In this document: piece by piece, positions 1-64,000 of the stretch | Position numbering within the stretch: position 1 is the stretch's first letter | How the letters are laid out: every line of letters starts with the position of its first letter | NCBI GenBank assembly: GCA_903831305.1 | Contig: CAIKXE010000005.1 | Location: forward strand, 11,288 to 75,287 | Reading direction: 5' to 3' | DNA from: an uncultured bacterium | GTDB lineage: Bacteria; Patescibacteriota; Minisyncoccia; Phycocordibacterales; GWA1-40-21 | DNA length: 64,000 nucleotides | Position numbers and translations under genes: made by a program | The notes under the pieces: generated by a model | Database searches by the model: none | Seen by the model: the letters and a program-made list of their open reading frames with translations, nothing else | Told to the model about the DNA's origin: nothing

Positions 1-878
1 GAGACTTTATTGTACCTTCTCGTGTGATGCCTGGTAACTTTTATGCACTGCCACAGTCTCCTCAGCAGTATAAACAACTCCTAATGGCCGCGGGGATGGA
101 AAAGTATTTTCAATTTGCCCGCTGTTATCGTGATGAGGATAGCCGTGGTGACCGCCAGCCGGAGTTCACCCAGATGGATATGGAAATGAGTTTTGTAAAG
201 CGTGAGGATGTGATGGATGTAAATGAGCGTGCCTTGATTGCTTTGGTCCAAAAGTATTATCCAGAAAAGAAAATCCAAGCTATTCCTTTCCCTCGCCTTA
301 CTTATAAGGAAGCTATGGAGAAGTATGGTTGTGATAAGCCGGATATCAGAGAGGATAAAAATAATCCAGATTTGTTAGCTTTCTGCTGGGTGGTAGACTT
401 TCCGATGTTTGAAAAAACAGATAAAGGGGATTGGACTTTTACCCATAACCCATTTTCTTCACCGACACCGGAGAGCATGCCGGATCTGATGGAGAAGAAA
501 AATATTGAGAACATTTTGACTACTCAGTATGACGTGGCTCTTAACGGTTATGAGGTGGGTGGTGGTAGTATCAGAAATCATCGACCAGAGGCCCTGAGGA
601 AGGTGCTAGAAATCATGAACTTCAATGATGAGAAAATCGAGCGGGAATATGGTCATATGTTGAAATCCTTTTCCTTTGGTGTTCCTCCACACGGTGGTAT
701 GGCTTGGGGCTTTGACCGCTTGATGATGCTACTCCAGAATGAACCAAATATTCGCGAGGTGATTGCCTTTGCTAAAACCGGTGAAGGGGCGGATTTGATG
801 ATGCGAGCCCCGGGAATTATCAAGGACGAGCAGTTATTAGAACTAGGTATCAGTGTAAATAAAAAGATTAAGAAATAA
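1..878 (+). CDS. aspS: Aspartyl-tRNA synthetase, 3' portion. The 5' end lies before the window start; the frame continues upstream of the ORF-track start as DFIVPSRVMPGNFYALPQSPQ.
   Basis: Class II AspRS motifs are present: FYALPQSPQQYKQLLM, FARCYRDEDSRGDRQPEFTQMDMEMSF, GGGSIRNHRPE and GMAWGFDRLMMLL. The reading frame is open from position 3. Confidence 0.9.
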   Translation, partial: DFIVPSRVMPGNFYALPQSPQQYKQLLMAAGMEKYFQFARCYRDEDSRGDRQPEFTQMDMEMSFVKREDVMDVNERALIALVQKYYPEKKIQAIPFPRLTYKEAMEKYGCDKPDIREDKNNPDLLAFCWVVDFPMFEKTDKGDWTFTHNPFSSPTPESMPDLMEKKNIENILTTQYDVALNGYEVGGGSIRNHRPEALRKVLEIMNFNDEKIEREYGHMLKSFSFGVPPHGGMAWGFDRLMMLLQNEPNIREVIAFAKTGEGADLMMRAPGIIKDEQLLELGISVNKKIKK

Positions 879-903
879 TTGTAAAAAGTGCTACAATAGA
901 TAA

Positions 904-1638
904 ATGCCCGAAAATGTTTTTAAAATAAAAACGGAGGTGTTTGAGGGTCCGTTGGACTTGCTATTAAGCTTGATTGAAAAGCGGAAACTTTTTATCAATG
1001 ATATTGCCCTTTCCAAGGTGGCGGATGACTATATTGCCTATCTCCAGAGTCTGGACAAATTTCCGATCGCAGACAGTGCTGATTTTCTCGTCATCGCCTC
1101 CACCTTACTCTTGATCAAATCACGTTCGCTTTTGCCTAATTTGAGTTTGACTGAGGATGAGCAGAAAGATATCGGTGATCTGGAACGTAGGTTAAAGATA
1201 TATCAGAGGATAAAGGAGCTTTCTATCCATATCAAAAATCAGTTTGGTAAGGAAATTATCTTTACCGCTGAGCCCAGGAAAATGCTTCCAGTTTTTTCTC
1301 CAGATCAAACCATGACCAAGGAGAATTTTTTAACCGCCATCATGTCTGTAATCAAAGCTTTACCTAAGGCTGCGGAAAATATTCCCAAGGCTGTAGTTCG
1401 GAAAGTAGTGAGCCTGGAAGAGATGATTGGTAACCTCACCCAGCGGATTCAGAGTAGCATCAAACTATCCTTCCGCGAGTTTGCTAAAGTTGGCAAAGAA
1501 GAGCGAGTCAATGTTATAATAAGCTTTCTCGCAATGCTAGAATTAGTGAAGCAGGGGATTGTGAACGTCAGACAAAACAACGAGTTTGAGGATATCGAGA
1601 TGGAGACGCAAACCACGGGTTTACCACATTATAATTAA
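904..1638 (+). CDS. scpA: Segregation and condensation protein A (kleisin ScpA)
   Basis: N-terminal LDLLLSLIEKRKLFINDIALSKVADDYIAYL is the ScpA signature. Length is 244 aa and scpB follows immediately. Confidence 0.8.
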   Translation: MPENVFKIKTEVFEGPLDLLLSLIEKRKLFINDIALSKVADDYIAYLQSLDKFPIADSADFLVIASTLLLIKSRSLLPNLSLTEDEQKDIGDLERRLKIYQRIKELSIHIKNQFGKEIIFTAEPRKMLPVFSPDQTMTKENFLTAIMSVIKALPKAAENIPKAVVRKVVSLEEMIGNLTQRIQSSIKLSFREFAKVGKEERVNVIISFLAMLELVKQGIVNVRQNNEFEDIEMETQTTGLPHYN

Positions 1639-1677
1639 TAATACTGATATTTTTATGAAAAATAATAAAATAAATAA

Positions 1678-2304
1678 ATGGAAAATAAAGAATTAACATT
1701 AGACAGTCAGATTGAAGCCATCCTATTTTGGAAAGGGGAGCCACAGTCCATAAAAAAGCTGGCAGGTAATTTAAATAAAACAGAAGAAGAGATTAAAGCT
1801 GGACTAGAGGTGTTAAAAGGGAAAATCACCGGGCGGGGAGTGGAGCTTGTTTTTAATAATGATGAAGTGATGCTCGGCACCGCCTCTAAACTCTCACCAG
1901 TTATTGAGCATTTGACCAAGGAGGAATTGGTACGGGATTTAGGTAAGGCCGGCTTGGAGACTATTTCTATAATTGCTTATAAGGGCCCCGTCTCCCGTGC
2001 AGAGATAGATTATATCCGTGGCGTCCAATCAAATTTTATTTTACGTAATTTGCAGATTCGCGGTCTAGTGGAAAAGATTACTAATGAAAAGGATCACCGC
2101 AGTTTCCTTTATCGTCCCACTTTTGAGCTGTTACAATTCCTGGGCGTATCTAGAATAGAGGACTTACCGGAATATGATAAAGTGAAAGCTGAATTTGAGC
2201 AGAATCTGGCTGATAATAAACCTGTGGAGGTAGAGGCAAAGGTGGAAGTAGATAGCACCTTAGAGGAAGAGCCTGATGCCGAAAGTCTTAATAACAATAT
2301 TTAA
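1678..2304 (+). CDS. scpB: Segregation and condensation protein B (ScpB) with an acidic C-terminal tail
   Basis: EAILFWKGEPQSIKKLA and IAYKGPVSRAEIDYIRGV match the ScpB winged-helix repeats. Its stop overlaps the next start (TAATG at 2302-2306). Confidence 0.75.
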   Translation: MENKELTLDSQIEAILFWKGEPQSIKKLAGNLNKTEEEIKAGLEVLKGKITGRGVELVFNNDEVMLGTASKLSPVIEHLTKEELVRDLGKAGLETISIIAYKGPVSRAEIDYIRGVQSNFILRNLQIRGLVEKITNEKDHRSFLYRPTFELLQFLGVSRIEDLPEYDKVKAEFEQNLADNKPVEVEAKVEVDSTLEEEPDAESLNNNI

Positions 2305-3272
2305 TGCCGTCAGATATTTCAAAAAAAGAAAAGATTTTGGCATTACTGACTGTGTTCGGACTTTTTTCAGCGGTTGGTCTTTTGCTTTTTGCTATTAGTT
2401 ATAATAACAAAGTAAAGACGGATATTCTTAATATTAAGGCCAAGCATAATCAATCCGTAATCACCGCCACAAAAAAACTAGAAGCAGTTCAGTATAATCA
2501 AAGTACCAGCACGGAGTCAGCACTCACAGCCAAGTCATATATCACCGTGGCGGTGGGTGGTGAAAACGTAAAAAAAATATTAGCCGAAAAAAATCCTAAT
2601 CAATTGTTACCAATTGCAAGTATTACCAAGCTTGTGGTAGCGCTTGTAGCTCTAGATAATCTGGATCCTGAGACCAAGATTACCGCTACGCTAGATTATA
2701 TTGGAAAAGAGGAAAGTGCTTTTGTTGTTGAAACAGATAGGACATACACGGTCATGGAGCTCTTATCTAATGCCCTTGTTTCTTCTGACAATGATTCGGC
2801 TCGGCTACTCGCGAGTGCCCTTGGTGAAAACAACTTTATTTCTAAAATGAATGCTAAAGCAGTAGAATTAGGCTTGAACAAGACTCACTATGTGAATGTC
2901 ACTGGCCTGGATCCTCTTGACCAAGCTCAGGGTATAAATGTCTCCACCGTTACAGATCTAGTGAATCTAGTAATCTATATCATGAGAAATAAACCAGGGA
3001 TTTTTGATATAACAGCCAAGACGGAGTATAACTTTTGTGATACGCTAAATTATTGCAAACCGGTACTGAGCACGGATAAGCTTTTGGTGGACACCAGCCT
3101 TCCATATAGAATTATTGGTGGTAAAACCGGTAGCACTGATTTGGCCCAAAAGAATTTGATTTTAGTGACAGAATTAACTGCTGATTTATTTTTAGTAAAT
3201 GTTGTTTTAGGTTCTTCTGATAATTTTATTGATACCAAAGCCCTTATTAGCCAAGTTATAATAAATAATTAA
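2304..3272 (+). CDS. Serine-type D-alanyl-D-alanine carboxypeptidase (PBP5/DacA-like), membrane anchored
   Basis: Contains SxxK (SITK), SxN (SSDNDSA) and KTG (GGKTGST) active-site motifs, plus an N-terminal TM helix. Confidence 0.75.
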   Translation: MPSDISKKEKILALLTVFGLFSAVGLLLFAISYNNKVKTDILNIKAKHNQSVITATKKLEAVQYNQSTSTESALTAKSYITVAVGGENVKKILAEKNPNQLLPIASITKLVVALVALDNLDPETKITATLDYIGKEESAFVVETDRTYTVMELLSNALVSSDNDSARLLASALGENNFISKMNAKAVELGLNKTHYVNVTGLDPLDQAQGINVSTVTDLVNLVIYIMRNKPGIFDITAKTEYNFCDTLNYCKPVLSTDKLLVDTSLPYRIIGGKTGSTDLAQKNLILVTELTADLFLVNVVLGSSDNFIDTKALISQVIINN

Positions 3273-4319
3273 ATGGATATAGTAAAAATCTTTGTTCCTA
3301 CCACCATAGCCTTTATCATCGGTATTCTCATCACCCCAATCCTCAGTGGTTATTTATACCGAAATAAAATGTGGAAGAAAAAGAGTGTGGTGGTAGCCAC
3401 GGATGGTGGAGTAGCCACCCTGACTCAGAAGCTTCACAATGATGAGGAAAAGAAAACTCCGCGCATGGGTGGAATATTGATTTGGCTATCCGCCCTTATC
3501 ACCATCGCTATTTTCTTTTTTGCCTCTATGTTTGATGGCCCTACTTTAGCTAAATTAAACTTTCTCAGTCGTAATCAGACCTGGTTACCACTCTTTACTC
3601 TGATTCTTGGTGCTTTAGTGGGCCTGGTGGATGATTACTTTAGTGTCACCGAGCGTTATGATCAAAAGGCCGGTGGTTTATCCTCCAAAAAGAGACTGTT
3701 GGCAGTTTTTATCATCTCGCTCATCGGCGCCTGGTGGTTTTATAGTAAACTAGAAGTGACTGAAATTATTATTCCTTTTGTGGGTATTTGGGATGCGGGT
3801 TTCCTCTTTATTTTCTTTTTTATTATTGTAATGCTCGGTACCTATTCCGGTGGGGTAATAGATGGTTTAGATGGTCTCTCGGGCGGGGTCTTCAGTATCA
3901 TTTTTAGCGCTTATGGGGCGATTGCTTTTCTAGGTAATCAGATTGACCTAGCGGCTTTTTGTTTTGTTCTAGTTGGTGGCCTTTTGGCTTTTCTCTGGTT
4001 CAATATTCCACCCGCCCGCTTTTATATGTCGGAGACGGGGACCATGTCCCTCACTATCACCCTGGTGGTGGTGGCTTTCCTCACCAAACAAGTCCTGATT
4101 CTCCCTATCATCGCTTTTCCTCTAGTCGTTTCTTCTGGCTCAAGCATTATTCAGCTTTTATCTAAAAAGTTTCGTAATGGCAAGAAAGTTTTCCTCGTTG
4201 CCCCACTGCACCACCATTTCCAAGCCCTGGGTTGGCCCGCCACTAAAGTAGTGATGCGTTACTGGGTCGCTGGCATCATCTTCGCCGCCCTCGGTATCAT
4301 CATCGCCTTGATTGGATAA
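3273..4319 (+). CDS. mraY: Phospho-N-acetylmuramoyl-pentapeptide transferase MraY
   Basis: Multi-TM protein. VAPLHHHFQALGWPATKVVMRYW matches the MraY HHH motif region, and DDxxS/G(LVDDYFSV) is present. Confidence 0.85.
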   Translation: MDIVKIFVPTTIAFIIGILITPILSGYLYRNKMWKKKSVVVATDGGVATLTQKLHNDEEKKTPRMGGILIWLSALITIAIFFFASMFDGPTLAKLNFLSRNQTWLPLFTLILGALVGLVDDYFSVTERYDQKAGGLSSKKRLLAVFIISLIGAWWFYSKLEVTEIIIPFVGIWDAGFLFIFFFIIVMLGTYSGGVIDGLDGLSGGVFSIIFSAYGAIAFLGNQIDLAAFCFVLVGGLLAFLWFNIPPARFYMSETGTMSLTITLVVVAFLTKQVLILPIIAFPLVVSSGSSIIQLLSKKFRNGKKVFLVAPLHHHFQALGWPATKVVMRYWVAGIIFAALGIIIALIG

Positions 4320-4322
4320 TTT

Positions 4323-5426
4323 ATGCCGAAAAAAGTAGATAAAACATTTTTAATTTCGTTTTTTGCCCTACTCATCAGTGGCTTGGTGATTTTTATTTCT
4401 GCCTCGCTCGGTATTTATGCCCGGGACAATGCCAAGTTTACTTCTATCATCTTTAGTCAAATTTTCATCGGACTTTTTATGGGGCTTATTGCTTGCTTTA
4501 TCGTTTCCAAAATCAATTATAGGTACTGGCGTAAATTTTCCTTTTATATTTTCTTATTGTCAGTTGGCGCCACCCTCTTGGTCTTTATCCCAGGTGTTGG
4601 TGTTTCCCACGGTGGAGCTACTCGCTGGATTTATATTGGTAATATGTCTTTCCAACCATTAGAGCTTCTGAAAATTGGCTACATTATTTATTGGGCAGCG
4701 TGGATCGGTGAGGTAAAAGAGAGAATCCAAACTATTCGTTGGGGGCTTTTACCTTTTATGATTATTACCGGTATCGTCGGTGTGGTACTACTCTTACAGC
4801 CAGACACGGATTCATTTGTTATTATTTTTTCAGTCGGCTTGGGTATGTATCTGGTAGGGGGTGGTAAGTGGCGTCATATCTTTTCCATTATCATTATCGG
4901 CTTCATCGGTGTCTCCGCGCTCTTTTTTATGCGTCCATACTTACTGGACCGGTTGATGACCTTTATCAACCCGGCTGATAATCCACTCACCTCTGGTTAT
5001 CAGATCCAGCAGTCACTCATCGCCGTGGGTTCCGGTGAATTATTTGGCCGAGGCTTGGGCCAAAGCATCCAGAAATTTAAATATCTGCCAGAGTCCATCG
5101 GTGACGCCATCTTTCCCATTGCGGCTGAGGAGTTTGGCTTTATTGGGGGTATTATTATTATTTTTCTCTTTCTTTTTTTTATTTCTCAAGGGCTCAAAAT
5201 CGGCGGGGGAGCACCAGACTCATTTAGTGGACTTTTAGTCATCGGAATTGCTATACTTATAACCATCCAGTCATTTATAAACATTGCCTCAATGATTGGC
5301 GTCATACCGCTTTCAGGCTCACCTTTGATCTTCTTTAGCCAGGGGGGGACTGCCTTGTTTTTTACCTTGGCGGAAATAGGTATGATTATAAATGTATCCA
5401 GAAGTAAAAAATTATTAACTAGCTAA
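4323..5426 (+). CDS. ftsW: SEDS-family peptidoglycan glycosyltransferase FtsW/RodA
   Basis: Roughly ten TM helices. IAVGSGELFGRGLGQSIQKFKYLPESIGDAIFPIAAEEFGFIGG is the conserved SEDS periplasmic loop. Confidence 0.85.
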   Translation: MPKKVDKTFLISFFALLISGLVIFISASLGIYARDNAKFTSIIFSQIFIGLFMGLIACFIVSKINYRYWRKFSFYIFLLSVGATLLVFIPGVGVSHGGATRWIYIGNMSFQPLELLKIGYIIYWAAWIGEVKERIQTIRWGLLPFMIITGIVGVVLLLQPDTDSFVIIFSVGLGMYLVGGGKWRHIFSIIIIGFIGVSALFFMRPYLLDRLMTFINPADNPLTSGYQIQQSLIAVGSGELFGRGLGQSIQKFKYLPESIGDAIFPIAAEEFGFIGGIIIIFLFLFFISQGLKIGGGAPDSFSGLLVIGIAILITIQSFINIASMIGVIPLSGSPLIFFSQGGTALFFTLAEIGMIINVSRSKKLLTS

Positions 5427-5440
5427 TTTAATATTATCAG

Positions 5441-6571
5441 ATGAAAATATTATTGACCGGTGGGGGATCAGGGGGACACTTTTATCCGCTTATTGCCGTA
5501 GCCGAGGCGATAAATGATATCAGTAAAAAGGAAAACCTCGTTTCCGCTGATTTGTATTTTATGTCTGATAGTTCTTATGATGCTGAGGCTTTGATAGAAA
5601 ATAATATTACTTTTATCTCCATCCCCGCCGGTAAAATCAGGCGTTATGCTTCTATCTTAAACTTTTTTGATATTTTTAAAACTATCTACGGCTCACTTGT
5701 AGCCCTAAAAAAGGTTTTCAGCCTTTACCCAGATGTCATCTTTAGCAAAGGCGCTTATGCCAGTTTCCCTGTTTTGTTGGCGGCCAGATTATTACGAATC
5801 CCGGTGATTATCCATGAATCAGACAGTGTACCTGGTAAAACGAACCTTTGGGCGTCTAAATTTGCTAGAAAAATAGCTATTTCCTATCCAGATTCGGCTA
5901 AATATTTTGCCCAGGCAGATAAAGTAGCCTATACCGGTAATCCTTTGAGGAAATCTGTTCTAAATATCAGCCGGTCTGGGGCACATGAATTTTTTGGTTT
6001 AGAGAAAAGTATACCCACTATTTTAATTATCGGTGGGTCACTTGGGGCCAGATTGATCAATGAGCGCATCCTAGATGCCCTGCCAAAGCTCATTGAACGT
6101 TATCAGATCATCCACCAAACCGGTAAGGCCAACGTAAAAGAAGTATCCGAGACTTCTAAAATTATCATCGGTGAAAATACCAATAAAGAGCGTTACCATA
6201 TTTTTGATTATCTTAATGATTTGAATCTGACCATGGCGGCCGGTGCCGCTGATCTGATTATTTCTCGAGCGGGTTCCACTATCTTTGAGATAGCCTCTTG
6301 GGGTATACCCAGTATTGTCATTCCAATCACGGAGACAAATGGTGATCATCAACGCATAAATGCCTATGCTTTTGCCAGAAGTGGAGCTTCCTCAGTAGTA
6401 GAAGAGGCTAATTTGACCACCAATGTCCTGATTACGGAGATTGACCGCGTTTTACAAGATCAAGCCCTCCGTGACCGGATGTCCACCGCGGCCAAGAGCT
6501 TTACCCACCCGGATGCTGCTACCAAGATTGCCCAAGAGCTTATCAATATTGCCTTAACCCACGAAGAATAA
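5441..6571 (+). CDS. murG: UDP-GlcNAc:undecaprenyl-PP-MurNAc-pentapeptide GlcNAc transferase MurG
   Basis: N-terminal MKILLTGGGSGGHFYPLIAVAEA G-loop and a GT28 C-terminal domain. Confidence 0.85.
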   Translation: MKILLTGGGSGGHFYPLIAVAEAINDISKKENLVSADLYFMSDSSYDAEALIENNITFISIPAGKIRRYASILNFFDIFKTIYGSLVALKKVFSLYPDVIFSKGAYASFPVLLAARLLRIPVIIHESDSVPGKTNLWASKFARKIAISYPDSAKYFAQADKVAYTGNPLRKSVLNISRSGAHEFFGLEKSIPTILIIGGSLGARLINERILDALPKLIERYQIIHQTGKANVKEVSETSKIIIGENTNKERYHIFDYLNDLNLTMAAGAADLIISRAGSTIFEIASWGIPSIVIPITETNGDHQRINAYAFARSGASSVVEEANLTTNVLITEIDRVLQDQALRDRMSTAAKSFTHPDAATKIAQELINIALTHEE

Positions 6572-6572
6572 A

Positions 6573-7925
6573 ATGTCTGAAAATATCCCAAGTAAAATAA
6601 TTACTAGATTTCCACCAAGCCCCACTGGCTGGTTTCATATTGGTAATGCCCGTACCGCTTTATTTAATTATTTTTTCACCAAAAAAAATAACGGCACATT
6701 AAAATTCAGACTGGAAGATACTGATAGAGAGAGATCAAAACCAGAATATGCTGATGATATTGTGAGCGGACTAAAATGGCTTGGTGTAGATATTGATTAT
6801 ACGAATCCCTATAAGCAGTCTGAAAATGGTGACAAATACAAAAAATATTTAGACTTAATGCTTAAGAACGGCTCGGCTTATATTTCTCAGGAAGAGGTAA
6901 AGGAAGAAGGGCAGAGGGCTGAGGTGATTCGTATTAAAAACCAAAATAAAAAGATAAAATACATTGACATTATCCGCGGGGAGATTGAGGTAGACACCAC
7001 TGAGCTTGAGGACTTTGTTATTGCTAAAAGTGTGACTGAGCCACTTTACCATCTTGCCGTGGTGGTGGATGATTTTGAGATGGGTGTCACTCATGTGATT
7101 CGCGGTGAAGATGGTATTTACAATACCCCAAGGCAGATCCTGATTCAGGAGGCTATTGGTGCACCAAGACCTATCTATGCCCATATGCCGTTTATATTAA
7201 ATGAGGATCGATCAAAACTGTCCAAACGTAAGCAGGGTGAATTAGTCTCTCTCACTTATTATCGTAATGCCGGCTACTTACCGGAAGCGATGGTGAATTT
7301 TTTGGCCTTCTGTGGCTGGAATCCTGGTGGAGAACAAGAGATACTTTCCATGACCGAGCTCATTGAAAAGTTTGACATTATGAAAGTCCAAAAATCGGGA
7401 GCTATCTTTAATAAAGAAAAACTACTCTGGTTTAATAAGGAATATATCAAAAGGCTACCAGCCGAGAGACTAGAGAGAGAAATTACCGCTAGATTGGATA
7501 AGAAATACACCTACACCAAAGAGCTGTTAAATAAAATAATCCATATCATCACCGAGCGCATAAACACTTTTGGTGAATTAGAAAAATATGTGGAAACAGG
7601 GGAGTTTGATTACTTTTTTATTGCCCCTAAGCCAGTGAAAGAAATGCTGATTTGGAAAAAAGATACTAACTTTTCTATTCCTAAAAATAATTTAAAGAAG
7701 GTTCTAGAAATGATCAAGGATATTTCTGAAGCTGATTTTACTGAGGAAAAACTCAAGACCATTTTAATGCCCAAGGCGGAGGAACTCGGAAAGGGGAGTG
7801 TGCTCTGGCCTCTGCGGGTGGCCCTCTCCGGCCGGGACAGGTCCCCTGACCCTTTTACCTTACTTTCTATCCTCGGTAGGGCAGAGTCACTCACTAGAAT
7901 TCAAACAGCCATAAATCTGCTATAA
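6573..7925 (+). CDS. gltX: Glutamyl-tRNA synthetase
   Basis: HIGH region (PSPTGWFHIGNARTALFNYFF) and KMSKS-like LSKRKQG match class I GluRS. Confidence 0.85.
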   Translation: MSENIPSKIITRFPPSPTGWFHIGNARTALFNYFFTKKNNGTLKFRLEDTDRERSKPEYADDIVSGLKWLGVDIDYTNPYKQSENGDKYKKYLDLMLKNGSAYISQEEVKEEGQRAEVIRIKNQNKKIKYIDIIRGEIEVDTTELEDFVIAKSVTEPLYHLAVVVDDFEMGVTHVIRGEDGIYNTPRQILIQEAIGAPRPIYAHMPFILNEDRSKLSKRKQGELVSLTYYRNAGYLPEAMVNFLAFCGWNPGGEQEILSMTELIEKFDIMKVQKSGAIFNKEKLLWFNKEYIKRLPAERLEREITARLDKKYTYTKELLNKIIHIITERINTFGELEKYVETGEFDYFFIAPKPVKEMLIWKKDTNFSIPKNNLKKVLEMIKDISEADFTEEKLKTILMPKAEELGKGSVLWPLRVALSGRDRSPDPFTLLSILGRAESLTRIQTAINLL

Positions 7926-7933
7926 TATATAGC

Positions 7934-9208
7934 ATGCTCCGCAAAGTTTATAGTTATAGCATTTTACTTTCTATTTTTTTCGGTATTTTTATTTGTGCTG
8001 TTTTTGTGACTCAAGCTGAGACCATTGATCAGATTCAGGATAAAATCGATACTGCCAATAAAAATCGTGCCGCCCTAGAAAAAGAGATTGCCAAATATCA
8101 GGATCAGCTTAAAACTATAAGTAGCCAAGCGGTGACTCTGCAGAGTACTATCAAGTCACTAGATGTGTCTACTAGTAAAATCACTACTGAAGTAAAACTG
8201 GTAGAAAATAATATTGATAAAACCGCCTATACTATAGAAGACACTGGGCTAGAAATAAAAAATAGGGAAAAACAAATCTACATGGGCAATCTAGCTATTA
8301 TTGAGGATTTGAAGCTGATCAATGAGGCGGATAACCAAAGTGTTTTAGAAATATTGCTATCAAATCAAGACCTATCAGCCTTCTGGACTGATATGGAGGA
8401 TATTATTCAAGTACAGTCTAAAATAGGTGATCAAGTCAGTAATGTAAAAAATATTAAAGTTAATTTAGAAAAGGCAAAAGCAAATTTAGTACAAAAGAAA
8501 AATGAACTTGAGCAATACAATAAAGAGCTAAATGATAAAAAATCAGTATTGCAATCCACCAAAAAAGAAAAAAGCACTTTACTTACAGCTACTAAGAGTA
8601 CCGAGGCTAACTATCAAAAAATTCTTAAAGACAAACTGGCACTAAAACAAGCCTTGGATCAGGAAATAAACAGCTTTGAGTCCCAGCTTAAAATGATCAT
8701 TGATCCCAAGAGCTTTCCACCGGCTGGCAAAGGGATCCTAGCTTGGCCGCTGGATAACATTTTTATTACTCAAAATTTTGGTAAAACCACTGATTCTGGG
8801 CGTTTATATGTGAGTGGCACACATAACGGTGTAGACTTTAGAGCCTCCATCGGTACCGCCGTCAAATCCGCTGGCAATGGGGTGGTTGAGGGGACAGGGA
8901 ACACTGACACGGTTTGTCCGGGCGCCTCCTATGGCAAGTGGGTCTTTATTCGTTATGATAATGGTCTAGCGAGCGTTTATGGTCACTTCTCAGTTGTCTC
9001 TGCTAAGGCTGGCGACCGAGTCAAGACTGGTGACGTAGTCGGCTATTCAGGTAATACTGGTTACTCCACTGGTCCACATTTACATATGGGAGTCTATGCT
9101 GGTCAAGGAGTAAAGATCTCGTCACTTAAAAGCACCGTCTGCAAGGGAACCTACACCATACCGGTAGCTGACCTCAAGGCCTATCTGGATCCGCTAGTTT
9201 ACCTTTAG
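7934..9208 (+). CDS. Coiled-coil M23 metallopeptidase (EnvC-like murein hydrolase/activator)
   Basis: Signal/TM peptide followed by a long coiled-coil. C-terminal HNGVDF...GPHLHMGVY are the M23 HxxxD and HxH motifs. Confidence 0.75.
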   Translation: MLRKVYSYSILLSIFFGIFICAVFVTQAETIDQIQDKIDTANKNRAALEKEIAKYQDQLKTISSQAVTLQSTIKSLDVSTSKITTEVKLVENNIDKTAYTIEDTGLEIKNREKQIYMGNLAIIEDLKLINEADNQSVLEILLSNQDLSAFWTDMEDIIQVQSKIGDQVSNVKNIKVNLEKAKANLVQKKNELEQYNKELNDKKSVLQSTKKEKSTLLTATKSTEANYQKILKDKLALKQALDQEINSFESQLKMIIDPKSFPPAGKGILAWPLDNIFITQNFGKTTDSGRLYVSGTHNGVDFRASIGTAVKSAGNGVVEGTGNTDTVCPGASYGKWVFIRYDNGLASVYGHFSVVSAKAGDRVKTGDVVGYSGNTGYSTGPHLHMGVYAGQGVKISSLKSTVCKGTYTIPVADLKAYLDPLVYL

Positions 9209-9233
9209 ACCTATATAATTTTTTATTTAAAAG

Positions 9234-9509
9234 ATGTATAATAAAACAGATATGAAAAAATTTAAAAACAGGCAAGGTGGATTAGTAAAACTAATCATCC
9301 TAGTGATCATAGCGATCGCTGTTTTGAGCTACTATGGGGTGGACATCAAAGAATTTGTAACCTCACCTCAGGTTCAAAAGAATTTTGGCTATGTCGGAAA
9401 CTTTATCAAAGGAATCTGGAGTGATTACTTAGCTAGTCCAGCCGGCAAGGTGTGGGACCTATGGCAAGGCTATGTTTGGACTCCGCTTATAAATATTTTA
9501 AATAAATAA
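9234..9509 (+). CDS. Small membrane protein, hypothetical
   Basis: 91-aa ORF with one TM helix (LVKLIILVIIAIAVLSYYG). Intergenic context fits a short gene. Confidence 0.4.
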   Translation: MYNKTDMKKFKNRQGGLVKLIILVIIAIAVLSYYGVDIKEFVTSPQVQKNFGYVGNFIKGIWSDYLASPAGKVWDLWQGYVWTPLINILNK

Positions 9510-9743
9510 ATTTATGCCACCACCAGATGATAATCTTTTAGATATTTTTGGATTTCTAGATGTTTTATTTATAATAATTCTCATTGCCCTTTTCCTCTGG
9601 CAATTTTTTACCTGATCACTAGGGGAGTACTCACTATACTATTCTGGCTATATATTACGTATATAGTGTGTGGAAGATATATTGTGCGACATGGTATTGC
9701 CCGTAAAGCCTTTATCCCCTAACTAATAAGTAGTATGCACAAA

Positions 9744-9778
9744 CAAAAAGCTCACCAGTGATGGTGAGCTTTTTGTTT
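9744..9778. terminator. Bidirectional rho-independent terminator hairpin
   Basis: aaaaaGCTCACCagtgatGGTGAGCtttttgttt: a 7-bp GC stem flanked by an A-run and a T-run, lying between convergent genes. Confidence 0.6.
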
Positions 9779-9782
9779 AATA

Positions 9783-10208
9783 TTATTTTCCTCTCCAACA
9801 TTTAGCTGAGGCACTCCAAGGCTGTGTTCCCTCCTTGTTATACAGGTACTTGGCATAAGCCAGGTTACCATCAACAGTCGTTAGATCAAAACCAAGGTCC
9901 TCTGCCTTCTCACCGTGATAGTATTCATTCACCTGTAAGAGACCGAGATCAGATTTATTGACCTTACCACGTAGGACATCGCCATCCTCGCCATACTGTC
10001 TAAAGCTAGACTCACAACTGGCTATCTCAGCCAAAATCGGAGTTTCTATAAAATATGCCCTCACATAGTCCTCTAGAGTTACCGGATTCTCTACCGGTTG
10101 TCTCTTATGAGTGTTTGCACTATTTTCTACGTCCTGGGCAATGGCCGTACTTGGCCCACCATATATAGACGATGCTAAGAAAAAAATTGCCGTTGTTAAT
10201 TCAATCAT
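9783..10208 (-). CDS. Secreted lysozyme-like / SLT-domain lytic transglycosylase-like protein
   Basis: Signal peptide is present. AEIASCESSFRQY and GLLQVN resemble the SLT catalytic Glu-Ser and GLMQ motifs, followed by AYAKYL. Confidence 0.45.
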   Translation of the reverse strand: MIELTTAIFFLASSIYGGPSTAIAQDVENSANTHKRQPVENPVTLEDYVRAYFIETPILAEIASCESSFRQYGEDGDVLRGKVNKSDLGLLQVNEYYHGEKAEDLGFDLTTVDGNLAYAKYLYNKEGTQPWSASAKCWRGK

Positions 10209-10485
10209 AATTTTTTAATACTTCCCCGTTTTAATTGTAAATTTACACCTCGAGCGGAAAAGTATTTATCCTTTTACCTTTCAGAGACCACCATGACCCC
10301 TAATAAAGTAAAAATCAGAGCTCTCCTCTGACTTCCTATATACTAGCACTTTTTAGTTTTCTTGTCAAGCATTTAACACACAAAAATGACCTAGTCAAAC
10401 AACAAAATAGGCCTTAAAATAAGGCTTATTTCCTTGACAGGCCTTCAATAAAGTGGAGCAGAATATTAGCGGTTTTTACCCTAAA

Positions 10486-11079
10486 CTAGGGTTTTTGGAA
10501 GGTTACCGGGTATTTCTCAAACTCAGGCAGTAAATTTATATTATAGAGGAGCCGAGACAGGGCCTCAGCAGAAATTTTGGCCCCGTTTAAGGCATTGTGA
10601 GGGTGTATCTCAGCCGGAATCCCCACATACTGCATTATTTTATCACTATTCAAATCCGAATGATTATGAATAACTGGTGGCGTAACTCCCCTACTAATCA
10701 TATGCGCAAAGCAGACAGAATGTTGATCAATGGTTCTAAAAGCAAACGGCCACTCCAGATGATAACGATCAGCCGCCCGGTGCAGGAAATCCCGATCAAA
10801 GGAGGGGTTCTGCCCAGCAAAAGTCTGATCCGCACATTCCTTGGCCCAGGTAATAAAGTGTTTTAAGAGCTCTTCATCAGTTTGTTTATTAGCGTCAGTA
10901 GCCTGTTCACGGGTAAAACCATTGATCGCCAGGGCTTCATCGTCAATATGTGCCTCCGGGAAGGCCCGGCACTCCTCATAAAACTGCCTACTTGGATTTG
11001 CAAAATCTACCGCCCCCAAAGAGAGGATAGAGTGCTTTACTTCATCCACCCCACTCGCTTCAATATCAATTATTATCAT
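10486..11079 (-). CDS. DEDD-family 3'-5' exonuclease (DnaQ-like). Likely start is the internal Met (MIIIDIEASG).
   Basis: Exo I motif IIDIEASG, Exo II FAGQNPSFDRDF and Exo III HPHNALNGAK. The first 6 codons of the ORF-track call contain a TATAAT box, so the start is more likely at 11079. Confidence 0.65.
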   Translation of the reverse strand: MIIIDIEASGVDEVKHSILSLGAVDFANPSRQFYEECRAFPEAHIDDEALAINGFTREQATDANKQTDEELLKHFITWAKECADQTFAGQNPSFDRDFLHRAADRYHLEWPFAFRTIDQHSVCFAHMISRGVTPPVIHNHSDLNSDKIMQYVGIPAEIHPHNALNGAKISAEALSRLLYNINLLPEFEKYPVTFQKP

Positions 11080-11155
11080 ACTTACATTATAACACACTTT
11101 CCCCTTGCTATATTTATCTATTAGTGCTAGTATCTAGAAAGATTGTTCTTTTAGA

Positions 11156-11327
11156 TTTCGCGCTTAATTGCGCTTGATATTAGCACTCCGTGCACAGGGG
11201 CCTCTCTCCCTCCTCTCTTCCCTCCCACTCACCCTTGCACGGGGTGCCCTCAATCACCGAGTCATCATGACTCGATAATGTACGCCGCCGCCGCTTTCCA
11301 ACCTTGGACAGCGGCGGTTCTTTCTTT
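11156..11327 (+). ncRNA. Candidate small structured RNA, GC- and CU-rich, ending in a canonical intrinsic terminator
   Basis: GC-rich island in an AT-rich intergenic region. A stem ccgtgcacaggg/cccttgcacgg encloses a CU-rich tract with repeated CCUCC. At the 3' end the terminator is CCGCCGCT-(14 nt)-AGCGGCGG followed by ttctttcttt on the plus strand. There is no ORF. Confidence 0.3.
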
Positions 11328-11334
11328 AAAAAAA

Positions 11335-11850
11335 TTACTTCAACCCAAGACAATTAGTGGCGGCTGTATAACCTGCCCTCTGTGCCTCCTCGTAAGAATC
11401 AAACCAGACTTTATTTTTCTCTGCTATCTGTGACGCCCCCGCACACCAAGGAAAATGATATTTCTTGCCACCTTTAGAAGACACTAAAAATCCCAGAGCT
11501 TTCTCCGTGGCCACCATAGCGCTCGCTGATACTGGCACGGCCACCTTATCAGCCACCTGAACTGAACTGGTAGTGGTTGTGGCGGTGGGTATAACCCAGC
11601 TAGCTTTCTGTATGTCCACCGTTCCTCGGCTTTTCTCTAATACAGATATTTTACCCAAGCCAAAACCGGCCAAACCCACCAAAATTATTACTGAAACTAT
11701 AAAAATGTCTTCTCGAGGGTTTAGATTACTATGTAATAATGATAAGTGTGGTCCCACCCATCTTTTCCAATAAGTCTTGACCCAGGAGTAGACTTTCCTC
11801 CAAAAATTCACTACGGGGTTGATTTTTTTGGTAACATCCTGTATACTCAT
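11335..11850 (-). CDS. Membrane-anchored protein with a C-terminal Ada metal-binding-like (Ada_Zn_binding fold) domain; function unknown
   Basis: N-terminal TM helix. The C-terminal YHFPWCAGASQIAEKNKVWFDSYEEAQRAGYTAATNC follows the Ada N-terminal pattern (..C....I..N..F.S.EEA..AG...C) but retains only 2 of the 4 Cys. Confidence 0.4.
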   Translation of the reverse strand: MSIQDVTKKINPVVNFWRKVYSWVKTYWKRWVGPHLSLLHSNLNPREDIFIVSVIILVGLAGFGLGKISVLEKSRGTVDIQKASWVIPTATTTTSSVQVADKVAVPVSASAMVATEKALGFLVSSKGGKKYHFPWCAGASQIAEKNKVWFDSYEEAQRAGYTAATNCLGLK

Positions 11851-11891
11851 GGGACAAATTATAACAGAGTTTTAATATTAATTAAACAGCC

Positions 11892-12164
11892 ATGGCACAT
11901 AAAAAAGCAGCCGGTACAACAAAAAATGGTAGAGATTCCAATCCTAGATTCCTAGGAGTCAAACTTGGTGATGGTGATACCGCCCAAGCTGGTTCTATTA
12001 TTGTCAGACAAAAAGGCGTAAATATCATGCCTGGACGCAATACCAAGATGGGTAAAGACTATACTGTCTACGCGGTCAAAGCGGGAAAGGTTAAATTTGC
12101 TTCTAAACGCAAAATGTCTTTTGATTCTAAAATGGAGAAAAAAGGGATTGTCTCAATAATTTAA
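11892..12164 (+). CDS. rpmA: 50S ribosomal protein L27
   Basis: MAHKKAAGTTKNGRDSNPRFLGVK...RQKG matches the L27 N-terminus. Confidence 0.9.
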   Translation: MAHKKAAGTTKNGRDSNPRFLGVKLGDGDTAQAGSIIVRQKGVNIMPGRNTKMGKDYTVYAVKAGKVKFASKRKMSFDSKMEKKGIVSII

Positions 12165-12166
12165 TC

Positions 12167-12245
12167 AAAAAGCCTCCAGAATATACTCGGAGTGATTAGG
12201 TATTCCGTTAAACGGAGAGTATGTTGTGGAGGCTTTTTGTTTTCC
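12167..12245. terminator. Bidirectional intrinsic terminator between rpmA (+) and rplI (-)
   Basis: aaaAGCCTCCA...TGGAGGCTttttgtttt with a nested inner hairpin (tccgtt taa acgga), and T-runs on both strands. Confidence 0.7.
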
Positions 12246-12249
12246 TATC

Positions 12250-12693
12250 TTACTCCGCCTTGATCACTAATTTAAAGGTCGTCTCTCGGCCATTAACCGT
12301 TACTTTAATAGTATGCTCGCCAACCTCTTTAAGAGGTTTTTCTAGACCCAAATGCTCTGGTGGCAAATTCACGCCTTTTTGTTTTCTTACTGCCTCTATT
12401 ATTTCCTCCTTATGAATACCAGCAAACAAGTGACCCTTATCATTTACCTTACCAGTCATTATTATACTAATACCCTGAATTTCATTTAGGGCCTTCTGTA
12501 ATTCGGCTTCGGTTTTAACCGTCTGAAACACATCACTCTTTTTCTTAATATCAATCATATTGATATTCCCTGGTGTCGCCACTAGTGCCAGGCCATTGGG
12601 GATGAGCATATTTAAGGCATGACCATCAGCCACCTCCTTTACCTCATACTTCTTACCTAGCTTCTTTACATCTTTTAATAATATTATTTTCAT
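12250..12693 (-). CDS. rplI: 50S ribosomal protein L9
   Basis: MKIILLKDVKKLGKKYEVKEVADGHALNMLIPNGLA is the L9 N-domain; length is 147 aa. Confidence 0.9.
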   Translation of the reverse strand: MKIILLKDVKKLGKKYEVKEVADGHALNMLIPNGLALVATPGNINMIDIKKKSDVFQTVKTEAELQKALNEIQGISIIMTGKVNDKGHLFAGIHKEEIIEAVRKQKGVNLPPEHLGLEKPLKEVGEHTIKVTVNGRETTFKLVIKAE

Positions 12694-12765
12694 CCGCTAA
12701 ATATAACTTAAAAATCGAGTAATGCCTACCTTGACCCACACATAAATATTCGGTTGAGTTTGTTA

Positions 12766-14004
12766 CTATTTCAATATCTCAATTGCTTTATCCAGTTGAG
12801 GATCCTTCTCCGCCTTGATATCCGCGTCAGTGATTTTCACCAGGTAATCTGGAGTCAGACCTCCTTCCGAAATACTTTTACCGTTTGGTGTCAGCCACTT
12901 GGCAATGGTTACTTTGAGTGAGGTGTCACCGGATATAGATAGTAGTTCCTGAACAGATCCTTTGCCATACGTTTTTGTCCCTACCAGTTTAGCAATACCG
13001 TGTTCCTGTAGTGCCCCCGCTAAAATTTCAGAAGCGGAAGCCGAACCAGCATCAACCAAAACCGCCATTTTTAATTTATCATTAAATACTTTATAACCCT
13101 TACTACGATACACTGTTCCCTCCCGACCATCGCCAAATTCCTCACGTACCACCGTCTTGCCAAGGGGAAGAAACCAGCTAGCCATATCCACTGCCGCATT
13201 CAGATACCCACCAGGATTCCCGCGTAAATCAAGGATTAATTTAGACTTTTTAGAATTAATAAATTCCTTCAGGGCGGCATTAAACTGTGGCTGTGCCTGC
13301 GCATAAAAATTGTAAAGACTGATCACAAACACATCCCCCTTAATCTCAGTTTTAACTGTCGGAATATCAATCACTGCCCGCACAATCTCAATGGTCAGTG
13401 GTTTGGTATTGCCCTCTCGTAAAACGGTCAACTTTACAGTTGTTCCTTTTGGTCCCCGAATCAGCTTTACGGCTTTTTCAGTCGGTAGATCTATCGCCGC
13501 CTCACCATTGATTGTTATTATTTTATCTCCTGCCTTGACGCCAGCCTTCTCGGCGGGTGAACCCTTTAAAGGAGAAACGACTGACAAAACACCGTCCTTG
13601 ATCCCTATTTCCATCCCCACACCTTCAAAGTTTCCACTGATATTTGTCGCAAAATCCTTGGTATCAGACGGTGGCATAAAAACAGTATATGGATCACCAA
13701 GAGAATTAGTCATGCCCTGTATCGCCCCCCAGATCCGGTCTTGGCTAGTAGTAGTACTTACTTTATTTTTTGTCGCCACATATTTATCATCCAAGATATT
13801 CCATACTTGCCAAAAGGGATCCATGTCTATCGGCCCCTCAGTCGTGGAGGCCTCGTTATTATTTAAAATAAGCTGACCAGGAATCAGACCCGAGCGAGTA
13901 GCCACTGACTGTTCCCGACCAAAAGAGATACCCAGTACAAAAGCCAGACCCATAAATAAAACAAAGATTAAAACTACTTTATATTTTTTAAAATTGCTTG
14001 TCAT
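12766..14004 (-). CDS. ctpA: Carboxyl-terminal processing protease (S41 family) with PDZ domain
   Basis: N-terminal TM, a PDZ domain, and S41 motifs GNPGGYLNAAVDMASWF and TASASEILAGALQ. Confidence 0.8.
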   Translation of the reverse strand: MTSNFKKYKVVLIFVLFMGLAFVLGISFGREQSVATRSGLIPGQLILNNNEASTTEGPIDMDPFWQVWNILDDKYVATKNKVSTTTSQDRIWGAIQGMTNSLGDPYTVFMPPSDTKDFATNISGNFEGVGMEIGIKDGVLSVVSPLKGSPAEKAGVKAGDKIITINGEAAIDLPTEKAVKLIRGPKGTTVKLTVLREGNTKPLTIEIVRAVIDIPTVKTEIKGDVFVISLYNFYAQAQPQFNAALKEFINSKKSKLILDLRGNPGGYLNAAVDMASWFLPLGKTVVREEFGDGREGTVYRSKGYKVFNDKLKMAVLVDAGSASASEILAGALQEHGIAKLVGTKTYGKGSVQELLSISGDTSLKVTIAKWLTPNGKSISEGGLTPDYLVKITDADIKAEKDPQLDKAIEILK

Positions 14005-14043
14005 TGGTCTATTATAGTATAGAAAATAGTATTATGCTATAAT

Positions 14044-14964
14044 TTGAGCATGATAAAAAAACAAAACTATAAAACAGTGACGTGGGTAGATTCTGAAATC
14101 CCCACCAAGGACGAGGCTCGTGAGCTGATGACTGAATATAATCTCAGTCCAGAAGTAGCCCAGGACATATTACTCCCGACCTTCAAGGACAAGATCGTTA
14201 CCTATGATGACTATATTTATTTAGTCTTGCACTTCCCAGCTTTCAAACATACCCACAGTAAGAGCCACCGCCAGGAGATAGACTTTGTTCTTAGTAAAAA
14301 GTTTATCATCACAAACCGTTATGAAAGCATAGATTCTATGGAAAAGTATGCCAAGATCTTTGAGGTGAACTCTATCCTTGATAAAAGTAAGTCGGAAACT
14401 GGTCCCGGGGAGATCTTCCTAGCTATGATCCGCACTATTTACCAATCCTTATCAGACGAGCTTGATTCTATAAATTATTTACTACGTGAAGCGGAGAAAA
14501 ATATCTTTGCCGGCAAGGAAAAGGCTATGGTTTTTGAGCTGTCTCGGATTGGGCGAGAGATTATTAATTTTAATCACATTATTAATCCCCACGGAGATAT
14601 CCTAGAAACACTCAAGCAAGAATCTAAACACTTCTTTAATAAAGAATTCACTATTGAGCTCGAAACAGTGATAAACGAATATTACAAAATCTCTAAAATT
14701 TTAGAACATGTAAATGAGATCCTGCGTGAGCTCCGCGAAACCAATAATTCCCTACTCTCCACCAAGCAAAATGAAATTATGAAAACTTTAACCGTTTTTA
14801 CTTTTTTTGCTTTACCGTTTTCTATTATTACGGGTTTCTTTCAAATGAATACCAAGTTTACCCCTTTTGTAAACACCACCAATGACTGGTACTTTATCGT
14901 TGGCGTGGAGTTTATTGTGATGCTCATTGTCTTTACCATTGCCAAAAAGAAAAAGTGGTTTTAA
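14044..14964 (+). CDS. corA: CorA-family divalent cation (Mg2+/Co2+) transporter with a variant GMN loop (QMN)
   Basis: 306 aa with two C-terminal TM helices. GFFQMNTKF sits where the YGMNF signature normally is. Confidence 0.7.
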   Translation: MSMIKKQNYKTVTWVDSEIPTKDEARELMTEYNLSPEVAQDILLPTFKDKIVTYDDYIYLVLHFPAFKHTHSKSHRQEIDFVLSKKFIITNRYESIDSMEKYAKIFEVNSILDKSKSETGPGEIFLAMIRTIYQSLSDELDSINYLLREAEKNIFAGKEKAMVFELSRIGREIINFNHIINPHGDILETLKQESKHFFNKEFTIELETVINEYYKISKILEHVNEILRELRETNNSLLSTKQNEIMKTLTVFTFFALPFSIITGFFQMNTKFTPFVNTTNDWYFIVGVEFIVMLIVFTIAKKKKWF

Positions 14965-14975
14965 TCCTGTATCCC

Positions 14976-16358
14976 ATGCAACTATACAACACCCTCACTC
15001 GCAAAAAAGAAGACTTTAAGCCAATAAAGGAGGGCTCAGTGGGTTTGTATACCTGTGGACCAACTGTCTATGGCTATCCACATTTAGGTAATATGCGTAC
15101 CTACATTTTTGAGGACCTCTTAAAACGTGTTTTGACTTACAATAACTATGAGGTGAATCATGTGATGAATATTACTGACGTCGGGCACCTCACCGGTGAC
15201 CGGGATATGGGAGTGGACAAGGTAGAAAGAGAATCCGCAAAAACCGGCCAAACTGCCTGGGAGATCGCGGATTTTTATACCACAGCGTTTAAAGAAGATT
15301 TAAAAAGCCTAAATATTATTTTTCCCAATACTTTTTGTAAAGCTACGGACAATATCCCCGAGCAGATAGCCATGATACAGACTCTGGAGGAAAAAGGCTT
15401 TACTTATAAAATCACTGATGGTATTTATTTTGATACCGCCAAGGTAGCTGACTATAACAAGCTTTCCCATCAGAAAATCGAAGATTTGCGTGAAGGGGCC
15501 CGCGTGGAGATAAATGCCGAGAAAAAGAACCCCACCGACTTTGCTTTATGGAAATTATCCCCCACCGGAGCCAAGAGACAGATGGAATGGGAAAGCCCTT
15601 GGGGCGTGGGTTTCCCTGGCTGGCATATTGAGTGCTCGGCCATGAGTGTAAAATACTTGGGTGAGCAGTTTGATATTCACTGTGGTGGAGTAGACCATAT
15701 TGATATTCATCATACCAATGAGCTGGCCCAGACCGAGTCCGCCACCAGTAAAAAGCCTTGGGTAAATTATTGGCTACACAGTGCTTTCTTAAATGGTATT
15801 GGAGGCAAAAAAATGGCCAAGAGTAGCGGGGACTTTATTACGGTGACTAATACTTTCACTGAAAAAGGTATTAGTCCCCTAGTCTATCGGTTTGCTAATC
15901 TCTCCGTTCACTATCGTAAGCCCATGGAGTGGAGCGAGGAGGCATTAATATCTGCTAAAAATGGTTATGAAAACCTGTTAGTCAAGATTTCTAAACTAGG
16001 ACAAAAAACCGGTAAGCTGAGTTTAGAATATAAAGATAAATTTCTAGCCGATATCAATGATGATTTAAATATGTCTAAAGCGCTGGCGACCGTCCAGGAA
16101 TTATTAAAATCAGATTTGTCTGATGAAGATAAATTGGCTACTGTTTTAGATTTTGATAAGGTCTTAGGGCTTAATTTACGATTAGAGACAAAAGCTGATA
16201 TTGAAATCCCGGAGGCCGTTATAGAGATATTAAAAAAACGAGAAACAGCAAGGCAGAATAAAGATTGGAAAAGTTCTGATGAATTACGAGATGAAATTTT
16301 AAAACTAGGTTATCAGGTGACCGATGCTGACGCCGGGCAGGAAATTAAATTAATATAA
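14976..16358 (+). CDS. cysS: Cysteinyl-tRNA synthetase. Probable start at MQLYNTLTRKK; the ORF-track start at 14955 overlaps corA.
   Basis: HIGH (CGPTVYGYPHLGNMRTY), zinc-binding Cys/His residues and KMSKS (KMAKSSG). Confidence 0.85.
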   Translation: MQLYNTLTRKKEDFKPIKEGSVGLYTCGPTVYGYPHLGNMRTYIFEDLLKRVLTYNNYEVNHVMNITDVGHLTGDRDMGVDKVERESAKTGQTAWEIADFYTTAFKEDLKSLNIIFPNTFCKATDNIPEQIAMIQTLEEKGFTYKITDGIYFDTAKVADYNKLSHQKIEDLREGARVEINAEKKNPTDFALWKLSPTGAKRQMEWESPWGVGFPGWHIECSAMSVKYLGEQFDIHCGGVDHIDIHHTNELAQTESATSKKPWVNYWLHSAFLNGIGGKKMAKSSGDFITVTNTFTEKGISPLVYRFANLSVHYRKPMEWSEEALISAKNGYENLLVKISKLGQKTGKLSLEYKDKFLADINDDLNMSKALATVQELLKSDLSDEDKLATVLDFDKVLGLNLRLETKADIEIPEAVIEILKKRETARQNKDWKSSDELRDEILKLGYQVTDADAGQEIKLI

Positions 16359-16365
16359 ACAGTGA

Positions 16366-16400
16366 ACCGCCAAGCCCCGAAGAGCTTGGCGGTGGTTTGT
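16366..16400 (+). terminator. Intrinsic terminator downstream of cysS
   Basis: ACCGCCAAGC-cccgaagag-GCTTGGCGGT followed by ggtttgtatt. Confidence 0.65.
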
Positions 16401-16401
16401 A

Positions 16402-16773
16402 TTAGGCGTCCCAGAGAAGCTTTCCATACGCCTGGATGGTGCCGTTTCGGCTCTCATGTGGAGGCACGCTCACACTGACCCGTTTCTCCGGGCAGAGGCT
16501 CTTAACGACAGCCTGAAGACCGGTAAAGAAAGCGGTTGACCGCAAACGGTAGGTGTTACTCTCTACAGAAATTAACCTGTGCCAGGTGGCAGAGGTGGCG
16601 TCAGCCATGGTCTCGCAGACCAGACTGAGTTTTACGCCCGGCGGAATTATGATCTTTCTGTTCCTCATGGTTGCCCTTAGGGTGCAAAAGAACTCCTGGG
16701 CCCCCTGATAGTCCTCGTCCTCGTAGACACTGACGATCACTTTTACTTCCATCTTCTTTTCCTCTCCGCTCAT
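16402..16773 (-). CDS. CutA1-like (PII-fold) divalent-cation tolerance protein; probable start at an internal Met (MSGEEKK)
   Basis: GLQAVVKSLCPEKRVSVSVP...NGTIQAYGKLLW resembles the CutA C-terminal region (L.AWVKELHPYEVPEII...GN.DYL.WL). The segment is notably higher in GC than its flanks. The N-terminal 69 codons of the ORF-track call look like a spurious extension. Confidence 0.35.
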   Translation of the reverse strand: MSGEEKKMEVKVIVSVYEDEDYQGAQEFFCTLRATMRNRKIIIPPGVKLSLVCETMADATSATWHRLISVESNTYRLRSTAFFTGLQAVVKSLCPEKRVSVSVPPHESRNGTIQAYGKLLWDA

Positions 16774-16876
16774 TATGAGCACTGGTTGTTTGTGTACAAA
16801 ATCTGTAAAAAAGCATATCATACTTATATAAATAAGTAAAGGATTATAAAAAAACCAAGGAGAATCCTCGGTCTTT

Positions 16877-18214
16877 TTATCTATTCCCCTCAATAAAAGT
16901 GAGTGCCTTACCTTTCTTGTCACCTCGGCCGGTTCGGCCAATGCGGTGCACGTAGTCATCATAGGTAGCAGGTACGTCATAGTTGATCACATGTGATACG
17001 TCCGGAATATCCAGTCCTCTAGCCGCTACGTCCGTAGCCACTAAGATAGCCAATGAGTTATTTTTAAATGCGCCAAGTGCCCTTTGTCTCTTAGAATGTG
17101 GTTTGTTGCCGTGAATAGAGTCAGCTTTAAAACCTTTTTCAATTAGTTTTTTAGATAATTTTTCTACGCCATGTTTGGTTCGGCCAAAGATCAGCACCTT
17201 ATAAAATTCAGCCTGCTTTAATAGCCCCTCAAGGGTCGCCATCTTATCACCAGTTACACGGACAATATCCTGGTCCACATTTTTGGAAGTATCACCCGTG
17301 CGGACGGAGACGATAATTGGTTCATGTAAAAAGGTTTTGATTAAAACCTCAATTTCCTTAGACATAGTAGCGGAGAAAAATAAAGTATGGCGTTTGGCTG
17401 GCATCTTGGCCATCAGATATTTCATATCAGCAATAAAGCCCATATCCAGCATTCTATCCGCCTCATCGAGGACAATAGTGCCAAATTTATTTAAATCAAT
17501 AAACTTCCGGTTCACTAGATCTTTGAGCCGGCCCGGTGTTCCAATTATAAAATTATTATTTCTTTGTCTTAATTCGGCAATCTGTCCGCTGATAGAGGCC
17601 CCACCCACACAGCAAGCAGAAAAGATGCCTAGATTAGTAACGAAGCTTCTTAGCTCCTGATTGATCTGTACCGCCAGCTCCCTGGTAGGGACCATAATCA
17701 GCACTCGTTCAAATTTATTTAAAATAACTTTCTGAATTAAGGGTACTAGAAAGGCTCCTGTTTTACCCGTACCGGTATTAGCAATACCAACTACGTCCTT
17801 ACCTAAAAGTATTTGGGGAATGGTCTTGTCTTGAATCAAAGTAGGAGTGACATAGCCCTTGGTGATAATATTTTGCTTTAAGCGCTGATCAATAATAAAC
17901 TCAGAAAATTTATTATCTGGCACATAGGCTACCTCAGCTTCCAAAGGAGTGGCTTTATTTATGAATTTAGAAAAATGGATGTTTTGGCTAAAAGCGGCTC
18001 CCCGGCCACCACCACTTGGCCTGCCCCCAAAGGAAGGCTTACCACCACCAAACTTAGGTCTATTTGCGCCAAAAGACGGCCTATTTGAGCGAAATGGTCC
18101 TTTAGTGCTTCTGTATGGCTTGCTACCCTGATATCCGCTTGTAGGCCTTTTTGGGGCGTTATTGCTACTATGAGATGCCGAAGTAGAATTTGATCTGTGA
18201 CTATTTGTATTCAT
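16877..18214 (-). CDS. DEAD-box ATP-dependent RNA helicase with an Arg/Gly-rich N-terminal tail
   Basis: Q-motif, motif I (ANTGTGKTGAF), II (VLDEADRMLDMGF), III (SAT) and VI (HRIGRTGRG). The N-terminus carries GGKPSFGGRPSGGGRG repeats. Confidence 0.85.
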   Translation of the reverse strand: MNTNSHRSNSTSASHSSNNAPKRPTSGYQGSKPYRSTKGPFRSNRPSFGANRPKFGGGKPSFGGRPSGGGRGAAFSQNIHFSKFINKATPLEAEVAYVPDNKFSEFIIDQRLKQNIITKGYVTPTLIQDKTIPQILLGKDVVGIANTGTGKTGAFLVPLIQKVILNKFERVLIMVPTRELAVQINQELRSFVTNLGIFSACCVGGASISGQIAELRQRNNNFIIGTPGRLKDLVNRKFIDLNKFGTIVLDEADRMLDMGFIADMKYLMAKMPAKRHTLFFSATMSKEIEVLIKTFLHEPIIVSVRTGDTSKNVDQDIVRVTGDKMATLEGLLKQAEFYKVLIFGRTKHGVEKLSKKLIEKGFKADSIHGNKPHSKRQRALGAFKNNSLAILVATDVAARGLDIPDVSHVINYDVPATYDDYVHRIGRTGRGDKKGKALTFIEGNR

Positions 18215-18262
18215 AAACTTGAGCCATTACAATATCATAGTATGTCTATGTTTGTCAATGTT

Positions 18263-19483
18263 TTATAAATAAATTCTTTTAATTAGTGGATTGAGGCGAG
18301 TGATAAATTCATAGGCACTACCGGAGAGTAAGCCGGCCACATCATCCACCGTTATTACTTCTTCACCATCTTGGCCAATGATTGTCACCTCATCACCCAC
18401 TTTTACTTTTTTAATATCTGTGACGTCCACCATAATTATATCCATACAGATTCGCCCTAGCACTTTTGCTCTTTGACCGTTCACAATGACCTGACCAATA
18501 CCAGATAGAGCGCGAGGAAAACCATGCCAATACCCCACTGGGATGACCGCCACCTTGGAATCCCGCTTGAGCTTTTCCGTAAAGTCATAACCAATCCCTT
18601 CCTCTTTTTTAATATTATTTATTTCACCAATTATCGTTTTCCAACTTAGGGCTGGAAGTAGATTAAAAGGCTGTTTGGATAATGATTTTTGAGTGTCTGG
18701 TTGAGCCCTACCTATGGCGACCCGAGGACCGAAAAAGTCATTATCCGAATTGCCTTTTTGTGCATATTCCCTTGTTTCCGCTGACGGCCAAATACCGTAG
18801 AGCCCAATCCCTACCCGGACCATATCAAAGTGAGCTTCAGGAAAAAGGATTGTCCCAGAAGTAGCACAAGCGTGACAAATGGGTTTAAGCCCGGCCTTCA
18901 TAAATGCCTCGCGCCACACCTTAAATATTTTAATTTGATTTTTAGTCTTCTTGGGAAAGGCTGGATCTTTGGCACTGGCAAAGTGTGTATACAAACCAAC
19001 GACTTCAATTTGTCTTGTCATTCGAATTTGGCTAATCACCTTTTTAATATCCTTCTCCTGAAAGCCGTGCCGGTGCATCCCCGTGTCTACTTTTATATGC
19101 ACTCGCAATTTATTCTTCAATTTCAATTTTCTAATCTCATTAAAATAATCAAAATTGGAAACAGTGATATCCAGATTATTAGTCACCGCCTTTTCAATCA
19201 TCTCTGGTAAGATATAACCCAGAATTAAAATCGGACTTTTTATTCCCTCCCGCCGTAAAGCTATCCCCTCCACCACAGAATCCACCGCCAGATAATCCAC
19301 CTTGAGCTTCTCTAGCTCTTGAGCAAATTCAATCAGATTATGTCCATACGCATTGGACTTGACCACGCCCATCAGCTTTGTTTCAGGAGTTATCAAAGCT
19401 CTAAAAGAGCGGTAGTTATGGGCTATCGCCTTCTTATCTATCTCAATCCAAGTCCGCAGTCCTTTCCGCAGTTCTTTTTTCAT
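18263..19483 (-). CDS. alr: Alanine racemase, with a ~30-aa insertion relative to canonical Alr
   Basis: PLP-Lys motif AVVKSNAYGHN and C-terminal GRICMDIIMVDVT. The insertion is YAQKGNSDNDFFGPRVAIGRAQPDTQKSLSKQ. Confidence 0.8.
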   Translation of the reverse strand: MKKELRKGLRTWIEIDKKAIAHNYRSFRALITPETKLMGVVKSNAYGHNLIEFAQELEKLKVDYLAVDSVVEGIALRREGIKSPILILGYILPEMIEKAVTNNLDITVSNFDYFNEIRKLKLKNKLRVHIKVDTGMHRHGFQEKDIKKVISQIRMTRQIEVVGLYTHFASAKDPAFPKKTKNQIKIFKVWREAFMKAGLKPICHACATSGTILFPEAHFDMVRVGIGLYGIWPSAETREYAQKGNSDNDFFGPRVAIGRAQPDTQKSLSKQPFNLLPALSWKTIIGEINNIKKEEGIGYDFTEKLKRDSKVAVIPVGYWHGFPRALSGIGQVIVNGQRAKVLGRICMDIIMVDVTDIKKVKVGDEVTIIGQDGEEVITVDDVAGLLSGSAYEFITRLNPLIKRIYL

Positions 19484-20229
19484 ATATTATAAATCATATC
19501 CTTGCGCTCTACGACCACCTTCCAACCATTTTTCTTAGCATGCGTATACAGCTTTTTATTCGGATTAAAACAGATCGGATTATCCACCATTTTGAGTAGC
19601 ACAATATCACTTTCCGTATCCCCCACTCCCACAGAACCATTAAGGGTGAGCCCTTCTTTTTCTACGGCTCGCAGTAGTACTTGGGACTTGTCAGAAATAA
19701 ATTCTTCAAATAAAGTCACCCCGGTGAATTTGTCATCCGCCCCTACTTCATATATTCGGCCGTAAGTTTTATCAAAACCATATTTCTTACAAAAGTTTTC
19801 TACCAACACCTGCGGTGAATGTGAAATAGCCAAGATAAAATAGTTTTTCTTTTTGAGTTCTTTAATCAGATCCCTGGTGTAAGTGTAAACCTTGTTGTTA
19901 TTCTCACTGATTACCTTTTCCGCAATCCTAGAAAACACTTTGGCATCTAGTCCCTTAATATTTTGCATAAAGGCTCGGACCACCGCCATGATATAGTCCT
20001 CATAACTCCCCTCGCGGTTCGTCCATTTTTCAAAAGCTTTCAGATATATATCTCTAGTATTCTCAGGGAATATTTTCTCTTTAATCAAGACCTCAACTAC
20101 TTCAATTAGTAAACTGGACCTAAAAATCGTCCCATCAATGTCAAACACCGCCACTTTTCTTTTGACACTTTTCCCCTCAGCCGGCTTGTTTTTAGATGTT
20201 TTACTCATATGGTAATTATACCACAGCAC
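19480..20229 (-). CDS. HAD-superfamily hydrolase (HAD-IB / phosphoserine-phosphatase-like)
   Basis: Motif I VAVFDIDGT and later HAD motifs (GVGDTESD). Overlaps alr by 4 nt. Confidence 0.65.
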   Translation of the reverse strand: MLWYNYHMSKTSKNKPAEGKSVKRKVAVFDIDGTIFRSSLLIEVVEVLIKEKIFPENTRDIYLKAFEKWTNREGSYEDYIMAVVRAFMQNIKGLDAKVFSRIAEKVISENNNKVYTYTRDLIKELKKKNYFILAISHSPQVLVENFCKKYGFDKTYGRIYEVGADDKFTGVTLFEEFISDKSQVLLRAVEKEGLTLNGSVGVGDTESDIVLLKMVDNPICFNPNKKLYTHAKKNGWKVVVERKDMIYNI

Positions 20230-20232
20230 CCC

Positions 20233-20278
20233 TTATTCTCAATTAACCCATTCGTACGAATGGGTTAATTGAGAATAA
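20233..20278. promoter_or_regulatory. 46-bp perfect palindrome (copy 1 of the ACCCATTCG-nn-CGAATGGGT motif) immediately upstream of the HAD gene and downstream of the ArsR gene
   Basis: TTATTCTCAATTAACCCATTCG-TA-CGAATGGGTTAATTGAGAATAA is exactly self-complementary over 22+22 nt. Confidence 0.6.
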
Positions 20279-20316
20279 ATTGAGATTATGGATTATGGAG
20301 TAGTGTGGAGTGGGGG

Positions 20317-20577
20317 TTAGGAATTTGAGATGATGAGTTTGGTGATCGGATGAACGGGCTCACTGAGGCTGTAAAACATGGACAGACCAACTTGTTCCCC
20401 ATCCACGATGTCCGAGGATTTTAAAACACCGAGGTGCTTGGAGGTAGATTTGAATGACAATTTAATCTGCTCAGCCAGAATCCCCACTGTGCACTTTTTG
20501 TGTGAGAATAAATATTTTACAATCTCCATCCGCCGGCGGTTAGCCAGGGCCTTCATAAAACGTTCAAATTTCTTCAT
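20317..20577 (-). CDS. ArsR/SmtB-family HTH transcriptional regulator (ATG at internal Met; ORF-track start is a GTG)
   Basis: ALANRRRMEIVKYL...CTVGILAEQIKLSFKSTSKHLGVLKSSDIV is an ArsR winged-HTH. Confidence 0.75.
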   Translation of the reverse strand: MKKFERFMKALANRRRMEIVKYLFSHKKCTVGILAEQIKLSFKSTSKHLGVLKSSDIVDGEQVGLSMFYSLSEPVHPITKLIISNS

Positions 20578-20617
20578 TCCCCTATTATACACCTATATAT
20601 ACAATTATCCTCTATTC

Positions 20618-20636
20618 ACCCATTCGCGCGAATGGT
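20618..20636. promoter_or_regulatory. Palindromic motif copy 2 (ACCCATTCG-CG-CGAATGGT), ~40 nt upstream of the ArsR start
   Basis: 8-bp arms around CGCG. Flanks TAT TCACCC...GGTTCCATAGAC are shared with copy 3. Confidence 0.5.
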
Positions 20637-20794
20637 TCCATAGACTGGGGGGAACAAAGGTGAGACCTTGAATCTCCAAAAAGGTCTCACCTTAAAGAGT
20701 AGTCGAAATATTTTTAATAAAAGGTACCTTGCTGTGCCCGCCCGAAGCCATGTGTCCAGCGAGACATTAGCGAAGGAGGGACACCTTTTTTGCC

Positions 20795-21838
20795 TTATTT
20801 TAGCCTTTTTGCAAGATATTCTCTTTCTTTTCTAATAAATTCTGCTCCCTTTTGATAATCTCCATTATTCACAAAGTCTCTGACTCGACGCGGATTAATA
20901 CCATGCTTTTCAACGACATCCCATAATTTTTGGGCATTTCCATCTAAAGAAGCGGCTCGCATGATCTCTGGCCCAACCAATGTTTCCAATTCCCTGGATA
21001 GCGCAAATTCATCTCCGTTATTTATATGACCTTCCATGTATCTCTTCGTCTCGTCGTCTTCTGTGCTTTCCCGCATATCCTTAAATAATAATTCAGCCGA
21101 CAGATGATCGGTAATCATTTCGTTTAAATTTTTATTCTTCAATTCTCTCTTACCAGAAACCAAATCAATTCTTCCTGTTTGCACGCCAGAACAAAATTCA
21201 CAACAATTGTCATGAAACTCTATCTTACTAAAAGATATTGCGTGCATCATCTCGTGTAATAAAAAATGCCTTAAGGTCATCCGCCCAACAAATTCCCTGT
21301 ATCTATCGGGGTGCTCTTGCACAGTCTCCGCAATTATTTCGCGCAATTCTGCAATAAGTCGCTTATTAATGTTCACTTGATGCCTTTGAGGGTCATAAAA
21401 AATAATTCTCGCAAAACCATCTAGTCCAGTGGCGCTAATATAATTTTCATACTCATCTCCATCGATCAACGCATACCTTACATCGTCCAAGCGCTCCATC
21501 CTATCGGGATAATTAGTGGCAACCAACCTCAAGTTGTCTGTCACAGCTTTTTGGACCCAATCTATCCCCATATTTTCCGCCAATTCTCTAGAAAAACCTT
21601 CTACAGAAAGCGCATAGCTATCCCTGTCAATGAATTTGTAAAAATTTGTAGTGTCTATTGGGGCGCCATCCTTTATTAACAAATCGACAAGTTTTCCCGG
21701 AAAACCTATTTTAGTGCCTTGCAAATCTTCTTTCACGCTTTCTGCTAAATAAGCCAGCCTTTGCTGCAAATCAGTTGTGTCTGTCACTAGCGATGATTCA
21801 TTGGTGGTATTCACATCTCTATTTGCAGTTTCTACCAT
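20795..21838 (-). CDS. HExxH zinc metallopeptidase-like protein (HEMMH + downstream Cys cluster), hypothetical
   Basis: RHFLLHEMMHAISF followed by FHDNCCEFCSG. No signal peptide. GC is slightly higher than neighbours. Confidence 0.4.
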   Translation of the reverse strand: MVETANRDVNTTNESSLVTDTTDLQQRLAYLAESVKEDLQGTKIGFPGKLVDLLIKDGAPIDTTNFYKFIDRDSYALSVEGFSRELAENMGIDWVQKAVTDNLRLVATNYPDRMERLDDVRYALIDGDEYENYISATGLDGFARIIFYDPQRHQVNINKRLIAELREIIAETVQEHPDRYREFVGRMTLRHFLLHEMMHAISFSKIEFHDNCCEFCSGVQTGRIDLVSGKRELKNKNLNEMITDHLSAELLFKDMRESTEDDETKRYMEGHINNGDEFALSRELETLVGPEIMRAASLDGNAQKLWDVVEKHGINPRRVRDFVNNGDYQKGAEFIRKEREYLAKRLK

Positions 21839-21994
21839 AAATTTAAATTAGTTAATAATGATTATATTATAAACCCATTTCCCCGAGGATTCAAACCATC
21901 CATCTATTTTTTAAAAGGTTCCTGACACCTTTTTCTCCTTTTTTCTAAAACCTATTCGCCTATTTTGGCGAATGCAGTCAATTTTTTCCTATTT

Positions 21995-22013
21995 ACCCAT
22001 TCGTACGAATGGT
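21995..22013. promoter_or_regulatory. Palindromic motif copy 3 (ACCCATTCG-TA-CGAATGGT)
   Basis: Same core and the same flanks (TATTTACCC...GGTTCCATAAAC) as copy 2. An adjacent second palindrome ATTCGCC-tatttt-GGCGAAT sits at 21954-21973. Confidence 0.5.
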
Positions 22014-22106
22014 TCCATAAACCGTACGAAGTCTTTGGGTCAGGAGTAGTATGATTCCGACGATTATGAGTATGAATAGGATGATTTGTATGGTTTTCAT
22101 ATTGAT

Positions 22107-22280
22107 TAATTTTTGCTTTTTTCTTCGCCAATTTCACCTTTTCGGGTATTCTTTTCGATTTTTTCTAGCAACTCCTCTATTCTATTTATTTTCCAATACC
22201 ACAGAATAATTTCACGAAAAATAAAAAATGCAAACCCAACAATACCTATTCCGATCAAAATCAAACCAATATTACTCATG
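22107..22280 (-). CDS. Small single-TM protein (57 aa), hypothetical; not in the ORF track (<60 aa)
   Basis: Minus-strand ORF MSNIGLILIGIGIVGFAFFIFREIILWYWKINRIEELLEKIEKNTRKGEIGEEKSKN. It is AT-rich and lies directly downstream of the GmrSD gene. Confidence 0.3.
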
Positions 22281-22293
22281 ATATTAAATTTTT

Positions 22294-22470
22294 TTATTTA
22301 AATAAATTAATAAAAGCCTGTTTATAATCTCCACTATACAGATTTTGATTAATATTTCCAATATAGTTGCCGGACCCTGAATTATTATAAATCTTATCTG
22401 TCATAAAAAAATAAATACCTATTGATATAATTAGAAATAATATTAAAATATAGAGCCGTGCATTCTTCAT
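22294..22470 (-). CDS. Small secreted/TM protein (58 aa), hypothetical
   Basis: Minus-strand ORF MKNARLYILILFLIISIGIYFFMTDKIYNNSGSGNYIGNINQNLYSGDYKQAFINLFK with a signal-anchor-like N-terminus. Confidence 0.3.
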   Translation of the reverse strand: MKNARLYILILFLIISIGIYFFMTDKIYNNSGSGNYIGNINQNLYSGDYKQAFINLFK

Positions 22471-22532
22471 AGGGATATTATATCAAGGTTTTTAAATATA
22501 CAAAAGAAGTAAAAATAAATACTTTTCATACA

Positions 22533-24278
22533 TTATATTTTCCAAGCATCATTATATGCTCTTTTTGCAAGTTTTTTTGTTCTTTCGTTTATATTTTTAA
22601 TTACTTCATCAGATGTTTTCATTTTTTCATTTTTCCACTCGTTAATTAAAACTTTGACCTCAGGAAGATTTTGAATTTCCATTTCCTTAAAAGTATCAAG
22701 TTTTTCTTTAATATTTTTATTTTGTTCTGAACCATTCGTATGTTTACTTATAACCAAAAGGTTCCCTATACTATCGATGTACTCTCCAACTTCATCCTCA
22801 TTAAAATTATAATTATCCATATTTTGAGATATAAGATGATCTATATCATAATTTCTCCTAAGAAGCTTTTTGTCTGAGTTATAAATCTCAATATATTGTC
22901 CTCCTTTTCTGTCGATATTATTTAGACGATCAAAAATATAATAAATTAGATTTGAATTCAAGCCATATGTAAGTTCGGAAAACTTTTCGACAAATTCCCC
23001 TTCTTTTACCAGTTTTTCATCTCTTAATTCTTTATTAATTTTTTCAATAAAACTAATAAAATTATTTTTATTTACCTTTTCCCTACATTTGTCTGCATAG
23101 TATTTTTCTATTTGGTTCCCAGGTCTTTGGCAAATTGCGTAATTAATAAAATGAAACTTTTCTAACATATAAATAAATTCTCGGAATTTTTTTGATAATT
23201 TTTCCTTTATGTCTTTGTCATTTGTTAAGTCAATAATAGTTAAGAGTTTAACGATAAGGGGATATGCCTGTGTTACACCAAATAGCTGGAGAGCATCTAG
23301 GCTTCGATTCAAGGTTTTTGCCTCATATTCCTTCCTAAAAAAGTCATTTTTACTTTCAACTGCCCACTCCAAAATTGATTCATATGAGCAGCTAACTATT
23401 ATAGAATAAAAATATGAAAAATCCTTCATCTCAGATAATAATTTACTTGCCCCAATGTTTTCGCCATACTTTTTAAGAAGTTTAAATAATAATTTTTTTT
23501 GTACAAGCCCAAAAATAGACACATAAAAGTATTTAATCATTCGAAGAACATTTCCAGAAGAGTTTTCAATAATAGTATTCCAGTCCTCTTCTGTCTTTTT
23601 GGAATTATTATTTTGGAATAAATAGTTTTTTAATAAATCAGCGGCGTTTAATTCCATACCTCTTGCATTTGTTCTTTCAAATATATCAAATGCATCTTGT
23701 GTATCCTCAATTTCTATTTTTACAAAGGTACTTTCATATAATTTTTTCAGTAGCTCAGACAAATCATCCTTATTAAATTTTGAAATGTGCTCAATAAAAA
23801 AATCATAGAGGGGTTTAATCCTGTTTGTTTGCCTTTGTTTATTTTTTAAGTTAAAGCTTTTTCCGTCCCAGTCGTGATTAGTAATTGTCTCATTAAAAAC
23901 TTCAATGATTGATGATGAGGGTATTAGTTTTGATGAACTAGCCTTACCTGAGGTATCATCTATGAAGGAAATCTTAGACTGAATAGCAGATGCTAAATCA
24001 TGAGAGTTTAGCTTTATTGCTTGATATCTACATGCGGCTAAAAAAATAAAAATGGTCGTTATTCTTTGTTGACCATCAACTATCGAGATTTCAGCCTCTT
24101 TCTCATTATTTACGTCTAGTACTATTGTGCCTAGGAATACAGGCTCTGAAGAAACATCATCCCAAAATTCCTCTATCTGATCCTTTTTCCATTCAAAGTT
24201 TCTCTGATATTCTGGGACAACATATTTAACACTTTCATCTAGTAAACTCCTAACTTTCTTTAATTCAGATTTAATCAT
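22533..24278 (-). CDS. GmrSD-family type IV (modification-dependent) restriction endonuclease: N-terminal DUF262 (ParB/Srx-like NTPase) + C-terminal DUF1524 (His-Me finger/HNH-like nuclease)
   Basis: DUF262 motifs YQRNFEW and IVDGQQR at the N-terminus. C-terminal DIDHLISQN...GNLLVISKHTNGSEQNK fits DUF1524. Very AT-rich (~27% GC). Confidence 0.75.
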   Translation of the reverse strand: MIKSELKKVRSLLDESVKYVVPEYQRNFEWKKDQIEEFWDDVSSEPVFLGTIVLDVNNEKEAEISIVDGQQRITTIFIFLAACRYQAIKLNSHDLASAIQSKISFIDDTSGKASSSKLIPSSSIIEVFNETITNHDWDGKSFNLKNKQRQTNRIKPLYDFFIEHISKFNKDDLSELLKKLYESTFVKIEIEDTQDAFDIFERTNARGMELNAADLLKNYLFQNNNSKKTEEDWNTIIENSSGNVLRMIKYFYVSIFGLVQKKLLFKLLKKYGENIGASKLLSEMKDFSYFYSIIVSCSYESILEWAVESKNDFFRKEYEAKTLNRSLDALQLFGVTQAYPLIVKLLTIIDLTNDKDIKEKLSKKFREFIYMLEKFHFINYAICQRPGNQIEKYYADKCREKVNKNNFISFIEKINKELRDEKLVKEGEFVEKFSELTYGLNSNLIYYIFDRLNNIDRKGGQYIEIYNSDKKLLRRNYDIDHLISQNMDNYNFNEDEVGEYIDSIGNLLVISKHTNGSEQNKNIKEKLDTFKEMEIQNLPEVKVLINEWKNEKMKTSDEVIKNINERTKKLAKRAYNDAWKI

Positions 24279-24327
24279 ATATATATTATAGTACTAAATT
24301 ACAATCCTGACCATTTTTTAAGTATTG

Positions 24328-24564
24328 TCAATTAAATATTGTACCAGGATAATCTAGCATCCCAACTATTGATGACGTTCCATTAACGGCTGAAGATACT
24401 CTAATTAGGCCTCCAAAATTACTTGCAGAGTATGATTCTTCAAGGGAATGAGGTTCTTCTTTAGTAAGACATTTCTCACAAACCAGACTGACGCTACTGT
24501 TAATAGATAATAGTACAATGAACGTAGTTGCCCCACAAATTTTGCATTTGCTAGTTAGACCCAT
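24328..24564 (-). CDS. Small zinc-ribbon-like hypothetical protein
   Basis: CKICG...CEKC four-Cys arrangement. Lies between the copper module and the GmrSD gene on the same strand. Confidence 0.3.
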   Translation of the reverse strand: MGLTSKCKICGATTFIVLLSINSSVSLVCEKCLTKEEPHSLEESYSASNFGGLIRVSSAVNGTSSIVGMLDYPGTIFN

Positions 24565-24596
24565 AACTGTGATGATATCACAAAAAAGCTGATTGT

Positions 24597-25016
24597 CTAT
24601 TCAAAATCAATTTCTAATGGATACATACCCATACCGCAGGAGCCGCGGAAGAGGCCGGGAGTGGAGGTGCCGAGGGAGATGTCTGTGGTGCCGGTTTGGG
24701 GAAGAATTTTACTGAGGCCTAGGCTGGGTAGGCGGACAGATAAGGAACAGTCAAAGGTACCGTTGGTGCTGAAACGGATCACGGTGGGTATCCCCGCCTT
24801 ACCGAGGCTTCGTCTTGGGGAATAACCACCTTTGGCTTCTAGGGTGATGATTTGCACGCCGTTCTCCACGCTGACATTGTTGGTTGAAGTCACCGAGGAA
24901 ATTCCTTTTTGGGGATTCAAGGAATCACCTCGTTGGCTGTTTTTGAAATTCAGAAATATTATTCCACCGACAATTACTGCTACTATTATAATTGATATTG
25001 TAGTTGATTTATTCAT
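24597..25016 (-). CDS. Secreted cupredoxin-like domain protein (PF13473-like), putative copper-binding periplasmic protein
   Basis: Signal/TM anchor, then a beta-sandwich region IPTVIRFSTNGTFDCSLSV...GLFRGSCGMGMYPLEIDF typical of cupredoxin-like proteins found next to Cu-ATPases. Confidence 0.5.
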   Translation of the reverse strand: MNKSTTISIIIVAVIVGGIIFLNFKNSQRGDSLNPQKGISSVTSTNNVSVENGVQIITLEAKGGYSPRRSLGKAGIPTVIRFSTNGTFDCSLSVRLPSLGLSKILPQTGTTDISLGTSTPGLFRGSCGMGMYPLEIDFE

Positions 25017-25020
25017 ATTT

Positions 25021-26103
25021 TTAGAAGTTGAATACTGGCGATATTAGACCAATTATCACCAGGCTGTTAATAAGGTTGAATATACCGAAGAAGATGACGA
25101 TAAGGCCGGCGGTTTTGAAGAATATACCGCTTTGCGCCTTCTTGTGGATGCCAAGAGAGCTAAAGCTGAGTAAGGCGAGGACGGGCAAGGTACCAAGGGC
25201 AAAGGAAAACATAATCAGAGAACCAGTCCAAAAACTACCAGTGGACAGCGCATAGATCTGCATTGATTGCGTAAAACCACAGGGCAGGAAGAAAGTGATG
25301 ATACCCACTAAAATGGGTGTCAAGCTATGGTTTAGATTCTTCACGTTGTGGAACCTCTTGCCAATAAAGCTGGGAATGGTTGGCTGAAGCTTTTTAAGCC
25401 AAGGGAAAATGTCCAAGAGGTTTAGACCGAGGATAAGAAGGACAATGGCCACCAGGAAGCTCAGAATAAATGTGCCGGTACCGCCAAGCTGAAAGGACGA
25501 ACCAAGGAGGCCAATGACACCACCAAGGAGAAAGAAGGAAACTAAACGGCCAAGGTGAAACAGGACTTGGGGGCGGACTTTATCACCCGATTGTGCGAAG
25601 TTTGCCGACATGGAGAGGACGAGTCCCCCCACCACGGCCATACAGGAAGACACGGAGGCAATGAGGCCGATCATGAAGGCGGTGCTGTAACTAATTTGGG
25701 AAGCATTAATCAAATTTACAATGCCTAGTTTTTGCAGGAGGATGAAGAAGGTAATGAAAGCGATAGTGATAGGGATGGCGATTTTAAAATCTGACCATTT
25801 GGCCTGGTGAGCTTGTCTTTCTAGAAGCACGCTATAGCCGTGGGGTTTTAAAATTATGCTTAAATCCTGCGCAATATGTTCTGGTGTTTTATCACCAAAG
25901 TTCCCTGTTATTTCCACACTGTTATTTGTGAGTGACGGTTTGACGTTAGTCACTTCCGGTAACTCCTTCAACTCTGACTCAATGAGGATGGTGCAGGCCG
26001 TGCAATGCATGCCTTGGACGTGGAAGATGTATGTCTGGGGATTTCTTATCCCGTACGAAATTTTACTAGGGCAGTTTATTTTTATTTTATTTTCGTTATT
26101 CAT
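25021..26103 (-). CDS. HMA (heavy-metal-associated) domain fused to a DsbD/CcdA-like multi-TM domain
   Basis: N-terminal MxCxxC (GMHCTAC). The TM core has one Cys in an early helix (SSCMAVVGG) and one in a late helix (FFLPCGF), as in the CcdA/DsbD_2 family. Confidence 0.55.
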   Translation of the reverse strand: MNNENKIKINCPSKISYGIRNPQTYIFHVQGMHCTACTILIESELKELPEVTNVKPSLTNNSVEITGNFGDKTPEHIAQDLSIILKPHGYSVLLERQAHQAKWSDFKIAIPITIAFITFFILLQKLGIVNLINASQISYSTAFMIGLIASVSSCMAVVGGLVLSMSANFAQSGDKVRPQVLFHLGRLVSFFLLGGVIGLLGSSFQLGGTGTFILSFLVAIVLLILGLNLLDIFPWLKKLQPTIPSFIGKRFHNVKNLNHSLTPILVGIITFFLPCGFTQSMQIYALSTGSFWTGSLIMFSFALGTLPVLALLSFSSLGIHKKAQSGIFFKTAGLIVIFFGIFNLINSLVIIGLISPVFNF

Positions 26104-26151
26104 AAATTTATATTATATTTCGTTTCAATCTTAATGAATTTCTGACGGGAC

Positions 26152-28488
26152 TTACAGTTTTTTAGTTTTTAAACGCAGGGAGTTTGAGACCACGGAGACA
26201 CTACTACCCGCCATAGCAAGCCCAGCAAAGATAGGGTTCAGCATTATCCCCCACAGTGGGTACAAGAGGCCGGCCGCGATAGGTATGCCGACAATATTAT
26301 AAATAAACGCCCAGAATAAATTTTGCTTCACGGTGCGAATGGTGGCTTTGGCTAAAATTACTGCCTGCGCTATTTTCCGGATATCTCCACCCAGTAAAGT
26401 AATACCCGCGGACTCAATGGCTACATCCGTCCCGGTGGCCATGGCTATTCCCACATCCGCTTGGACCAAGGCTGGTGCATCATTGATGCCATCCCCAGCC
26501 ATAGCTACAATTCTCCCTTCAGCTTGCAACTCTTTGATTTTATTAGCCTTCTCGTGGGGTAGAACTTCCGCTATGACTTCATCAATCCCCGCTTGATCCG
26601 CAATGTGCTTGGCTGCCAGCTTGTTATCCCCAGTCAGCATGATGGTTTTCAGGCCCCTTTTATGCAGACTAACGATGGCTTGGACCGCTTCATCTTTCAA
26701 AGTATCCGCGAGAGCAATAAGGCCGATGGTTTGATTGTTTTGCTCTATTACTACCACTGTCTTGCCTTGCTTTTGAAGAGTGACTATTTCCGGTAAATTT
26801 AAATCTGCGGACTGTGGCTTATGGATGTCTATTTTTTCATTATTTATATTTCCTTCCACCCCCACGCCTTCCAAGGAATTAAAATCCTGAACATTGGCTA
26901 GTTCGATGTTTTCTTTTTTTGCCCGTTTTACAATAGCTTGAGCTAAGGGATGCTCAGAATGATTCTCCAGACTGGCAGATAATTCTAGGATTTTATTTTG
27001 GCTTAAACTTTTGTCTAAGATAATTATATCCGTCACTTCCGGTTCGCCTTTGGTGATAGTGCCGGTTTTGTCAAAGACGATAGTGGTGACCTGTGCCAGC
27101 CTTTCCAGGCTTTCCGCATTCTTGATCAAGATGCCGTATTGTGCGCCCTTACCCACGCCGACGATGATAGCCGTGGGGGTGGCGAGTCCCAGGGCACAAG
27201 GGCAAGCAATCACCAGGATGCCCACAAAGGAGACCAAGGCAAAAGATAGGGCTTGGGAGAACGGCATAAAATATGATCCAGCAATGAGCCAGGTACCAAG
27301 AGCCAGGATGGCCAGGCCAAGGACTATAGGCACAAAGACACTGGAGATTTTGTCTGCCAGGGCCTGGATAGGAGCCTTGGAACCTTGGGCTTCCGCTACC
27401 ATCTTGATGATTTGAGCGAGTACGGTATCACTGCCTACCTTGGTGGCTTTGAATTTAAAACTACCTTGCTTGTTTATAGTGGCGCCTACCACCTGATCAC
27501 CCACTACTTTATCTACCGGGATAGACTCGCCGGTAATCATAGCCTCATCAATAGCGGATTGCCCTTCTGTAATCTGTCCATCCACGGGGATTTTCATCCC
27601 AGGTTTGACGATAATAATATCCCCAATTTTGACTTCACTAATGGGGATTTCCACTTCTTGATTATTACGGAAGACCAGAGCGGTCTTGGCTTGGAGACCG
27701 ATGAGCTTCTCAATGGCGTCACCAGTTTTTAATTTTGAGCGGGCTTCCAGATATTTTCCGAGAGTAATAAATGCGATGACCACAATCACTACGTCAAAAT
27801 AAACTTGTTCCACATTTATAAATGATTTTAAACTTTCCTCAAAAGCACCCACAATAAAGCTGTAAAGGTAAGCCACGCTGGTGCCGAGGCCAATCAGGGT
27901 GTCCATATTGGCCTTACCATAACGGAAGAAGCGGTATAGACCAAGCAAATATGGCCGGCCAACAATAAATATGGTGTACGTGGCGAGAACGGGTAAAAGA
28001 TGATGAAAGAATTCACTCCAAAAGAGGGACATCTCTGGTACTGTTTTAAATTGGGCAAGAATATCCCAGGTCATGACAAAGATACTGACGAGGACCATGG
28101 GGATGAGGGTATAAAGCTTGATGCGCATATCCTTTAGCTCAGCTAGCTTTTCATTTTTGCTTTGATTTAAACCCAAATGAGCAGCGTGCTCATCAGCGGA
28201 CATGTGCATGGATTCAGCTGTGCCAGTCATCTCCATATCATGGGTCACGGGGATATCTAAAGTGTAGCCAAACTTTTCAATCTTGGCGGATAGATTTTCT
28301 GGCGAGGTTTTTGTCTCATCAAAAGAGAGTTTGACGGCCTCTGTTCCGTAACTAACATCCGCTGACTCTACTCCCGGTTCTTTTTTAAATGCCTTTTCAA
28401 TGATACTGGCACAGGAGGCGCAGTGCATACCCTTTATCTTGTAAATTTGATTTTTCATTTGTTTTTTTGTTACTTCTGACAGGATCAA
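26152..28488 (-). CDS. copA: Copper-translocating P1B-type ATPase (CopA-like)
   Basis: N-terminal HMA (GMHCASC), CPC motif ([12 protein letters not shown]), DKTGTIT, SEHP and [10 protein letters not shown]. Confidence 0.9.
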
Positions 28489-28534
28489 ATACTAATTAAT
28501 TTTTTTGGTCCTCGCGTCTTTTGCCGGCCTTGAT

Positions 28535-28700
28535 CAGCTATAAGGCCGGGTCAAAACCAGACTCAAAAAAATCAATTGTATTTTCTCCTGTCTCGATCCC
28601 TCAGACAATCAAAATTTGAATGTTTTTTATTACTGAGACAAAAGTAATCAAATTTTTCGGTCCTCGGGTCGCCATAGGCAGGGCTCAACCAGACACTCAA
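28535..28700. repeat. Two diverged copies of a ~60-nt element in the csoR-copA intergenic region
   Basis: TTTTTGGTCCTCGCGTC...CCGGCCTTGATCAGCTATAAGGCCGG...TCAAAACCAGACTCAAAA at 28535-28600 versus TTTTCGGTCCTCGGGTCGCC...GGCTCAACCAGACACTCAAAA at 28645-28700. There is also an inverted pair TACTGAGACAAAAG / CTTTTGTCTCAGTA. Confidence 0.5.
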
Positions 28701-28725
28701 AATTTAATTCTTTTGTCTCAGTATA

Positions 28726-29013
28726 TTACATACGTTTTAACTTATAAACTTTTAAAATCTCTGCCTGGGCTTTGGCAGCTTTGCCATGTTTGATCTGATC
28801 CAGGGCACAAGTCATCAGATGCCCTTCCATTAAAATATCCTCTACGCCGGAGAGAGCCTGCTTTACGGCGGAGGTCTGGGTGATGATATCAATACAATAA
28901 ATACCCCGCTCCACCATCTCCTTTAGCCCCCTCACTTGCCCCTCAATTATTTGTAAACGCCGATACACTTTTTGTCTTTCTTGCCCGATATTTTTTTTAG
29001 GGTCTTTATTCAT
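28726..29013 (-). CDS. csoR: CsoR-family copper-sensing transcriptional repressor
   Basis: RLQIIEGQVRGLKEMVE...YCIDIITQ...MEGHLMTC carries the CsoR Cys-His-Cys Cu(I) ligand set (C in YCID, H and C in GHLMTC). Confidence 0.85.
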   Translation of the reverse strand: MNKDPKKNIGQERQKVYRRLQIIEGQVRGLKEMVERGIYCIDIITQTSAVKQALSGVEDILMEGHLMTCALDQIKHGKAAKAQAEILKVYKLKRM

Positions 29014-29024
29014 CCACCCATTAT

Positions 29025-29041
29025 ATACCCCCAGGGGGTAT
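29025..29041. promoter_or_regulatory. CsoR-type operator ATACCCCC-A-GGGGGTAT, 12 nt upstream of the csoR ATG
   Basis: Perfect 8-1-8 GC-rich palindrome of the TACCC...GGGTA class known for CsoR operators (for example B. subtilis copZA). Confidence 0.7.
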
Positions 29042-29054
29042 TGTCAACTAAATT

Positions 29055-29090
29055 AAAAAACCACCCTCAAATTTGGGTGGTTTTTTATTT
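29055..29090. terminator. Bidirectional intrinsic terminator (downstream of the KH-domain gene)
   Basis: aaaaaaCCACCC-tcaaattt-GGGTGGtttttt. Confidence 0.65.
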
Positions 29091-29099
29091 AAAATTTGA

Positions 29100-29435
29100 T
29101 TAGAGACCGAGGCTAGCCATAGCTTCATCCACTGTCTTGGAAGCCTTAGGCTCCGGTGAAGCGGTAGTTCTCATCTCAGGCTTGAGTCCCCCTTCTGGCT
29201 CACTGATCTTAAGATTAACCCTGGAGTTATTCTTCATACCAACGACGCGTAAAAGAGTTCTGATAGCCTTGGCGGTGTTTCCCATCCGTCCAATGACCTT
29301 GCCCATATCAGCAGCATTGACATCAAGAGTAAGTAATACACCCATCTCATCCACTGTCCTCTTAATCTTTACATCACTTGGATTATCTACCAAACCTTTG
29401 ACAATATAATCCAAAAACTGTGTATCCATTTCCAT
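29100..29435 (-). CDS. KH-domain RNA-binding protein (UPF0109/KhpA-like) with a C-terminal extension
   Basis: GVLLTLDVNAADMGKVIGRMGNTAKAIRTLL is the KhpA-type KH fold with the GxxG loop. Confidence 0.7.
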   Translation of the reverse strand: MEMDTQFLDYIVKGLVDNPSDVKIKRTVDEMGVLLTLDVNAADMGKVIGRMGNTAKAIRTLLRVVGMKNNSRVNLKISEPEGGLKPEMRTTASPEPKASKTVDEAMASLGL

Positions 29436-29569
29436 TGTATTTGTATTTTCGTTAATTCATTCGGCAGTAGTTCGACCTGTAATTATTTAATAATACTGCA
29501 TGCCCGGCTACCTTATTGTATCCTGGCCTTGATAAATATTACCACAATTAAAAATATGGTGCAAGAAAA

Positions 29570-29854
29570 CTAATTTGCCGTGGGACACACAAACTCACAT
29601 TTTGAACCAGAGCGACCGACATAAGAACCATCGGGGCACAGCTTGGCATCCATGGTACAGGCTACAGGTTCAGCCGGTTTAGTAGAGGTTGCCACTGGTG
29701 GAAATATCTCCGGCCTTACTTCTTTTTCTACTCTTTCATTTGTAAAAAAATAAACCCCACCACCCAAAACTAATAAGGCAATAACAGCTATTAAGGCAGG
29801 AGCTACGAAACCTTTTTGTAAGTTTTTCATATTGGTATTATAACATAAAATCAC
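29570..29854 (-). CDS. Small secreted 4-Cys protein, hypothetical
   Basis: TM/signal helix, then CTMDAKLCPDGSYVGRSGSKCEFVC. Confidence 0.35.
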   Translation of the reverse strand: MILCYNTNMKNLQKGFVAPALIAVIALLVLGGGVYFFTNERVEKEVRPEIFPPVATSTKPAEPVACTMDAKLCPDGSYVGRSGSKCEFVCPTAN

Positions 29855-29883
29855 CCTGAGAGACTCTCAGGGTGATTTTAGTT

Positions 29884-30288
29884 TTAGAGTTTGATAGGTT
29901 CACCTGGGACTTCAACTTTTGGAGTCTCGGTCTTGGCTTCCTCTAATTTAGCTTCAGCTTTAGGAGCCTCGGCGGCCTTCTTTTCTTCCTCAGTTAGTTC
30001 TTTCTTGATCGGTCTCTTCTTAGGTAAAGCATTGACCTTCTTACCGGTAATCACTTTCTTAGAAATCAATAAATTTCTCATAGTATCAGAGAGCTGAGCA
30101 CCCTTGGAAATCCAATACTTGATTCTCTCCGCATCCACGTTGCTATTATTTTTAGCTTTTCTAGTATCGTGGTTTCCTAATATTTCTAGGGCCTGACCGC
30201 TCTTGGTGCTTCTCTTAGAATCAACTAAAACCACACGAAAAGTGGGCTCATGGATTCTTCCGACACGTTGTAATCTGATCATTAACAT
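29884..30288 (-). CDS. rpsP: 30S ribosomal protein S16 with a Lys/Ala/Glu-rich C-terminal extension (start at internal MLMIRLQRVG; ORF-track N-terminus is spurious)
   Basis: MIRLQRVGRIHEPTFRVVLVDSKRS...ERIKYWISKGAQLSD matches the S16 consensus (RLxRxG...YxVVxDSR...RIxYWLxxGAQxSD). Confidence 0.85.
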   Translation of the reverse strand: MLMIRLQRVGRIHEPTFRVVLVDSKRSTKSGQALEILGNHDTRKAKNNSNVDAERIKYWISKGAQLSDTMRNLLISKKVITGKKVNALPKKRPIKKELTEEEKKAAEAPKAEAKLEEAKTETPKVEVPGEPIKL

Positions 30289-30377
30289 ACGGGCTATACT
30301 AAACGAAAACATTAAAATAGTCAACCCCAAACGACAAATAAATATACATTTAGCCCATTTTCTGCTACAATCAGTCA

Positions 30378-32354
30378 ATGCCCAACCGAAAAAAGCCGGT
30401 ATCTAACATGAAACCCAAAGCAGGCCCTAATAAAGCCATAACGGGTATTTTAAGCGTAAATGCCCGCGGAATAGGCTATTTGAAGTCTATAATCAAGGAT
30501 AAAGAAGATCTGGAAATCCAGAATAGTAATTTAAATACGGGACTAAACGGTGACACAGTGTTAGTACTTCCTCTACCCGGAAGAGGCGGTGAGAGACCGG
30601 CCGGAAAAGTGATCAGCGTGGAGAAAAGAGCCAAGCGCGCTTTTGCTGGGATTTTACAAAAAGAAAATGATACCTACTATCTATTACCCGATGATAAAAA
30701 AATGTATGCGGATATTGTGATTTCTAAAGATAATGTGATTGCCCAAAAAGCCGAGGTTGGCAAAAAAATTCTAGTCAAAATCAATCAGTGGAACAAGGGA
30801 GCGAATCCGGAAGGATCTATTGTCCAGGTGCTAGGCCAGGCCGGTGAGCATAATACGGAGATGGAATCTATCCTCTATGAAAAGGGTTTTGAGATAGGCT
30901 TTTCTGAACGGGTAGAAGCCGAGGCCCAAAAGCTGGAAAAAACTGAGAAGCCCATCCCTCAAGCGGAGATTGCCAAGAGGCGCGACTTTAGAAATACCAC
31001 CACCTTTACCATTGACCCCAAGGATGCTAAAGACTTTGATGATGCCATCTCCATAAAAAACTTGCCAAATGGTAACTTTGAGATTGGCGTGCATATTGCC
31101 GATGTGTCACATTATGTCCGGGAGCGCACCGCCCTTGATGATGAGGCAATCAAACGAGAATTCTCCGTCTATCTGGTGGACCGCACTATCCCCATGCTTC
31201 CGGAAGTCCTCTCTAATGATATTTGTAGCCTTAACCCCGGTGAAGAGAAGCTCACTTTTTCCGCCGTTTTTGAGATGACCATGAGTGGCAAAATAATCTC
31301 CCGCTGGTTTGGTAAGACGATTATAAAATCAGATAAGCGGTTTACTTATGAGCTGGCGCAAGAAGTACTAAATACTGGCAAGGGTGAATTTTTTGATAAT
31401 TTAAAGACTTTAGACACTATTGCTAAAAAGCTAAGAGCTGAAAAGACGATCAATGGTGCAATAGACTTTGAGCAAGATGAGATTGCTTTTGAACTAGATA
31501 AGACGGGCAAGCCGATCCGTATTTATAAAAAGCAGAGACTGGATACACATAAACTAGTAGAGGAATATATGCTTCATGCTAATAAGGAAGTAGCGGAATT
31601 TATCTATAAGGCTTATAAGCGGACAAATTCTGATAGTCCATTTATTTACCGTATTCATGATTTGCCTGATAATGAAAAGATCCAAGCTTTAAGTATTTTT
31701 GTTAAAGCCCTCGGTTATGAACTACCCATCAAAAAAGGTAAAGGTATAACCGCCCTAGATTTACAGAACTTATTTAAACAAATTGAGGGTAAAGCCGAAG
31801 AGTCCATGATTAAAACAGCGGCGGTGCGCTCTATGGCCAAAGCCATTTATTCTACAAAAAATATTGGTCACTTTGGACTAGCTTTTGAATTTTATACTCA
31901 CTTTACTTCCCCCATCAGACGGTATCCTGACCTCCTGGTGCACCGCCTACTCCAAAAGCATTTGAAGGATGAAAAGCTGCCCAAGAGCGAGTGGATTAAA
32001 TATGAAAAGATCTCTGCTCTAGCCACCGAGAAAGAAATCAAAGCGGCCGAAGCCGAGCGAGATTCTAAAAAATATAAGCAGATTGAATTTATGAAGGATA
32101 AGGTGGGTCAAGTGTTTGATGGTACTATCACCGGCGTCACCGAGTGGGGTATTTATGTGGAGGAAAAGGAAACCCGCGCTGAAGGGATGGTGAAGATCCG
32201 TGACTTGGGTAGTGACTATTATGTTTTAGATCAAAAAAACTATTGTGTGATAGGCCAGAAAACCAAAAAGAAATTTAGCCTAGGTGATCAAATCAAATTT
32301 AAAATCATTTCGGCTGATTTAGAAAAAAGAGCGATAGATTGTCTCCTAGTATAA
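30378..32354 (+). CDS. rnr: Ribonuclease R (RNB-family 3'-5' exoribonuclease, VacB)
   Basis: N-terminal cold-shock/OB domains; RNB motifs RRDFRNTTTFTIDPKDAKDFDDAISI and HFGLAFEFYTHFTSPIRRYPDLLVHR; C-terminal S1 domain. Confidence 0.85.
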   Translation: MPNRKKPVSNMKPKAGPNKAITGILSVNARGIGYLKSIIKDKEDLEIQNSNLNTGLNGDTVLVLPLPGRGGERPAGKVISVEKRAKRAFAGILQKENDTYYLLPDDKKMYADIVISKDNVIAQKAEVGKKILVKINQWNKGANPEGSIVQVLGQAGEHNTEMESILYEKGFEIGFSERVEAEAQKLEKTEKPIPQAEIAKRRDFRNTTTFTIDPKDAKDFDDAISIKNLPNGNFEIGVHIADVSHYVRERTALDDEAIKREFSVYLVDRTIPMLPEVLSNDICSLNPGEEKLTFSAVFEMTMSGKIISRWFGKTIIKSDKRFTYELAQEVLNTGKGEFFDNLKTLDTIAKKLRAEKTINGAIDFEQDEIAFELDKTGKPIRIYKKQRLDTHKLVEEYMLHANKEVAEFIYKAYKRTNSDSPFIYRIHDLPDNEKIQALSIFVKALGYELPIKKGKGITALDLQNLFKQIEGKAEESMIKTAAVRSMAKAIYSTKNIGHFGLAFEFYTHFTSPIRRYPDLLVHRLLQKHLKDEKLPKSEWIKYEKISALATEKEIKAAEAERDSKKYKQIEFMKDKVGQVFDGTITGVTEWGIYVEEKETRAEGMVKIRDLGSDYYVLDQKNYCVIGQKTKKKFSLGDQIKFKIISADLEKRAIDCLLV

Positions 32355-32472
32355 AACCAGATTAAAATATTGTGTTTGTGAGCCTCTCGGAAGACGACGG
32401 TCTGAGAGTGAGGGATTTTTTCAGCAGAAAAAATACCCGTGCTCAAAAAACATAATATTTTAATCTGGTTTT
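32353..32472. repeat. Long-range inverted repeat (19-bp arms AAAACCAGATTAAAATATT / AATATTTTAATCTGGTTTT) enclosing an ~80-nt GC-richer core, between convergent rnr and the DUF167 gene
   Basis: The arms are exactly complementary. The core contains nested complementary segments (ctctc...gagag; tgagc...gctca). Confidence 0.55.
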
Positions 32473-32479
32473 AATTAAA

Positions 32480-32731
32480 CTACTTAATTTCAAACACTTT
32501 TTGTTTAGACGTCTGGCCGGAGACCAAAGTAATCCGGCTGATTGAAGTATTAAAATACTCAGCCAAGGCGCGTATTATGGCTTCATTGGCCTTACCAGCC
32601 ACTGGGGCCTCCTTGACTGACACCTTATAAATCACTAGTTCAGTCTGGCCAATGGAAAGCAGGGTGGGCTGACTTATGCGTTCCACCTTATTTTCCCGCG
32701 CTTTGGTTTTAGCTTTAACAATTATCTTCAC
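32480..32731 (-). CDS. DUF167/YggU-family protein (UPF0235)
   Basis: VKEAPVAGKANEAIIRALAEYFNTSISRITLVSGQTSKQKVFEI is the DUF167 signature. Confidence 0.7.
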   Translation of the reverse strand: MKIIVKAKTKARENKVERISQPTLLSIGQTELVIYKVSVKEAPVAGKANEAIIRALAEYFNTSISRITLVSGQTSKQKVFEIK

Positions 32732-32743
32732 AAAAATAGTGTA

Positions 32744-34000
32744 TCATAAAAATAGCAGATTACGATCCAGATCATCATGGTCAGTTCCCTTGCCTTTCTT
32801 TTTTAGTGCCTTTTGAGTGGAGGCTAAATAAACTACTCGTTTGCCAAATTTCTCTTCTAAACTATCCAGCTGTTTGTGAATCAGCTCAAATTTATTTGCC
32901 TTTATGTCACTTCCAAATAAATCTCCTTGAGATACTTCACTAGAAATAAGCTCCCCCAGAGTCACCCCGGTAGTCCGGTACTGAATTCCCGCTTGATGCA
33001 TCTCTGATAAATAAGCCTTGGCTAGGGGGATAATTATCTCTGGAGCAGAAGTTGGGCCACTTAAAGTAAGCTGACATTTATAATATTTAAAATTTTGACT
33101 TTTAAGAAAAAAGAAAACTTTTTTGGGGACCAGGTGATAATGCCTGGCTTTAATACAGGCTTCCTCAATATTTTTTGATAATTGTGACAAAAGAAAAACC
33201 GGATCATTGGTAGGTGGGTAAAAAGTCCTCGTTTTTTGGATAGAAGAATATACGGTTTTAGGAACGGAATCTATTTTTGACATATACTCCCCTTGCAGTT
33301 CCCGCCACATCTCCTCATACGGCCGAGACAAGTTATATTTCACCCAAGCCAAATCCTTGTTTATAAAATCTAGAGCTGTTTGAATACCTCTTTTCTGTAA
33401 AAACTCCGCCGTCTTGGGGCCAATACCCCAGATTTTGCCAATAGGTGTTTTAGTCAAAAAAACTGGAATAGTTTCCATATTAATCACAGTTAGTCCGTTC
33501 GGCTTTTGCCACTTGGAAGCGACCTTGGCCAGGACTTTGGTCGGAGCTAGGCCAATGGACACTGATAAATTTAATTCATCACTTATTTCTTTTTTAATTC
33601 GCTCGGCAATCTGCCGGTAAGTCATCCGCAAGGGTGGCTCAAGCCCCGTCAGATCAGCAAAGCATTCATCAATACTGTATTCCTCCACCTCATCCGCATA
33701 CCGCCGAACAATCTCAAACATCATTGCTGAATAGTGAGCATAAGCCTGATAGTCACCGGGTAAAACTATTACCTGGGGAAAATCTTTCTTTATTCGATAG
33801 ATGGGCATACCGCGGATAATACCAATAGCTTTAGCCTCATAGGAAAGCGCCGAGACAATCCCGCGTTCTTCCCCGGTCACCACTGGTTTGCCTTTCAGTT
33901 TGGGATTTTTAGCCATCTCCACGCCCACAAAAAAAGCATCACCATCCATGTGAAAAATAGTTTTGGTTTTTATTATTTTAGTCTGACCGGATTCATTCAT
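32744..34000 (-). CDS. dinB: Y-family translesion DNA polymerase IV (DinB-like)
   Basis: IFHMDGDAFFVGVE, SIDECFADLTG and little-finger/HhH regions. Confidence 0.8.
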   Translation of the reverse strand: MNESGQTKIIKTKTIFHMDGDAFFVGVEMAKNPKLKGKPVVTGEERGIVSALSYEAKAIGIIRGMPIYRIKKDFPQVIVLPGDYQAYAHYSAMMFEIVRRYADEVEEYSIDECFADLTGLEPPLRMTYRQIAERIKKEISDELNLSVSIGLAPTKVLAKVASKWQKPNGLTVINMETIPVFLTKTPIGKIWGIGPKTAEFLQKRGIQTALDFINKDLAWVKYNLSRPYEEMWRELQGEYMSKIDSVPKTVYSSIQKTRTFYPPTNDPVFLLSQLSKNIEEACIKARHYHLVPKKVFFFLKSQNFKYYKCQLTLSGPTSAPEIIIPLAKAYLSEMHQAGIQYRTTGVTLGELISSEVSQGDLFGSDIKANKFELIHKQLDSLEEKFGKRVVYLASTQKALKKKGKGTDHDDLDRNLLFL

Positions 34001-34043
34001 CCAGACATTATACTACAAAGTGAACGAATGTTCACTAGGAGTT

Positions 34044-34607
34044 CTAAATAGCGGACTCACCTTCAAAATCTTTGACCCATTCACCGATCTCATTGTTTTT
34101 AATATCATAATGCACCCAAACACTTCTTCCAACGGACGGTGGTGTAGTCATAGGCTCAAGCGCCTTGCGCTCAGCAAAATTATATACCGCTCGACCGGCT
34201 TGAATTTCTAGGGTCTGTGGGGCAATACGGTCACCAAGAAGCATAGTGTTTGTTACCTGATAGGAACCATTATTATTTATCACTAATACGCCATAGTAAA
34301 AAGTACCGCTACCACCGGGTGTATAAGCTAACCATAAAGCGGCATCATTAGCCTTACCATCAGCATTCAGATCTCCATAAACCGGCTCACCAAATATAGA
34401 TAAGGTGCTACTACTCAGGGCCAGTTCCTCGGTGCCAATGGTGTAAATCATACTACGCACATCTGGAGCGTTCTGACCAGGAATAATATCGCCACCATCA
34501 GTAAAATTAAAACGGTAAAAGCCAGCCACCGCAATAACTAAAACAACCAAAATTACCCCACCCAAAACCCCCAGGATTATTTTTTTCATACGCATATTAT
34601 ACCACAA
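34044..34607 (-). CDS. Secreted hypothetical protein
   Basis: N-terminal signal/TM helix; no recognisable motifs. Confidence 0.4.
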   Translation of the reverse strand: MWYNMRMKKIILGVLGGVILVVLVIAVAGFYRFNFTDGGDIIPGQNAPDVRSMIYTIGTEELALSSSTLSIFGEPVYGDLNADGKANDAALWLAYTPGGSGTFYYGVLVINNNGSYQVTNTMLLGDRIAPQTLEIQAGRAVYNFAERKALEPMTTPPSVGRSVWVHYDIKNNEIGEWVKDFEGESAI

Positions 34608-34624
34608 AATTTGATGAAAAAAAT

Positions 34625-36892
34625 TTATTTAGCTACCTGAACCGCTTCGTCAAACTGAATGGAGAGAAGCTTGGAAATACCGTCCATCCCCATGGTCACA
34701 CCATAGATGATGCCAGCTCGAGACATAGTCTCCCGATTATGGGTCACTAAAATCAGCTGTGAATATTTTGACAGCTCAGTAATCATATCACCATACTTTT
34801 TAGAGTTTGCTTCATCTAAAGCGGCATCCGTCTCATCTAGAATAATAAATGGCGGTGGGTTCACTTGTGACATAGCAAAGAGTAGAGCAATAGAAGTCAG
34901 AGCGCGTTCACCACCAGAAAGCATCATCAAGCCCTTGATCTTTTTCTTCGGCAAATTTACTTCAATATCAATTCCCTCTTCAGAAACTTCCTCCGCCTGA
35001 GTCTGATCAAAAGATTCGTCACCCAATTCTCCAACTTCTAACCCTGACAAATCTGTATCTCTTCTTTTCTTCTTTACTTCTCTAATCACAGAGAGCTTGG
35101 CTGTCCCACCGCCAAACATCTTACTAAAAAACTCTTGAAATTGCGTATTGATCTTCTCCACACCGATCTTAAACTCGGTCGTCAACTTATCATCAAGCTC
35201 CTTGATCAGAGCCTGCAAGGACACCGATGATGCACCCAAATCCACGAGCTCTTTCTCCAGAAAAGTATCGCGCTCACTGGCGTCACGGTATTCACGGAGC
35301 ACTTCATCAGAGGAACCAATACCCGCATCCTCAATCCTAATCTTTAGTCTCTCAATATTCTTACGGCGTTCTTCCTGATTTCCCCTTTCCTCGGGCATCA
35401 TTTCTAGTAGCAACTCTTTGTAACGCACTGCTTCCACCCCTACGAGCACTCCCGCCTCCGTGAGCTCCTGCTTAAAATTATTCTCGTCAGTAGTGAGTCT
35501 CTCCTCTCTGTTTTGCAAACCGGCCAGTTTAGTGTTGATTTCATTCTGCTCGGCCATAATTCTAAAAACCGCCTTCTCCGCATCACGATTAGAATCTTTT
35601 TCCTTTTCAATTTCTTCTTTGACTGAATTATACTTGGCGGTGAATTCGCTTTCTTTATTTTTAATATCAATCAATTCTTTCTCTACTTCTTCTTTGCGAA
35701 CACGAAGGGTGGCCATCTCTTGCTCGGTCTCTTTATGAGAATCATCCACCGCAGGAGCTTTATTTTCATTTATAAAATTAAGCAGGATACCCTTGATTTT
35801 ATTTAAAGTATTTTTTATTAATGACAAATCACTACTATTAGAACTAGCCTCAATCTCCTGAGAAACCAGACCAATCATGCTTTCCACGGTACTTAAATCC
35901 ACCTTTTTAGCCTCCACCGAGGTAGCGGCCTGCATCTGCTTTTTATATTGCCTATCCAAATAGCTGATCTCTCCCTCAATCCGGCCGATCTCCCGTACGA
36001 GTAAATCCTTGGATAACCTGGTCTCTCGTAACTCACTCTCCAAACGCATTATTTCATCACTTTTAACGTCCTTGCTCTCACTTCGGCTCAGGATCTCTTT
36101 AGCCTGCTTGAGCTCTTGCTCTAGACGAGCTAGCTCGGCCAAAGGCACCCGCTTTTCCTCCACTAATCTGGCCTTCTCTGCTTTGATATAGTCATCCTCA
36201 CGTTTAAAATATTCCAAATAAAAGTTCTTGAGCTGTTCCCGCATCTCAATGGTCTTCTCAATCTTCTCAACTTGTTTCTTTAGGAATTTTAAATGTGGGG
36301 CAATCTCTCGGCGCAGAGACTCTACTTGTTTTATATTTTCTTCCGTCTTAACGAGCTTACGCTGACTATCTTCCTTTTTATAATGATAGATTTTAAGACC
36401 TAAAGCATCTTCTATCATCTCTCGCCTTTCCTTGATATTGGCATTGAGGATCTTATCCGCCTCTCCTTGAGAGATAATATGATGGCCAGAAGCGCCAATA
36501 TGAGCCGAGGCTAAGAGCTCAATAATATCCTTCAGACGAACAGCTGATCCATTAATAAAATACTCACTGACAGAATCACGGTGAATCACGCGCTCTAAAG
36601 ACACCTCATCAAAATCCAAGTTAAAAATCCGGCGAGTATTATCAAACACCACCTTGGCCGAGGCGCGGTTGGCCCGGGCAGCGTCTTTACCACCGTTAAA
36701 AATCAGATCCTCTACCCTTTTGCCACGGAGAGACTTGATAGACTGCTCACCAAGGACAAAGCGAAAAGCCTCCGCCACATTGCTTTTACCAGAACCGTTT
36801 GGGCCGACGATAGAGGAAATAGGGGTATTAAAATTTAAAACGCTTTTTTTAGCGAAGGATTTAAAACCAGCCAGTTCAATACTCTTTAGCAT
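34625..36892 (-). CDS. smc: SMC-family chromosome segregation ATPase, short form (755 aa)
   Basis: N-terminal Walker A (GPNGSGKSNVAEAFRFVLGE), long coiled-coil, and C-terminal ABC signature LSGGERALTSIALLFAM plus Walker B FIILDETDAALDE. scpA and scpB are in the window. Confidence 0.75.
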   Translation of the reverse strand: MLKSIELAGFKSFAKKSVLNFNTPISSIVGPNGSGKSNVAEAFRFVLGEQSIKSLRGKRVEDLIFNGGKDAARANRASAKVVFDNTRRIFNLDFDEVSLERVIHRDSVSEYFINGSAVRLKDIIELLASAHIGASGHHIISQGEADKILNANIKERREMIEDALGLKIYHYKKEDSQRKLVKTEENIKQVESLRREIAPHLKFLKKQVEKIEKTIEMREQLKNFYLEYFKREDDYIKAEKARLVEEKRVPLAELARLEQELKQAKEILSRSESKDVKSDEIMRLESELRETRLSKDLLVREIGRIEGEISYLDRQYKKQMQAATSVEAKKVDLSTVESMIGLVSQEIEASSNSSDLSLIKNTLNKIKGILLNFINENKAPAVDDSHKETEQEMATLRVRKEEVEKELIDIKNKESEFTAKYNSVKEEIEKEKDSNRDAEKAVFRIMAEQNEINTKLAGLQNREERLTTDENNFKQELTEAGVLVGVEAVRYKELLLEMMPEERGNQEERRKNIERLKIRIEDAGIGSSDEVLREYRDASERDTFLEKELVDLGASSVSLQALIKELDDKLTTEFKIGVEKINTQFQEFFSKMFGGGTAKLSVIREVKKKRRDTDLSGLEVGELGDESFDQTQAEEVSEEGIDIEVNLPKKKIKGLMMLSGGERALTSIALLFAMSQVNPPPFIILDETDAALDEANSKKYGDMITELSKYSQLILVTHNRETMSRAGIIYGVTMGMDGISKLLSIQFDEAVQVAK

Positions 36893-36913
36893 CCATCTAT
36901 TCTAACAGATATT

Positions 36914-37228
36914 TTAATTATTCTCTAGTAGCTCATCCACAAATCTTGCAATATCATTATTTGGAGTATCAAGCTCCATCTCTGACTCAATATAGCCTTC
37001 ACCCCCTAGGGTACTGCCAATAAGCATATGCCAAAATACTAATCTTGCTGGGTTGATATTGTACGTTTTACTAATCATTGTACCAAGTTCAAAAATCTTA
37101 CTAATATCAGACTCATGTTTTTCCAGTGTTAGGAGATCCTTACCAAGCATATTATGATAGGTTTTAACCTTTTCCGTAATTTGAGAGATTTGTTCTATTC
37201 TTGAATTTGATTCTTTTATTTTTTCCAT
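36914..37228 (-). CDS. Hypothetical protein
   Basis: 104-aa ORF in an operon-like position between smc and rnc; no motifs recognised. Confidence 0.35.
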   Translation of the reverse strand: MEKIKESNSRIEQISQITEKVKTYHNMLGKDLLTLEKHESDISKIFELGTMISKTYNINPARLVFWHMLIGSTLGGEGYIESEMELDTPNNDIARFVDELLENN

Positions 37229-37237
37229 TGCCTTAAA

Positions 37238-37945
37238 TTATAACCACTTTTTAAATTCCAAAGCTTTTCTAGCGGCCACTTGCTCGGCCTCTTGCTTGGA
37301 CATACCCTCGCCCTCGGCTACTAATCTATCACCCAAATATACTCCGACAGTAAAACGTTTATCATGATCCGGTCCCTCCTCCTTGAGACTCTTATACTGT
37401 GGGGTAAGGCTTTCCTCCTCTTGGGCTTTTTCCTGGAACTGACTCTTGGCATCTATCCAGCTTTTATCCTCCACTATCTTATCTATCAAATGAAACAAAT
37501 TCTTAGAAATAAAATATTTAGACAGGTCATATCCCTGATCCAGATAGATAGCGCCGATGATGGCTTCCATAGTATTAGCTAAAATATACTGACGGGCCTT
37601 GCCGGTATCCTTAGCCTCACCCTTGGATAAAAGCAAGAAATCATTTACATTTATTTTTTGCGCGGCTTCTGACAGGGTAATGGCGTTCACCAGCGAGGCG
37701 CGGTAAGCCGTCAGATCTCCTTCATTACTATCTGGATACTTTTCAAACAAATATTCCGTCACCAGAAGCTCGAGCACAGCGTCCCCCAGAAACTCTAACC
37801 GCTCATTATGTGATGCCTCCATCCCCCGGTTCTCATTTAAATATGACCGGTGAGTAAAGGCGCGACGAAGTAACTCTTTATTCTTAAAGGTGACACCAGA
37901 AATCTCTTCAAATTTGGCAAAATCGGGAACAGACTTTTTCATCAT
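37238..37945 (-). CDS. rnc: Ribonuclease III
   Basis: RNase III signature ERLEFLGDAVLELLVTEYLF plus a C-terminal dsRBD. Confidence 0.9.
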   Translation of the reverse strand: MMKKSVPDFAKFEEISGVTFKNKELLRRAFTHRSYLNENRGMEASHNERLEFLGDAVLELLVTEYLFEKYPDSNEGDLTAYRASLVNAITLSEAAQKINVNDFLLLSKGEAKDTGKARQYILANTMEAIIGAIYLDQGYDLSKYFISKNLFHLIDKIVEDKSWIDAKSQFQEKAQEEESLTPQYKSLKEEGPDHDKRFTVGVYLGDRLVAEGEGMSKQEAEQVAARKALEFKKWL

Positions 37946-37948
37946 AAA

Positions 37949-38860
37949 TTATTGCTTTTGTGATATAAGGGTAACAGCTTTGGTAATAAAAGGCAATATA
38001 TCACCATAAGTCTTCAAATCAGCGAGCTCGGTCAATTTGAACCAGCGGGCATCATCCAAGCCACCACTATCCTTTTCCAATACCAGATCCTGATAAGGGG
38101 CCTTGGCCAAAAAATATACCACTTGCTTACGTAACTTGCCTTTTTCCGGATTATTGGCCACGTACTCATTACGACCTATCTCATCTAGCACCTCTACCTC
38201 CAGGCCGATCTCCTCTTTAATCTCCCTCCTGGTTCCTTCTATTTCACTTTCACCCGCTTCAAGCCCACCTTTAGACAGAGTCCAATAACCAAAAATATCA
38301 TGGACGAGAGCCAAGTAAAAGTTACCATCACTCTCCGCATAGACCACGCCACCGCCAAGCTTTTCCACCGGCATCTCTTCATATGGAATATCCACTATTA
38401 CTTTTTTCTTTTTCTTGGAAACGGCATTCTTATCTGGCTCACCGAGCTCTTTGTAGACCGAGCCTAGGACACCGTTTACAAACTTACTGCTTTTCTCACC
38501 ACCATAGTTTTTAGACAGCTCAATAGCCTCATTGATAGCCACCTTGGCTGGCACCTCAGCTGAATCAGAAAAAAGAAGCTCAAAAAGGCCGATACGCAAA
38601 ATATTTCTATCAATCATGGAGATCTTGTTGAGCGGCCAGTCTGGAGCGGCTTTGACAATCACTAGATCCAGCTCACTTTTTTTACTTAAAACACCTTGGA
38701 GGAGAGTCCGCACAAAAGCCAAATCCACGACATCATTGGCAAACTCTAAAGCATTACGCTCAATGATTTCCTCCGGAACCTCTAACTCAGAATACTCTCG
38801 AAAATCAAGTTCGAAGAGTGACTGAAGGACTATGGATCTTGCAATGTGCCTATTTGCCAT
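37949..38860 (-). CDS. nusB: NusB (transcription antitermination factor) fused to a C-terminal Nudix hydrolase domain
   Basis: Residues 1-~147 are NusB-like (ARSIVLQSLFELDF...VNGVLGSVYKELG). A Lys-rich linker follows, then a Nudix fold with a perfect Nudix box GGLEAGESEIEGTRREIKEEIGL (Gx5Ex7REUxEExGU). Confidence 0.7.
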   Translation of the reverse strand: MANRHIARSIVLQSLFELDFREYSELEVPEEIIERNALEFANDVVDLAFVRTLLQGVLSKKSELDLVIVKAAPDWPLNKISMIDRNILRIGLFELLFSDSAEVPAKVAINEAIELSKNYGGEKSSKFVNGVLGSVYKELGEPDKNAVSKKKKKVIVDIPYEEMPVEKLGGGVVYAESDGNFYLALVHDIFGYWTLSKGGLEAGESEIEGTRREIKEEIGLEVEVLDEIGRNEYVANNPEKGKLRKQVVYFLAKAPYQDLVLEKDSGGLDDARWFKLTELADLKTYGDILPFITKAVTLISQKQ

Positions 38861-38954
38861 TTAAATAACTTTAAATTATTAACTGGTACTAGTATACACC
38901 AAATAAAGTTGCGAAGCAAACCACCTAATTAAATAATCCGGGCTTTATTTCTAT

Positions 38955-38990
38955 TAAAAAATCTCACAATAGGCTGTGAGATCTTTTATT
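38955..38990. terminator. Intrinsic terminator hairpin downstream of rpmF
   Basis: aaaaaATCTCACA-ataggc-TGTGAGATcttttattt. Confidence 0.55.
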
Positions 38991-39216
38991 TAGCTTCGGC
39001 TTTGGACTGCGCTTTGAGTTTCTTCTCTTTCTTGACGGTTTTAGCCAGGACATCCACCACCACTCGGCCGTTATACTTACCACAATTAGCACAGACTTTA
39101 TGACTGATCCTCTTAGCTTTACAATCTGGGCAGACGGAAAGAGTCTGAGCAGTCAGAGCGTGATGTGATCTGGTCATTCCCACTCGGGAACGATTATGTC
39201 TCATATGATTTACCAT
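38986..39216 (-). CDS. rpmF: 50S ribosomal protein L32 (zinc-ribbon type)
   Basis: RSRVGMTRSHHALTA...CPDCKAKRISHKVCANCGKYNGR. Confidence 0.85.
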   Translation of the reverse strand: MVNHMRHNRSRVGMTRSHHALTAQTLSVCPDCKAKRISHKVCANCGKYNGRVVVDVLAKTVKKEKKLKAQSKAEAK

Positions 39217-39240
39217 GGCTGATATATTAGCCTATTTATT

Positions 39241-39289
39241 AAAAAAAAGCAAGACAAAAAAACAAGAGCCACCGCGCGGGCGGTGGCTC
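39241..39289 (-). terminator. Strong intrinsic terminator downstream of the first Nudix-like gene
   Basis: GAGCCACCGC-gcgg-GCGGTGGCTC with an A-run on plus (T-run on minus) at 39241-39265. Confidence 0.7.
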
Positions 39290-39296
39290 AGACAAA

Positions 39297-39818
39297 CTAG
39301 TAGGCCAAAGAAAGGCAGTCACTGACCAAGGCCGGGAAGGCCTTATAGAAGTCCCCGCCGGTGGCCTTGTCCGTCGCCATATCCACGATGATATGACCCA
39401 GAGCCGTGAGCTGAGCCGGATACAGGTCCAAGACAAACTCCTCAAGCGGGACCCAATCACAGACCAGACTATCGCTTTTACTTAGGCCGTGGCCGAGCTT
39501 CACCGTCTCCTTGGGAAACTGCCCGGGGTCAGGCAGGCTTACCCTAAGAACGAGGTAGAAATACCGCTGGTGCCCACCGTGGAGGATCACCTGGTGACAA
39601 AGCCTGGACTCCAGGATGGTCGCCCCAGACTTAAGGGCCACTTCTCGCTGTAGAGTCTCCTTGGGTACTTCCCCTCGGCCATGCCTACCACAGATGGAAT
39701 TACCTCCCAAAAACCGGTAATTCGCATAGCGGTGACTGTAGAGGCAGAGCACCTTCATCTGACTCAGGTCCTCCTCCGGCCAATCATGGATCAACCCTGC
39801 CGCATAAAAATCAGACAT
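39297..39818 (-). CDS. Nudix-fold-like protein with a degenerate Nudix box (EE replaced), hypothetical; on a GC-rich island
   Basis: GRHGRGEVPKETLQREVALKSGA fits Gx5Ex7REUx..xG but lacks the EE pair. Shares RYFYL and W(V/L)PLxEF motifs with the next ORF. GC is ~55% versus ~36% in flanks. Confidence 0.45.
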   Translation of the reverse strand: MSDFYAAGLIHDWPEEDLSQMKVLCLYSHRYANYRFLGGNSICGRHGRGEVPKETLQREVALKSGATILESRLCHQVILHGGHQRYFYLVLRVSLPDPGQFPKETVKLGHGLSKSDSLVCDWVPLEEFVLDLYPAQLTALGHIIVDMATDKATGGDFYKAFPALVSDCLSLAY

Positions 39819-39999
39819 TACATCCTTCCTTTCACTTTACCACTTCTTTAAACTGATTTCTCTCCGGAAACCATTACTCTTATCTGTTATTAACTTATAT
39901 TTTTACCTCCTTTTTGTCAATAATTTAGCAAGTTTAAACCGGCCGCTGCTACAGTGTAGTGCGCGCCGGTTTGTGGGTTCATGTGTCGTTTCGTTTGTC

Positions 40000-40572
40000 T
40001 CAGTCTTCGAGACCGAGTTCGCTTGGTTCGGGAAATTCCTCGAGGAGATCTGCAAACTCGATGCAGAACTCTAGGCCAGTTTCCCGATCACTGGCCAGCT
40101 GCGCTAGGACCGCGCCGAAGGCTAGGTGTTGGCCCCTAAAGAGTCGCTTAGCAAACTCTCTCAGGGGAAGCCAGTAACACGAGAGCACCTCAGTGCTCCC
40201 ATTTCCTGGATTCGTTTCCGTAACCTGCCGGGGCGGGGCATCCAGTGCCGGGAGGGCGGAGACCTCCTCCGCGAGGTAGAAATACCTCCGGTGCAGGCCC
40301 CCGGTCCTCCGGTTTGTCCGCTTCTCCACGAGAACGAGACGAGCCGAGATAACCTGTACCCCAGCTTCCGAATTCACCTCCCTCTTCATGGTGAGGTAGT
40401 GGGACTCGTTCCCACCGCTCGACGTGGTCTCGCCCACGCCACCCGGCATCTTCACCTCCTGGTACTTTTCGTCTTGGACACCAAGTACCATGGTGTCCTT
40501 GACCCCCTTTTTGCCACGCATGGCAATAAAGGCGGCGGCAAATGGGGCTTCCTCTTTCAGAATTTCACTCAT
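40000..40572 (-). CDS. Nudix-fold-like protein (divergent Nudix box with insertion), paralog of 39297..39818
   Basis: ESHYLTMKREVNSEAGV matches Ex7REUxxExGU, with a 3-aa insertion in the G-E spacer. RRYFYL and CYWLPLREF are shared with the neighbour. GC-rich. Confidence 0.45.
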   Translation of the reverse strand: MSEILKEEAPFAAAFIAMRGKKGVKDTMVLGVQDEKYQEVKMPGGVGETTSSGGNESHYLTMKREVNSEAGVQVISARLVLVEKRTNRRTGGLHRRYFYLAEEVSALPALDAPPRQVTETNPGNGSTEVLSCYWLPLREFAKRLFRGQHLAFGAVLAQLASDRETGLEFCIEFADLLEEFPEPSELGLED

Positions 40573-40711
40573 AGGACTCTCCTAGTTTTGTGACCTTCAA
40601 ACAATAATAGACACAATGAATTATCATGGGGCTCTTCCACCAGGGAAGGCCTAACTCATATCCTTCACAATTATACACCCAAACATATTATATGTCAAGT
40701 ATATTTAGACC

Positions 40712-41335
40712 TTAAATTAGCTTTTTCAAAAAAGTCTTACGATGCAAGGCTGAAATGCCATACTTTTTGATTGCTTCATAATGCTTTCTGGTACCGTAGC
40801 CCTTATGTTCCTCCAGTCCATAACCAGGATACTTTCGGCTCAGTTTTATCAGCAGATTATCCCGAGTGACTTTGGCCACAATGGAAGCGAGGACAATAGC
40901 CAGCTCTTTCTCATCCCCTTTAATAATAGTTTGCTGATTTTTATATTCTGCTGGCGCTCGTAATCCCCCATCTAATAAAATCTGACAGTCACTTGGTTTA
41001 ATATTTAAACTTTTCAAGCAATTCTTAAGACAATTATTTATCGCAAAAACTATCCCCTTTTTATCTATCACCTTATTGCTTTCCAAACACACCTGGTAAA
41101 TAATATTTCCTTTTTCCTTTTCGCTCTCAATTTTCTCTAGCCATTTTAATCTTTGTTTATGAGAAAGTTTTTTTGAATCCCGAAGCCTCTTTGTCCTGAG
41201 TCTTACAAGAGGACAAAATTCTATATTATTAAACCCCGGCCGAATACCCAAGGCACACACGGCCACCGGCCCCGCTATCGGCCCCCGCCCCACTTCATCT
41301 ATACCTATTTGATATTTAATTTTATTGTTTTTCAT
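40712..41335 (-). CDS. rnhB: Ribonuclease HII
   Basis: IGIDEVGRGPIAGPVAVCA and later catalytic Asp/Glu motifs. The ATG lies 3 nt inside the ORF-track TTG start. Confidence 0.85.
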   Translation of the reverse strand: MKNNKIKYQIGIDEVGRGPIAGPVAVCALGIRPGFNNIEFCPLVRLRTKRLRDSKKLSHKQRLKWLEKIESEKEKGNIIYQVCLESNKVIDKKGIVFAINNCLKNCLKSLNIKPSDCQILLDGGLRAPAEYKNQQTIIKGDEKELAIVLASIVAKVTRDNLLIKLSRKYPGYGLEEHKGYGTRKHYEAIKKYGISALHRKTFLKKLI

Positions 41336-41346
41336 CAACTAAATCA

Positions 41347-41494
41347 CACCACCTCCCCTCGCCGACCTGCTTCGCCGACTCAGCAAGACGAGCTCGGTAC
41401 TCCTCCTAAGAATAGGCGGAGATTAAAACGGAGAGTTCGGCGGGCGGCATCTCCTCCTTATTTAGGAGGAGTGGCATTCTGATGACGAGGTGGT
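41347..41494. ncRNA. GC-rich structured intergenic element (candidate small RNA or 5' leader of rnhB)
   Basis: ~150 nt at ~58% GC in an AT-rich genome. A closing stem CACCACCTC/GAGGTGGT encloses the hairpin CTCCTCC-ttattta-GGAGGAG and a second CUCCUCC tract. No ORF is present. Confidence 0.3.
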
Positions 41495-41495
41495 A

Positions 41496-41867
41496 TTATT
41501 TCTTCCCCCGTCTAAATAACTTCCAAATAATAAAAATAAGAACAATAACACCTAACCCGATACCGATAGTAGAAACAAGCCCGGACTTATACCAAGCGGG
41601 GTGAAGCTGTTTCTCAATACTCATAACATACACCGGATTGACCACCAGCCGGGTGGCCCCACCAGCCGTCACATAATAAGGGACGGTTACGGTTTTACCA
41701 TCAGCGGTGGCGGTCACATCATACTTGAGGGCATCACCTAGTTTAAAAGAAACCTCGCCAGCTTTATTCGTCACTTCCACAGCACTGGATGGAGTGATAG
41801 AGACCCGAGCCCCCTCGGTGGGCTGACCATCAGTATTCAAAACAATCACGGTTAAAATATTTTCCAT
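41496..41867 (-). CDS. Membrane-anchored protein with an N-terminal beta-sandwich (carboxypeptidase-regulatory-like) domain and C-terminal TM
   Basis: ILTVIVLNTDGQPTEGARVSI...VTATADGKTVTVPYYVTAGGATRLVV beta-rich region, then a C-terminal TM GIGLGVIVLIFIIWKLF. Directly upstream of the giant surface-protein gene. Confidence 0.4.
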   Translation of the reverse strand: MENILTVIVLNTDGQPTEGARVSITPSSAVEVTNKAGEVSFKLGDALKYDVTATADGKTVTVPYYVTAGGATRLVVNPVYVMSIEKQLHPAWYKSGLVSTIGIGLGVIVLIFIIWKLFRRGKK

Positions 41868-41893
41868 AATTTTATTATTATATTATAGCATGA

Positions 41894-44800
41894 TTAATAA
41901 ATCTCACCACGTAAACGACGCCAAATAAAGAAAACAAACCAGCCCAAAAATAAGAGCCCCGTAAAATCAATCACATACCACCATTTGCCTAAACCACTAT
42001 TCTCAATCACGACAAATGGAGCGCTCGGTGCCGGTGGATTTTCACTAGGAATAATAGTTACTTCATTTTTATTCTTAATAGGATTTGGCTCCACTGTTTC
42101 TCCTGTCCCTGGTATGACCTTGGCTGGTGTTTCAATATTCTTGGTTGGTGAAATAACATCGGTCCTAGGTACAGTGATTAATACTGGGGCCGGGGCCAAC
42201 GGTATATTTACCACTGGACTGACCGGTACCAAAACCGGCTGGTAACCACGACTACCAGTGGTGTTTGACACTCTAGTGACGGGCAAAGTAGCCGAGGTAT
42301 TATTGACTCCGCTTCGGCCCAAGGCGTTCACCGCACTAATCCTAAAATCATAACTCACATTATTTGTCAGCCCGGTTATAGTAACGGTAGTGACCACGGA
42401 CACCCCATCCGCAAAGATTGTCCACACCGCTGGTTCACTCGTCAGCTTATATTCAATCACATAATCCGTGATATCTAATCCCCCATCATCAGCTGGAGCC
42501 AGCCAAGACAAAACGACACTCGTATTCCCCGCCACCGCCGTTACGCCACTTGGGACATCCGGCACAGAAACCGGTGTCACCGAGTTTGAAGGTGGAGAGG
42601 AAGATAATCCGGTGCCGATAATATTAGTGGCGGTCATGGTGAAGGTATAGGCGGTGCCATTCGTCAGCCCGGTCACTACAATCGGCGTAGTCAGTCCGGT
42701 CCCCGTCAAACCGCCAGGGCTAGAAGTGACAGTATAATTGGTAATAGCGGTTCCACCATTGGAAGCGGGAGCGGTGAATGAAATTGTAGCCTCAGCATTA
42801 CCGGCCACGGCTGAGACCCCTGTTGGTGGATCCGGGAAGGTGGCCACGGCCGTAAAGGATGAAAAAGCATACGATGATTGCGAACCATACAAGACACTGA
42901 TATGAAAATAATATTCCCCCGGAGTCAGTACGGTAGAGGTAGCCGTAAAGTCATAATTTTCATGCGAATCAATAAGTTTGGCATTAGAAGCACCAAAAAC
43001 ATCATTCCCTCCTCCACACAGATTATCCACGGCATCCGTCACACACCAAGTATATTGATATTCATATTCCACCAAACCTTCATTGGTAATTCGAATATTT
43101 GTACCGATACTGGAGTTAGTCAAATCAGGAAAACCTTGAATAAAAACTTGGGCCGGTTCACCAGGCGTGGCACTGACCGAATCACTCACCGTACTAGTAC
43201 CAATAATATTTTTAGCACTGACCCGGAAATCATATGACGTACCGTTAGACAATCCGATCACATTGGCAAACTTATCCACGCTTTCTCCATCATCAAATGC
43301 CACCCAGCTACCGCCCGTCGTCAGCTCATACTCAATAACATAATCTGTAATAGCACTCCCGCCCGTGGAAGCCGGGTCAGACCAAGTCAAATCAATACGG
43401 CTACCTTTTACCACGGCAGCGAGATTAAGGGGGGCGCTAGGCGCCGTTGGCAAAGTGATAGCGGAGGAAGGATCAGAAGCCAGGCCGTCCCCCACATCAT
43501 TTACAGCTATCACGGTGAAAGTATAAGTGCCTCCATTGGTCAGACCAGTCATAATATGAGAAAGACCCGTTGAACTAGCATTAGAATCCGTCCCACCATT
43601 ATTGGAATAAACAGTATAGCCGGTAATGGCACTACCACCAGTGGATAAAGGCGCAGAGAAAGTTACCGTGGCCTGGGCATTACCCGCCACGGCCGTAACT
43701 CCGGTGGCCTTACCCGGCACGGTGGCTGGTGTCACGGGATTTGACGAAGTAGAAACCGGTCCATCACCAGCCACATTGGTCGCTTTCACCGTAAAAGTGT
43801 ACTCAGTACCATTGGTCAGTCCACTGATAATAATCGGCGAGGCACTACCAGTCTGAATAATTGCTTGTGGATCAGAGGTGACCGTATAGCCAGTGATTAT
43901 AGAACCACCGTCAGAAATAGGAGCCGTAAAACCAACCGTCACCTGACCATTGCCGCGTAAAACACTGGTGATGACCGGCTGACCGGGGACAGTCCTTGGC
44001 GTGCTACTTACGGGTGGATCACTTGGTGCTCCTGTCCCCGCGGAGTTATAGGCCGAAACTCGGAAGTCATATAGAGAACCATTTACCAGATCCACAACCG
44101 TAATTGTGATGGCTGGTGAGGCCGGATGACCAAACTGTGTCCAGCTTTCAGCTGTGTGCAGTTTATATTCAATAACATAATTACTAATTTCCGCCCCATT
44201 ATTGGCGGGGGCTGTCCAAGATAAATCTGCCGAGGCATTGCCTGGTGTGGCCGTAAGTCCAGAAGGGATTCCCGGCACTCCCGCCGGCGTCACCGGGCTC
44301 GAAGATACTGAGGTTTCCGAAGTACCCACCACATTGGTGGCCGTCATGGTAAAAGTATAGGGCGTGCCATTGGTCAAACCAGTCACAATGACCGGTGAAG
44401 TACTGCTTGAGCTGACAATTGATTCTGGGTCTGAGGTAACCGTATAATTGATAATTTCACTTCCCCCGTTTGTCGCCGAGTTACTTACATTCTCCTCCCC
44501 CGCCACTGCATAAAATGTCGCCGGTGAGCTTTGGTTATTATATTCGGTTTTAATCCAGTCCGCTGTACGGACAGTATTAGTTATGCGAACTTCATCGATA
44601 ATGCCGTCAAAATATCTCTCAAACGTTGCAACGTCTTGGACTCCGATTTCAAGCTTATGTGTGTGATCAGGAAGACTTCCTGAACGAGGTGTGGTGTCTA
44701 CTAATAGACCATTTTTATACAGACGTGCATTGGTACCATCATAGGTAACAACAAAATATGCTAAAACGTCTTGTGTGAGCTGACCAGCTACTGTAATCCC

Positions 44801-47800
44801 ATTTAAAACCGTGTCATCGACATCATAAACGATGCTCGTGCCAGAAGTTTGTAGCGTGTAGCCTCCGCTAGTACTGTATCCATTTTTTCCAACAATGGTG
44901 TCTCGATTAGACGCAGTGACATCATGTGGGCTTACCCAGGAGCCAAAAGTAAGCGCGGTTCCCGTGACCACTTCAGCATCACCAATGTCTATATATTTAC
45001 TGGATCCATTAAAACTCCCAGCCCCATTAATTTTTCCTGAGCTCGTTGCTGTTACTCCATGATTCGTTCCGTTATTTACACCCGTCGAATCAACCGAATT
45101 GGTCGGATCGGCCAAATGCCAAACACCTTTGAAATAACTACTACCACCATCATCCCACACTTTTTGTGAGCCGTAAGCCGAGCTTGGCGATGGCTCTGAA
45201 GTTGCCGAAGAGTTACCATAATACATATATATATCTGTATTGGCTGAAGTAGAAAGCACTGGCACTTTGACCCACGCCACCAGCGTGCCAGCTGAATATG
45301 ATTCTATTTCTCTAGCTAATTCTGTAGTGCCATTTGAATCCGTAAACCTAATATCGGTACCGTTAGCATTTATATTTGAGAGACCGGTGAGCGACACCAA
45401 AACCGGAAAATTTGTCTGATTAGTATTCGGCACCTTTGTCTTATCAATCGTAATCTTTTTTCGGTAAAGCCAAGCTTGGTTATACCACACCCCAGCAGAG
45501 GAAACGGTAGGATACGGCAGTGGTGTAAAATTCACTGTCACCTGCCGGTCACCACTTACCGCGCTAGTGATAACCGGCTTTCCGGGAATTGTTTTTGGTG
45601 TACTATTTACTAGTGGTGAACTGGGGCTTCCACTACCCACCGCATTTCTGGCCGTAATTCTAAAATCATAAGACGTACCATTGATTAATCCTGAAATTAC
45701 TGTGGCCGTAATCACGGGTGTCTCTGGGTCAGAATAAATCTGCCAGCTGGCCGGTATGTCAGAAGCGCTGGTAAGTTTGTATTCAATAATATAATCCGTA
45801 ATAGCACTGCCACCATTTGAGGCCGGTGCGGACCATAAAACAGACACTTGTCTATCTCCCGCCGTTGGTGTTACGGCTGTTGGCGCTCCAGGTACAGTGG
45901 CGGGTGTAACGCTGTTTGAAGCCGACGATGCTGGTCCCGTACCCATCACATTGGTGGCTGTCACCGTGAAAGTATAAGGGGTACCATTCGTCAGTCCAGT
46001 GACAATAATCGGTGAGGTGGTGCTGGCGCTGGTAAAACCCCCGGGGCTAGAAGTGACCGTATAAGCGGTAATCGCACTTCCCCCATTAGTGGCTGAATTT
46101 GCCACATTTTCTACTCCCGCCACCGCATAAAATGTCCCCGGCGAGCTTTGGTTATTGTATTCAGTTTTAATCCAATCCGCCGAGCGGGCGGTGTTAGATA
46201 TTTTCACTTCGTCGATGGAGCCATTGAAATAATATGAAGCAATACCTCCTATATTTAAATCAGAAGTAGTTCCTGAAAAATTACTTGCTCCGGATTTATT
46301 TGTCCATAAAACTCCATCAAGATAAATATTCATTGAATTATTTATAGAACTTGAAGTAAGAGTATAATAATGCCAGTTATTATCTGCGCAGTTTGAAGGA
46401 TTTGATTTAGATAATCTTCCATTAACAGCTGCATTACCAAAATCCCAATAAGTATTACCATTAGAATAACACGGATGAAAATTCATACGATTATTAAAAT
46501 TATCTGGATTAAGGATTAATGCAGCTTGTTGAGAAGTTTTATTCATCTTTAACCATATACCTATTGTTATTTCTGAAACTGGAGCAACATTTCCAAAGTT
46601 AGATATTTTAACATAATTCCCCGTTCCATTAAAACTCCCAGCCCCAGCGATTTGCCCTGAAGAAGTTGCTGTTACTCCATTATTCGTTCCATTATTCACT
46701 CCAGTGGAATCAGTACTTGTGGAAGCTCCCGCATTTGCCAAATGCCACACGCCTTTAAAATAATTACTCCCGCCATCATCCCAGACTTTTTGTGAACCAT
46801 AAGTCGAGCTGGGTGAAGGTTCTGAAGTTTGTGACGAGTTCCCATAATACATATAAATATCTGTATTGGCCGAAGTGGAAAGTGTAGGTACTTTTACCCA
46901 AGCCACCAGTGTACCCGCCGAATATGATTCTATTTCTCTAGCTAATTCTGTAGTTCCTGTTGAATCAGTAAATCTAATGTCTGTACCGTTAGCGTTTATA
47001 TTTGAGAGACCAGCGAGCGAGACCAAAACCGGGAAATTAGTTTGATTAGTATTCGGCACCTTTGTTTTATCTATTGTTATCTTCTTTCTATACGTCCAAC
47101 TATTGTTATACCACGGTGCAACGGAAGGGCTAGGTAGCAGGGTAAATGACACGCTAGCCTGCGCATTCCCCGCCGTCGCCGTACCAATAGTCGGCGCTCC
47201 CGGAATGGTGGCGGGTGTAGCCGTCACGGTGGCGCTCGCACTACCTTGACCAAGGGCGTTCACCGCGGACACACGGAAGTCATATGAAGTTCCATTGACC
47301 AAACCGATAATCGTAAAAGTGGTGGTGGTAGAAACCCCATCGGCATAAGTACTCCAGGTGGAAGTGGAATTTAATTTATAATCAATCACATAGTCCGTCA
47401 GTGCCAAGCCCCCGGTATTCCCCGGTGCCGTCCACAATAAACCTATTTGTGTATTCCCCGCCGTCGGCGTTAGTCCCGTCGGCGCATCCGGCACCGTCGC
47501 TGCTTCTTCTGTTGCGGATATCGCAAATGTCCCCGGCGAACTTTGATTATTGTATTCTGTCTTTATCCAATCCGCGGATCGGGCAACGCTAGAGATACGG
47601 GATTCATCAACTAGACCCAGAAAATCATAACCATTATTACTCGCGATTCTACCGATTCTTCTATAGTTATTTTTTAAATTTGCACTATTATAAGTTTCAC
47701 TTACTTTAATTACTCCATTAACGTAAAGTACGGAAGAATTTGAAGAATTATATGTCAGAACCACATGTGACCAACTACCTAATGTAGTAACTCCTGAACC

Positions 47801-48712
47801 ATAGTTCCTACCATAAAATCCTCCACCAATTGAATTTGAGGTCCCTACTTGTGCACCCTGAACTGTTCCAATATATGCCGATTGATTAGGTGATGAATCA
47901 CCAATAGATATAGCGCCAGAATATTTACTAACCGTAGCTGTATTAATCCATGCACTTAATGTAAACGAACTTGCACCAAGTATTGAATTGATTCCTGTGT
48001 CAATGTAATCCCCATCATTGGCAAAAGCAGCACCAGCAATTTGTCCTGACGAAGTTGCAGTTACACCATTATTCGTCCCATTGTTTCCATTACTTGTAGA
48101 ATCTGTGCTAGTTGAATTACCAGCATCAGACAAATGCCACACGCCTTTAAAATAATTACTTCCGCCATCGTCCCAAACCCCCGTAGCGACCGAGGTGGCG
48201 GGAGTGGAGGCCGAGGCGTTTCCATAATACATATAGATATCGGTGTCGGTCGTGGTAGCTAGTGAAGGTATCTTTACCCAAGACACCAGCTCACCAGTGG
48301 ATGACGCATATTTTTCTATCTCATAATTCAGGGCTGTCGTGCCATCAGCGGAAGTAAACAAAATATCCGCCCCGGTGCTCGTCCCCACATGCCCACCAGA
48401 AAATGAAGTGTATTTCAAAGCGGTGGTCGTCGTACTCACCAGCACCGGAAAATTAGTCAAAAGCGTCCCCGTAGAGCTAGCCACCTTAGTATGATCAATA
48501 GTAATTTTAGTTCGGTAACCCCATGCATCATTATACCAGCCAGTTTCCGCATACACCGTACTTATCTGCGTACCCAAAAAAGTAATTATAAGGAAAACAA
48601 ATACGCCACAAACTCTGTAAAGTCCTCTCTCCGCCACAGTCTTGTTTTTTTTATTAAAATTAAAAAACCAAACATGCATTACGGTTTTATTATACCATAT
48701 CTCCCCACCCAA
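41894..48712 (-). CDS. Giant (2272 aa) modular cell-surface protein: signal peptide, 3x [DUF2341-like beta-sandwich + LamG/concanavalin-like + tandem fibronectin type III], further FN3 repeats, C-terminal TM anchor
   Basis: The motif W..W.YRKKITID..KV...NFPVLVS occurs three times (DUF2341-like). DEVRISNTARSADWIKTEYNNQSSPGTF is a LamG-like jelly-roll C-terminus. There are many ~90-aa FN3-like repeats with conserved W, Y and TNG.SY.F.V.A.N positions. The C-terminus is LGWFVFFIWRRL. Confidence 0.8.
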   Translation of the reverse strand: MGGEIWYNKTVMHVWFFNFNKKNKTVAERGLYRVCGVFVFLIITFLGTQISTVYAETGWYNDAWGYRTKITIDHTKVASSTGTLLTNFPVLVSTTTTALKYTSFSGGHVGTSTGADILFTSADGTTALNYEIEKYASSTGELVSWVKIPSLATTTDTDIYMYYGNASASTPATSVATGVWDDGGSNYFKGVWHLSDAGNSTSTDSTSNGNNGTNNGVTATSSGQIAGAAFANDGDYIDTGINSILGASSFTLSAWINTATVSKYSGAISIGDSSPNQSAYIGTVQGAQVGTSNSIGGGFYGRNYGSGVTTLGSWSHVVLTYNSSNSSVLYVNGVIKVSETYNSANLKNNYRRIGRIASNNGYDFLGLVDESRISSVARSADWIKTEYNNQSSPGTFAISATEEAATVPDAPTGLTPTAGNTQIGLLWTAPGNTGGLALTDYVIDYKLNSTSTWSTYADGVSTTTTFTIIGLVNGTSYDFRVSAVNALGQGSASATVTATPATIPGAPTIGTATAGNAQASVSFTLLPSPSVAPWYNNSWTYRKKITIDKTKVPNTNQTNFPVLVSLAGLSNINANGTDIRFTDSTGTTELAREIESYSAGTLVAWVKVPTLSTSANTDIYMYYGNSSQTSEPSPSSTYGSQKVWDDGGSNYFKGVWHLANAGASTSTDSTGVNNGTNNGVTATSSGQIAGAGSFNGTGNYVKISNFGNVAPVSEITIGIWLKMNKTSQQAALILNPDNFNNRMNFHPCYSNGNTYWDFGNAAVNGRLSKSNPSNCADNNWHYYTLTSSSINNSMNIYLDGVLWTNKSGASNFSGTTSDLNIGGIASYYFNGSIDEVKISNTARSADWIKTEYNNQSSPGTFYAVAGVENVANSATNGGSAITAYTVTSSPGGFTSASTTSPIIVTGLTNGTPYTFTVTATNVMGTGPASSASNSVTPATVPGAPTAVTPTAGDRQVSVLWSAPASNGGSAITDYIIEYKLTSASDIPASWQIYSDPETPVITATVISGLINGTSYDFRITARNAVGSGSPSSPLVNSTPKTIPGKPVITSAVSGDRQVTVNFTPLPYPTVSSAGVWYNQAWLYRKKITIDKTKVPNTNQTNFPVLVSLTGLSNINANGTDIRFTDSNGTTELAREIESYSAGTLVAWVKVPVLSTSANTDIYMYYGNSSATSEPSPSSAYGSQKVWDDGGSSYFKGVWHLADPTNSVDSTGVNNGTNHGVTATSSGKINGAGSFNGSSKYIDIGDAEVVTGTALTFGSWVSPHDVTASNRDTIVGKNGYSTSGGYTLQTSGTSIVYDVDDTVLNGITVAGQLTQDVLAYFVVTYDGTNARLYKNGLLVDTTPRSGSLPDHTHKLEIGVQDVATFERYFDGIIDEVRITNTVRTADWIKTEYNNQSSPATFYAVAGEENVSNSATNGGSEIINYTVTSDPESIVSSSSTSPVIVTGLTNGTPYTFTMTATNVVGTSETSVSSSPVTPAGVPGIPSGLTATPGNASADLSWTAPANNGAEISNYVIEYKLHTAESWTQFGHPASPAITITVVDLVNGSLYDFRVSAYNSAGTGAPSDPPVSSTPRTVPGQPVITSVLRGNGQVTVGFTAPISDGGSIITGYTVTSDPQAIIQTGSASPIIISGLTNGTEYTFTVKATNVAGDGPVSTSSNPVTPATVPGKATGVTAVAGNAQATVTFSAPLSTGGSAITGYTVYSNNGGTDSNASSTGLSHIMTGLTNGGTYTFTVIAVNDVGDGLASDPSSAITLPTAPSAPLNLAAVVKGSRIDLTWSDPASTGGSAITDYVIEYELTTGGSWVAFDDGESVDKFANVIGLSNGTSYDFRVSAKNIIGTSTVSDSVSATPGEPAQVFIQGFPDLTNSSIGTNIRITNEGLVEYEYQYTWCVTDAVDNLCGGGNDVFGASNAKLIDSHENYDFTATSTVLTPGEYYFHISVLYGSQSSYAFSSFTAVATFPDPPTGVSAVAGNAEATISFTAPASNGGTAITNYTVTSSPGGLTGTGLTTPIVVTGLTNGTAYTFTMTATNIIGTGLSSSPPSNSVTPVSVPDVPSGVTAVAGNTSVVLSWLAPADDGGLDITDYVIEYKLTSEPAVWTIFADGVSVVTTVTITGLTNNVSYDFRISAVNALGRSGVNNTSATLPVTRVSNTTGSRGYQPVLVPVSPVVNIPLAPAPVLITVPRTDVISPTKNIETPAKVIPGTGETVEPNPIKNKNEVTIIPSENPPAPSAPFVVIENSGLGKWWYVIDFTGLLFLGWFVFFIWRRLRGEIY

Positions 48713-48849
48713 AAACCACTAATTTTATACTTTTACTATTTAAACTATTATTTATATTTATTATCTATCGCAACCACTTTAATTTTGTTAAATTTTAGAT
48801 ACCTACTTTAAAATGTCTTCTAAAAATATCAGAAATGTCTTTAAAATAT

Positions 48850-49055
48850 CTGATTAATTAATACCAATTGATATCAATTAATATCAATTGGTAATAATTG
48901 GTATTAATCAATTACATTATCTCTCTGTACACTCACGGACGGCCGTCAACGAGTGTACAGCAATGATAAATACCCAAAATAAACTTTTCTATCAATTACA
49001 TTATTTCTCTATACACATCTGAACGGCCGTCAACAAGTGTACACCAGTTTAATTA
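48850..49055. repeat. Cluster of palindromic/direct repeats 3' of the wHTH-Cas2-like gene
   Basis: Near-palindrome TACCAATTGATATCAATTAATATCAATTGGTA. Two ~60-nt direct copies ATCAATTACATTAT(C/T)TCTCT(G/A)TACAC...(C/T)GAACGGCCGTCAAC(G/A)AGTGTACA(G/C)CA sit at 48905-48965 and 48992-49052. A related site GGACGGCCGTCCACAATTGTACAG lies 5' of the gene at 49567-49592. Confidence 0.6.
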
Positions 49056-49062
49056 AGCTTTT

Positions 49063-49548
49063 CTATTTTACTATTTCTTTTTTCTTGACCGTAAAAATCC
49101 TAATCATATCTGCAATCCCCAGATCCCGCAGTCGATGAAGAAAATCCAGTGGCAGAGGTCCAGGACCAAACCACAAGCTTTGTTGTAAAATACTATAGTT
49201 AAATATTTTCAGCTGGTTACGAAGCCAGGACCTGGCCTTTCTATTATTTTCCGGAATATCAAAAGCGACCAAGGTATTCTTCACGGCATGTATTCCGAAA
49301 GGACAAGTAATATATTGCGAACCCATCCTCGCTATTTCCCTTCTGCCGCGATTAGTAATACTCCAACCGACTGCACCCTTACTCACATATTGCTTTTTAT
49401 GTAAACGAGAAAGGGTGGTGCCTAGGCTTCCTTCATCTATATCCGCTAATGATTCAGCTTGCATTAGCTTTTTATAAGTCGCCGTATTACGACCGCTCAT
49501 CAAAAAAGCTAAAATAAAATGTGTAATACTATTTTGTCTTATTCCCAT
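49063..49548 (-). CDS. Winged-HTH + Cas2-like (VapD/Cas2 ferredoxin-fold) domain protein; solo, with no cas1 or CRISPR array
   Basis: N-terminal wHTH-like region (LGTTLSRLHKKQYVSKGAVGWSITNRGRRE). The C-terminal NTLVAFDIPENNRKARSWLRNQLKIFNYSILQQSLW...DMIRIFTV follows the Cas2 pattern (V.YDI...R..L...L...G...QNSVF...DSVRIY). Confidence 0.4.
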   Translation of the reverse strand: MGIRQNSITHFILAFLMSGRNTATYKKLMQAESLADIDEGSLGTTLSRLHKKQYVSKGAVGWSITNRGRREIARMGSQYITCPFGIHAVKNTLVAFDIPENNRKARSWLRNQLKIFNYSILQQSLWFGPGPLPLDFLHRLRDLGIADMIRIFTVKKKEIVK

Positions 49549-49617
49549 ACCTACTATTTTAACATAGTTGGACGGCCGTCCACAATTGTACAGAAGAGAG
49601 GATTGTATTTTAGTCCC

Positions 49618-50319
49618 TTAAATAATATGATTTCCCCCCTTCTTCCACTCGTCAATTTTAGCATGATTACCAGACAGAAGGACAGGTGGAACTTTATATT
49701 TTTTACCTTTATAGACCAGCACTTCAGGCCGAGTATACAGCTCCGAACTTGAAACTCGGCTCTCCTCCAGGGAATTAAAATCACCAAGCACCCCGGGAAT
49801 CTGCCGAGCTAAACAATCCGCCATAATCATGGCTGGCAATTCCCCACCGGTCAGCACAAAAGGACCAATGGAAATATCTTCCGCTTTAAATATCTTTTTT
49901 ACTCGCGCATCTACCCCCTCATACCGACCACAAATAATAATAATATCCGTATACTTCTTCACTGCTTCTTTAGCATAAGCGGTATCAAACTGTTTGCCGG
50001 CGGGACTCAAGAAGATAACTTTGGGCTTTTTGCTCTTCCCTTTTTTCAAGGCTGACTCCACAGCCTTGATCAATGGCAAGGCCTGCATCACCATCCCCGG
50101 GCCTCCACCATAAGGCTTGTCATCCACCCGTAAATAAGGCTTGGCGTCGGCTTTACCCACCTTCGCTCTTCTGGCAGAAGCTTTGGTTGGGCGCGCATAA
50201 TCCCGTGGATTATAAAAAATAAACTTGATCTTTTTCTCCTTTTGCGCCCGCGCCAAAATGGACTCACTGATATATGAGGCAAACATTTCCGGAAATAATG
50301 TAATAATATGAAAATTCAT
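49618..50319 (-). CDS. trmD: tRNA (guanine37-N1)-methyltransferase TrmD
   Basis: MNFHIITLFPEMF..., YGGGPGMVM and the SPOUT knot region (GYEGVD). Confidence 0.85.
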   Translation of the reverse strand: MNFHIITLFPEMFASYISESILARAQKEKKIKFIFYNPRDYARPTKASARRAKVGKADAKPYLRVDDKPYGGGPGMVMQALPLIKAVESALKKGKSKKPKVIFLSPAGKQFDTAYAKEAVKKYTDIIIICGRYEGVDARVKKIFKAEDISIGPFVLTGGELPAMIMADCLARQIPGVLGDFNSLEESRVSSSELYTRPEVLVYKGKKYKVPPVLLSGNHAKIDEWKKGGNHII

Positions 50320-50377
50320 CTGTCACTTGATGTTATAATAAAAACCTCATAATTGCAAAAGCCAGCATGCCGAAAAA

Positions 50378-50842
50378 TTATTTACGATACTTTCTAGAAC
50401 GCCATTTATCGGCGATTTTTACTCGAGTAAGAGAGCGTTCAAGCTCGGATTCAAAGTGTTCAAAATCTACCACTTCCTTGTTCTCGGCTTGCTTTCTCAA
50501 GACTTCAGCCCGAGCCTTGGCTTTTTCTATTTCGGCATCGGTGATAGTAGAGACATGCTCGGCAAAGTCAGCTAGTACTACCACGGTCGTAAGCCCTACA
50601 CCTTTACCAGTATCAGTATCATTCTTTTTAAGTTCCACAAAACCACCGACAATCGCCATGGGGATATATTCCCCATCATTTACCGCCACTATATCACCCG
50701 AGGCAAGAGCCGAAATAAGCGGAATATGATCCGGCAAAATAGTGATCTCCCCGTTTTGGGTGGGCAGGGAGACTTGATCCACCAATTCATCAAGAATCAG
50801 TTTTTCCGGCGTAACGATTTTTAATTGTAGTTTTTTAGCCAT
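50378..50842 (-). CDS. atpC: F1 ATP synthase epsilon subunit
   Basis: LKIVTPEKLILDELVDQVSLPTQNGEITILPDHIPLISAL is the epsilon beta-sandwich; a C-terminal helical hairpin follows. Confidence 0.8.
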   Translation of the reverse strand: MAKKLQLKIVTPEKLILDELVDQVSLPTQNGEITILPDHIPLISALASGDIVAVNDGEYIPMAIVGGFVELKKNDTDTGKGVGLTTVVVLADFAEHVSTITDAEIEKAKARAEVLRKQAENKEVVDFEHFESELERSLTRVKIADKWRSRKYRK

Positions 50843-50862
50843 TGGACTTTATGATGACTTTA

Positions 50863-52239
<1,377 letters not shown>

Positions 52240-52248
52240 TTATATTTT

Positions 52249-53172
52249 TTAGCTCACATTGGCCATGCCGGCACTGATCTCAGATATCTCACGCGTGATT
52301 CCGGACTGCCGAGCTTTATTAAAAACTAGAGTGAGATCGTCTATCATCTCCCCCGCCGCGTCACTGGCATTTTTCATAGCGGTCATCCGTGATGATTGTT
52401 CAGAAGCATTGGACTCTAAAATCATCTGATACACCTGCATCCGGACCAGCTTTTCCACTAAAATATTTAATAGCTTATCCGTCTCACCCTCAATCAAATA
52501 TGATGTCTCTACTGAGGATGTACTCTTGGAAACGATAGGGCTATTTAAATTAAGCTCAATCACTTCTTTGACCTCCTCCTTGGTTACGGGCAATACCCGC
52601 CTGATCTCCGGCTTTTGTGTCAAAGCGGAAACAAAGTCCGTAAAGGCAACATAGACCTGGCCATATCTTTCCTCAGAAAATTCTTTAAGCAAATAAGTAG
52701 AAACAGCAACGGTATCTGTGAGGTCAATAGTCTCTGGCATATCCGTAAAGGTACTGACCACGCTTTGCCCGATCCGGCGCATAGCCGTATCACCCTTTTT
52801 ACCCACGGCCACGATATCCACTTCTGTCTTTTGACCAGGCAGGGCCGAAGTGATTTCTCTTTTTAGCCTAGTAATAGTTTTTTTAATTATTTGAGAATTA
52901 TAACCACCACACAAACCACGATTAGAAGTAATCAAAACTAGTAAACACTTACTATTAGAATTTGCGCTGAAAAATTTATTAATAGAATTTTCTAGCCTGG
53001 TAGAAAGAGACTGGAGTATCTCCAAAGAACAAGCCGCGTAAAGCCTGGAAGCCAAAGTCTGCGCGATAGCGCGCTTCATCTTGGAGGCCGCCACCAGCTC
53101 CATGGCCTTGGTAATCTTCTTGGTGCTTTTGACGGACTTTATTCTTCTTTTTATTTCCTTGGTACTCGGCAT
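52249..53172 (-). CDS. atpG: F1 ATP synthase gamma subunit
   Basis: N-terminal IKRRIKSVKSTKKITKAMELVAASKMKRA and C-terminal ITREISEI match gamma subunit. Confidence 0.85.
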   Translation of the reverse strand: MPSTKEIKRRIKSVKSTKKITKAMELVAASKMKRAIAQTLASRLYAACSLEILQSLSTRLENSINKFFSANSNSKCLLVLITSNRGLCGGYNSQIIKKTITRLKREITSALPGQKTEVDIVAVGKKGDTAMRRIGQSVVSTFTDMPETIDLTDTVAVSTYLLKEFSEERYGQVYVAFTDFVSALTQKPEIRRVLPVTKEEVKEVIELNLNSPIVSKSTSSVETSYLIEGETDKLLNILVEKLVRMQVYQMILESNASEQSSRMTAMKNASDAAGEMIDDLTLVFNKARQSGITREISEISAGMANVS

Positions 53173-53177
53173 AATAA

Positions 53178-54686
53178 TTATTTATCAGCTAGAAAAGCCA
53201 GCTTGAATTCTTCAATTATCTTCTTTAATTCTGTCTCCCCCGCCTCCGTCCACATCCTGGTTTCTTTTATTTCCTTATAAAAATTTTTAGCATTCTCCGC
53301 AGCGTATTCCTTCAGGCCCTCTTCAAAAAGTTTGATTTTAGGAATTGGCACATTGTCCAAATAACCACGAGTCAAAGCATATAGCACCACCACTTGATCG
53401 ATAATGGCCACCGGCGCATATTGTGGTTGCTTTAAAATCTCCACGGCGCGTTTGCCCCGCTCCAGCTGATTCTTGGTATTTTCATCCAAATCCGAACCAA
53501 ATTGTGAGAAGGCCTCGAGCTCGCGGAATTGCGCCAGGTCAAGCTTCAAGGTTCCCGCCACTTTCTTCATGGCCTTGATCTGGGCGGCTGAACCCACTCG
53601 AGAGACCGAGAGGCCGACGTTTACCGCCGGACGAATTCCTTTATAAAAAAGATCAGTTTCCAAAAATATTTGCCCATCAGTAATAGAAATAACGTTTGTA
53701 GAAATATAAGCCGAGACGTCACCAGACTGGGTTTCAATAATCGGCAAAGCGGTGATGGATCCTCCACCATATTCTTTATTGCGTCGGCACGCTCTCTCCA
53801 GTAATCGAGAGTGAATATAAAATACATCCCCGGGGAAAGCCTCACGACCCGGTGGACGTCTGAGCAAAAGTGATATTTCCCGATACGCTACGGCATGCTT
53901 GGATAAATCATCATAAATGATAAGCACATCCTTACCTTGATCCATAAAATATTCAGCGATTGCCACCCCGGTATAAGGCGCAATATATGACAAAGCGGCA
54001 GACTCTGCTGAACCGGCCGAGACGATGATGGTGTAAGCCATGGCTCCGCCTTCCTCCAGGCGAGTTTGTAACTTACGTAATTTAGAATCCTTTTGGCCGA
54101 TAGAAACATAAATGCAAATCAAATTTTGACCTTTTTGATTTAGAATAGTATCGATCGCAATAGCCGTTTTACCGGTCTGGCGATCACCGATGATAAGCTC
54201 ACGCTGACCACGACCGATGGGGATAAGAGCATCGATTGCCTTGACCCCCGTCTGCACGGACTCGGTCACGGACTGTCTAGTAATAACGCCAGGAGCCACT
54301 TTTTCAATCGGGTTAAATTTATCCGTCATAATCATCCCCCGGCCATCGATCGGCTGACCGAGTGCATTTAACACGCGACCAATCTGCAAATCAGACACCG
54401 GCACAGACAAAATCCGACCAGTGGATTTTACTTCATCCCCTTCATGAATTTTAGAAAAATCACCGAGAATAATCACACCGACTGAGTCCTCATCCAGGTT
54501 CAGCACCACGCCGATTTCACCACCCTTAAAAGTAACCATCTCCGAAACCTTGACTTCCGATAGTCCGGAGAGTTTGGCAATACCGTCAAAAACTTCCAAA
54601 ACATAACCGACTTTTTCCACCACCGCCCCGGCCTGAAAGTTTTCAATCTGACTCTTTAAATTTTCGATAATTGTATTTTTGGTCAT
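53178..54686 (-). CDS. atpA: F1 ATP synthase alpha subunit
   Basis: Walker [10 protein letters not shown] and typical alpha subunit architecture. Confidence 0.9.
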
Positions 54687-54694
54687 GATTATGT

Positions 54695-55102
54695 TTAGTT
54701 TGTTAGTAAATAGTTTTGTAGTAGCTTTAGTTTGTTTTTCAAAGTCAGATCAATCACTTCCCCCATCCCCTCAATCTTTAAACCACCAAAAACTTTTTCA
54801 TCAGAAACAATGTCTAGTCGTATCTGTTCAGCTTGATACCGCTTCTTCAATATTTCCTCAAGCTCTTTAATTTTTAGAACAGAAGGGACATCACGATAAG
54901 TAATTTTTACTGGGACTATCTTTTCTTGTTTATTAGCGTAATCAGAAAACATATTTAATATCTTAGCTGACTTGGCTAATAATCTCTTCCGGGCTAAGAA
55001 ACGCACAATATTATTTACTGAAACATCCAGGTCCTTACCGGTCTTACCCTGGGTCAGCACATATATAGTTTCCACGATTCTTTTTAAGGAAAGATTAGTC
55101 AT
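54695..55102 (-). CDS. atpH: ATP synthase delta (OSCP) subunit, short form
   Basis: 135 aa in the canonical operon position between atpF and atpA; OSCP-like helical pattern. Confidence 0.6.
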
Positions 55103-55105
55103 AAA

Positions 55106-55573
55106 TTATAATTTCTTTACGGTACTGTCTGTTGTATCCTCCAGTACTTTTTCGGTGGCCATAATAACCAGCCGGACAATATCATTCTTGGCATCAGCTA
55201 TAATCTTGGCCTTTTCTGCTTCCAAACTCTGCTTACCCTTGCTAATCATAAGGGCCACCTCCTGCTCAGCTTGAGCAAGCATCTCCGTACGTTTGGCTAG
55301 AGCTTCGCTTTTACCCTTCTTAAATAATTCATGAGCCTCAGCTTTGGCTACATTTATAGCTTCAGTATATTCCTGTTGCGTCTTCATAATGATTTCCGCA
55401 TTCGTCTTGGCATCAGAGAGTCCCTTGGTTATCTTTTCCTCCCGGGCGCTCATTATTTTCTTTAAGGGCTTTAAGGCAAAAAGATACAGAACCAAAAATA
55501 CCACCCCAAAGTTTAGCATTTGGGCAATGATTATTTTCCAATCAATATGAAAAGTGGTTATTAATGACTCCAT
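55106..55573 (-). CDS. atpF: Fo ATP synthase subunit b
   Basis: Single N-terminal TM helix plus a long charged helix; operon position. Confidence 0.7.
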   Translation of the reverse strand: MESLITTFHIDWKIIIAQMLNFGVVFLVLYLFALKPLKKIMSAREEKITKGLSDAKTNAEIIMKTQQEYTEAINVAKAEAHELFKKGKSEALAKRTEMLAQAEQEVALMISKGKQSLEAEKAKIIADAKNDIVRLVIMATEKVLEDTTDSTVKKL

Positions 55574-55594
55574 AATTTTTACAACTATGAAAGA

Positions 55595-55831
<237 letters not shown>

Positions 55832-55883
55832 TTAATTAATAATAATTTCGACGATTAATAAATGATGCGCGCATTATAACAAA

Positions 55884-56744
55884 TTAAGTCACCGACCGTA
55901 AACTTGCTTTGTGTTCCGGATGCTTGTGCTCTTCCTCGTGTTCGCCATGATCCTGTGAAGCGATGGTAAAATAAACGAGGATGAGGGTAGAGAAAATAAA
56001 GGCCTGGATAAAGCCCACAAAGATTTCCAAGAATAGAAAAGGAATAGGTATAAGATAAGCAAAGATGGCGCTCATAGACAAAAGCAATACTTCCCCCGCA
56101 AAGACATTACCAAACAGACGGAAAGTAAGTGAGGCCACCTTGGCAAACTCGGCAATAAATTCCAAAACCCCCACAAAGAAGGAAATAGGAGCAACAGCGA
56201 GGACAGTGGGGTCCTTACGAATTTTAGTAAAAATACCGGAAAAAGCATTAAAATTAAAATATTTATTAATAGTCTTCCATAAGCCAATAGTAAATATCCC
56301 AAAAAAGTTTGCCCCCAGGACCGCAATCAGAGCCAAGGCAAAAGTAGTATTTATATCTGCGGTACCACTTCTGATAAGCGGTATAAAGGCGGATTTGCCG
56401 TGCTCGGTCTCCACCAGACCCAAACCACCAAACGGCATTATCCCTAGCCAGTTATTTATTAAAATATAAAAGAAAATCGAAATAGCAAAAGGAAAAACTT
56501 TATTTGTTATCTGCCGATTTCCGGTGATCTGATCACATAGAGTCAGCGCCCCCTCCAATATAATCTCAACCAGATTCTGAAGACCTTTGGGAATTTCCTT
56601 AATCTGCCGTCGTAAAATAAAAACAACCAAAGCCAAAATCAAAACAGTGATCCAACTGGTAAATAAAGCATTTGTCACTGGGAATGACCCAATATGATAT
56701 ATCGGTTCCGCAAAGAGGGTGGCTGTATGGGTTATCTTTTCCAT
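55884..56744 (-). CDS. atpB: Fo ATP synthase subunit a
   Basis: Multi-TM; LTFRLFGNVFAGEVLL contains the essential Arg. Confidence 0.85.
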   Translation of the reverse strand: MEKITHTATLFAEPIYHIGSFPVTNALFTSWITVLILALVVFILRRQIKEIPKGLQNLVEIILEGALTLCDQITGNRQITNKVFPFAISIFFYILINNWLGIMPFGGLGLVETEHGKSAFIPLIRSGTADINTTFALALIAVLGANFFGIFTIGLWKTINKYFNFNAFSGIFTKIRKDPTVLAVAPISFFVGVLEFIAEFAKVASLTFRLFGNVFAGEVLLLSMSAIFAYLIPIPFLFLEIFVGFIQAFIFSTLILVYFTIASQDHGEHEEEHKHPEHKASLRSVT

Positions 56745-56745
56745 T

Positions 56746-57027
56746 TCATTTATCTGACTTTTTATCCGTCTTGGCTTCCTGCTCGATCTCTTTCATATAT
56801 TTTTTCAAAATAGTAAAGATTTGAAACATAGATACGATAAAAGACACGCCCACACAAATAAGCAAATACCGTGGGGCGGTAGCGAAACGATAATCTAAAT
56901 ATTTTCCGAGAATAAGCGAGAGAATGATCGGCCAGAGAATCCACCAGGAGACCTTGGAAAAAATCAGGATGGCTGGTTTCCACCACACTTCCACTACTGG
57001 CGACTGATCTGTCCGCTCCTTTTCCAT
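56746..57027 (-). CDS. AtpI/AtpZ-like small membrane protein at the head of the ATP synthase operon
   Basis: 93 aa with two TM helices, immediately upstream of atpB with a 1-nt gap. Confidence 0.45.
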   Translation of the reverse strand: MEKERTDQSPVVEVWWKPAILIFSKVSWWILWPIILSLILGKYLDYRFATAPRYLLICVGVSFIVSMFQIFTILKKYMKEIEQEAKTDKKSDK

Positions 57028-57110
57028 AGCGCTAAATATAGCATATTCCCCGCTGAATAATAATTGACAATTTTATTTGGAGTGACGTAAAACCTAATTC
57101 ATTTTCTCTG

Positions 57111-57154
57111 CGCACATTAAAAAAGCGGCCTTAGAGCCGTTTTTTTAATGTGCG
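57111..57154. terminator. Long hairpin (14-bp outer stem + inner GC stem) between repeated element copy 1 and the ATP synthase operon
   Basis: CGCACATTAAAAAA-GCGGCcttagaGCCGt-TTTTTTAATGTGCG, T/A-rich on both strands. Confidence 0.55.
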
Positions 57155-57470
57155 TCGGGTTGAAACATGAGTACATTTCTCGAAGCTTACAGCTTCAGTA
57201 CAGGTTTCCCAAAATTTTGAAATATGAATTTCTAAATTTTATGGGAGAACCTTTTCGAGTCCAACACGTAAGCAGGTAATCCTGCTTACTCCGGCAACAA
57301 AAAAATTGCCTTTCAGCAATTTCTTTTGTGCGGAGTACTGGATAATGTTAGAACTGAGTTGATGAAAAGCAAGGTAATTCCGCATATACCTAATCTATCT
57401 AAATGGGCTCAGAAACAAGGGTTAAATTACCCTACACCACCAAGCACTATATAATCTAGTCTAACTGATT
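57150..57470. repeat. Copy 1 of a repeated structured non-coding element (~320 nt)
   Basis: Shares four ordered conserved blocks with 60693-61293 (AACATGAGTACATTTCTCG..TTACAG; TTCGAGTCCAAC.ACG.AAGCA; GTGCGGAGTACTGGA..ATGTTAGAACTGA; TTACCC.ACACC). Hairpins have compensatory changes. No ORF. Confidence 0.6.
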
Positions 57471-58031
57471 CTATAAGCCAATAATCCCCCTTGCCACCCA
57501 CCCAACAACTAATATACCTACTCCATTAGCGATGAATGATATTAGTAAAAACGTTTTGTCTTTTATTTTTGATAAACCAAGCATCGCCACACCAATCTCA
57601 TCTGGAAAAGGAGAAGCAATAATTAAAGCGGCAATAAACGGAGTAAAGAATATAAATAAACGTGTTTTAAATATAGCAAAAAAACGCTTTGTTTTTTGAA
57701 AGGAAAGTAAGTAATTAATATCCTCTGAAATTCTATCTTTAACAAAACGAAAAATAATATAATCCCCCAAGGCAGCGCCTAAACCACCAATAATAGCTAC
57801 CATAATAAGTGGGGTTGTTTGTACCAAAACTCCAATTAACACAATAGCTGGAGCGGTGGTAAAGAAAGAAGTAAAAAACATTCCAGCAATAAGTATCGTC
57901 AGCCAACTTAAGCCATCAAAGGAATAAATAAATCTCTCAATTATTCCAGTTCTTAATGCTACAAGGGCAATACCAATACTTATTAGTAGGAATATAATGT
58001 CCTGGAATAATTGTTTTTTATTATTTTTCAT
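57471..58031 (-). CDS. DedA/TVP38-like small integral membrane protein
   Basis: 186 aa, 4-5 TM helices, with a GAALGDYIIFRFVKDR motif reminiscent of the DedA family. Confidence 0.4.
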   Translation of the reverse strand: MKNNKKQLFQDIIFLLISIGIALVALRTGIIERFIYSFDGLSWLTILIAGMFFTSFFTTAPAIVLIGVLVQTTPLIMVAIIGGLGAALGDYIIFRFVKDRISEDINYLLSFQKTKRFFAIFKTRLFIFFTPFIAALIIASPFPDEIGVAMLGLSKIKDKTFLLISFIANGVGILVVGWVARGIIGL

Positions 58032-58040
58032 TGTTCAATT

Positions 58041-60692
58041 TTATATTTTATTTTGTTTTCTTTTTATAATAATAAATTTGACTGTTTCCATCATAGCAAG
58101 ACAAATAAAACCAACTAAAATAACAGCCACTAACCAAAGTAAGGATAGTGAAACTGTAGACAGTAGTCTCTGTAGCACTGGAATATAAATTGCCATGATC
58201 ATTAATACTATACCAAGAAAAGAACTAATGTTTGTGAATATATTAGAGAAAGGATTATATTCCCAAATACTTTTATCCAGGCTCCTGACGGAGAATATAA
58301 GCATAAGGGTATAAATACCAAAAGATGCAAAAATAAATGTTCTTAATAAATCTTCATTTATTCCCAATTTAAACAAAACATAGTATAAAACAAATAGAAT
58401 TACGCTTGTCATAACTCCAACACCCCAAACCAATAATTTCATACTGCTGTCAAAAATTGAAGCACGGCTAATTTTTCCACGTAAATTTTTTCCATCTTCC
58501 TTTTCATCTTCGTAGGAAAGAGATATCGCTGGTAAACTGTCTGTAATAAAATTTACCCAAAGTATTTGAGCTGCCGTTAGAGGCATAGGTATACCTAATA
58601 TTATAGCCCCACCGATTAAAAGAATCTCATCAAAGAGAGATAGTAGACAAAATACCAAAACCTTTTTAATGTTTTGAAGGATTTTTCTTCCCTCATCTAT
58701 AGCTGAAACAATAGTATTAAAGCTATCATCTAATAATACTAAATCGGAGGCTTCTCGAGCAACTTCTGACCCAGAACCTATAGCAATACCGACGTCAGCC
58801 TGTTTTAAAGCCGGAGCATCATTTACCCCATCACCAGTCATTGCTACTATATAGCCCAGATCCTGAAACATTTTAGTGATTCTAACTTTAGACTGTGGAT
58901 TAATTCTAGAGAATATTTTGATATTACCTAGTCTTGATTTTAATTCTTCATCATCCAACAAATCTAATTCGTGTTGTTCAAGTACAGAATCACTGTCAAT
59001 CTTCATCCCTAATCCCTGAGCTACAGATATAGCTGTGCCAGTATGATCTCCAGTAATAATCACCGTTTTTATTCCATCATCATCTATTTCTTTGATAACC
59101 CCGCCAACATCCTTTCTAACTGGATCTTTAAGTAGAATATTTCCAAGATATTCAAGACCTACTATTGTGTCAATTTTTTTAAAGTCTATTTTTTTATTGG
59201 TTGACGTAACGGCTATTATTCTATAACCAGCGGTGGCATTTTTATGAATATTTTGTAAAATACTTCTCTTTTCATCTTCAGTCATCACTTTTTTACCATT
59301 CCAGTAAAAGGAACTGCACATTCCAATAACGATTTCGGGTGCTCCAATTAGTAATATTCTTTCTTCTCCACCCTCCATAATTCTAACAGCCGAAAATTTA
59401 TTTTTAGAATTAAAGGGTAATTTTTCAATAATTGGTGTATTTTTTCTCAGTTCAAACTCTTTAAGCCCAAAGTTTTCTGCCGCCTCTCTTACTAAGGAGG
59501 TATCCATTGGCTTACCCACAATCTTCCAATCTCTTATTGGGCTGTCAGGATTTTCCACCTGCGCGTCAGTACATAATATTGCATACTTTAATATTGTATT
59601 TTTATAGTCTGTTTCAAATGCAGTATTATCCATAAACGGGATATCAACCCCGACCAAACTCATATTACCCTCAGTTAGAGTACCTGTTTTGTCCGTGAGA
59701 ATTATTGAAGTATCACCCAGTGTTTCAGCAGAAAGTAATTTTCTAACAACTCCTTTTCTTTTTGCTAACTTTTCCACCCCCACAGCCAAGATAACAGTTA
59801 TTGCTATAGTTAAACCTTCAGGAATAGCTGCCACAACCACCGCTACAGACATCATAAACATTTCAAAAACTGAGTAATTATAGTATAAACCTAAAATAAA
59901 AATTGATATTGAAATAATCAATACCCCCCAAGTCAATTTTTTAGAAAAAACATCGATTTTTTTTTGAAGTGGCGTAGCCTCGTCGGTAATACTTGTTAAG
60001 AAGGTAGAAATAATACCAAATTCTGTGCTGGTGCCGGTTGAGGTGATAATGGCCGAACCCAGTCCGTCAGCTATTAGCGTCCCAGAAAATATCATAGATT
60101 TTCTATCACCTAATGAGGACTTTAATTTTGTTTCTCTGGTGTTTTTTTCCACCGGTAAAGATTCCCCAGTCAAAACCGATTCATCAATAATAAGGTTATT
60201 GGAATGAATTATCCTTCCATCAGCTGGGATTTTATCACCACTAGAAAAGTTAATAATATCTCCGGGCACCAATTCCTCTATAAGAATTTCTTTTATGTGG
60301 CCGTTCCGTAAAACTCTAGTTTTCTTTTGCAAGTAATTACTTAGACCACTCAATGCATTCTCGGCTTTATTTTCTTGATAAAAACCAAGAAAAGTATTAA
60401 TCACCACAGCTATGAATATAAAGATAGCGTCATTATAGTCCCTTAAAAATACGGTTGTCACTCCAGCAATAGCTAAGATATAAATTAGAGGACTCTTAAA
60501 TTGCCTCAGAAAAATTTTTAATTTAACAAAGTGTTTCTCTGAAATAATTTTATTTTCTCCAAAAATACTTCTTCTTTCTAAAACATCAGCGTCAGACAGG
60601 CCAGAAGTGGAGGATTTAAGAATCGCAATAGAATCCTCAATTGATATTGTCCAGAATGGTTCTTTTATAGTATTTTCATTTATTTGTGACAT
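58041..60692 (-). CDS. P2-type cation-transporting ATPase (Ca2+/Mg2+ PMCA/SERCA-like); start at internal Met (MSQINENTIKEPFW). The ORF-track 5' extension to 60932 lies inside the repeated element.
   Basis: DKTGTLTEG, TGDHTGTAISVA, GDGVNDAPALKQADVGIAIG, ten TM helices, and an N-terminal cation-ATPase N domain. Confidence 0.85.
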   Translation of the reverse strand: MSQINENTIKEPFWTISIEDSIAILKSSTSGLSDADVLERRSIFGENKIISEKHFVKLKIFLRQFKSPLIYILAIAGVTTVFLRDYNDAIFIFIAVVINTFLGFYQENKAENALSGLSNYLQKKTRVLRNGHIKEILIEELVPGDIINFSSGDKIPADGRIIHSNNLIIDESVLTGESLPVEKNTRETKLKSSLGDRKSMIFSGTLIADGLGSAIITSTGTSTEFGIISTFLTSITDEATPLQKKIDVFSKKLTWGVLIISISIFILGLYYNYSVFEMFMMSVAVVVAAIPEGLTIAITVILAVGVEKLAKRKGVVRKLLSAETLGDTSIILTDKTGTLTEGNMSLVGVDIPFMDNTAFETDYKNTILKYAILCTDAQVENPDSPIRDWKIVGKPMDTSLVREAAENFGLKEFELRKNTPIIEKLPFNSKNKFSAVRIMEGGEERILLIGAPEIVIGMCSSFYWNGKKVMTEDEKRSILQNIHKNATAGYRIIAVTSTNKKIDFKKIDTIVGLEYLGNILLKDPVRKDVGGVIKEIDDDGIKTVIITGDHTGTAISVAQGLGMKIDSDSVLEQHELDLLDDEELKSRLGNIKIFSRINPQSKVRITKMFQDLGYIVAMTGDGVNDAPALKQADVGIAIGSGSEVAREASDLVLLDDSFNTIVSAIDEGRKILQNIKKVLVFCLLSLFDEILLIGGAIILGIPMPLTAAQILWVNFITDSLPAISLSYEDEKEDGKNLRGKISRASIFDSSMKLLVWGVGVMTSVILFVLYYVLFKLGINEDLLRTFIFASFGIYTLMLIFSVRSLDKSIWEYNPFSNIFTNISSFLGIVLMIMAIYIPVLQRLLSTVSLSLLWLVAVILVGFICLAMMETVKFIIIKRKQNKI

Positions 60693-61293
60693 ACAATATA
60701 AGTATATCACTATTTTTCTAATAATATCAGGTTTCAGAGTCCATTTCCTAGCAAAAACATAACCATGTTTTGCAAGGTTAAAATTTTTGTGTGTCGGGTG
60801 AGTATTGGGGTGAGACCCAATATGCAAGACTTCGAGTATTTTATAGTCAAAAAGCGAGAAGTGTACAGATCCTGTAAGGATGGAACATGAGTACATTTCT
60901 CGGTTCTTACAGAACCAGTATCCCTTTCCCATTTACTCACAATATGAATTGCTCGTAAATATGAGAGAAGGGCTTCGAGTCCAACCACGCAAGCAATTCA
61001 GATTGCTTGCTCGGCGCACATAATTGTCAAGCAATTTGTGGTCACCCATAATTTTTTGCTGAAAATTTGCGCTACCCCGACTCGCGCCGCCGCGCTACGT
61101 CTCGCACACAGTAAAAGAAAAACACCTAAAAAGTAATAGGTGCTTTTCATATATTTACTGTGTGCGGAGTACTGGACGATGTTAGAACTGAACTAATGAA
61201 AAATAAAGTGATTCCGTATATACCCAACCTACTATTATGGTTTGAAAAACAAAAGTTAATTTACCCCACACCCTAGGACACTATATATTTTAA
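60693..61293. repeat. Copy 2 (longer, ~600 nt) of the repeated structured non-coding element, directly 5' of the P-type ATPase
   Basis: Same conserved blocks in the same order as copy 1. It also has a ~100-nt insertion with the hairpin TATTGGGGT-gag-ACCCAATA, and a GC-rich insertion (gcgctaccccgactcgcgccgccgcgctacg) bounded by the hairpin CACACAGTAAA...TTTACTGTGTG. Confidence 0.6.
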
Positions 61294-62523
61294 CTAAACC
61301 AAGGGATACTTCCCTTCTAATAAATTAGCTGTTACTAGTTTTAAATTACCAAGAATATTTTTTGCTGTTTCCTCAGCTTTTATCATATCAATTTTTTCTG
61401 TTGTATTTATTACAACTACCCAAGGATCTTCCAGTGGTCTGTCTATCTGACTAGAAATATATACTTCGCAAGGCACCTTTTGTTCTTCCCAAATCTTATT
61501 GGCAATATCTAACGCTGCAACAGAATAAATTTTACCTGCATGATATGAAGGATTCTTTCCACTTAAACCCTCTACACTGAACGGTCGTCTAGAAGATATT
61601 ACACCACCAAGCCTATTACCTCTACTAACCTGCCCTTCATCACCAGATTCAATACAAGAACCTGTTAATCTTAAATATAGCATCTCTTTATCAGTGTTAT
61701 CTCCTGGATTTAATGTAATTCTAACTTCCTTAAAATTATACTTTTCTTTTATTAGATCATTCACAATTTTAAGTGTAGTCTGATAATTATCTTTATACTC
61801 ATCAACAGAGTTTACACGTGAAGATAGTTGTGGAATTGAAATTGTTAAATCAACTTCATCTTTATGTCTAAAACCCATTATTTTACAATCAGCACCCATC
61901 CAAGGATACTTAATCCAGGCATCATCTGACGTTAACATTTGTTCAATATCTAAAATCATTTGTTCTAGTTTCGTAAAAGGCGCCCACCCACAACCTACAG
62001 CTGTATCATTAGATATTGGCCTAGTAGCTTCTGGTAGGTCTTTTATAGATCTTGGATGAAATCTGTTATGAATAGCAGAATTACCTTTATTTTCATTATC
62101 AATCATACCCCTGGTACTATTTGAAGTAACCTCCCACATAACCCTACAATCAGTTGAGAACCTAAAATTTCTAAGTTCTTTTTCTAAGAAATCAGAAGCG
62201 GTTTTAATTAACAATTCCTTAACATCTATTATTTCGTCACCAAACTTTGAAGTAACCCTACCATTAATAAGAAGCCGGACCGGTTCCTTAAAATTACCCC
62301 CGCCAAAACGAACATCGCACTTACCACCCATCAATGAAAGTTTATCGAACTGATGCCTTAAAACTACACCGTACTTATTTAGTGTATGTTTACTATATGT
62401 TCTTGAAAGTAATTCCGCCAAATGGTCAGATAGAGTGTCTGGGTGACCTCTACCTTTTCTTTCAGTAATTTCAAAATCACATACTCCAACACCTATTAAT
62501 TCTTTTGTTATGTTTATTTTCAT
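61294..62523 (-). CDS. Archaeal-type S-adenosylmethionine synthetase (MAT; PF01941 family)
   Basis: ITERKGRGHPDTLSDHLAELLS and HQFDKLSLMGG...FGGGNFKEPVRLLINGRVT match the archaeal MAT signature (ERKGxGHPDxxCD; FGGG). ~400 aa. It is not the bacterial MetK fold signature. Confidence 0.75.
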   Translation of the reverse strand: MKINITKELIGVGVCDFEITERKGRGHPDTLSDHLAELLSRTYSKHTLNKYGVVLRHQFDKLSLMGGKCDVRFGGGNFKEPVRLLINGRVTSKFGDEIIDVKELLIKTASDFLEKELRNFRFSTDCRVMWEVTSNSTRGMIDNENKGNSAIHNRFHPRSIKDLPEATRPISNDTAVGCGWAPFTKLEQMILDIEQMLTSDDAWIKYPWMGADCKIMGFRHKDEVDLTISIPQLSSRVNSVDEYKDNYQTTLKIVNDLIKEKYNFKEVRITLNPGDNTDKEMLYLRLTGSCIESGDEGQVSRGNRLGGVISSRRPFSVEGLSGKNPSYHAGKIYSVAALDIANKIWEEQKVPCEVYISSQIDRPLEDPWVVVINTTEKIDMIKAEETAKNILGNLKLVTANLLEGKYPLV

Positions 62524-63557
62524 ATTTTAATTAATTTAGACCTTTCAGATTCTACTAAATCAAGAACTATTATCTTCTGTTTATCGGTAATTTGCTTTTG
62601 TTTTGTATCTGAATCAGATATAAAAACCCTTTTTTCTTTTAGGTCCTTTGAGTATAAGTCGGAAACCTTTAAGACATTCCCTTTCTCCTCCTTAGATAGC
62701 TCAATATTCCATAATACTCTAATTATATCAAAAAAATCTGTCTTTATTTTGCAATAATCCAAAAATCTTGTTTGACTAGAATGATATTTTCTAGCATTAA
62801 TACAAAATATCCCCAATAACCTAGAGCAGAATTCTGATAAAGACATATTAATTATTTGATCTGAATCAATGTTTAGTATACCAGAAAAATAATTTGAATA
62901 TAATTTTTTACTTCTAAGCCAACCGGGTGGCCTTTCTATAACTGAGGCTAATACTTCTATGCCGTTTCTATGAATAAATAACCAGGGAACCTTCTCATAA
63001 CAATCTGGAATTAAATTTATAAATAAAATGTTCCAGCTTCGGAACTTAATAATAGTCTTTTTTGAAGTTATAGGTGCACAGGAATCAAGAACACCAAAAC
63101 ACGTCTTCAACAAAGACTTTTTAGTATCTGGATCTATATTTACTGCAGGATCTAAAATAGCATTAATAATAGTAGGTTCTGATAACACAAAAAAATTATC
63201 TGAGACTCCGAGCATCTGTGTAAATAATGTAGAACCACATCTAGACATATGAAAAATAAAACCTAATCTTTCCGCTAGTCTAGGATTCAGCAAATATTCC
63301 TTATACTGATTAATGAAATCCTTAATCGGAGTGTATACGACATTATTATCTGCTTCGTCGAAATATAGCGGCCTAGACAATAATTCATCCTCTCCTGGTA
63401 ATTTTACCTGTGATTCTAATATATTAAATTTTTTCACTAACGAATCAATAAAGAATGGTTCCTTAAAATAACTTCTAGAAAGTTTAAAAGAAACAACATT
63501 AATTACAGAATTAACTTCCCTTAAGGTAACCGGTAATTCTATAATGTCATCTCTCAT
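62520..63557 (-). CDS. Sulfotransferase-fold protein (PAPS-binding-like P-loop), hypothetical
   Basis: 5'-PSB-like FIFHMSRCGSTLFTQMLG and 3'-PB-like LFIHRNGIEVLASV motifs. Overlaps the MAT gene by 4 nt (translational coupling). Confidence 0.45.
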   Translation of the reverse strand: MRDDIIELPVTLREVNSVINVVSFKLSRSYFKEPFFIDSLVKKFNILESQVKLPGEDELLSRPLYFDEADNNVVYTPIKDFINQYKEYLLNPRLAERLGFIFHMSRCGSTLFTQMLGVSDNFFVLSEPTIINAILDPAVNIDPDTKKSLLKTCFGVLDSCAPITSKKTIIKFRSWNILFINLIPDCYEKVPWLFIHRNGIEVLASVIERPPGWLRSKKLYSNYFSGILNIDSDQIINMSLSEFCSRLLGIFCINARKYHSSQTRFLDYCKIKTDFFDIIRVLWNIELSKEEKGNVLKVSDLYSKDLKEKRVFISDSDTKQKQITDKQKIIVLDLVESERSKLIKI

Positions 63558-63559
63558 AT

Positions 63560-63964
63560 TTATTTTTTATTAATAATTTCCAGTAAATTTGCTTTTAAAA
63601 AAATATCAGGGAGTTTGAGCTGGTCCTGCAAACCCAAAGATCGAGCTATTCCATTTATAATTCTGACAAAATTGATACCTCGTTTAAGGTATTCCTTATC
63701 ATCTGAAGTCAAATTAATATTTTTTGAAATCTTTTCACTCAACCCTTTTATGATTTGAAATATTGGTTCCGGCGAATTTGGTAAAGCATCTACCAATAAA
63801 AAATCCCAAACTCCATTTTCTTGTGAAAATAAAACATTATCTTCTCCAGCTAAAGCTAAAATTTGTCCGGTTCTCTCAGCATATTCAATTGCGTTTTTTA
63901 CAAAAAGTTCTAATTGTTCCCTAAGTTGATTATCAGTTTCAGCCATTGTTATCAGATTAGACAA
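63560..63964 (-). CDS. Hypothetical protein (first gene of the MAT cassette)
   Basis: 134-aa ORF 2 nt upstream of the sulfotransferase-like gene; no recognised motifs. Confidence 0.35.
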   Translation of the reverse strand: MSNLITMAETDNQLREQLELFVKNAIEYAERTGQILALAGEDNVLFSQENGVWDFLLVDALPNSPEPIFQIIKGLSEKISKNINLTSDDKEYLKRGINFVRIINGIARSLGLQDQLKLPDIFLKANLLEIINKK

Positions 63965-64000
63965 TGATTTATTCCTTGAACAATCTTGAAGATCAAGGAA

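Follow-up and report, generated by a model that had tools for sequence, protein, structure and literature searches.

A candidate ArsR/SmtB-family regulator and its putative palindromic operators, conserved across Patescibacteria

Three palindromes in a 64-kb window (the whole stretch of DNA that was analysed) are probably operators of an 86-aa ArsR/SmtB-family protein encoded between two of them, and their placement suggests that this protein controls its own gene as well as an adjacent operon headed by a HAD phosphatase gene. Protein and palindrome form a candidate regulator-operator pair that is conserved across Patescibacteria, with an invariant core ATTCG-YR-CGAAT, a defined promoter geometry and a number of predicted targets. 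The preliminary description of this DNA had proposed operators of the ArsR-family protein, with autoregulation through copy 2 and HAD control through copy 1, and this reading is supported by the comparison of related sequences, in which the layout is conserved and protein and site change together.

Palindromes, genes and promoters in the window

The features of the region are as follows.

18263..19483, minus strand: alanine racemase gene, whose first 4 nt overlap the end of the HAD gene
19480..20208, minus strand: gene for a HAD-IB family phosphatase (PF12710; TIGR01490 at 106.9 bits, cut-off 98.3)
20215..20242, minus strand: predicted HAD promoter, with TTGAGA (20242-20237), a 16-nt spacer, TGg-TATAAT (20220-15) and 6 nt to the ATG at 20208
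20233..20278, no strand: copy 1, a 46-bp palindrome with 23-nt arms, 100% complementary and without a gap; core ATTCGTACGAAT at 20250-20261, putative 12-2-12 operator at 20243-20268
20317..20577, minus strand: arsR, encoding an 86-aa ArsR/SmtB-family winged-helix regulator with the recognition helix LSFKSTSKHL
20584..20589, minus strand: arsR -10 box TATAAT, with AGGGGA separating it from the ATG (predicted leaderless)
20615..20640, no strand: copy 2, a putative 12-2-12 operator upstream of arsR; core ATTCGCGCGAAT at 20622-20633
20659..20691, minus strand: stem-loop GGTGAGACCTT...AAGGTCTCACC between the HExxH gene and copy 2; the repeat also occurs at loci L111 and L112
20795..21938, minus strand: HExxH (HEMMH) orphan gene (ORF 20795-21838) with its own conserved promoter region
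21954..21973, no strand: wide-spacer palindrome ATTCGCC-tatttt-GGCGAAT, 41 bp from the centre of copy 3
21992..22017, no strand: copy 3, a 12-2-12 site; core ATTCGTACGAAT at 21999-22010

Exact matches to CCATTCGNNCGAATGG were found at 20248-20263, 20620-20635 and 21997-22012, where the preliminary description had located its three copies. Shuffled sequences gave an expectation of 0.10 matches in the window and no shuffle reached three, and a search of the 64-kb window allowing two mismatches yielded no fourth match. All three copies share the core CCATTCG-nn-CGAATGG. With a weight matrix made from 119 related sites (consensus ATttACCCATTCG-yr-CGAATGGGTaaAT), copies 1, 2 and 3 score 37.8, 45.2 and 43.6 bits, respectively, while the next-best score in the window is -9.6 and the maximum in shuffles is 7.4. 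Other elements of the earlier account were likewise reproduced, namely the perfect 46-bp palindrome of copy 1 with its fully complementary 23-nt arms, the flanks common to copies 2 and 3 (82% identity over 44 nt), the second palindrome at 21954-21973, and the position of each copy 5' of a minus-strand ORF (HAD, arsR and HExxH at 19480-20208, 20317-20577 and 20795-21838).

Copy 1 follows the stop codon of arsR and precedes the HAD promoter, with its centre at -47.5 from the HAD ATG, which is also the predicted transcription start, and the TTGAGA -35 box falls within its outer arm. Copy 2 is centred at -50.5 from the ATG and predicted start of arsR, and its half-sites are hybrid (ACCC/AACC). The distance from core to ATG is 41 nt for copy 1, 44 nt for copy 2 and 160 nt for copy 3, the last being 157 nt when measured from the 19-bp copy of the preliminary description. 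The wide-spacer palindrome carries operator half-sites 10 nt apart instead of 2, and may be either an operator that decayed by losing 8 bp at its centre or a hairpin acting as a weak terminator; comparable forms were found only at L111 and L112. No known RNA family and no tRNA att site was detected in the window, L111 or L112.

The arsR, HAD and HExxH genes each have a -10 box of their own. The HAD promoter matches the consensus at 11 of 12 positions, has the TG extension and is kept at the related locus L010, where HAD is again the neighbour of arsR. Since the alanine racemase start overlaps the HAD stop, these two genes are probably co-transcribed. Measurements at 19 promoters, whose -10 boxes end 5-9 nt before the ATG, place the operator centres at about -40.5, -50 and -63, over a span of -40.5 to -68.5; the -10 box is TG-extended in 16 of the 19.

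The ArsR-family protein

The arsR product exceeds the cut-offs of NCBIfam NF033788 (61.0 bits, cut-off 55) and Pfam HTH_5 (25.3 bits, cut-off 22). Its AlphaFold2 model (pLDDT 94.4) has the topology a1-a2-a3-a4-b1-b2-a5, with helices at residues 3-12, 14-26, 31-38, 42-54 and 77-85, strands at 58-63 and 66-71, and a4 as the recognition helix. By family models and predicted structure, the protein is thus a member of the ArsR/SmtB family with a canonical winged helix. Foldseek matched the model to HlyU, CzrA, CadC, PagR, NolR and SmtB at TM 0.75-0.86, the HlyU and CzrA matches reaching 0.8-0.86 (HlyU 4ooi, TM 0.81). The best sequence match among solved proteins is HlyU 3jth (E = 6e-12) at an identity of only ~30%; this entry was deposited as a transcriptional activator.

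A metal or metalloid site, whether a Cys motif in alpha3/alpha3N or Asp/His/Glu residues in alpha5, is absent from the homolog alignment. Cys is not conserved, C29 being present only in the window protein and in P0002; the sole invariant His, H48, belongs to the recognition helix, and alpha5 shows no conservation. Moreover, the matrix scan found no operator site at the nearby CsoR-CopA-HMA/DsbD-cupredoxin cluster. With the conserved ligand residues absent and the copper cluster devoid of a site, metal sensing was rejected.

Conservation beside arsR in relatives

Comparison with relatives, which the preliminary description had recommended, showed that palindromes accompany arsR in most homologs. 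Among distinct homologs (35-92% identity), the motif ATTCG-yr-CGAAT precedes the arsR gene in 22 of 25 cases and stands just downstream of it in 23 of 26. Homologs that were found by protein and not by motif gave the same picture, eight of nine having the upstream site and eight of nine the downstream one, and their arsR neighbours differ (HAD, PNP, TP_methylase, CarboxypepD_reg-like, unknown). The site-arsR-site layout is kept down to ~35% protein identity. As the upstream site adjoins arsR in 22 of 25 homologs, its position points to autoregulation.

At loci L105 and L106 the downstream site stands between convergent genes, before no gene start. The region upstream of arsR is variable, with Fic at L010 and the HExxH gene and a GmrSD island in the window; L010 keeps copy 2, and its homology to the window begins at 20645, the outer edge of this copy. 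YR forms the central dinucleotide with few exceptions; this step is deformable, as would suit recognition of the site as DNA.

Residues S41, F42, T45, S46 and H48 of the recognition helix are invariant, as is the operator core. A branch with the changes K43N and S44A has a changed core, ATTCG-CTA-CAATT, and each of the paralogs at L015 and L027 has sites of its own half-site flavour on its flanks. No simple code linking helix residues to half-site flavours emerged.

The HExxH gene and copy 3

Although copy 3 lies upstream of the HExxH gene, the earlier assignment of this gene to the regulon was not borne out. Profile search matched the protein to no family, and the near-orphan has homologs in four clusters only. 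The block of homology corresponds to window positions 21938-20798, which includes the gene's own promoter and leaves out copy 3, and the homologs elsewhere have neither arsR nor a canonical operator alongside. These observations suggest that the HExxH gene is a unit inserted between copies 3 and 2, and that copy 3 is a distal or tandem arsR-type operator which the insertion parted from copy 2. Tandem sites before one gene occur at six loci (L031, L038, L071, L078, L081 and L089). The stem-loop at 20659-20691 is probably the HExxH terminator.

Distribution and predicted targets

In 185,579 genomes, a scan with 20-mers found 82 matching stretches where ~9 were expected, ~74 of 80 being in Patescibacteria MAGs, and a metagenome scan added 104 more. 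A scan of viral contigs returned none, and a phage-borne element was rejected on this ground. Most dispersed sites were gathered by motif search, so that statistics beyond the protein-first loci are biased to the query pattern. Genomes hold 3-8 copies, and the strict sites, 3-6 per MAG, lie on different contigs. Of 272 sites, about 77% fall between genes; the median distance to the next start is 79 nt, and the sites usually lie 15-180 nt upstream of it. The spacer length is fixed: 2 nt was counted at 128 sites, compared with 0.8 expected, and all other spacings are at chance level.

Among the targets, arsR alone recurs strongly, with 28 genes, of which 21 fall below 90% identity. Sites in other genomes precede single-copy housekeeping genes such as secA, polA, glyS, dnaX and pyrF, and the two-gene regulon proposed earlier is too narrow, given that relatives hold 3-6 strict sites before unrelated genes on different contigs. 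About 13 of 30 annotated targets are tied to nucleotide or DNA metabolism (DHFR, RibD_C, NUDIX, MazG-like, AIRC, AIRS, AICARFT/IMPCHase, OMPdecase, PNP, PIF1, Pol I, DnaX and GIY-YIG/MTES_1575). A nucleotide-metabolism theme of the regulon is only a lead from annotation, with subjective categories and few recurring families besides arsR. An equivalence to the SOS/LexA system was rejected, as the dinB-like gene has a separate Cheo-type box upstream.

Discussion

Operator model

We propose that the protein would bind as a dimer to a 6-2-6 core, (c/a)ATTCG-YR-CGAAT(g/t), which lies within an inverted repeat of 12-2-12 or more, and that long sites may take up two dimers. Bound to copy 2, at -50.5 of the leaderless, TG-extended -10 promoter of arsR, it would regulate its own synthesis. 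Copy 1, whose centre at -47.5 puts it directly against the -35 box of the HAD-alanine racemase promoter, would control that operon. The bound protein would most likely hinder RNA polymerase at the -35/UP region and so repress, for which there is precedent in the family, and a non-metal signal would release it from the operator. Copy 3 would be a third site of this kind, now cut off from arsR by the inserted HExxH gene. Across Patescibacteria the pair would be conserved, with a small, dispersed and lineage-variable regulon. The data show the sites, their conservation beside arsR, the joint change of protein and site, the site positions with respect to promoter elements and the fold of the protein; binding, repression in preference to activation, leaderless starts and the history of copy 3 are steps that we infer.

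Activation or repression

The same geometry could serve an activator. Bound at -40.5/-50.5/-62.5, the ArsR-like protein might activate or de-silence by recruiting RNA polymerase to promoters with an extended -10 and a weak -35 box. The operator centres near -40.5, -50 and -63 are about one helical turn apart, several arsR promoters have no recognizable -35 box, operators at -47 to -69 miss the core promoter, and the nearest solved relative, HlyU, was deposited as an activator. We nevertheless regard this as unlikely. The spacing comes from 19 promoters only, among them off-phase centres at -43.5, -47.5, -53.5 and -65.5, and sites 11-12 nt from the -10 box (before the rmlB-like gene at L027 and arsR at L089) would block polymerase. 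With its -35 box close to consensus and its -10 box extended, the HAD promoter of the window needs no activator. Most characterized ArsR/SmtB proteins are repressors (PMC8790569).

Palindromes as nucleic-acid structures

It is improbable that the palindromes are mainly structures, either RNA hairpins that terminate or stabilize transcripts or DNA cruciforms, with a secondary link to arsR. Perfect palindromes of 30-46 bp are frequent among the sites, and dyad symmetry is site-specific: homotypic pairing is 0.66 compared with 0.27 expected from shared half-site preference, and outer positions stay more symmetric after flavour control (p = 7e-4). A site is always found past the arsR stop, even before a convergent gene (L105), the wide-spacer versions with T-runs at L111 and L112 resemble terminators, and assemblies break at the 46-bp palindrome. 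However, the core stays the same throughout the phylum and it is the stems that differ, whereas a constraint on structure alone would give the reverse pattern. With only 2 nt between the arms, no loop can form unless the stem opens, yet 128 sites have this spacer and just a handful have any other; hybrid sites, window copies 2 and 3 among them, break arm complementarity. Copies 1-3 have no T-tract and were not flagged by the terminator scan; the combination of a G+C-rich stem, a 3-8 nt loop and a T-tract typical of intrinsic terminators is absent from them and present in the wide-spacer forms of L111 and L112. Furthermore, -10 boxes that end 6 nt before the ATG place the sites upstream of the transcripts they precede, and none matches Rfam.

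The site-specific symmetry hints at hairpin or cruciform effects, or at template-switch mutation, on top of protein recognition. A dual purpose, in which the operators both bind the regulator and extrude as hairpins or cruciforms, is a long shot. If true, template switching would 'perfect' each site's own arms, centre-deleted or expanded derivatives would arise (window 21954-21973, L111, L112), the sites would be insertion hot spots for orphan genes such as HExxH, and the arsR flank would be a cassette-like variable locus in Patescibacteria that is independent of a recombinase.

Another factor or a mobile element

Control by the arsR product itself also has to be weighed against binding by a different transcription factor, for which arsR would be one conserved target among others. 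The dispersed regulon, larger than is usual for a local ArsR, would accord with this, but arsR alone adjoins the sites consistently, on both sides and in every lineage; recognition helix and operator core change together, each paralog has its own flavour, and a 6-2-6 core within a 12-2-12 repeat is typical of the ArsR/SmtB family. We therefore consider a different factor very improbable.

Hardly tenable is the reading, offered earlier as an alternative, of attC-like or other recombination sites delimiting single-gene cassettes, or of a REP-like mobile repeat: the variable region upstream of arsR, the orphan HExxH gene between two sites, the HExxH-palindrome order with the same arms at L111/L112 and the four near-identical 36-bp copies in genome CAZVSK speak for it, but no Phage_integrase or other recombinase was found among the window ORFs tested (genes within 10 kb on either side and 20 further ORFs), the genes have their own promoters, unlike the promoterless cassettes of integrons, the same sites elsewhere precede the housekeeping genes listed above, and the sites are perfect or near-perfect palindromes of 26-46 bp 5' of promoters, while attC sites are imperfect and 57-141 bp long. 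A generic REP-like repeat, which the preliminary description had named as a refuting outcome, was rejected as well, with 3-8 copies per genome instead of tens to hundreds, the largely intergenic and promoter-proximal placement, the fixed spacer and the empty viral scan.

Comparison with known systems

ArsR/SmtB-family proteins bind 12-2-12 inverted repeats that sometimes overlap the -35 box (PMC8790569). The sites described here resemble SmtB/CzrA operators in their 2-bp centre, arms of ~12 bp, position at or near the -35 box and location beside the regulator gene, but differ in the half-site, ATTCG as opposed to the TGAA/TTCA type (PMC8790569). Family models and fold (CzrA, TM 0.8-0.86) also liken the protein to SmtB/CzrA repressors, from which it departs in lacking the alpha3N/alpha5 metal site and any conserved Cys/His outside the recognition helix. 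Its predicted targets do not include metal efflux genes, its regulon is scattered, and the gene has a site on either flank.

HlyU of Vibrio is small, has no metal sites and counteracts silencing at a few virulence promoters. Of the solved proteins, this non-metal-sensing family member comes closest in both sequence and structure, but at only ~30% identity, and it is unlike the present protein, for which autoregulation with an invariant core is predicted phylum-wide. The E. coli R773 and chromosomal ArsR proteins are encoded by an autoregulated first gene, with the operator just upstream of the -35 box and not over the -10 box. The centres at -47.5 and -50.5 are similar to this, whereas the As(III)-sensing Cys triad is absent here and the E. 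coli operator is an imperfect repeat of other sequence. A gene flanked by palindromes that are also dispersed intergenically recalls REP elements at RAYT genes, a resemblance only: the flanked gene encodes a winged-helix DNA binder without a catalytic domain, and copy number is very low, with a fixed spacer and promoter placement.

The genomes of Patescibacteria (CPR) are tiny and encode few transcription factors, and to our knowledge there is almost no experimental information on how genes are regulated in them. Our literature searches found no description of this ArsR/palindrome pair. The name ArsR should not be equated with metal sensor, as this subfamily has no metal site and leaves the adjoining copper-resistance cluster untouched. 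The pair is most likely a gene switch of an ordinary kind, though an undescribed one, and a single 86-aa protein with short DNA duplexes would be enough to test it, with no need for culture.

Palindromes and Genes at the arsR Locus

A motif search located CCATTCGNNCGAATGG exactly at 20248, 20620 and 21997 in the window, confirming the three palindromes of the preliminary description, and no further match with up to two mismatches was found there (chance expectation 0.10). With a weight matrix derived from 119 related sites, copies 1–3 score 37.8–45.2 bits and the runner-up position in the window −9.6. Copies 2 and 3 are 82% identical over 44 nt. Copy 1 is indeed a perfect palindrome.

Palindromes and neighboring genes (window positions)
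19480–20208, minus strand: HAD-IB phosphatase (HAD)
overlapping the HAD stop by 4 nt, minus strand: alanine racemase
20233–20278: copy 1, perfect 46-bp palindrome
20317–20577, minus strand: ArsR-family protein, 86 aa (arsR)
20615–20640: copy 2
20795–21838, minus strand: HEMMH protein, 347 aa, no family (HExxH)
21954–21973: additional palindrome, ATTCGCC-tatttt-GGCGAAT
21992–22017: copy 3

The additional palindrome equals an extended operator minus its central 8 bp, one mismatch aside, and such wide-spacer variants of the half-sites are confined to this lineage, where they also lie 3' of HExxH in loci L111 and L112. Several independent metagenome contigs of this strain (L005, L006, L007, L008; ends at 20233–20295) terminate in or at the 46-bp palindrome, and L006 has a fold-back; the palindrome is an assembly break point.

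Beyond HExxH, upstream in the direction of transcription and likewise on the minus strand, follow two small ORFs, a GmrSD restriction enzyme and a cupredoxin/HMA-DsbD/P-type ATPase/CsoR cluster, while the remaining window is core chromosome (MraY, FtsW, MurG, tRNA synthetases, ATP synthase, RNase III, RNase R). The segment at ∼22030–24560 has ∼28% G+C, compared with ∼41% elsewhere in the window, and carries the type IV enzyme GmrSD (22533–24278) with two membrane-like ORFs of ∼57 aa; the segment, situated between arsR and the copper cluster, resembles an acquired defence islet. A Fic gene takes its place in L010. Farther away, the Cheo-type LexA box TGAACATTCGTTCA (GAAC-n4-GTTC, ∼34016–34029) precedes by 7 nt the TATAAT of a gene (32744–34000, minus strand) for an IMS/DinB-like polymerase and looks like a classical SOS operator, separate from the ArsR sites.

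The Palindrome Accompanies arsR in Relatives

Loci were fetched by protein homology (92, 72, 58, 56, 58, and 48% identity, plus a second paralog). They carry an ATTCG-nn-CGAAT palindrome 30–105 nt 5' of the arsR start and another within ∼80 nt past the stop, although the neighboring genes vary. Overall, 27 distinct arsR homologs were collected, with an upstream site in 22 of 25 and a downstream site in 23 of 26; in L105/L106 the latter falls between convergent genes. A 2-nt spacer is present in 128 sites against 0.8 expected, every other spacing being at chance level, and the central step is YR in nearly all sites.

The only gene consistently adjoining the sites is arsR. Within its recognition helix, LSFKSTSKHL, residues S41, F42, T45, S46, and H48 are invariant, a conservation equal to that of the operator core. 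In the branch of homologs P0062/P0068/P0077 the helix reads LSFNATSKHL, and the operators keep the outer arms ATTCTCTAAT while the core is altered to ATTCG-CTA-CAATT or ATCC-AACG-GAAT. In L015 and L027, with two paralogs each, the sites on either side of a paralog have a half-site flavour particular to it, and the paralogs differ at the helix start. The conservation beside arsR, the joint change of helix and core and the family geometry support the proposed reading as ArsR operators for copies 1 and 2, and support its extension to a putative phylum-wide regulator–operator pair; copy 3 as an operator of HExxH did not hold up.

The ArsR-Family Protein

The arsR product exceeds the thresholds of ArsR/SmtB family models. 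Its confident structure model (pLDDT 94.4, topology α1-α2-α3-α4-β1-β2-α5) superposes on HlyU, CzrA, CadC, PagR, and NolR with TM values of 0.75–0.86. Proteins of ∼86 aa form one family, all source-named members of which come from Patescibacteria. Since the alignment of homologs contains neither a conserved Cys nor an α5-type metal site, the protein does not count functionally as a metalloregulator. In keeping with this, a weight-matrix scan of the window found no operator site at the neighboring copper cluster.

Promoter Geometry

A TATAAT box (at least 5/6 matches) ends 5–9 nt before the ATG in 18 of the 42 window genes, as compared to 4.6% of random positions; examples are 20584–20589, 20215–20220, and 34007–34012. 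Only 2 of the 42 have an SD-like motif, and the organism is SD-poor. Since the boxes are so close to the ATG and SD-like motifs so rare, first genes are apparently leaderless, and the two operators flanking arsR were therefore positioned relative to predicted start sites. Related CPR loci display the same pattern.

The arsR promoter (minus strand) reads TATAAT (20589–20584), AGGGGA, ATG (20577), with the center of copy 2 at −50.5. The HAD promoter (minus strand) consists of TTGAGA, a 16-nt spacer, TGg-TATAAT (11/12 matches), 6 nt and ATG (20208); copy 1 is centered at −47.5, its outer arm containing the −35 box. L010 shares this arrangement. Over 19 such promoters, 16 of them with a TG-extended −10 box, operator centers fall at −40.5 (4), −47.5 to −53.5 (7), and −62.5 to −68.5 (7), overlapping or abutting the −35/UP region. 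This placement fits repression by hindrance, as is general in the family, activation being a less likely alternative.

Dyad Symmetry and Additional Half-Sites

The dyad symmetry is site-specific, as the arms of one site agree better with each other than with the arms of further sites of that genome (homotypic pairing 0.66, expected 0.27; outer positions with flavour controlled, 3.98 vs. 3.00 of 6, p = 7e-4). The longest perfect palindromes are the sites flanking arsR. Paralog-specific flavours account for part of this symmetry; possible sources of the residual are two dimers per site, cruciforms or template-switch mutation. At some canonical sites (L015 6261, L027 3997, L043 2834, L070 2073, and L071 940) a third half-site follows in tandem, 8 bp farther out (CGAAT-AGG-CGAAT). 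The common outer GAGAAT/ATTCTC arms resemble a weaker version of it, a hint that an operator may bind more than one dimer.

Copy 3 and the HExxH Gene

The HEMMH protein belongs to no Pfam or NCBIfam family, and a set of 5.8 billion proteins holds just four clusters of it, with identities of 84% or more, making it by these searches a near-orphan. Its homology block (21938–20798) comprises its own conserved promoter and the ORF. L111 and L112 carry HExxH in other contexts without arsR or a canonical operator, and in L010, where the Fic gene is upstream of arsR, homology to the window starts at the outer edge of copy 2 (20645). Copy 3 thus does not serve as an operator of HExxH. Elsewhere, one gene can be preceded by tandem sites (L031, L038, L071, L078, L081, L089), from which we infer that in the simplest history HExxH was inserted between two tandem operators.

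HExxH moves between contexts together with its promoter: in L111 the gene adjoins MazG-like and SLFN-helicase/S24 proteins, in L112 a Dam-like methylase and YCII. The stem-loop GGTGAGACCTT...AAGGTCTCACC (20659–20691) recurs in L112 (3348–3397, 4032–4079) and L111 (5813–5851) and is a small terminator-like element repeated in this lineage. The motif TCCCTCCTTCGCTA...CTTCGGGCGGGCAGG, which has no Rfam or tRNA match, lies 3' of HExxH in the window (∼20725–20795) and L111 (∼5044–5094) and 5' of it in L112 (∼2142–2193). After HExxH in L111, ∼550 nt (∼5250–5800) are relatively G+C-rich, with many hairpins and no ORFs, and lack Rfam matches even with the E-value limit relaxed to 1; they may represent a decayed gene or a non-coding RNA not yet described.

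Distribution and Regulon

The strict 20-mer AMCCATTCGYRCGAATGGKT was scanned across 185,579 species, one genome each, and matched 82 stretches against ∼9 expected. Of the 80 listed, around 74 come from Patescibacteria MAGs, the other 6 being at chance level. Single MAGs have 3–6 strict sites spread over different contigs. Metagenomes added 104 stretches, and the viral scan gave zero matches. With crude gene calling, ∼77% of 272 sites are intergenic, at a median of 79 nt from the next start. On the few copies per MAG, the fixed spacer and the promoter placement, a generic REP-like repeat is rejected. Likewise, the attC-like cassette sites considered in the preliminary description are rejected, no integrase having been found among the window ORFs tested.

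Since an arsR homolog adjoins the site in just about a quarter of loci, the sites probably mark a small dispersed regulon. Among clustered downstream proteins, arsR is the sole strongly recurrent target (28 genes, 21 of them below 90% identity), and an MTES_1575-type endonuclease, PyrF, RmlB-like, SecA, and GlyRS recur weakly; that many annotated targets belong to nucleotide/DNA metabolism is only a lead. One MAG (CAZVSK01) has four near-identical 36-bp copies of ccccactgaaccATTCGCGCGAATggttcagtgggg (L053 5123, L067 1864, L083 4541, L096 227) inside ORFs by crude gene calls, which may be a locally amplified operator form.

No published description of this regulator–operator pair was found in the searchable literature. 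Its sites match, with a 6-2-6 core inside a 12-2-12 palindrome (arm-spacer-arm), the operator geometry documented for the ArsR/SmtB family (PMC8790569).

What the first reader, a model, noticed from the sequence alone, without database searches (positions are those of the whole stretch)
22107..24564. AT-rich defense islet: GmrSD-type (DUF262 + DUF1524) type IV restriction enzyme with satellite small ORFs
The 581-aa protein at 22533-24278 has the DUF262 ParB/Srx-like NTPase motifs (YQRNFEW, DGQQR) at its N-terminus. Its C-terminus has a DUF1524 His-Me finger nuclease (DIDHLISQN...SKHTNGSEQNK). This is the architecture of GmrSD/BrxU-like modification-dependent restriction enzymes. The segment is about 27% GC, far below the window average. 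It is bracketed by a zinc-ribbon mini-ORF (24328-24564) and two ~58-aa single-TM ORFs (22107-22280 and 22294-22470). It lies between the palindrome-delimited cassettes and the copper module. This points to a laterally acquired anti-phage gene in a variable region.
Basis: partly seen in the sequence, partly recalled or inferred. Interest (0 to 1): 0.55.

Follow-up and report, generated by a model that had tools for sequence, protein, structure and literature searches.

The report
Single-gene GmrSD-like defence nuclease islet
A candidate-phylum (Patescibacteria) bacterium carries, in an AT-rich and strain-variable stretch of DNA, one intact gene for a GmrSD/HEC-06-type anti-phage nuclease; this is an ordinary new member of a known family, and the small neighbouring ORFs are not its partners.

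Summary
A 581-aa ORF lies at 22533-24278 (minus strand). It carries DUF262/GmrSD_N (E 1.6e-39) and DUF1524/GmrSD_C (24.6 bits, just above the cutoff of 23). All catalytic motifs are intact, and the gene sits in the lowest-GC stretch of the window (0.29 vs 0.41).

The best defence-family match is HEC-06, full length, E 1e-63. HEC-06 is a validated single-gene GmrSD-like defence, and one of its homologs restricts only cytosine-modified T-even phages. A confident AlphaFold model (pLDDT 88) matches only DndI, SspE and BrxU.

Relatives at 54-67% identity occur in five other Patescibacteria contexts, all different. Each is 7-16 GC points below its flanks, and none has a conserved partner or dnd/ssp genes.

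The "satellite" ORFs are not a system:
- zn78 is an orphan.
- tm58 is unsupported and is cut by a strain breakpoint.
- tm57 belongs to a widespread small-membrane-protein family that was not found beside any of the five homologs examined.

Relatives of the adjacent gene p347 carry other AT-rich cargo in the same position (a type II methyltransferase, a Schlafen-like helicase), so the region is variable. No "empty site" genome was found.

Verdict: new member of a known kind. Modification dependence is inferred, not shown. Low interest.

The parts
22533..24278 (-). 581-aa GmrSD-like (HEC-06-type) NTPase-nuclease gene
   Evidence: ORF. Pfam GmrSD_N and GmrSD_C. PADLOC HEC-06 E 1e-63, covering residues 2-576 of the protein and positions 7-553 of the 558-position model. 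560 homologs at E<=1e-5. AlphaFold2 model with pLDDT 88.3. Foldseek matches DndI, SspE and BrxU only.
23616..24248 (-). DUF262 / GmrSD_N ParB-like NTPase domain (residues 11-221)
   Evidence: PF03235 E 1.6e-39. Q25, R26, D68-G69-Q70-Q71-R72 and F200-E201-R202..N204-A205-R206-G207 are invariant in the 32-sequence alignment A1.
22620..22976 (-). DUF1524 / GmrSD_C His-Me finger nuclease domain (residues 435-553)
   Evidence: PF07510 at 24.6 bits against a cutoff of 23. H481, G505, N506 and N515 are invariant and N520 is >=90% conserved. The region aligns to the nuclease motifs of DndI (9JFL) and of the 818-residue PDB chain 20yv. The model shows strand 477-481, strand 507-511 and helix 512-518.
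24285..24313 (-). promoter-like site (TGGTCA-17-TATAAT) ending 6 nt before the ATG, a geometry that fits a leaderless transcript
   Evidence: Consensus scan, 10 of 12 matches, and sequence read. This is a pattern match only; function is inferred.
24328..24564 (-). zn78: 78-aa orphan ORF with CxxC..CxxC (possible zinc ribbon); belongs compositionally to the islet; coding status uncertain
   Evidence: ORF. GC3 is 0.228. It matches only itself among 5.8 billion proteins. Only sub-threshold zinc-ribbon Pfam hits, E 0.07-0.2. 3% of shuffles give an ORF this long. Absent from about 80 copper-module loci and from the homolog loci.
22294..22470 (-). tm58: 58-aa ORF with one hydrophobic N-terminal stretch; probably not a conserved gene
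   Evidence: ORF. No family hit. Its cluster holds only itself and a truncated gene call. The strain breakpoint at 22404-22421 falls inside it. 30% of shuffles give an ORF of this size. A large-database homolog search was not run.
22106..22279 (-). tm57: 57-aa single-TM protein of a widespread small-protein family (motif RE.xxWYWKINxIxxLLxxIExNT); not linked to the nuclease
   Evidence: 501 representative proteins at E<=0.001. Alignment A2 has invariant R22, W27, Y28, K30, L37, L38, I41, N44 and T45. No Pfam family. Not found beside any GmrSD homolog.
22404..22421 (.). strain-level breakpoint about 110-130 nt downstream of the nuclease stop codon
   Evidence: L002/L091 are 100% identical to the window down to 22421 and then diverge. 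L117 and L118, from two other assemblies, start exactly at 22404. A sister contig has a 172-aa gene on the opposite strand here.
22040..24596 (.). low-GC segment (0.288) holding zn78, the nuclease gene, tm58 and tm57
   Evidence: The right edge is the cupredoxin stop at 24597. The left edge lies between the palindrome at 21982-22022 and the tm57 stop at 22106.
21982..22022 (.). palindrome 3 (core CCATTCGTACGAATGG) at the p347-side edge of the segment; more likely part of the p347 regulatory region than a cassette junction
   Evidence: Only 3 copies in the window, against 0.1 expected. In L088 the same palindrome lies in a 99-nt module repeated before and after p347. It is absent from L103 and L104, whose homology to the window stops at 21924-21938.

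Best explanation
The 581-aa protein is a standalone, single-polypeptide defence nuclease of the GmrSD-like superfamily, in the HEC-06-like subfamily.

Proposed mechanism, by analogy with characterised relatives:
- The N-terminal ParB-like DUF262 domain binds and hydrolyses NTP through its DGQQR motif. This drives a conformational change across a long helical linker.
- That change licenses the C-terminal DUF1524 His-Me finger (D480-H481, N506, N515) to nick or cut invading DNA.
- The most likely target is DNA carrying a phage-type base hypermodification, which would make the enzyme a type IV restriction enzyme that needs no cognate methyltransferase.

The gene was acquired laterally as a small AT-rich unit. 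It sits in a strain-variable stretch between the copper-resistance module and the lineage-specific gene p347. The flanking small ORFs (zn78, tm58, tm57) are not components of the system.

Shown here: the architecture, the intact catalytic residues, the fold, the subfamily assignment, the varied contexts of relatives, the AT shift, the lack of conserved partners, and the strain breakpoint.

Inferred: enzymatic activity, anti-phage role, modification dependence, and the direction and timing of transfer.
For: Domains and defence-family match:
- Pfam GmrSD_N scores E 1.6e-39, and GmrSD_C scores above its cutoff.
- PADLOC HEC-06 scores E 1e-63 end to end. That is well ahead of Orf5 (1.7e-46), SspE (8e-13), mREase_IV (1.3e-9) and HEC-05/BrxU (1e-8).

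Sequence conservation:
- In a 32-sequence alignment spanning 35-67% identity, these residues are invariant: Q25, R26, DGQQR, FER.NARG, D214, K217, N218, H481, G505, N506 and N515.

Structure:
- A profile search of PDB sequences aligns full length to DndI 9JFL (E 2.5e-21). It also matches the DUF262 and HNH regions of other DUF262 proteins, SspE and BrxU.
- The AlphaFold2 model has mean pLDDT 88.3.
- The 12 significant Foldseek PDB hits are all DndI (TM 0.58), SspE or BrxU.

Literature:
- HEC-06 protects E. coli from phages as a single gene. Its DGQQR (Q79A, R80A) and EH (E471A, H472A) mutants lose protection (bioRxiv 10.1101/2024.01.29.577857).

Context of relatives:
- Six different contexts were seen for the clade, at 54-100% identity. 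One lies between grpE and dnaK, and one lies beside a type II R-M pair. No partner recurs.

No partner modification genes:
- No dnd, ssp, DNA-methyltransferase or recombinase domain appeared among the window ORFs scanned or annotated. ORFs between 49.6 and 55.6 kb were not scanned.

Composition:
- The gene's GC is 0.289 and its GC3 is 0.24, against 0.41 for the window.
- Relatives are 7-16 GC points below their own flanks in all six loci.

Variable region:
- p347 relatives with about 92% nucleotide identity carry different AT-rich cargo immediately upstream. One has a type II MTase (E 6e-111) plus unknown ORFs. The other has MazG-like plus a SLFN-type helicase/S24 peptidase.
- There is a breakpoint at 22404-22421.
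Against: - Modification dependence is not demonstrated for this protein or for its Patescibacteria clade. The nearest solved structure by both sequence profile and fold (DndI) uses the opposite logic: it attacks unmodified DNA, and host phosphorothioate protects self DNA.
- The GmrSD_C Pfam score is marginal (24.6 vs 23). The precomputed annotation of the exact protein lists only PF03235.
- The nuclease motif reads DIDHLISQ rather than the usual (D/E)H..P(Q).
- No genome of the same lineage lacking the gene was found. All contigs of this population that reach the site carry it. 'Insertion' therefore rests on composition and on more distant comparisons.
- Only about 64 kb of the genome was inspected for partner modification genes.
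- A uniform AT shift across all relatives could be an intrinsic property of the gene family rather than a mark of recent transfer.
Confidence: 0.78

Rival explanations
1. DndI-like restriction component. The nuclease attacks unmodified foreign DNA, and host DNA is protected by a backbone (phosphorothioate) or other modification made by genes elsewhere in the genome. Host marks stimulate the NTPase, which releases the enzyme from self DNA.
For: DndI (9JFL) is the only solved structure that aligns full length by sequence profile (E 2.5e-21). It is also the best global fold match (TM 0.58 against 0.34 for BrxU). The Tyr of the YQR motif, which is the phosphorothioate-sensing Y25 in DndI (PMC11662687), is present as Y24.
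Against: No dnd, ssp or cysteine-desulfurase genes appear in the parts of the 64-kb window that were annotated. None lie within 8-10 kb of the homologs in the five other contexts. DndI is toxic without phosphorothioate modification (PMC11662687), which fits poorly with a gene that hops alone between genomes. PADLOC scores HEC-06 57 bits above the next family. The YQR tyrosine is general to DUF262, so it does not discriminate.
Confidence: 0.1
2. A multi-gene system. zn78 (a zinc-ribbon regulator or antitoxin) and/or the small membrane proteins tm58 and tm57 work together with the nuclease, for example as a sensor, anchor or immunity factor.
For: All four ORFs are co-oriented and share low GC3 of 0.20-0.28. 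zn78 has a CxxC..CxxC pair, its own promoter-like site, and an ORF length reached by only 3% of shuffles. tm57 is a real conserved protein.
Against: None of the three has a detectable relative beside any of the five other homolog contexts or in about 80 copper-module loci. zn78 has no homolog in 5.8 billion proteins. tm58 is interrupted by the strain breakpoint, while the nuclease is kept in both variants. tm57's family has 501 representatives, far broader than this nuclease clade. HEC-06 works as a single gene (bioRxiv 10.1101/2024.01.29.577857).
Confidence: 0.06
3. The gene is a non-defence or decaying passenger: a relic, or a housekeeping nuclease (for example for nucleotide scavenging) that is AT-rich by chance.
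For: The GmrSD_C score is marginal. No partner genes or other recognised defence genes lie directly adjacent in this window.
Against: The ORF is full length with every family-invariant residue intact. The model is confident. Sporadic distribution in different contexts is typical of defence genes, not housekeeping genes. Relatives lie next to R-M genes.
Confidence: 0.04

Closest known systems
HEC-06 (Hma-embedded candidate 06; PADLOC family, Payne et al. bioRxiv 10.1101/2024.01.29.577857)
   Same: Single polypeptide of about 560-580 aa with DUF262, a helical linker and DUF1524. The window protein gives a full-length HMM match (E 1e-63). It has the DGQQR and acidic-His nuclease motifs that are essential in HEC-06, lacks the BrxU RLFDS motif, and acts without a partner gene.
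   Different: Here the gene is not embedded in an Hma, BREX or type I R-M system; it stands alone between metal-resistance and lineage-specific genes. The nuclease motif is DIDHLISQ rather than EHICP. The host is a Patescibacteria MAG. Activity is untested.
DndI of Salmonella enterica Cerro 87 (PDB 9JFL; PMC11662687)
   Same: Nearest solved structure: full-length profile alignment (E 2.5e-21) and best global fold match (TM 0.58). Same two-domain layout, DGQQR NTPase motif and HNH-type nickase.
   Different: DndI works with IscS-DndBCDE phosphorothioation, is co-transcribed with dndFGH, and is toxic without phosphorothioate. No dnd genes were found here or near the relatives. Sequence identity is only about 16%.
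SspE (PDB 6JIV, 7DRR/7DRS)
   Same: DUF262 N-terminal domain with DGQQR, and a DUF1524-type C-terminal nuclease. Foldseek E 1e-11. Profile hit on the N-terminal domain, E 3e-12.
   Different: SspE is about 770 aa, depends on SspABCD phosphorothioation, and is activated by sensing it. Only the first ~90 residues align by sequence, and TM is 0.43 or lower.
BrxU / classical GmrSD (PDB 7P9K; Eco94GmrSD, EcoCTGmrSD), type IV restriction enzymes
   Same: Same Pfam domain pair and overall logic: an NTP-dependent nuclease that in those enzymes cuts hmC or glucosyl-hmC DNA.
   Different: These are distant relatives. PADLOC HEC-05 scores 1e-8 and mREase_IV 1.3e-9, both partial. PDB 7P9K scores E 8.8e-5 over about 50 residues, and TM is 0.34. 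The RLFDS nucleotide-binding motif is absent, and there is no BREX context.

Membership tests
GmrSD-like superfamily (DUF262 + DUF1524 fused nucleases) | N-terminal DUF262/ParB-like domain with the DGQQR NTP-hydrolysis motif | tested here: met
   PF03235 E 1.6e-39, residues 11-221. DGQQR at 68-72 is invariant in A1.
GmrSD-like superfamily (DUF262 + DUF1524 fused nucleases) | C-terminal DUF1524 His-Me finger with acidic-His, then Asn, then Asn | tested here: met
   PF07510 at 24.6 bits against a cutoff of 23, so marginal. D480-H481, N506 and N515 are invariant across homologs and align to the HNH motifs of solved members.
GmrSD-like superfamily (DUF262 + DUF1524 fused nucleases) | Fold similar to solved members, with a helical linker between the two domains | tested here: met
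   AlphaFold2 pLDDT 88.3 with helices across residues ~227-453. The 12 significant Foldseek PDB hits are all DndI, SspE or BrxU.
GmrSD-like superfamily (DUF262 + DUF1524 fused nucleases) | NTP-dependent endonuclease activity | not testable with these tools
   Needs purified protein.
Type IV (modification-dependent) restriction enzymes | Cleaves only DNA carrying a base modification; no cognate methyltransferase | tested here: inconclusive
   No methyltransferase is adjacent or among the annotated window ORFs, which is consistent with type IV. Substrate preference itself cannot be tested here. It is inferred from HEC-06Bact (PMC12366544) and is contradicted as a general rule by DndI (PMC11662687).
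HEC-06 (PADLOC) | Full-length match to the HEC-06 profile, better than to any other defence family | tested here: met
   PDLC04157 scores E 1e-63, 213.8 bits, covering protein residues 2-576 and model positions 7-553 of 558. The next family, Orf5, scores 157 bits.
HEC-06 (PADLOC) | Functions as a single gene, with no obligate partner | tested here: met
   Six contexts with no recurring neighbour. That it functions at all is untested.
HEC-06 (PADLOC) | Embedded within Hma, BREX or type I R-M operons (how the family was discovered; not a strict requirement) | tested here: not met
   The neighbours are cupredoxin/DsbD2/CopA on one side and small ORFs plus p347 on the other.
DndI / phosphorothioate-dependent DUF262-DUF1524 nucleases | Genomic association with dndBCDE (+/- dndFGH) or sspABCD | tested here: not met
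   None in the annotated ORFs of the 64-kb window or within 8-10 kb of five homologs. The rest of the genome was not seen.
BrxU | RLFDS nucleotide-binding motif and BREX embedding | tested here: not met
   RLFDS is absent. There are no BREX genes. Similarity to 7P9K is weak.
Integron-type gene cassette (considered because of the flanking palindromes) | attC site with R''/R' (RYYYAAC / GTTRRRY) boxes and extrahelical bases, plus an IntI integrase and attI nearby | tested here: not met
   The palindromes read ..AATTAACCCATTCGTACGAATGGGTTAATT.., with no R'/R'' consensus, and copy 1 is a perfect 46-nt palindrome. No recombinase domain appears among the annotated ORFs. There is no palindrome on the cupredoxin side of the nuclease. 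Copy 1 overlaps the -35 of the best promoter-like site. In L088 the palindrome is part of a repeated 99-nt promoter module.

The most novel reading that the evidence does not exclude
The nuclease may occupy one slot of a recombinase-independent, or trans-serviced, cassette hotspot in Patescibacteria. In that hotspot, short AT-rich defence units (GmrSD-like here; a type II methyltransferase set or a Schlafen-like helicase in relatives) would be swapped next to the lineage-specific gene p347. The exchange would involve the CCATTCG..CGAATGG palindromes and/or the AAGGTGAGACC hairpin element as recombination or boundary signals. The 27-nt inverted copy of that hairpin inside the cupredoxin gene would then mark an old junction. 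This would be a previously undescribed way of building defence islands in ultra-small genomes that lack obvious integrases.
Probability: 0.08. Interest if true: 0.6.

Novelty: new member of a known kind. Interest (0 to 1): 0.22.

Why it matters
The find adds a Patescibacteria (CPR) clade to the HEC-06-like branch of GmrSD-type nucleases. Closest relatives are 54-67% identical, and all are single genes in different contexts.

CPR bacteria have tiny genomes and few recognised defence systems. A partner-free, self-contained nuclease that can land anywhere, even between grpE and dnaK, is a cheap form of immunity for them. If the enzyme is modification-dependent, it would imply that their phages use hypermodified DNA.

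The find also serves as a caution. The DUF262+DUF1524 architecture alone does not tell whether an enzyme attacks modified DNA (GmrSD, BrxU, HEC-06Bact) or unmodified DNA (DndI). None of this is unexpected to a specialist.

Tried and rejected
- **Single-sequence search of PDB sequences:** no hit at E<=1. A profile was needed.
- **Empty-site search:**
  - 80 genome loci with the copper module are too divergent (62-75% identity on DsbD2) and share no further synteny.
  - Exact-protein look-ups of the cupredoxin, the nuclease and tm57 returned only this population, and always with the gene.
  - Contigs that end inside the gene are 100% identical up to their ends, so they probably reflect AT-rich or low-coverage breaks rather than deletion variants.
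- **Metagenome scan with p347:** gave only two short contigs.
- **Small-ORF conservation beside homologs:** all cross-locus BLASTP hits were noise, with E>=0.002 in a tiny database.
- **Phage carriage:** viral contigs hold only relatives at 21-27% identity. One PHROG of unknown function matches full length.
- **RNA genes as integration targets:** no tRNA or tmRNA and no Rfam family in the window, L103, L104 or L089.
- **Integron/attC reading of the palindromes:** rejected (see the membership test).
- **L088 as a circular cassette:** rejected. It has a 99-nt direct repeat, but its first 6 nt differ.
- **Provenance of PADLOC 'Orf5':** could not be established from the papers held.
Full report
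**Observation**

The 581-aa ORF lies at 22533-24278 on the minus strand. Three small co-oriented ORFs flank it: zn78 at 24328-24564, tm58 at 22294-22470 and tm57 at 22106-22279.

The quoted motifs are present: YQRNFEW at residue 24, DGQQR at 68, DIDHLISQN at 478 and IGNLLVISKHTNGSEQNK at 504.

This is the lowest-GC 2.5-kb stretch in the 64 kb, with z = -3.1. All four ORFs have GC3 of 0.20-0.28, while the neighbouring genes have 0.37-0.55. The low-GC segment runs from about 22040 to the cupredoxin stop at 24597.

**What the protein is**

Pfam finds GmrSD_N (PF03235, E 1.6e-39) and GmrSD_C (PF07510, 24.6 bits against a curated cutoff of 23, so only a marginal pass).

Against PADLOC's defence models the best hit is HEC-06. 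It matches end to end at E 1e-63, covering protein residues 2-576 and model positions 7-553 of 558. It scores ahead of 'Orf5' (1.7e-46), SspE (8e-13), the classical type IV model mREase_IV (1.3e-9, partial) and HEC-05/BrxU (1e-8).

The family is large, with 560 proteins at E<=1e-5. The top hits at 54-67% identity include proteins named from Candidatus Paceibacteria and Nomurabacteria, so the host is a Patescibacteria (CPR) bacterium. The genome loci recovered with the neighbouring copper module agree with that.

An alignment of 32 homologs spans 35-67% identity to the window protein. The invariant residues are Q25, R26, D68-G-Q-Q-R72, F200-E-R, N204-A-R-G207, D214, K217, N218, H481, G505, N506 and N515. 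The catalytic apparatus of both domains is therefore intact. The weak Pfam score for the C-terminal domain reflects divergence, not decay.

The closest clade writes the nuclease motif as DIDHL(I/V)SQ. Deeper relatives write it as NIEHxxPQ.

**Structure**

A single-sequence search of PDB sequences found nothing. A profile built from the alignment gave these hits:
- 9JFL, full length, E 2.5e-21.
- An 818-residue 'DUF262 domain-containing protein' (chain 20yv), over both its N-terminal and HNH regions.
- SspE, N-terminal domain only.
- BrxU 7P9K, weakly, at E 8.8e-5.

9JFL is DndI of Salmonella (PMC11662687).

An AlphaFold2 model built from the alignment is confident, with mean pLDDT 88.3 and pTM 0.66. 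In a Foldseek search of the PDB, the 12 significant matches are all DndI (TM 0.58/0.57), SspE (E 1e-11) or BrxU (TM 0.34). Everything below them is noise.

**What is known about these relatives**

HEC-06 was found embedded in Hma systems. As a single gene it reduced plaquing of several coliphages. Its Q79A/R80A (DGQQR) and E471A/H472A (nuclease) mutants lost protection. It shares only 23.7% identity over 11% coverage with BrxU and lacks BrxU's RLFDS motif (bioRxiv 10.1101/2024.01.29.577857). The window protein also lacks RLFDS.

A Bacteroides homolog, HEC-06Bact, is 22% identical to HEC-06. It defended against T-even phages but not against T4-GT7, which cannot modify cytosine. This indicates modification-dependent restriction (PMC12366544).

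DndI has the same architecture but works the other way. It nicks DNA regardless of modification, is toxic in cells that lack phosphorothioate, and is released from self DNA when phosphorothioate stimulates its ATPase (PMC11662687).

The architecture therefore fixes the machinery (NTPase-gated His-Me nuclease) but not the target rule.

I favour the type IV reading for three reasons. HEC-06 is the best-scoring family. The gene travels alone. No dnd, ssp, DNA-methyltransferase or recombinase domain was found among the annotated ORFs of the window or within 8-10 kb of five homologs. The target rule remains an inference.

**Mobility and the variable region**

The exact protein occurs on several contigs of one population (ENA BUCK21-1 samples, JGI and NCBI copies), always in the same context.

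Its relatives sit elsewhere:
- P0004 (65%) lies next to a complete type II R-M pair (MTase_II E 1e-121; a DUF262-HNH REase_II E 2e-134) and a PIN protein.
- P0011 (62%) is wedged between grpE and dnaK.
- P0017 (61%) follows a TspO gene.
- P0010 (65%) is near a TraG/VirD4-like ATPase and a RelB.
- P0021 (54%) lies among small ORFs and an NYN protein.

In all six loci the gene is 7-16 GC points below the rest of its locus.

On one side of the window segment, the CopA-DsbD2-cupredoxin trio is a conserved module in about 80 Patescibacteria loci. None of them has the nuclease or the small ORFs beside it.

On the other side lies p347, a rare HExxH-containing protein. Only four clusters at 84-100% identity were found for it. 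Two relatives have about 92% nucleotide identity across p347, and that homology stops about 90-100 nt upstream of the gene. Beyond that point each carries different AT-rich cargo:
- One has a Dam-type type II methyltransferase (E 6e-111), a YCII protein and a 210-aa unknown.
- The other has a MazG-like protein, a 713-aa ResIII/Schlafen-type helicase with an S24 peptidase domain (weak hits to Nhi and PDC candidates) and a 289-aa unknown.

Within the population itself there is a breakpoint 110-130 nt past the nuclease stop codon. One contig diverges at 22421 into an ORF on the opposite strand; a sister contig has a 172-aa gene called there. Two other assemblies start exactly at 22404.

Together these results support 'laterally acquired gene in a variable region'. 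What I could not obtain is a close relative with an empty site.

**The small ORFs**

zn78 has a CxxC..CxxC pair and a promoter-like site. It matches only itself among 5.8 billion proteins and has only sub-threshold zinc-ribbon hits. A stop-free stretch of its length arises in 3% of shuffles of that spacer. It may be a young gene or a remnant.

tm58 has no support. An ORF of that size arises in 30% of shuffles, and the strain breakpoint lies inside it. I did not run a large-database homolog search for it.

tm57 is real. An exhaustive search found 501 representative proteins at E<=0.001, and they share the motif RE.xxWYWKINxIxxLLxxIExNT after a single TM helix. No Pfam family covers it.

None of the three has a relative beside any of the five homolog contexts or in the copper-module loci. 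They are neighbours, not satellites.

**The palindromes**

The core CCATTCGnnCGAATGG occurs three times in the window and nowhere else, against 0.1 expected. The copies lie just upstream, in the direction of transcription, of the HAD gene, the ArsR-family gene and p347.

Copy 1 is a perfect 46-nt palindrome that overlaps the -35 of the best promoter-like site in the region (11 of 12 matches). In contig L088 the palindrome is part of a 99-nt module repeated before and after p347. That module holds the palindrome, a second hairpin and a promoter-like site.

There is no palindrome on the cupredoxin side of the nuclease, and no integrase was found in the window. I therefore read the palindromes as operator/promoter elements, possibly for the adjacent ArsR-family regulator, and not as attC-like cassette junctions. 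The segment is not 'palindrome-delimited' in a mechanistic sense.

**Verdict**

The gene is an ordinary, well-preserved new member of a known and experimentally validated family, and it has no associated partner genes. Interest is low (0.22).

The residual novelty lies in how AT-rich defence units are exchanged next to p347 in these tiny genomes, and my evidence does not yet define a mechanism for that.

Noticed in passing
window 20233-20278, 20605-20644, 21982-22022: Three copies of a palindrome (core CCATTCGnnCGAATGG; copy 1 is a perfect 46-nt palindrome) lie just upstream of the HAD, ArsR-family and p347 genes. Copy 1 overlaps the -35 of an 11-of-12 promoter-like site. They look like operators, perhaps for the adjacent ArsR-family regulator, rather than cassette junctions.
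   Followed up: partly
L088 7-105 and 1267-1365: A 99-nt module (palindrome, second hairpin CATTCGCCAAAAATGGCGAATG, and a TTGAAT..TATAAT promoter-like site) is repeated at 100% identity before and after the p347 homolog. The contig is not circular, because its first 6 nt differ.
   Followed up: partly
window 20795-21838 (-); L103, L104, L088, L089: p347 is a 347-aa protein with an HExxH motif (LLHEMMH) and a sub-threshold DUF4344 metallopeptidase hit. It is extremely rare: only four clusters at 84-100% identity among 5.8 billion proteins. Its flanks differ on both sides in L103 and L104, so it may itself be mobile.
   Followed up: partly
window 20656-20704 and 24904-24930; L104 3348-3397 and 4032-4079: A hairpin element (AAGGTGAGACCTT..AAGGTCTCACCTT) lies downstream of p347 and recurs twice in L104. 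Its first 27 nt match, inverted, 24 of 27 bases to a site inside the intact cupredoxin gene (0 of 100 shuffles). The two copies bracket p347 plus the whole low-GC segment. This is unexplained.
   Followed up: partly
window 22106-22279 (-): tm57 belongs to an apparently undescribed but widespread family of 50-140-aa single-TM proteins with a nearly invariant WYWKIN..(L)L..IE.NT motif. The family has 501 representatives at 50% clustering and no Pfam model.
   Followed up: partly
window 24276-24313 and 20206-20242 (-): Both the nuclease gene and the HAD gene (at its alternative 242-aa start) have a TATAAT -10 box ending exactly 6 nt before the ATG and no Shine-Dalgarno sequence. This geometry fits leaderless transcripts.
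   Followed up: no
window 24597-28488 (-); L008-L087: The CopA-DsbD2(HMA)-cupredoxin trio is conserved as a module at 62-75% (DsbD2) identity in about 80 Patescibacteria MAGs of many classes. Some of those MAGs are labelled Gammaproteobacteria or Saccharibacteria. Flanks vary between them, which suggests the copper module is itself widely exchanged.
   Followed up: partly
L005 10001-11749 (also L006, L007): A 62%-identical homolog of the nuclease is inserted, with a 99-aa ORF, between grpE and dnaK of an otherwise standard grpE-dnaK-dnaJ operon.
   Followed up: no
window 23279-24312: Five contigs from different assemblies end inside or just before the AT-rich nuclease gene while staying 100% identical to the window. 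This probably reflects coverage or assembly dropout in AT-rich DNA rather than structural variants.
   Followed up: yes
window 57000-64000: A second low-GC stretch (0.30-0.36) holds a P-type cation ATPase (963 aa), an archaeal-type S-adenosylmethionine synthetase (PF01941), a VTT-domain protein and two ORFs with no Pfam hit (345 and 134 aa).
   Followed up: partly
window 41894-48712 (-): A giant 2272-aa protein has about 10 fibronectin type III repeats, three Laminin_G_3 (concanavalin-like) domains and three DUF2341 domains. It is probably a surface or adhesion protein.
   Followed up: no

Follow-up and report, generated by a model that had tools for sequence, protein, structure and literature searches.

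The NusB–Nudix fusion encoded in the window (the whole analysed stretch of DNA, 64,000 nucleotides long) is the standard NusB of Paceibacteria, a class of the candidate phyla radiation, and the gap between rnhB and rpmF in the same gene block is the site of a very small, MutT-like Nudix subfamily that is restricted to Paceibacteria. A Nudix gene in this slot was kept solely in genomes whose NusB-fused Nudix has all four catalytic glutamates, which suggests that the slot Nudix and the fused Nudix work together. In the window, the slot contains two Nudix paralogs: ORF-B, which is probably an active enzyme as judged from its box residues, and ORF-A, which is a Nudix protein by descent and predicted fold but a pseudo-enzyme by motif. 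The layout is real, conserved among related genomes, and uncharacterised. Taken together, we regard this descriptive account of the locus as very likely to be correct.

The NusB–Nudix fusion and its genomic context

All three ORFs singled out in the initial annotation lie on the minus strand, within a block whose order is conserved in Paceibacteria: rnhB, the Nudix slot, rpmF, nusB::nudix, rnc and, further on, smc (Table 1). The rnhB gene was found upstream of the slot in 75/88 loci, the position of rpmF was kept in 78/88, and rnc adjoined the fusion in all 85 of 85 loci. In the window, rnc starts 3 nt past the stop codon of the fusion gene, in agreement with the earlier placement of the fusion directly upstream of rnc. 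Three Nudix folds within 2.7 kb had been described as unusual; in fact, the same arrangement recurs within the clade. A search of the region with Rfam found no RNA, and neither an rRNA operon nor a BoxA was found within the 64-kb window.

Table 1. Positions of the genes, domains and predicted signals of the locus in the window
Feature	Position	Strand	Basis
rnc (RNase III)	37238–37945	−	TIGR02191, 252.4 bits
Fusion gene nusB::nudix, 303 aa	37949–38860	−	NusB and NUDIX above curated thresholds
Fused Nudix domain, ApnA-hydrolase-like, aa 169–303 and stop codon	37949–38356	−	Pfam NUDIX
Lys-rich linker (SKKKKKV), aa 141–168	38357–38440	−	Read from sequence
NusB domain, aa 1–140	38441–38860	−	Pfam NusB and TIGR01951
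rpmF (ribosomal protein L32), downstream edge of the slot	38986–39216	−	Pfam Ribosomal_L32p, 51.9 bits
Predicted intrinsic terminator of the B–A unit, GAGCCACCGCCCGCGCGGTGGCTC followed by a T-run	39266–39289	−	10-bp stem with 8 GC pairs
ORF-A, 173 aa, predicted pseudo-Nudix, tandem duplicate of the B clade	39297–39818	−	BLASTP and AlphaFold2 fold
B–A spacer	39819–39999	−	Hairpin, promoter-like element, leader
ORF-B, 190 aa, MutT-like Nudix	40000–40572	−	AlphaFold2 fold and variant box
Predicted sigma-70 consensus promoter of ORF-B, TTGACA-17-TATAAT	40670–40698	−	Perfect 12/12 match
rnhB (RNase HII), upstream edge of the variable slot	40712–41338	−	Pfam RNase_HII, 116.4 bits

Both domains of the fusion scored well above their curated thresholds. 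Pfam NusB (PF01029) matched residues 6–137 with 111.6 bits (cutoff 23.1), the NCBIfam nusB equivalog TIGR01951 matched residues 4–138 with 123.5 bits (cutoff 88.35), and Pfam NUDIX (PF00293) matched residues 190–283 with 54.8 bits (cutoff 21.1). The Nudix box GGLEAGESEIEGTRREIKEEIGL, at 38201–38269, is the sole canonical Nudix box of the window; it reads G198-x5-E204-x7-R212-E213-I-K-E216-E217-I-G219-L, fits the GX5EX7REUXEEXGU pattern, and has every catalytic residue in this genome. The proposal of a NusB–Nudix fusion with a textbook box was thus upheld. The fusion is also widespread in relatives, being present in no fewer than 120 protein clusters and 80 species genomes of Paceibacteria: PF01029 and PF00293 were both found in each of the best 120 homolog clusters, and in a scan of reference genomes all 80 retained loci matched the fusion over its full length, with 569 stretches confirmed altogether. 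The linker has a mean identity of 70% in the family. In the view given by the 64-kb window, the fusion appears to be the sole NusB of this organism, with no paralog. No account of a permanent fusion between NusB and a Nudix hydrolase shared by an entire bacterial class was found in the searchable literature.

In the alignment of the fused Nudix from 80 species, W193, K197, Y233 and R244 are invariant, and E217 and E232 are each kept in 79/80 species. The glutamate of the RE pair, E213, is kept in only 39/80, so the textbook box is not required across the fusion family. As E213 is absent in about half of the species, what the fusion conserves as its core function may be something other than hydrolysis.

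A small Nudix subfamily between rnhB and rpmF

A word-indexed search retrieved nine homologs of the slot proteins, and an exhaustive profile search yielded 59 representatives among 1.84 billion. Wherever its context was readable, a member lies between rnhB and rpmF, in the order rnhB-[X]-rpmF-nusB::nudix-rnc; the subfamily fills this gap in at least 15 divergent lineages of Paceibacteria, and relatives with protein identity as low as about 24% keep it at that site. Among the reference loci, 9/61 carry a member. The family is characterised by a C-terminal helical extension and by the invariant residues K41, H94 and W134, and its distant members with a canonical box clear the Pfam NUDIX threshold (31.7 and 27.5 bits).

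When the profile of the family was compared with PDB sequences, MutT and diphosphoinositol-polyphosphate phosphohydrolases ranked at the top, with E. coli MutT (1MUT) at E = 2.4e-9 and 7SYC at E = 6.5e-10. NCBIfam MutT models gave sub-threshold matches in 15 of 32 slot-family members (best E = 8.5e-7), and the MutT equivalogs TIGR00586 and NF008044 did not match ORF-B or ORF-A. Judged by these profiles, ORF-B and ORF-A are closest to MutT among known kinds, without being members of it.

The slot proteins have not diverged in step with their hosts. At about 80% identity of the fusion, they are 52% identical in locus L006 and about 28% identical in L009, and L010 has a different subtype. It is therefore possible that alleles were replaced in the slot or exchanged horizontally.

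ORF-B and its degenerate paralog ORF-A

The two slot proteins of the window are 28% identical (BLASTP, E = 7e-21) and share the motifs H-x-RYFYL and W-x-P. Pfam NUDIX matched ORF-B with 19.2 bits, under its cutoff of 21.1, and did not match ORF-A. AlphaFold2 nevertheless gave confident models of both (pLDDT 91.6 for ORF-B and 88.9 for ORF-A), and Foldseek searches with them returned 245 and 192 PDB matches, respectively, at E ≤ 1e-3, with the best 50 all from the Nudix family in both cases. The initial annotation had read the two as paralogous Nudix folds with degenerate boxes, and the models and the box residues agree with that reading.

The box region of ORF-B (40357–40443) has E56, R64, E65, S68 and E69, together with E48 and a lengthened loop between the glycine and the glutamate of the box; the protein retains equivalents of MutT E44, E53 and E57 and ends in a C-terminal three-helix extension. 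The RE-x2-SE form of the box (RE-VN-SE in ORF-B) is found in every B-clade sequence, and it is ORF-B, with its loop insertion, that corresponds to the paralog said earlier to have an insertion in the Nudix box. In ORF-A, the box region (39621–39707) reads RE-VA-LK: the EE pair is replaced with L-K, and the equivalent of E48 with isoleucine. The same [L/F]-K replacement is found throughout the A clade (the window, L008 and P0134), and in P0134 RE is additionally changed to RA. The paralog claimed to be a pseudo-enzyme without the catalytic EE pair is thus ORF-A.

Compared with the L008 orthologs, pN/pS was about 0.20 for ORF-B and about 0.30 for ORF-A, with 0.25 for rnhB, and both ORFs are preceded by Shine-Dalgarno sequences. 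The low pN/pS values, the Shine-Dalgarno sequences, the confident models and the lack of an Rfam RNA in the region indicate that ORF-B and ORF-A are genuine genes. Since ORF-A has lost the metal-binding glutamates yet remains under purifying selection, it is best described as a predicted pseudo-Nudix. The pair of B and A was seen in the window, L008 and L091 only, and the more distant B-clade loci (L006, L099, L100 and the P0008 contig) have a single copy; the ORF-A duplication is specific to the sublineage of the window. Degenerate downstream copies were also found in other lineages (L075, L037 and L094).

Expression signals and base composition of the B–A unit

A perfect sigma-70 promoter and an intrinsic terminator, both belonging to the B–A unit itself, are predicted at its two ends. 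The promoter is the only 12/12 match within 36800–41600, and about 90 nt of leader (40573–40669) separate it from ORF-B; the promoter and the first portion of the leader are kept in L008, as is the terminator stem. In the B–A spacer, a hairpin (AAACCGGC...GCCGGTTT, 39936–39972) follows the ORF-B stop codon, and a promoter-like element, TTGACA-15-TATAAG, whose 15-nt spacing is suboptimal and which the promoter scan did not score, is located at 39894–39920, with a conserved leader at about 39850–39878. The spacer is 83% identical to that of L008, while the synonymous sites of the genes are saturated, and its predicted RNA fold has −37.5 kcal/mol (z = −2.3).

ORF-A (55.9% GC), ORF-B (58.1%) and the interval 39240–40700 (52.8%) include the highest 500-nt windows of the 64 kb. 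The GC-rich stretch reported in the initial annotation is therefore real and is the GC-richest part of the window, but the background given there as about 36% is in fact 41.0% (sd 5.5%, 500-nt windows). Both genes exceed the flanking ones by 0.14 to 0.16 in GC and by 0.24 to 0.25 in GC3 (0.67–0.68 versus 0.37–0.47 in neighbouring genes), the excess being mainly at third codon positions. A GC excess over flanking genes was seen in 19 of 22 slot genes and was about zero in GC-rich hosts, and the GC3 excess persists in relatives although synonymous sites are saturated. It is thus a sustained trait of slot genes in AT-rich hosts and not a mark of recent acquisition.

A recent genomic island was considered because of the atypical composition and was rejected. 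Every placeable member of the family occupies the same rnhB–rpmF slot, and this site is filled in relatives; no repeats were found flanking the slot, and no relatives of the slot family were found in viral contigs (IMG/VR). No integrase gene was called beside the slot in the block of the window or in most related loci, the exception being L094, with a Y1 transposase gene just upstream of rnhB. PADLOC did not match ORF-A or ORF-B (its weak PDC-S07 match to the fusion is due to the generic Nudix domain), and the sole PHROG match was insignificant (E = 0.19). The idea of a laterally acquired island was abandoned in view of the shared slot, the lack of repeats and of viral or defence hits, and the persistent GC3 excess.

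Co-retention and the possible function of the two Nudix enzymes

All four catalytic glutamates of the fused Nudix were present in 16/16 slot-positive genomes and in 23/52 slot-negative ones (Fisher p = 0.002). After genomes were collapsed into clusters by a crude UPGMA procedure, which is not a phylogenetic comparative method, the counts were 9/9 versus 8/18. This co-retention suggests a functional tie between the two Nudix enzymes.

NusB belongs to the core factors of rRNA antitermination, and the fusion would imply that these ultra-small bacteria physically bring pyrophosphohydrolysis of nucleotides or RNA 5' ends to the complex that transcribes rRNA. In the mechanism that we propose, the NusB domain would deliver the fused Nudix to RNA polymerase and to nascent rRNA with a BoxA. 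There, ahead of RNase III and in a pathway shared with the slot enzyme, the fused Nudix would act on a 5'-terminal oligophosphate, an Np4 cap or ApnA-type nucleotides. ORF-B would be an active MutT-type nucleoside-polyphosphate pyrophosphohydrolase, and ORF-A may bind the same kind of ligand, or ORF-B itself, without hydrolysis, as a regulatory or partner subunit. We consider the descriptive account joined with this mechanism the best explanation overall and, as such, somewhat probable; the mechanism part is tentative and could well be wrong. It is improbable, though worth stating, that the NusB-tethered Nudix and the slot Nudix, with the dead paralog where present, form one co-dependent module for co-transcriptional deprotection of nascent rRNA 5' ends, e.g., in two steps from PPP to PP to P, or by Np4 decapping. 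If such a module existed, it would link antitermination in Paceibacteria with RNase III and with maturation that depends on the 5' end; to our knowledge, no bacterium is known to wire antitermination, 5'-end deprotection and RNase III maturation in this way.

The co-retention also bears on a different reading, according to which the rnhB–rpmF gap is a hotspot of recombination or insertion where Nudix alleles were repeatedly swapped between Paceibacteria lineages, with GC-rich donors or GC-biased gene conversion shaping their composition, and B and A are cargo unrelated to the function of nusB::nudix. The excess of GC and GC3 over the flanks, the patchy range in reference loci and the autonomous promoter and terminator of the B–A unit would fit that, as would the three deeply diverged subtypes (B-type, canonical type and x-type) inside one close host clade, and the unrelated slot cargo of some genomes (a Bro-N protein, an APH kinase, hypothetical proteins). 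Moreover, L100 and L008 are similarly distant from the window as hosts, yet their B proteins are 51% and 78% identical to that of the window. However, unrelated cargo would hardly be expected to be kept, without exception, alongside a fused Nudix with its full set of catalytic glutamates, one rare Nudix family occupies the slot in at least 15 lineages and was seen nowhere else, and repeats, viral-contig relatives and, apart from the L094 transposase, mobility genes are lacking as described above. On this evidence, we find such exchange of unrelated cargo rather unlikely. The patchy range, together with fast divergence, recurrent tandem duplication with dead paralogs, the strong autonomous promoter and the variability of the slot, which in L054 contains the Bro-N gene, could also be expected of a two-gene anti-phage or anti-mobile-element module in a variable island, e.g., a Nudix that depletes nucleotides or degrades a signal, paired with a pseudo-enzyme as the sensor. 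That is the least probable of the readings, as most lineages have one gene and not two, only housekeeping genes surround the slot, its place in the block is fixed throughout the class, and the defence, phage and viral searches gave the results reported above.

A pair of ADP-ribose or NAD pyrophosphatases had been suggested in the initial annotation and agrees with the automatic JGI label 'YjhB (NUDIX family)'; ADP-ribose pyrophosphatases and the NrtR Nudix domain are indeed among the structural matches, with similar E-values. They are missing from the top profile sequence matches, though, where the nearest characterised relatives are MutT-type 8-oxo-(d)GTPases, and NCBIfam returned MutT and not NudF or NudE. 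ADP-ribose pyrophosphatases reportedly have a downstream proline motif (Dunn et al., 1999), and ORF-B, as read from its sequence, has no proline about 15–16 residues past the box. We therefore hold this function to be very improbable, and the MutT-type role proposed above for ORF-B is preferred.

Relation to known systems

The slot family shares the Nudix fold with 8-oxo-(d)GTP pyrophosphohydrolases of the E. coli MutT and MTH1 type, and most of its members also share the canonical GX5EX7REUXEEXGU box; the proximity of rnhB and often of dnaE, genes of replication and repair, would suit an enzyme that sanitises the nucleotide pool. It differs from MutT in scoring under all curated MutT cutoffs, in its three-helix extension and longer G..E loop, in the serine fixed as the first residue of the EE pair in the clade of the window, and in its locked position beside rpmF and nusB. 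In the structural comparisons, Foldseek rated many Nudix subfamilies nearly equal (TM about 0.55), and the PDB is rich in MTH1 entries.

The fused Nudix had its best PDB sequence matches, the closest among solved sequences, in Ap4A/ApnA hydrolases: Aquifex aq_158 (3I7U, E = 1.7e-7), Thermus Ndx1, NUDT2 and Chlamydia CT771. Its W-x-x-[P/S]-K-G-x-x-E-x-G-E ... RE-x2-EE box recurs in them, as does a conserved tyrosine further downstream. The Nudix enzyme RppH strips 5'-PPP and Np4 caps off RNA (PMC8833179). The fusion did not reach the NCBIfam cutoffs for RppH (best, NF001936, 28.7 bits versus 118, in the box region only), and it differs from both RppH and the Ap4A hydrolases in being joined to NusB and in the variable RE glutamate. 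The RppH-like coupling suggested in the initial annotation can be kept as a hypothesis, in which the fused domain may yet act in the manner of RppH. A precedent for a NusB-like RNA-binding domain fused to an rRNA-directed enzyme is RsmB, the 16S rRNA m5C967 methyltransferase, which has a NusB-like N-terminal domain and whose NCBIfam models matched residues 7–168 of the fusion; in our case, the partner domain is a Nudix hydrolase and not a methyltransferase.

Non-catalytic, ligand-binding Nudix modules include the effector domain of NrtR, NUDT9H of TRPM2 and the C-terminal domain of MutY. Like them, ORF-A has the Nudix fold without the metal-binding glutamates, and the NrtR Nudix domain is among its structural matches (3gz8, TMq 0.56). 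In contrast to NrtR and TRPM2, it stands alone, without a DNA-binding or channel domain, and it differs from such modules in having arisen by tandem duplication of an enzyme gene whose product is apparently active. The slot subfamily offers a natural series of predicted active, variant and dead Nudix paralogs, and its GC-rich synonymous composition, held in AT-rich genomes, offers a test case for GC-biased conversion versus selection.

Gene Order and the NusB–Nudix Fusion

The description that fits the locus best is a class-wide NusB–Nudix fusion flanked by a rare, position-locked subfamily of MutT-like Nudix proteins (Table). Both the NusB half of the fusion (residues 6–137, 111.6 bits) and its Nudix half (residues 190–283, 54.8 bits) exceeded their Pfam cutoffs, and the protein passed the NCBIfam nusB equivalog threshold. 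Its Nudix box, G198-x5-E204-x7-R212-E213-I-K-E216-E217-I-G219-L, is canonical and the sole one of this kind within the 64-kb window, and 3 nt separate its stop codon from the start of rnc. Judged by these matches, the fusion is real, as proposed in the initial annotation, which had described a NusB domain joined to a Nudix hydrolase with a textbook box directly upstream of rnc.

Table. Features of the rnhB–smc region and its surroundings; the clustered genes come first, in their minus-strand order.
Feature	Position	Strand	Size	Remarks
rnhB	40712-41338	-		Pfam and NCBIfam, unambiguous
ORF-B	40000-40572	-	190 aa	
ORF-A	39297-39818	-	173 aa	
rpmF	38986-39216	-		Pfam and NCBIfam, unambiguous
nusB::nudix	37949-38860	-	303 aa	
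rnc	37238-37945	-		Pfam and NCBIfam, unambiguous
104-aa ORF	after rnc	-	104 aa	
smc	after 104-aa ORF	-		Pfam and NCBIfam, unambiguous
Sigma-70 consensus	40698 to 40670	-		upstream of ORF-B
B–A spacer	39819-39999	-	181 nt	hairpin; TTGACA-15-TATAAG element; conserved leader (AGTAATGGTTTCCGGAGAGAAATCAGTTT)
Terminator	39289 to 39266	-		after ORF-A
AT-rich hairpin and T-run	38955-38988			just after rpmF
H-x-RYFYL stretch	39551-39573 (ORF-A); 40272-40294 (ORF-B)		23 nt	
Antisense ORF	40126-40593	+		spans ORF-B
Large ORF	41894-48712	-	2272 aa	DUF2341, Laminin_G_3, fn3
CarboxypepD_reg-like protein	41496-41867		123 aa	membrane protein

The fusion is not peculiar to the window's genome. Both Pfam domains were present in all of the best 120 homolog clusters (65–97% identity), one of which is named from 'Candidatus Taylorbacteria', and a scan of species-representative genomes gave 569 fusion stretches confirmed by tblastn. 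The best 80 of these 569 all matched over the full length, all came from Paceibacteria/Parcubacteria (Minisyncoccia in NCBI naming), and almost everywhere maintained the order rnhB, gap, rpmF, fusion, rnc. The public-source label of the protein is only 'N utilization substance protein B', and nothing relevant to the fusion architecture or to Nudix proteins in Patescibacteria was found in the searchable literature.

In the fused Nudix of the best 80 species loci, W193, K197, Y233 and R244 were invariant, and E217 and E232 were each kept in 79 of the 80 species. The RE glutamate, E213, was kept in only 39/80, with K, A, V, G, S or I as substitutes, and the complete set of four box glutamates, which the window's copy possesses, was found in 37/80. 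As E213 is lost in about half of the species, the fusion, judged from these alignments, cannot have canonical-base hydrolysis as a function conserved in all of them. The nearest sequence matches of the fused Nudix are Ap4A/ApnA hydrolases (Aquifex 3I7U with E = 1.7e-7, followed by Thermus Ndx1, NUDT2 and CT771), with which it has in common the motif W-x-x-[P/S]-K-G and a tyrosine further downstream; the match of RppH models was confined to the box and far below cutoff. RppH-like coupling, put forward in the initial annotation, is a candidate role. The NusB half was matched by NCBIfam RsmB models, and RsmB thus offers a precedent for a NusB-like domain bringing an enzyme to rRNA.

After the rpmF hairpin and ahead of nusB::nudix lies a promoter-like site, TTGCTT-17-TATACT, with an extended -10 TG. 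The succession of these two elements suggests that rpmF and the nusB::nudix–rnc operon may be transcribed partly independently.

ORF-A and ORF-B Are Nudix-Fold Paralogs

The initial annotation had taken ORF-A and ORF-B for paralogs of the Nudix fold, and this was borne out by their mutual similarity (28% identity, E = 7e-21), by confident AlphaFold2 models (pLDDT 91.6 for ORF-B and 88.9 for ORF-A) and by structural matches. In both models, a Nudix alpha/beta/alpha core is predicted to carry a C-terminal three-helix extension. Foldseek returned 245 PDB matches for ORF-B and 192 for ORF-A at E ≤ 1e-3, and the best 50 of each were Nudix-family proteins without exception. Against Pfam NUDIX, ORF-B scored 19.2 bits, just under the 21.1 cutoff, and ORF-A had no Pfam match.

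Compared with the ortholog pair of L008, a homologous locus from another genome, pS was saturated (0.72–0.75) for both genes, and pN was 0.15 for ORF-B and 0.22 for ORF-A, comparable to 0.16 for rnhB. The low pN despite saturated pS indicates that ORF-A is a maintained protein and not a decaying pseudogene. A structured RNA in place of genes in the GC-rich island was also rejected in view of purifying selection and the confident folds; Rfam gave no match, whether with permissive settings on 36500–42000 or with gathering thresholds applied to the entire window, and no tRNAs were found.

The 23-nt stretches encoding H-x-RYFYL in ORF-A and ORF-B are 91% identical, in proteins that are 28% identical overall, which could reflect strong constraint at the level of codons or gene conversion over a short tract. 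An antisense ORF of 155–165 aa spans ORF-B in the window and in the homologous locus L099 (343–840, minus strand); most likely it results from GC-rich codon usage avoiding TTA, CTA and TCA and is not a gene.

A Rare Family Locked to One Position

The MutT-like subfamily that includes ORF-B and ORF-A, here called the slot family after the rnhB–rpmF gap (the slot), is both rare and position-locked. Searching 5.8 billion proteins by word index gave 9 relatives of ORF-B, and 59 emerged at E ≤ 1e-3 when 1.84 billion representatives were searched exhaustively by profile. Every member with readable context (P0001, P0004, P0008, P0009, P0149, P0135, P0155, P0161, P0189, P0132 and L099, and the reference loci L009, L016, L037, L038, L066 and L075) is located in the interval from rnhB to rpmF, a short way upstream of nusB::nudix and rnc. 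In L010, L039 and L052 the slot holds a more divergent x-type (hhalign probability 95.8% to the slot family), and L038 and L066 bridge it to the main family.

Slot length could be measured in 61 reference loci, where the gap ranged from 24 to 1826 bp; 9 of these loci contained a family member. When 42 mid-sized slots from other genomes were searched in six frames with the profile, no decayed remnants of the family were detected. Other occupants were a Bro-N domain protein (L054), an APH-family kinase (L081) and hypothetical proteins, and in L094 a Y1 transposase gene (2517–3215) lies immediately upstream of rnhB; the neighbourhood thus tolerates insertions.

Two proteins ranked first in searches with the slot-family profile, an 8-oxo-GTPase (E = 6.5e-10) and E. 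coli MutT (E = 2.4e-9), and MutT NCBIfam models gave sub-threshold matches in 15 of 32 family members. The ADP-ribose processing raised as a possibility in the initial annotation was not supported by this ranking or by motif inspection, and the automatic label 'ADP-ribose pyrophosphatase YjhB' was likewise not supported. An origin of ORF-B and ORF-A by recent local duplication of the fused Nudix is excluded, since any other Nudix protein is at least as close to the slot family as the fused Nudix is (hhalign probability 38%, 17% identity, only generic similarity).

Catalytic-Site States and Duplication

Most slot-family members carry a canonical RE-x2-EE box and exceed the Pfam NUDIX threshold. 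Across the whole clade of ORF-B (13 sequences, 49–86% identical to ORF-B), the box is invariantly RE-x2-SE, accompanied by E48 and a 13–14-residue G..E loop. This invariance indicates a fixed variant and not random decay. ORF-B retains the equivalents of MutT E44, E53 and E57, and the position at which it differs is that of MutT E56, first of the two glutamates in the EE pair, where replacement is reportedly far better tolerated than at E53 or E57.

In the clade of ORF-A (window, L008 and P0134/L091), EE is replaced by [L/F]-K, and P0134 additionally has RA for RE. One paralog therefore does lack the catalytic EE pair, as had been noticed, and ORF-A is very probably inactive. Since ORF-A has P136, Q148 and the derived length of the loop in common with the ORF-B clade, its sequence indicates that it is derived from a B-type gene. 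Only one copy is present in the B-clade loci further removed from the window (L006, L099, L100 and the P0008 contig). Metagenome scans found no further A-type loci with the A-clade alignment and one locus, L099, with the B-clade alignment. By these features, the slot subfamily in the window's sublineage is best described as duplicated into a probable enzyme (ORF-B) and a pseudo-enzyme (ORF-A).

Degenerate second copies in the downstream position also occur in L075, L037 and L094. No mutual similarity was detectable among these three and ORF-A, so the pattern of an upstream box-bearing and a downstream degenerate copy arose at least twice, with between 2 and 4 independent origins.

Slot Occupancy and the Fused Nudix

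We compared the fusion proteins of L009–L088 and the window. All four glutamates (E204, E213, E216 and E217) were present in the fused Nudix of 16/16 slot-positive loci, window included, versus 23/52 slot-negative reference loci (Fisher p = 0.002). When the fusion proteins were collapsed into UPGMA clusters, with box columns excluded from the distances, 9/9 clusters containing slot-positive loci were complete versus 8/18 purely slot-negative ones (about p = 0.005). The E213 losses were independent and scattered over many slot-negative clades, and none fell in a slot-positive genome. This tracking of slot occupancy by glutamate completeness, correlative and corrected for phylogeny only crudely, is the strongest support for a common pathway in which the adjacent Nudix genes act.

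Base Composition and the Question of Import

The GC-rich island described initially was confirmed for ORF-A (55.9% GC) and ORF-B (58.1%), but the background of about 36% was wrong, the window mean being 41.0%. GC3 was 0.68 in ORF-A and 0.67 in ORF-B versus 0.37–0.47 in the neighbours. Such composition could be read as the mark of a laterally acquired island, as had been suggested. However, the contrast was repeated for B-clade genes in four more AT-rich hosts (L008, L006, L099 and L100), whose proteins are only 50–78% identical to ORF-B and whose synonymous sites are saturated. This persistence points to a sustained bias and not to a fading recent import. Among 22 slot genes from 17 loci, 19 were GC-richer than their flanking genes, with an excess that was pronounced where hosts are AT-rich and close to nil where they are GC-rich. 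Candidate causes are biased conversion towards GC in a slot prone to recombination, alleles imported repeatedly, and selection acting on the mRNA.

A mobile element was rejected, as no flanking direct or inverted repeats were found around the island, PHROG gave no meaningful match and IMG/VR viral contigs contained no slot-family members; the reading as a foreign island is not supported. A defence system was rejected in the absence of PADLOC matches. Exchange within the slot is nevertheless plausible, since slot proteins have not diverged in step with their hosts: where the fusions are about 80% identical, slot proteins were 52% (L006) or about 28% (L009) identical, and L010 carried a different subtype.

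Expression Signals and Other Features

The perfect sigma-70 consensus upstream of ORF-B is the sole one in 36800–41600, and both this site and the strong terminator after ORF-A are kept in L008. The B–A spacer is 83% identical to L008 1417–1596 and, in this comparison of two sequences only, more conserved than the surrounding coding DNA, where synonymous sites are saturated. The spacer may function as an operator or in the form of a regulatory RNA. Its promoter-like site upstream of ORF-A has a 15-nt spacer and would hence be weaker than with 17 nt.

Low-GC stretches of the window are 22001–24000 (27.8%) and 58001–64000 (31–35%), against the 41% average. The 2272-aa ORF, with repeated modules and a C-terminal hydrophobic segment, is probably a surface protein. 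The 123-aa membrane protein comes next, and both are kept upstream of rnhB in the close relatives L001 and L100.
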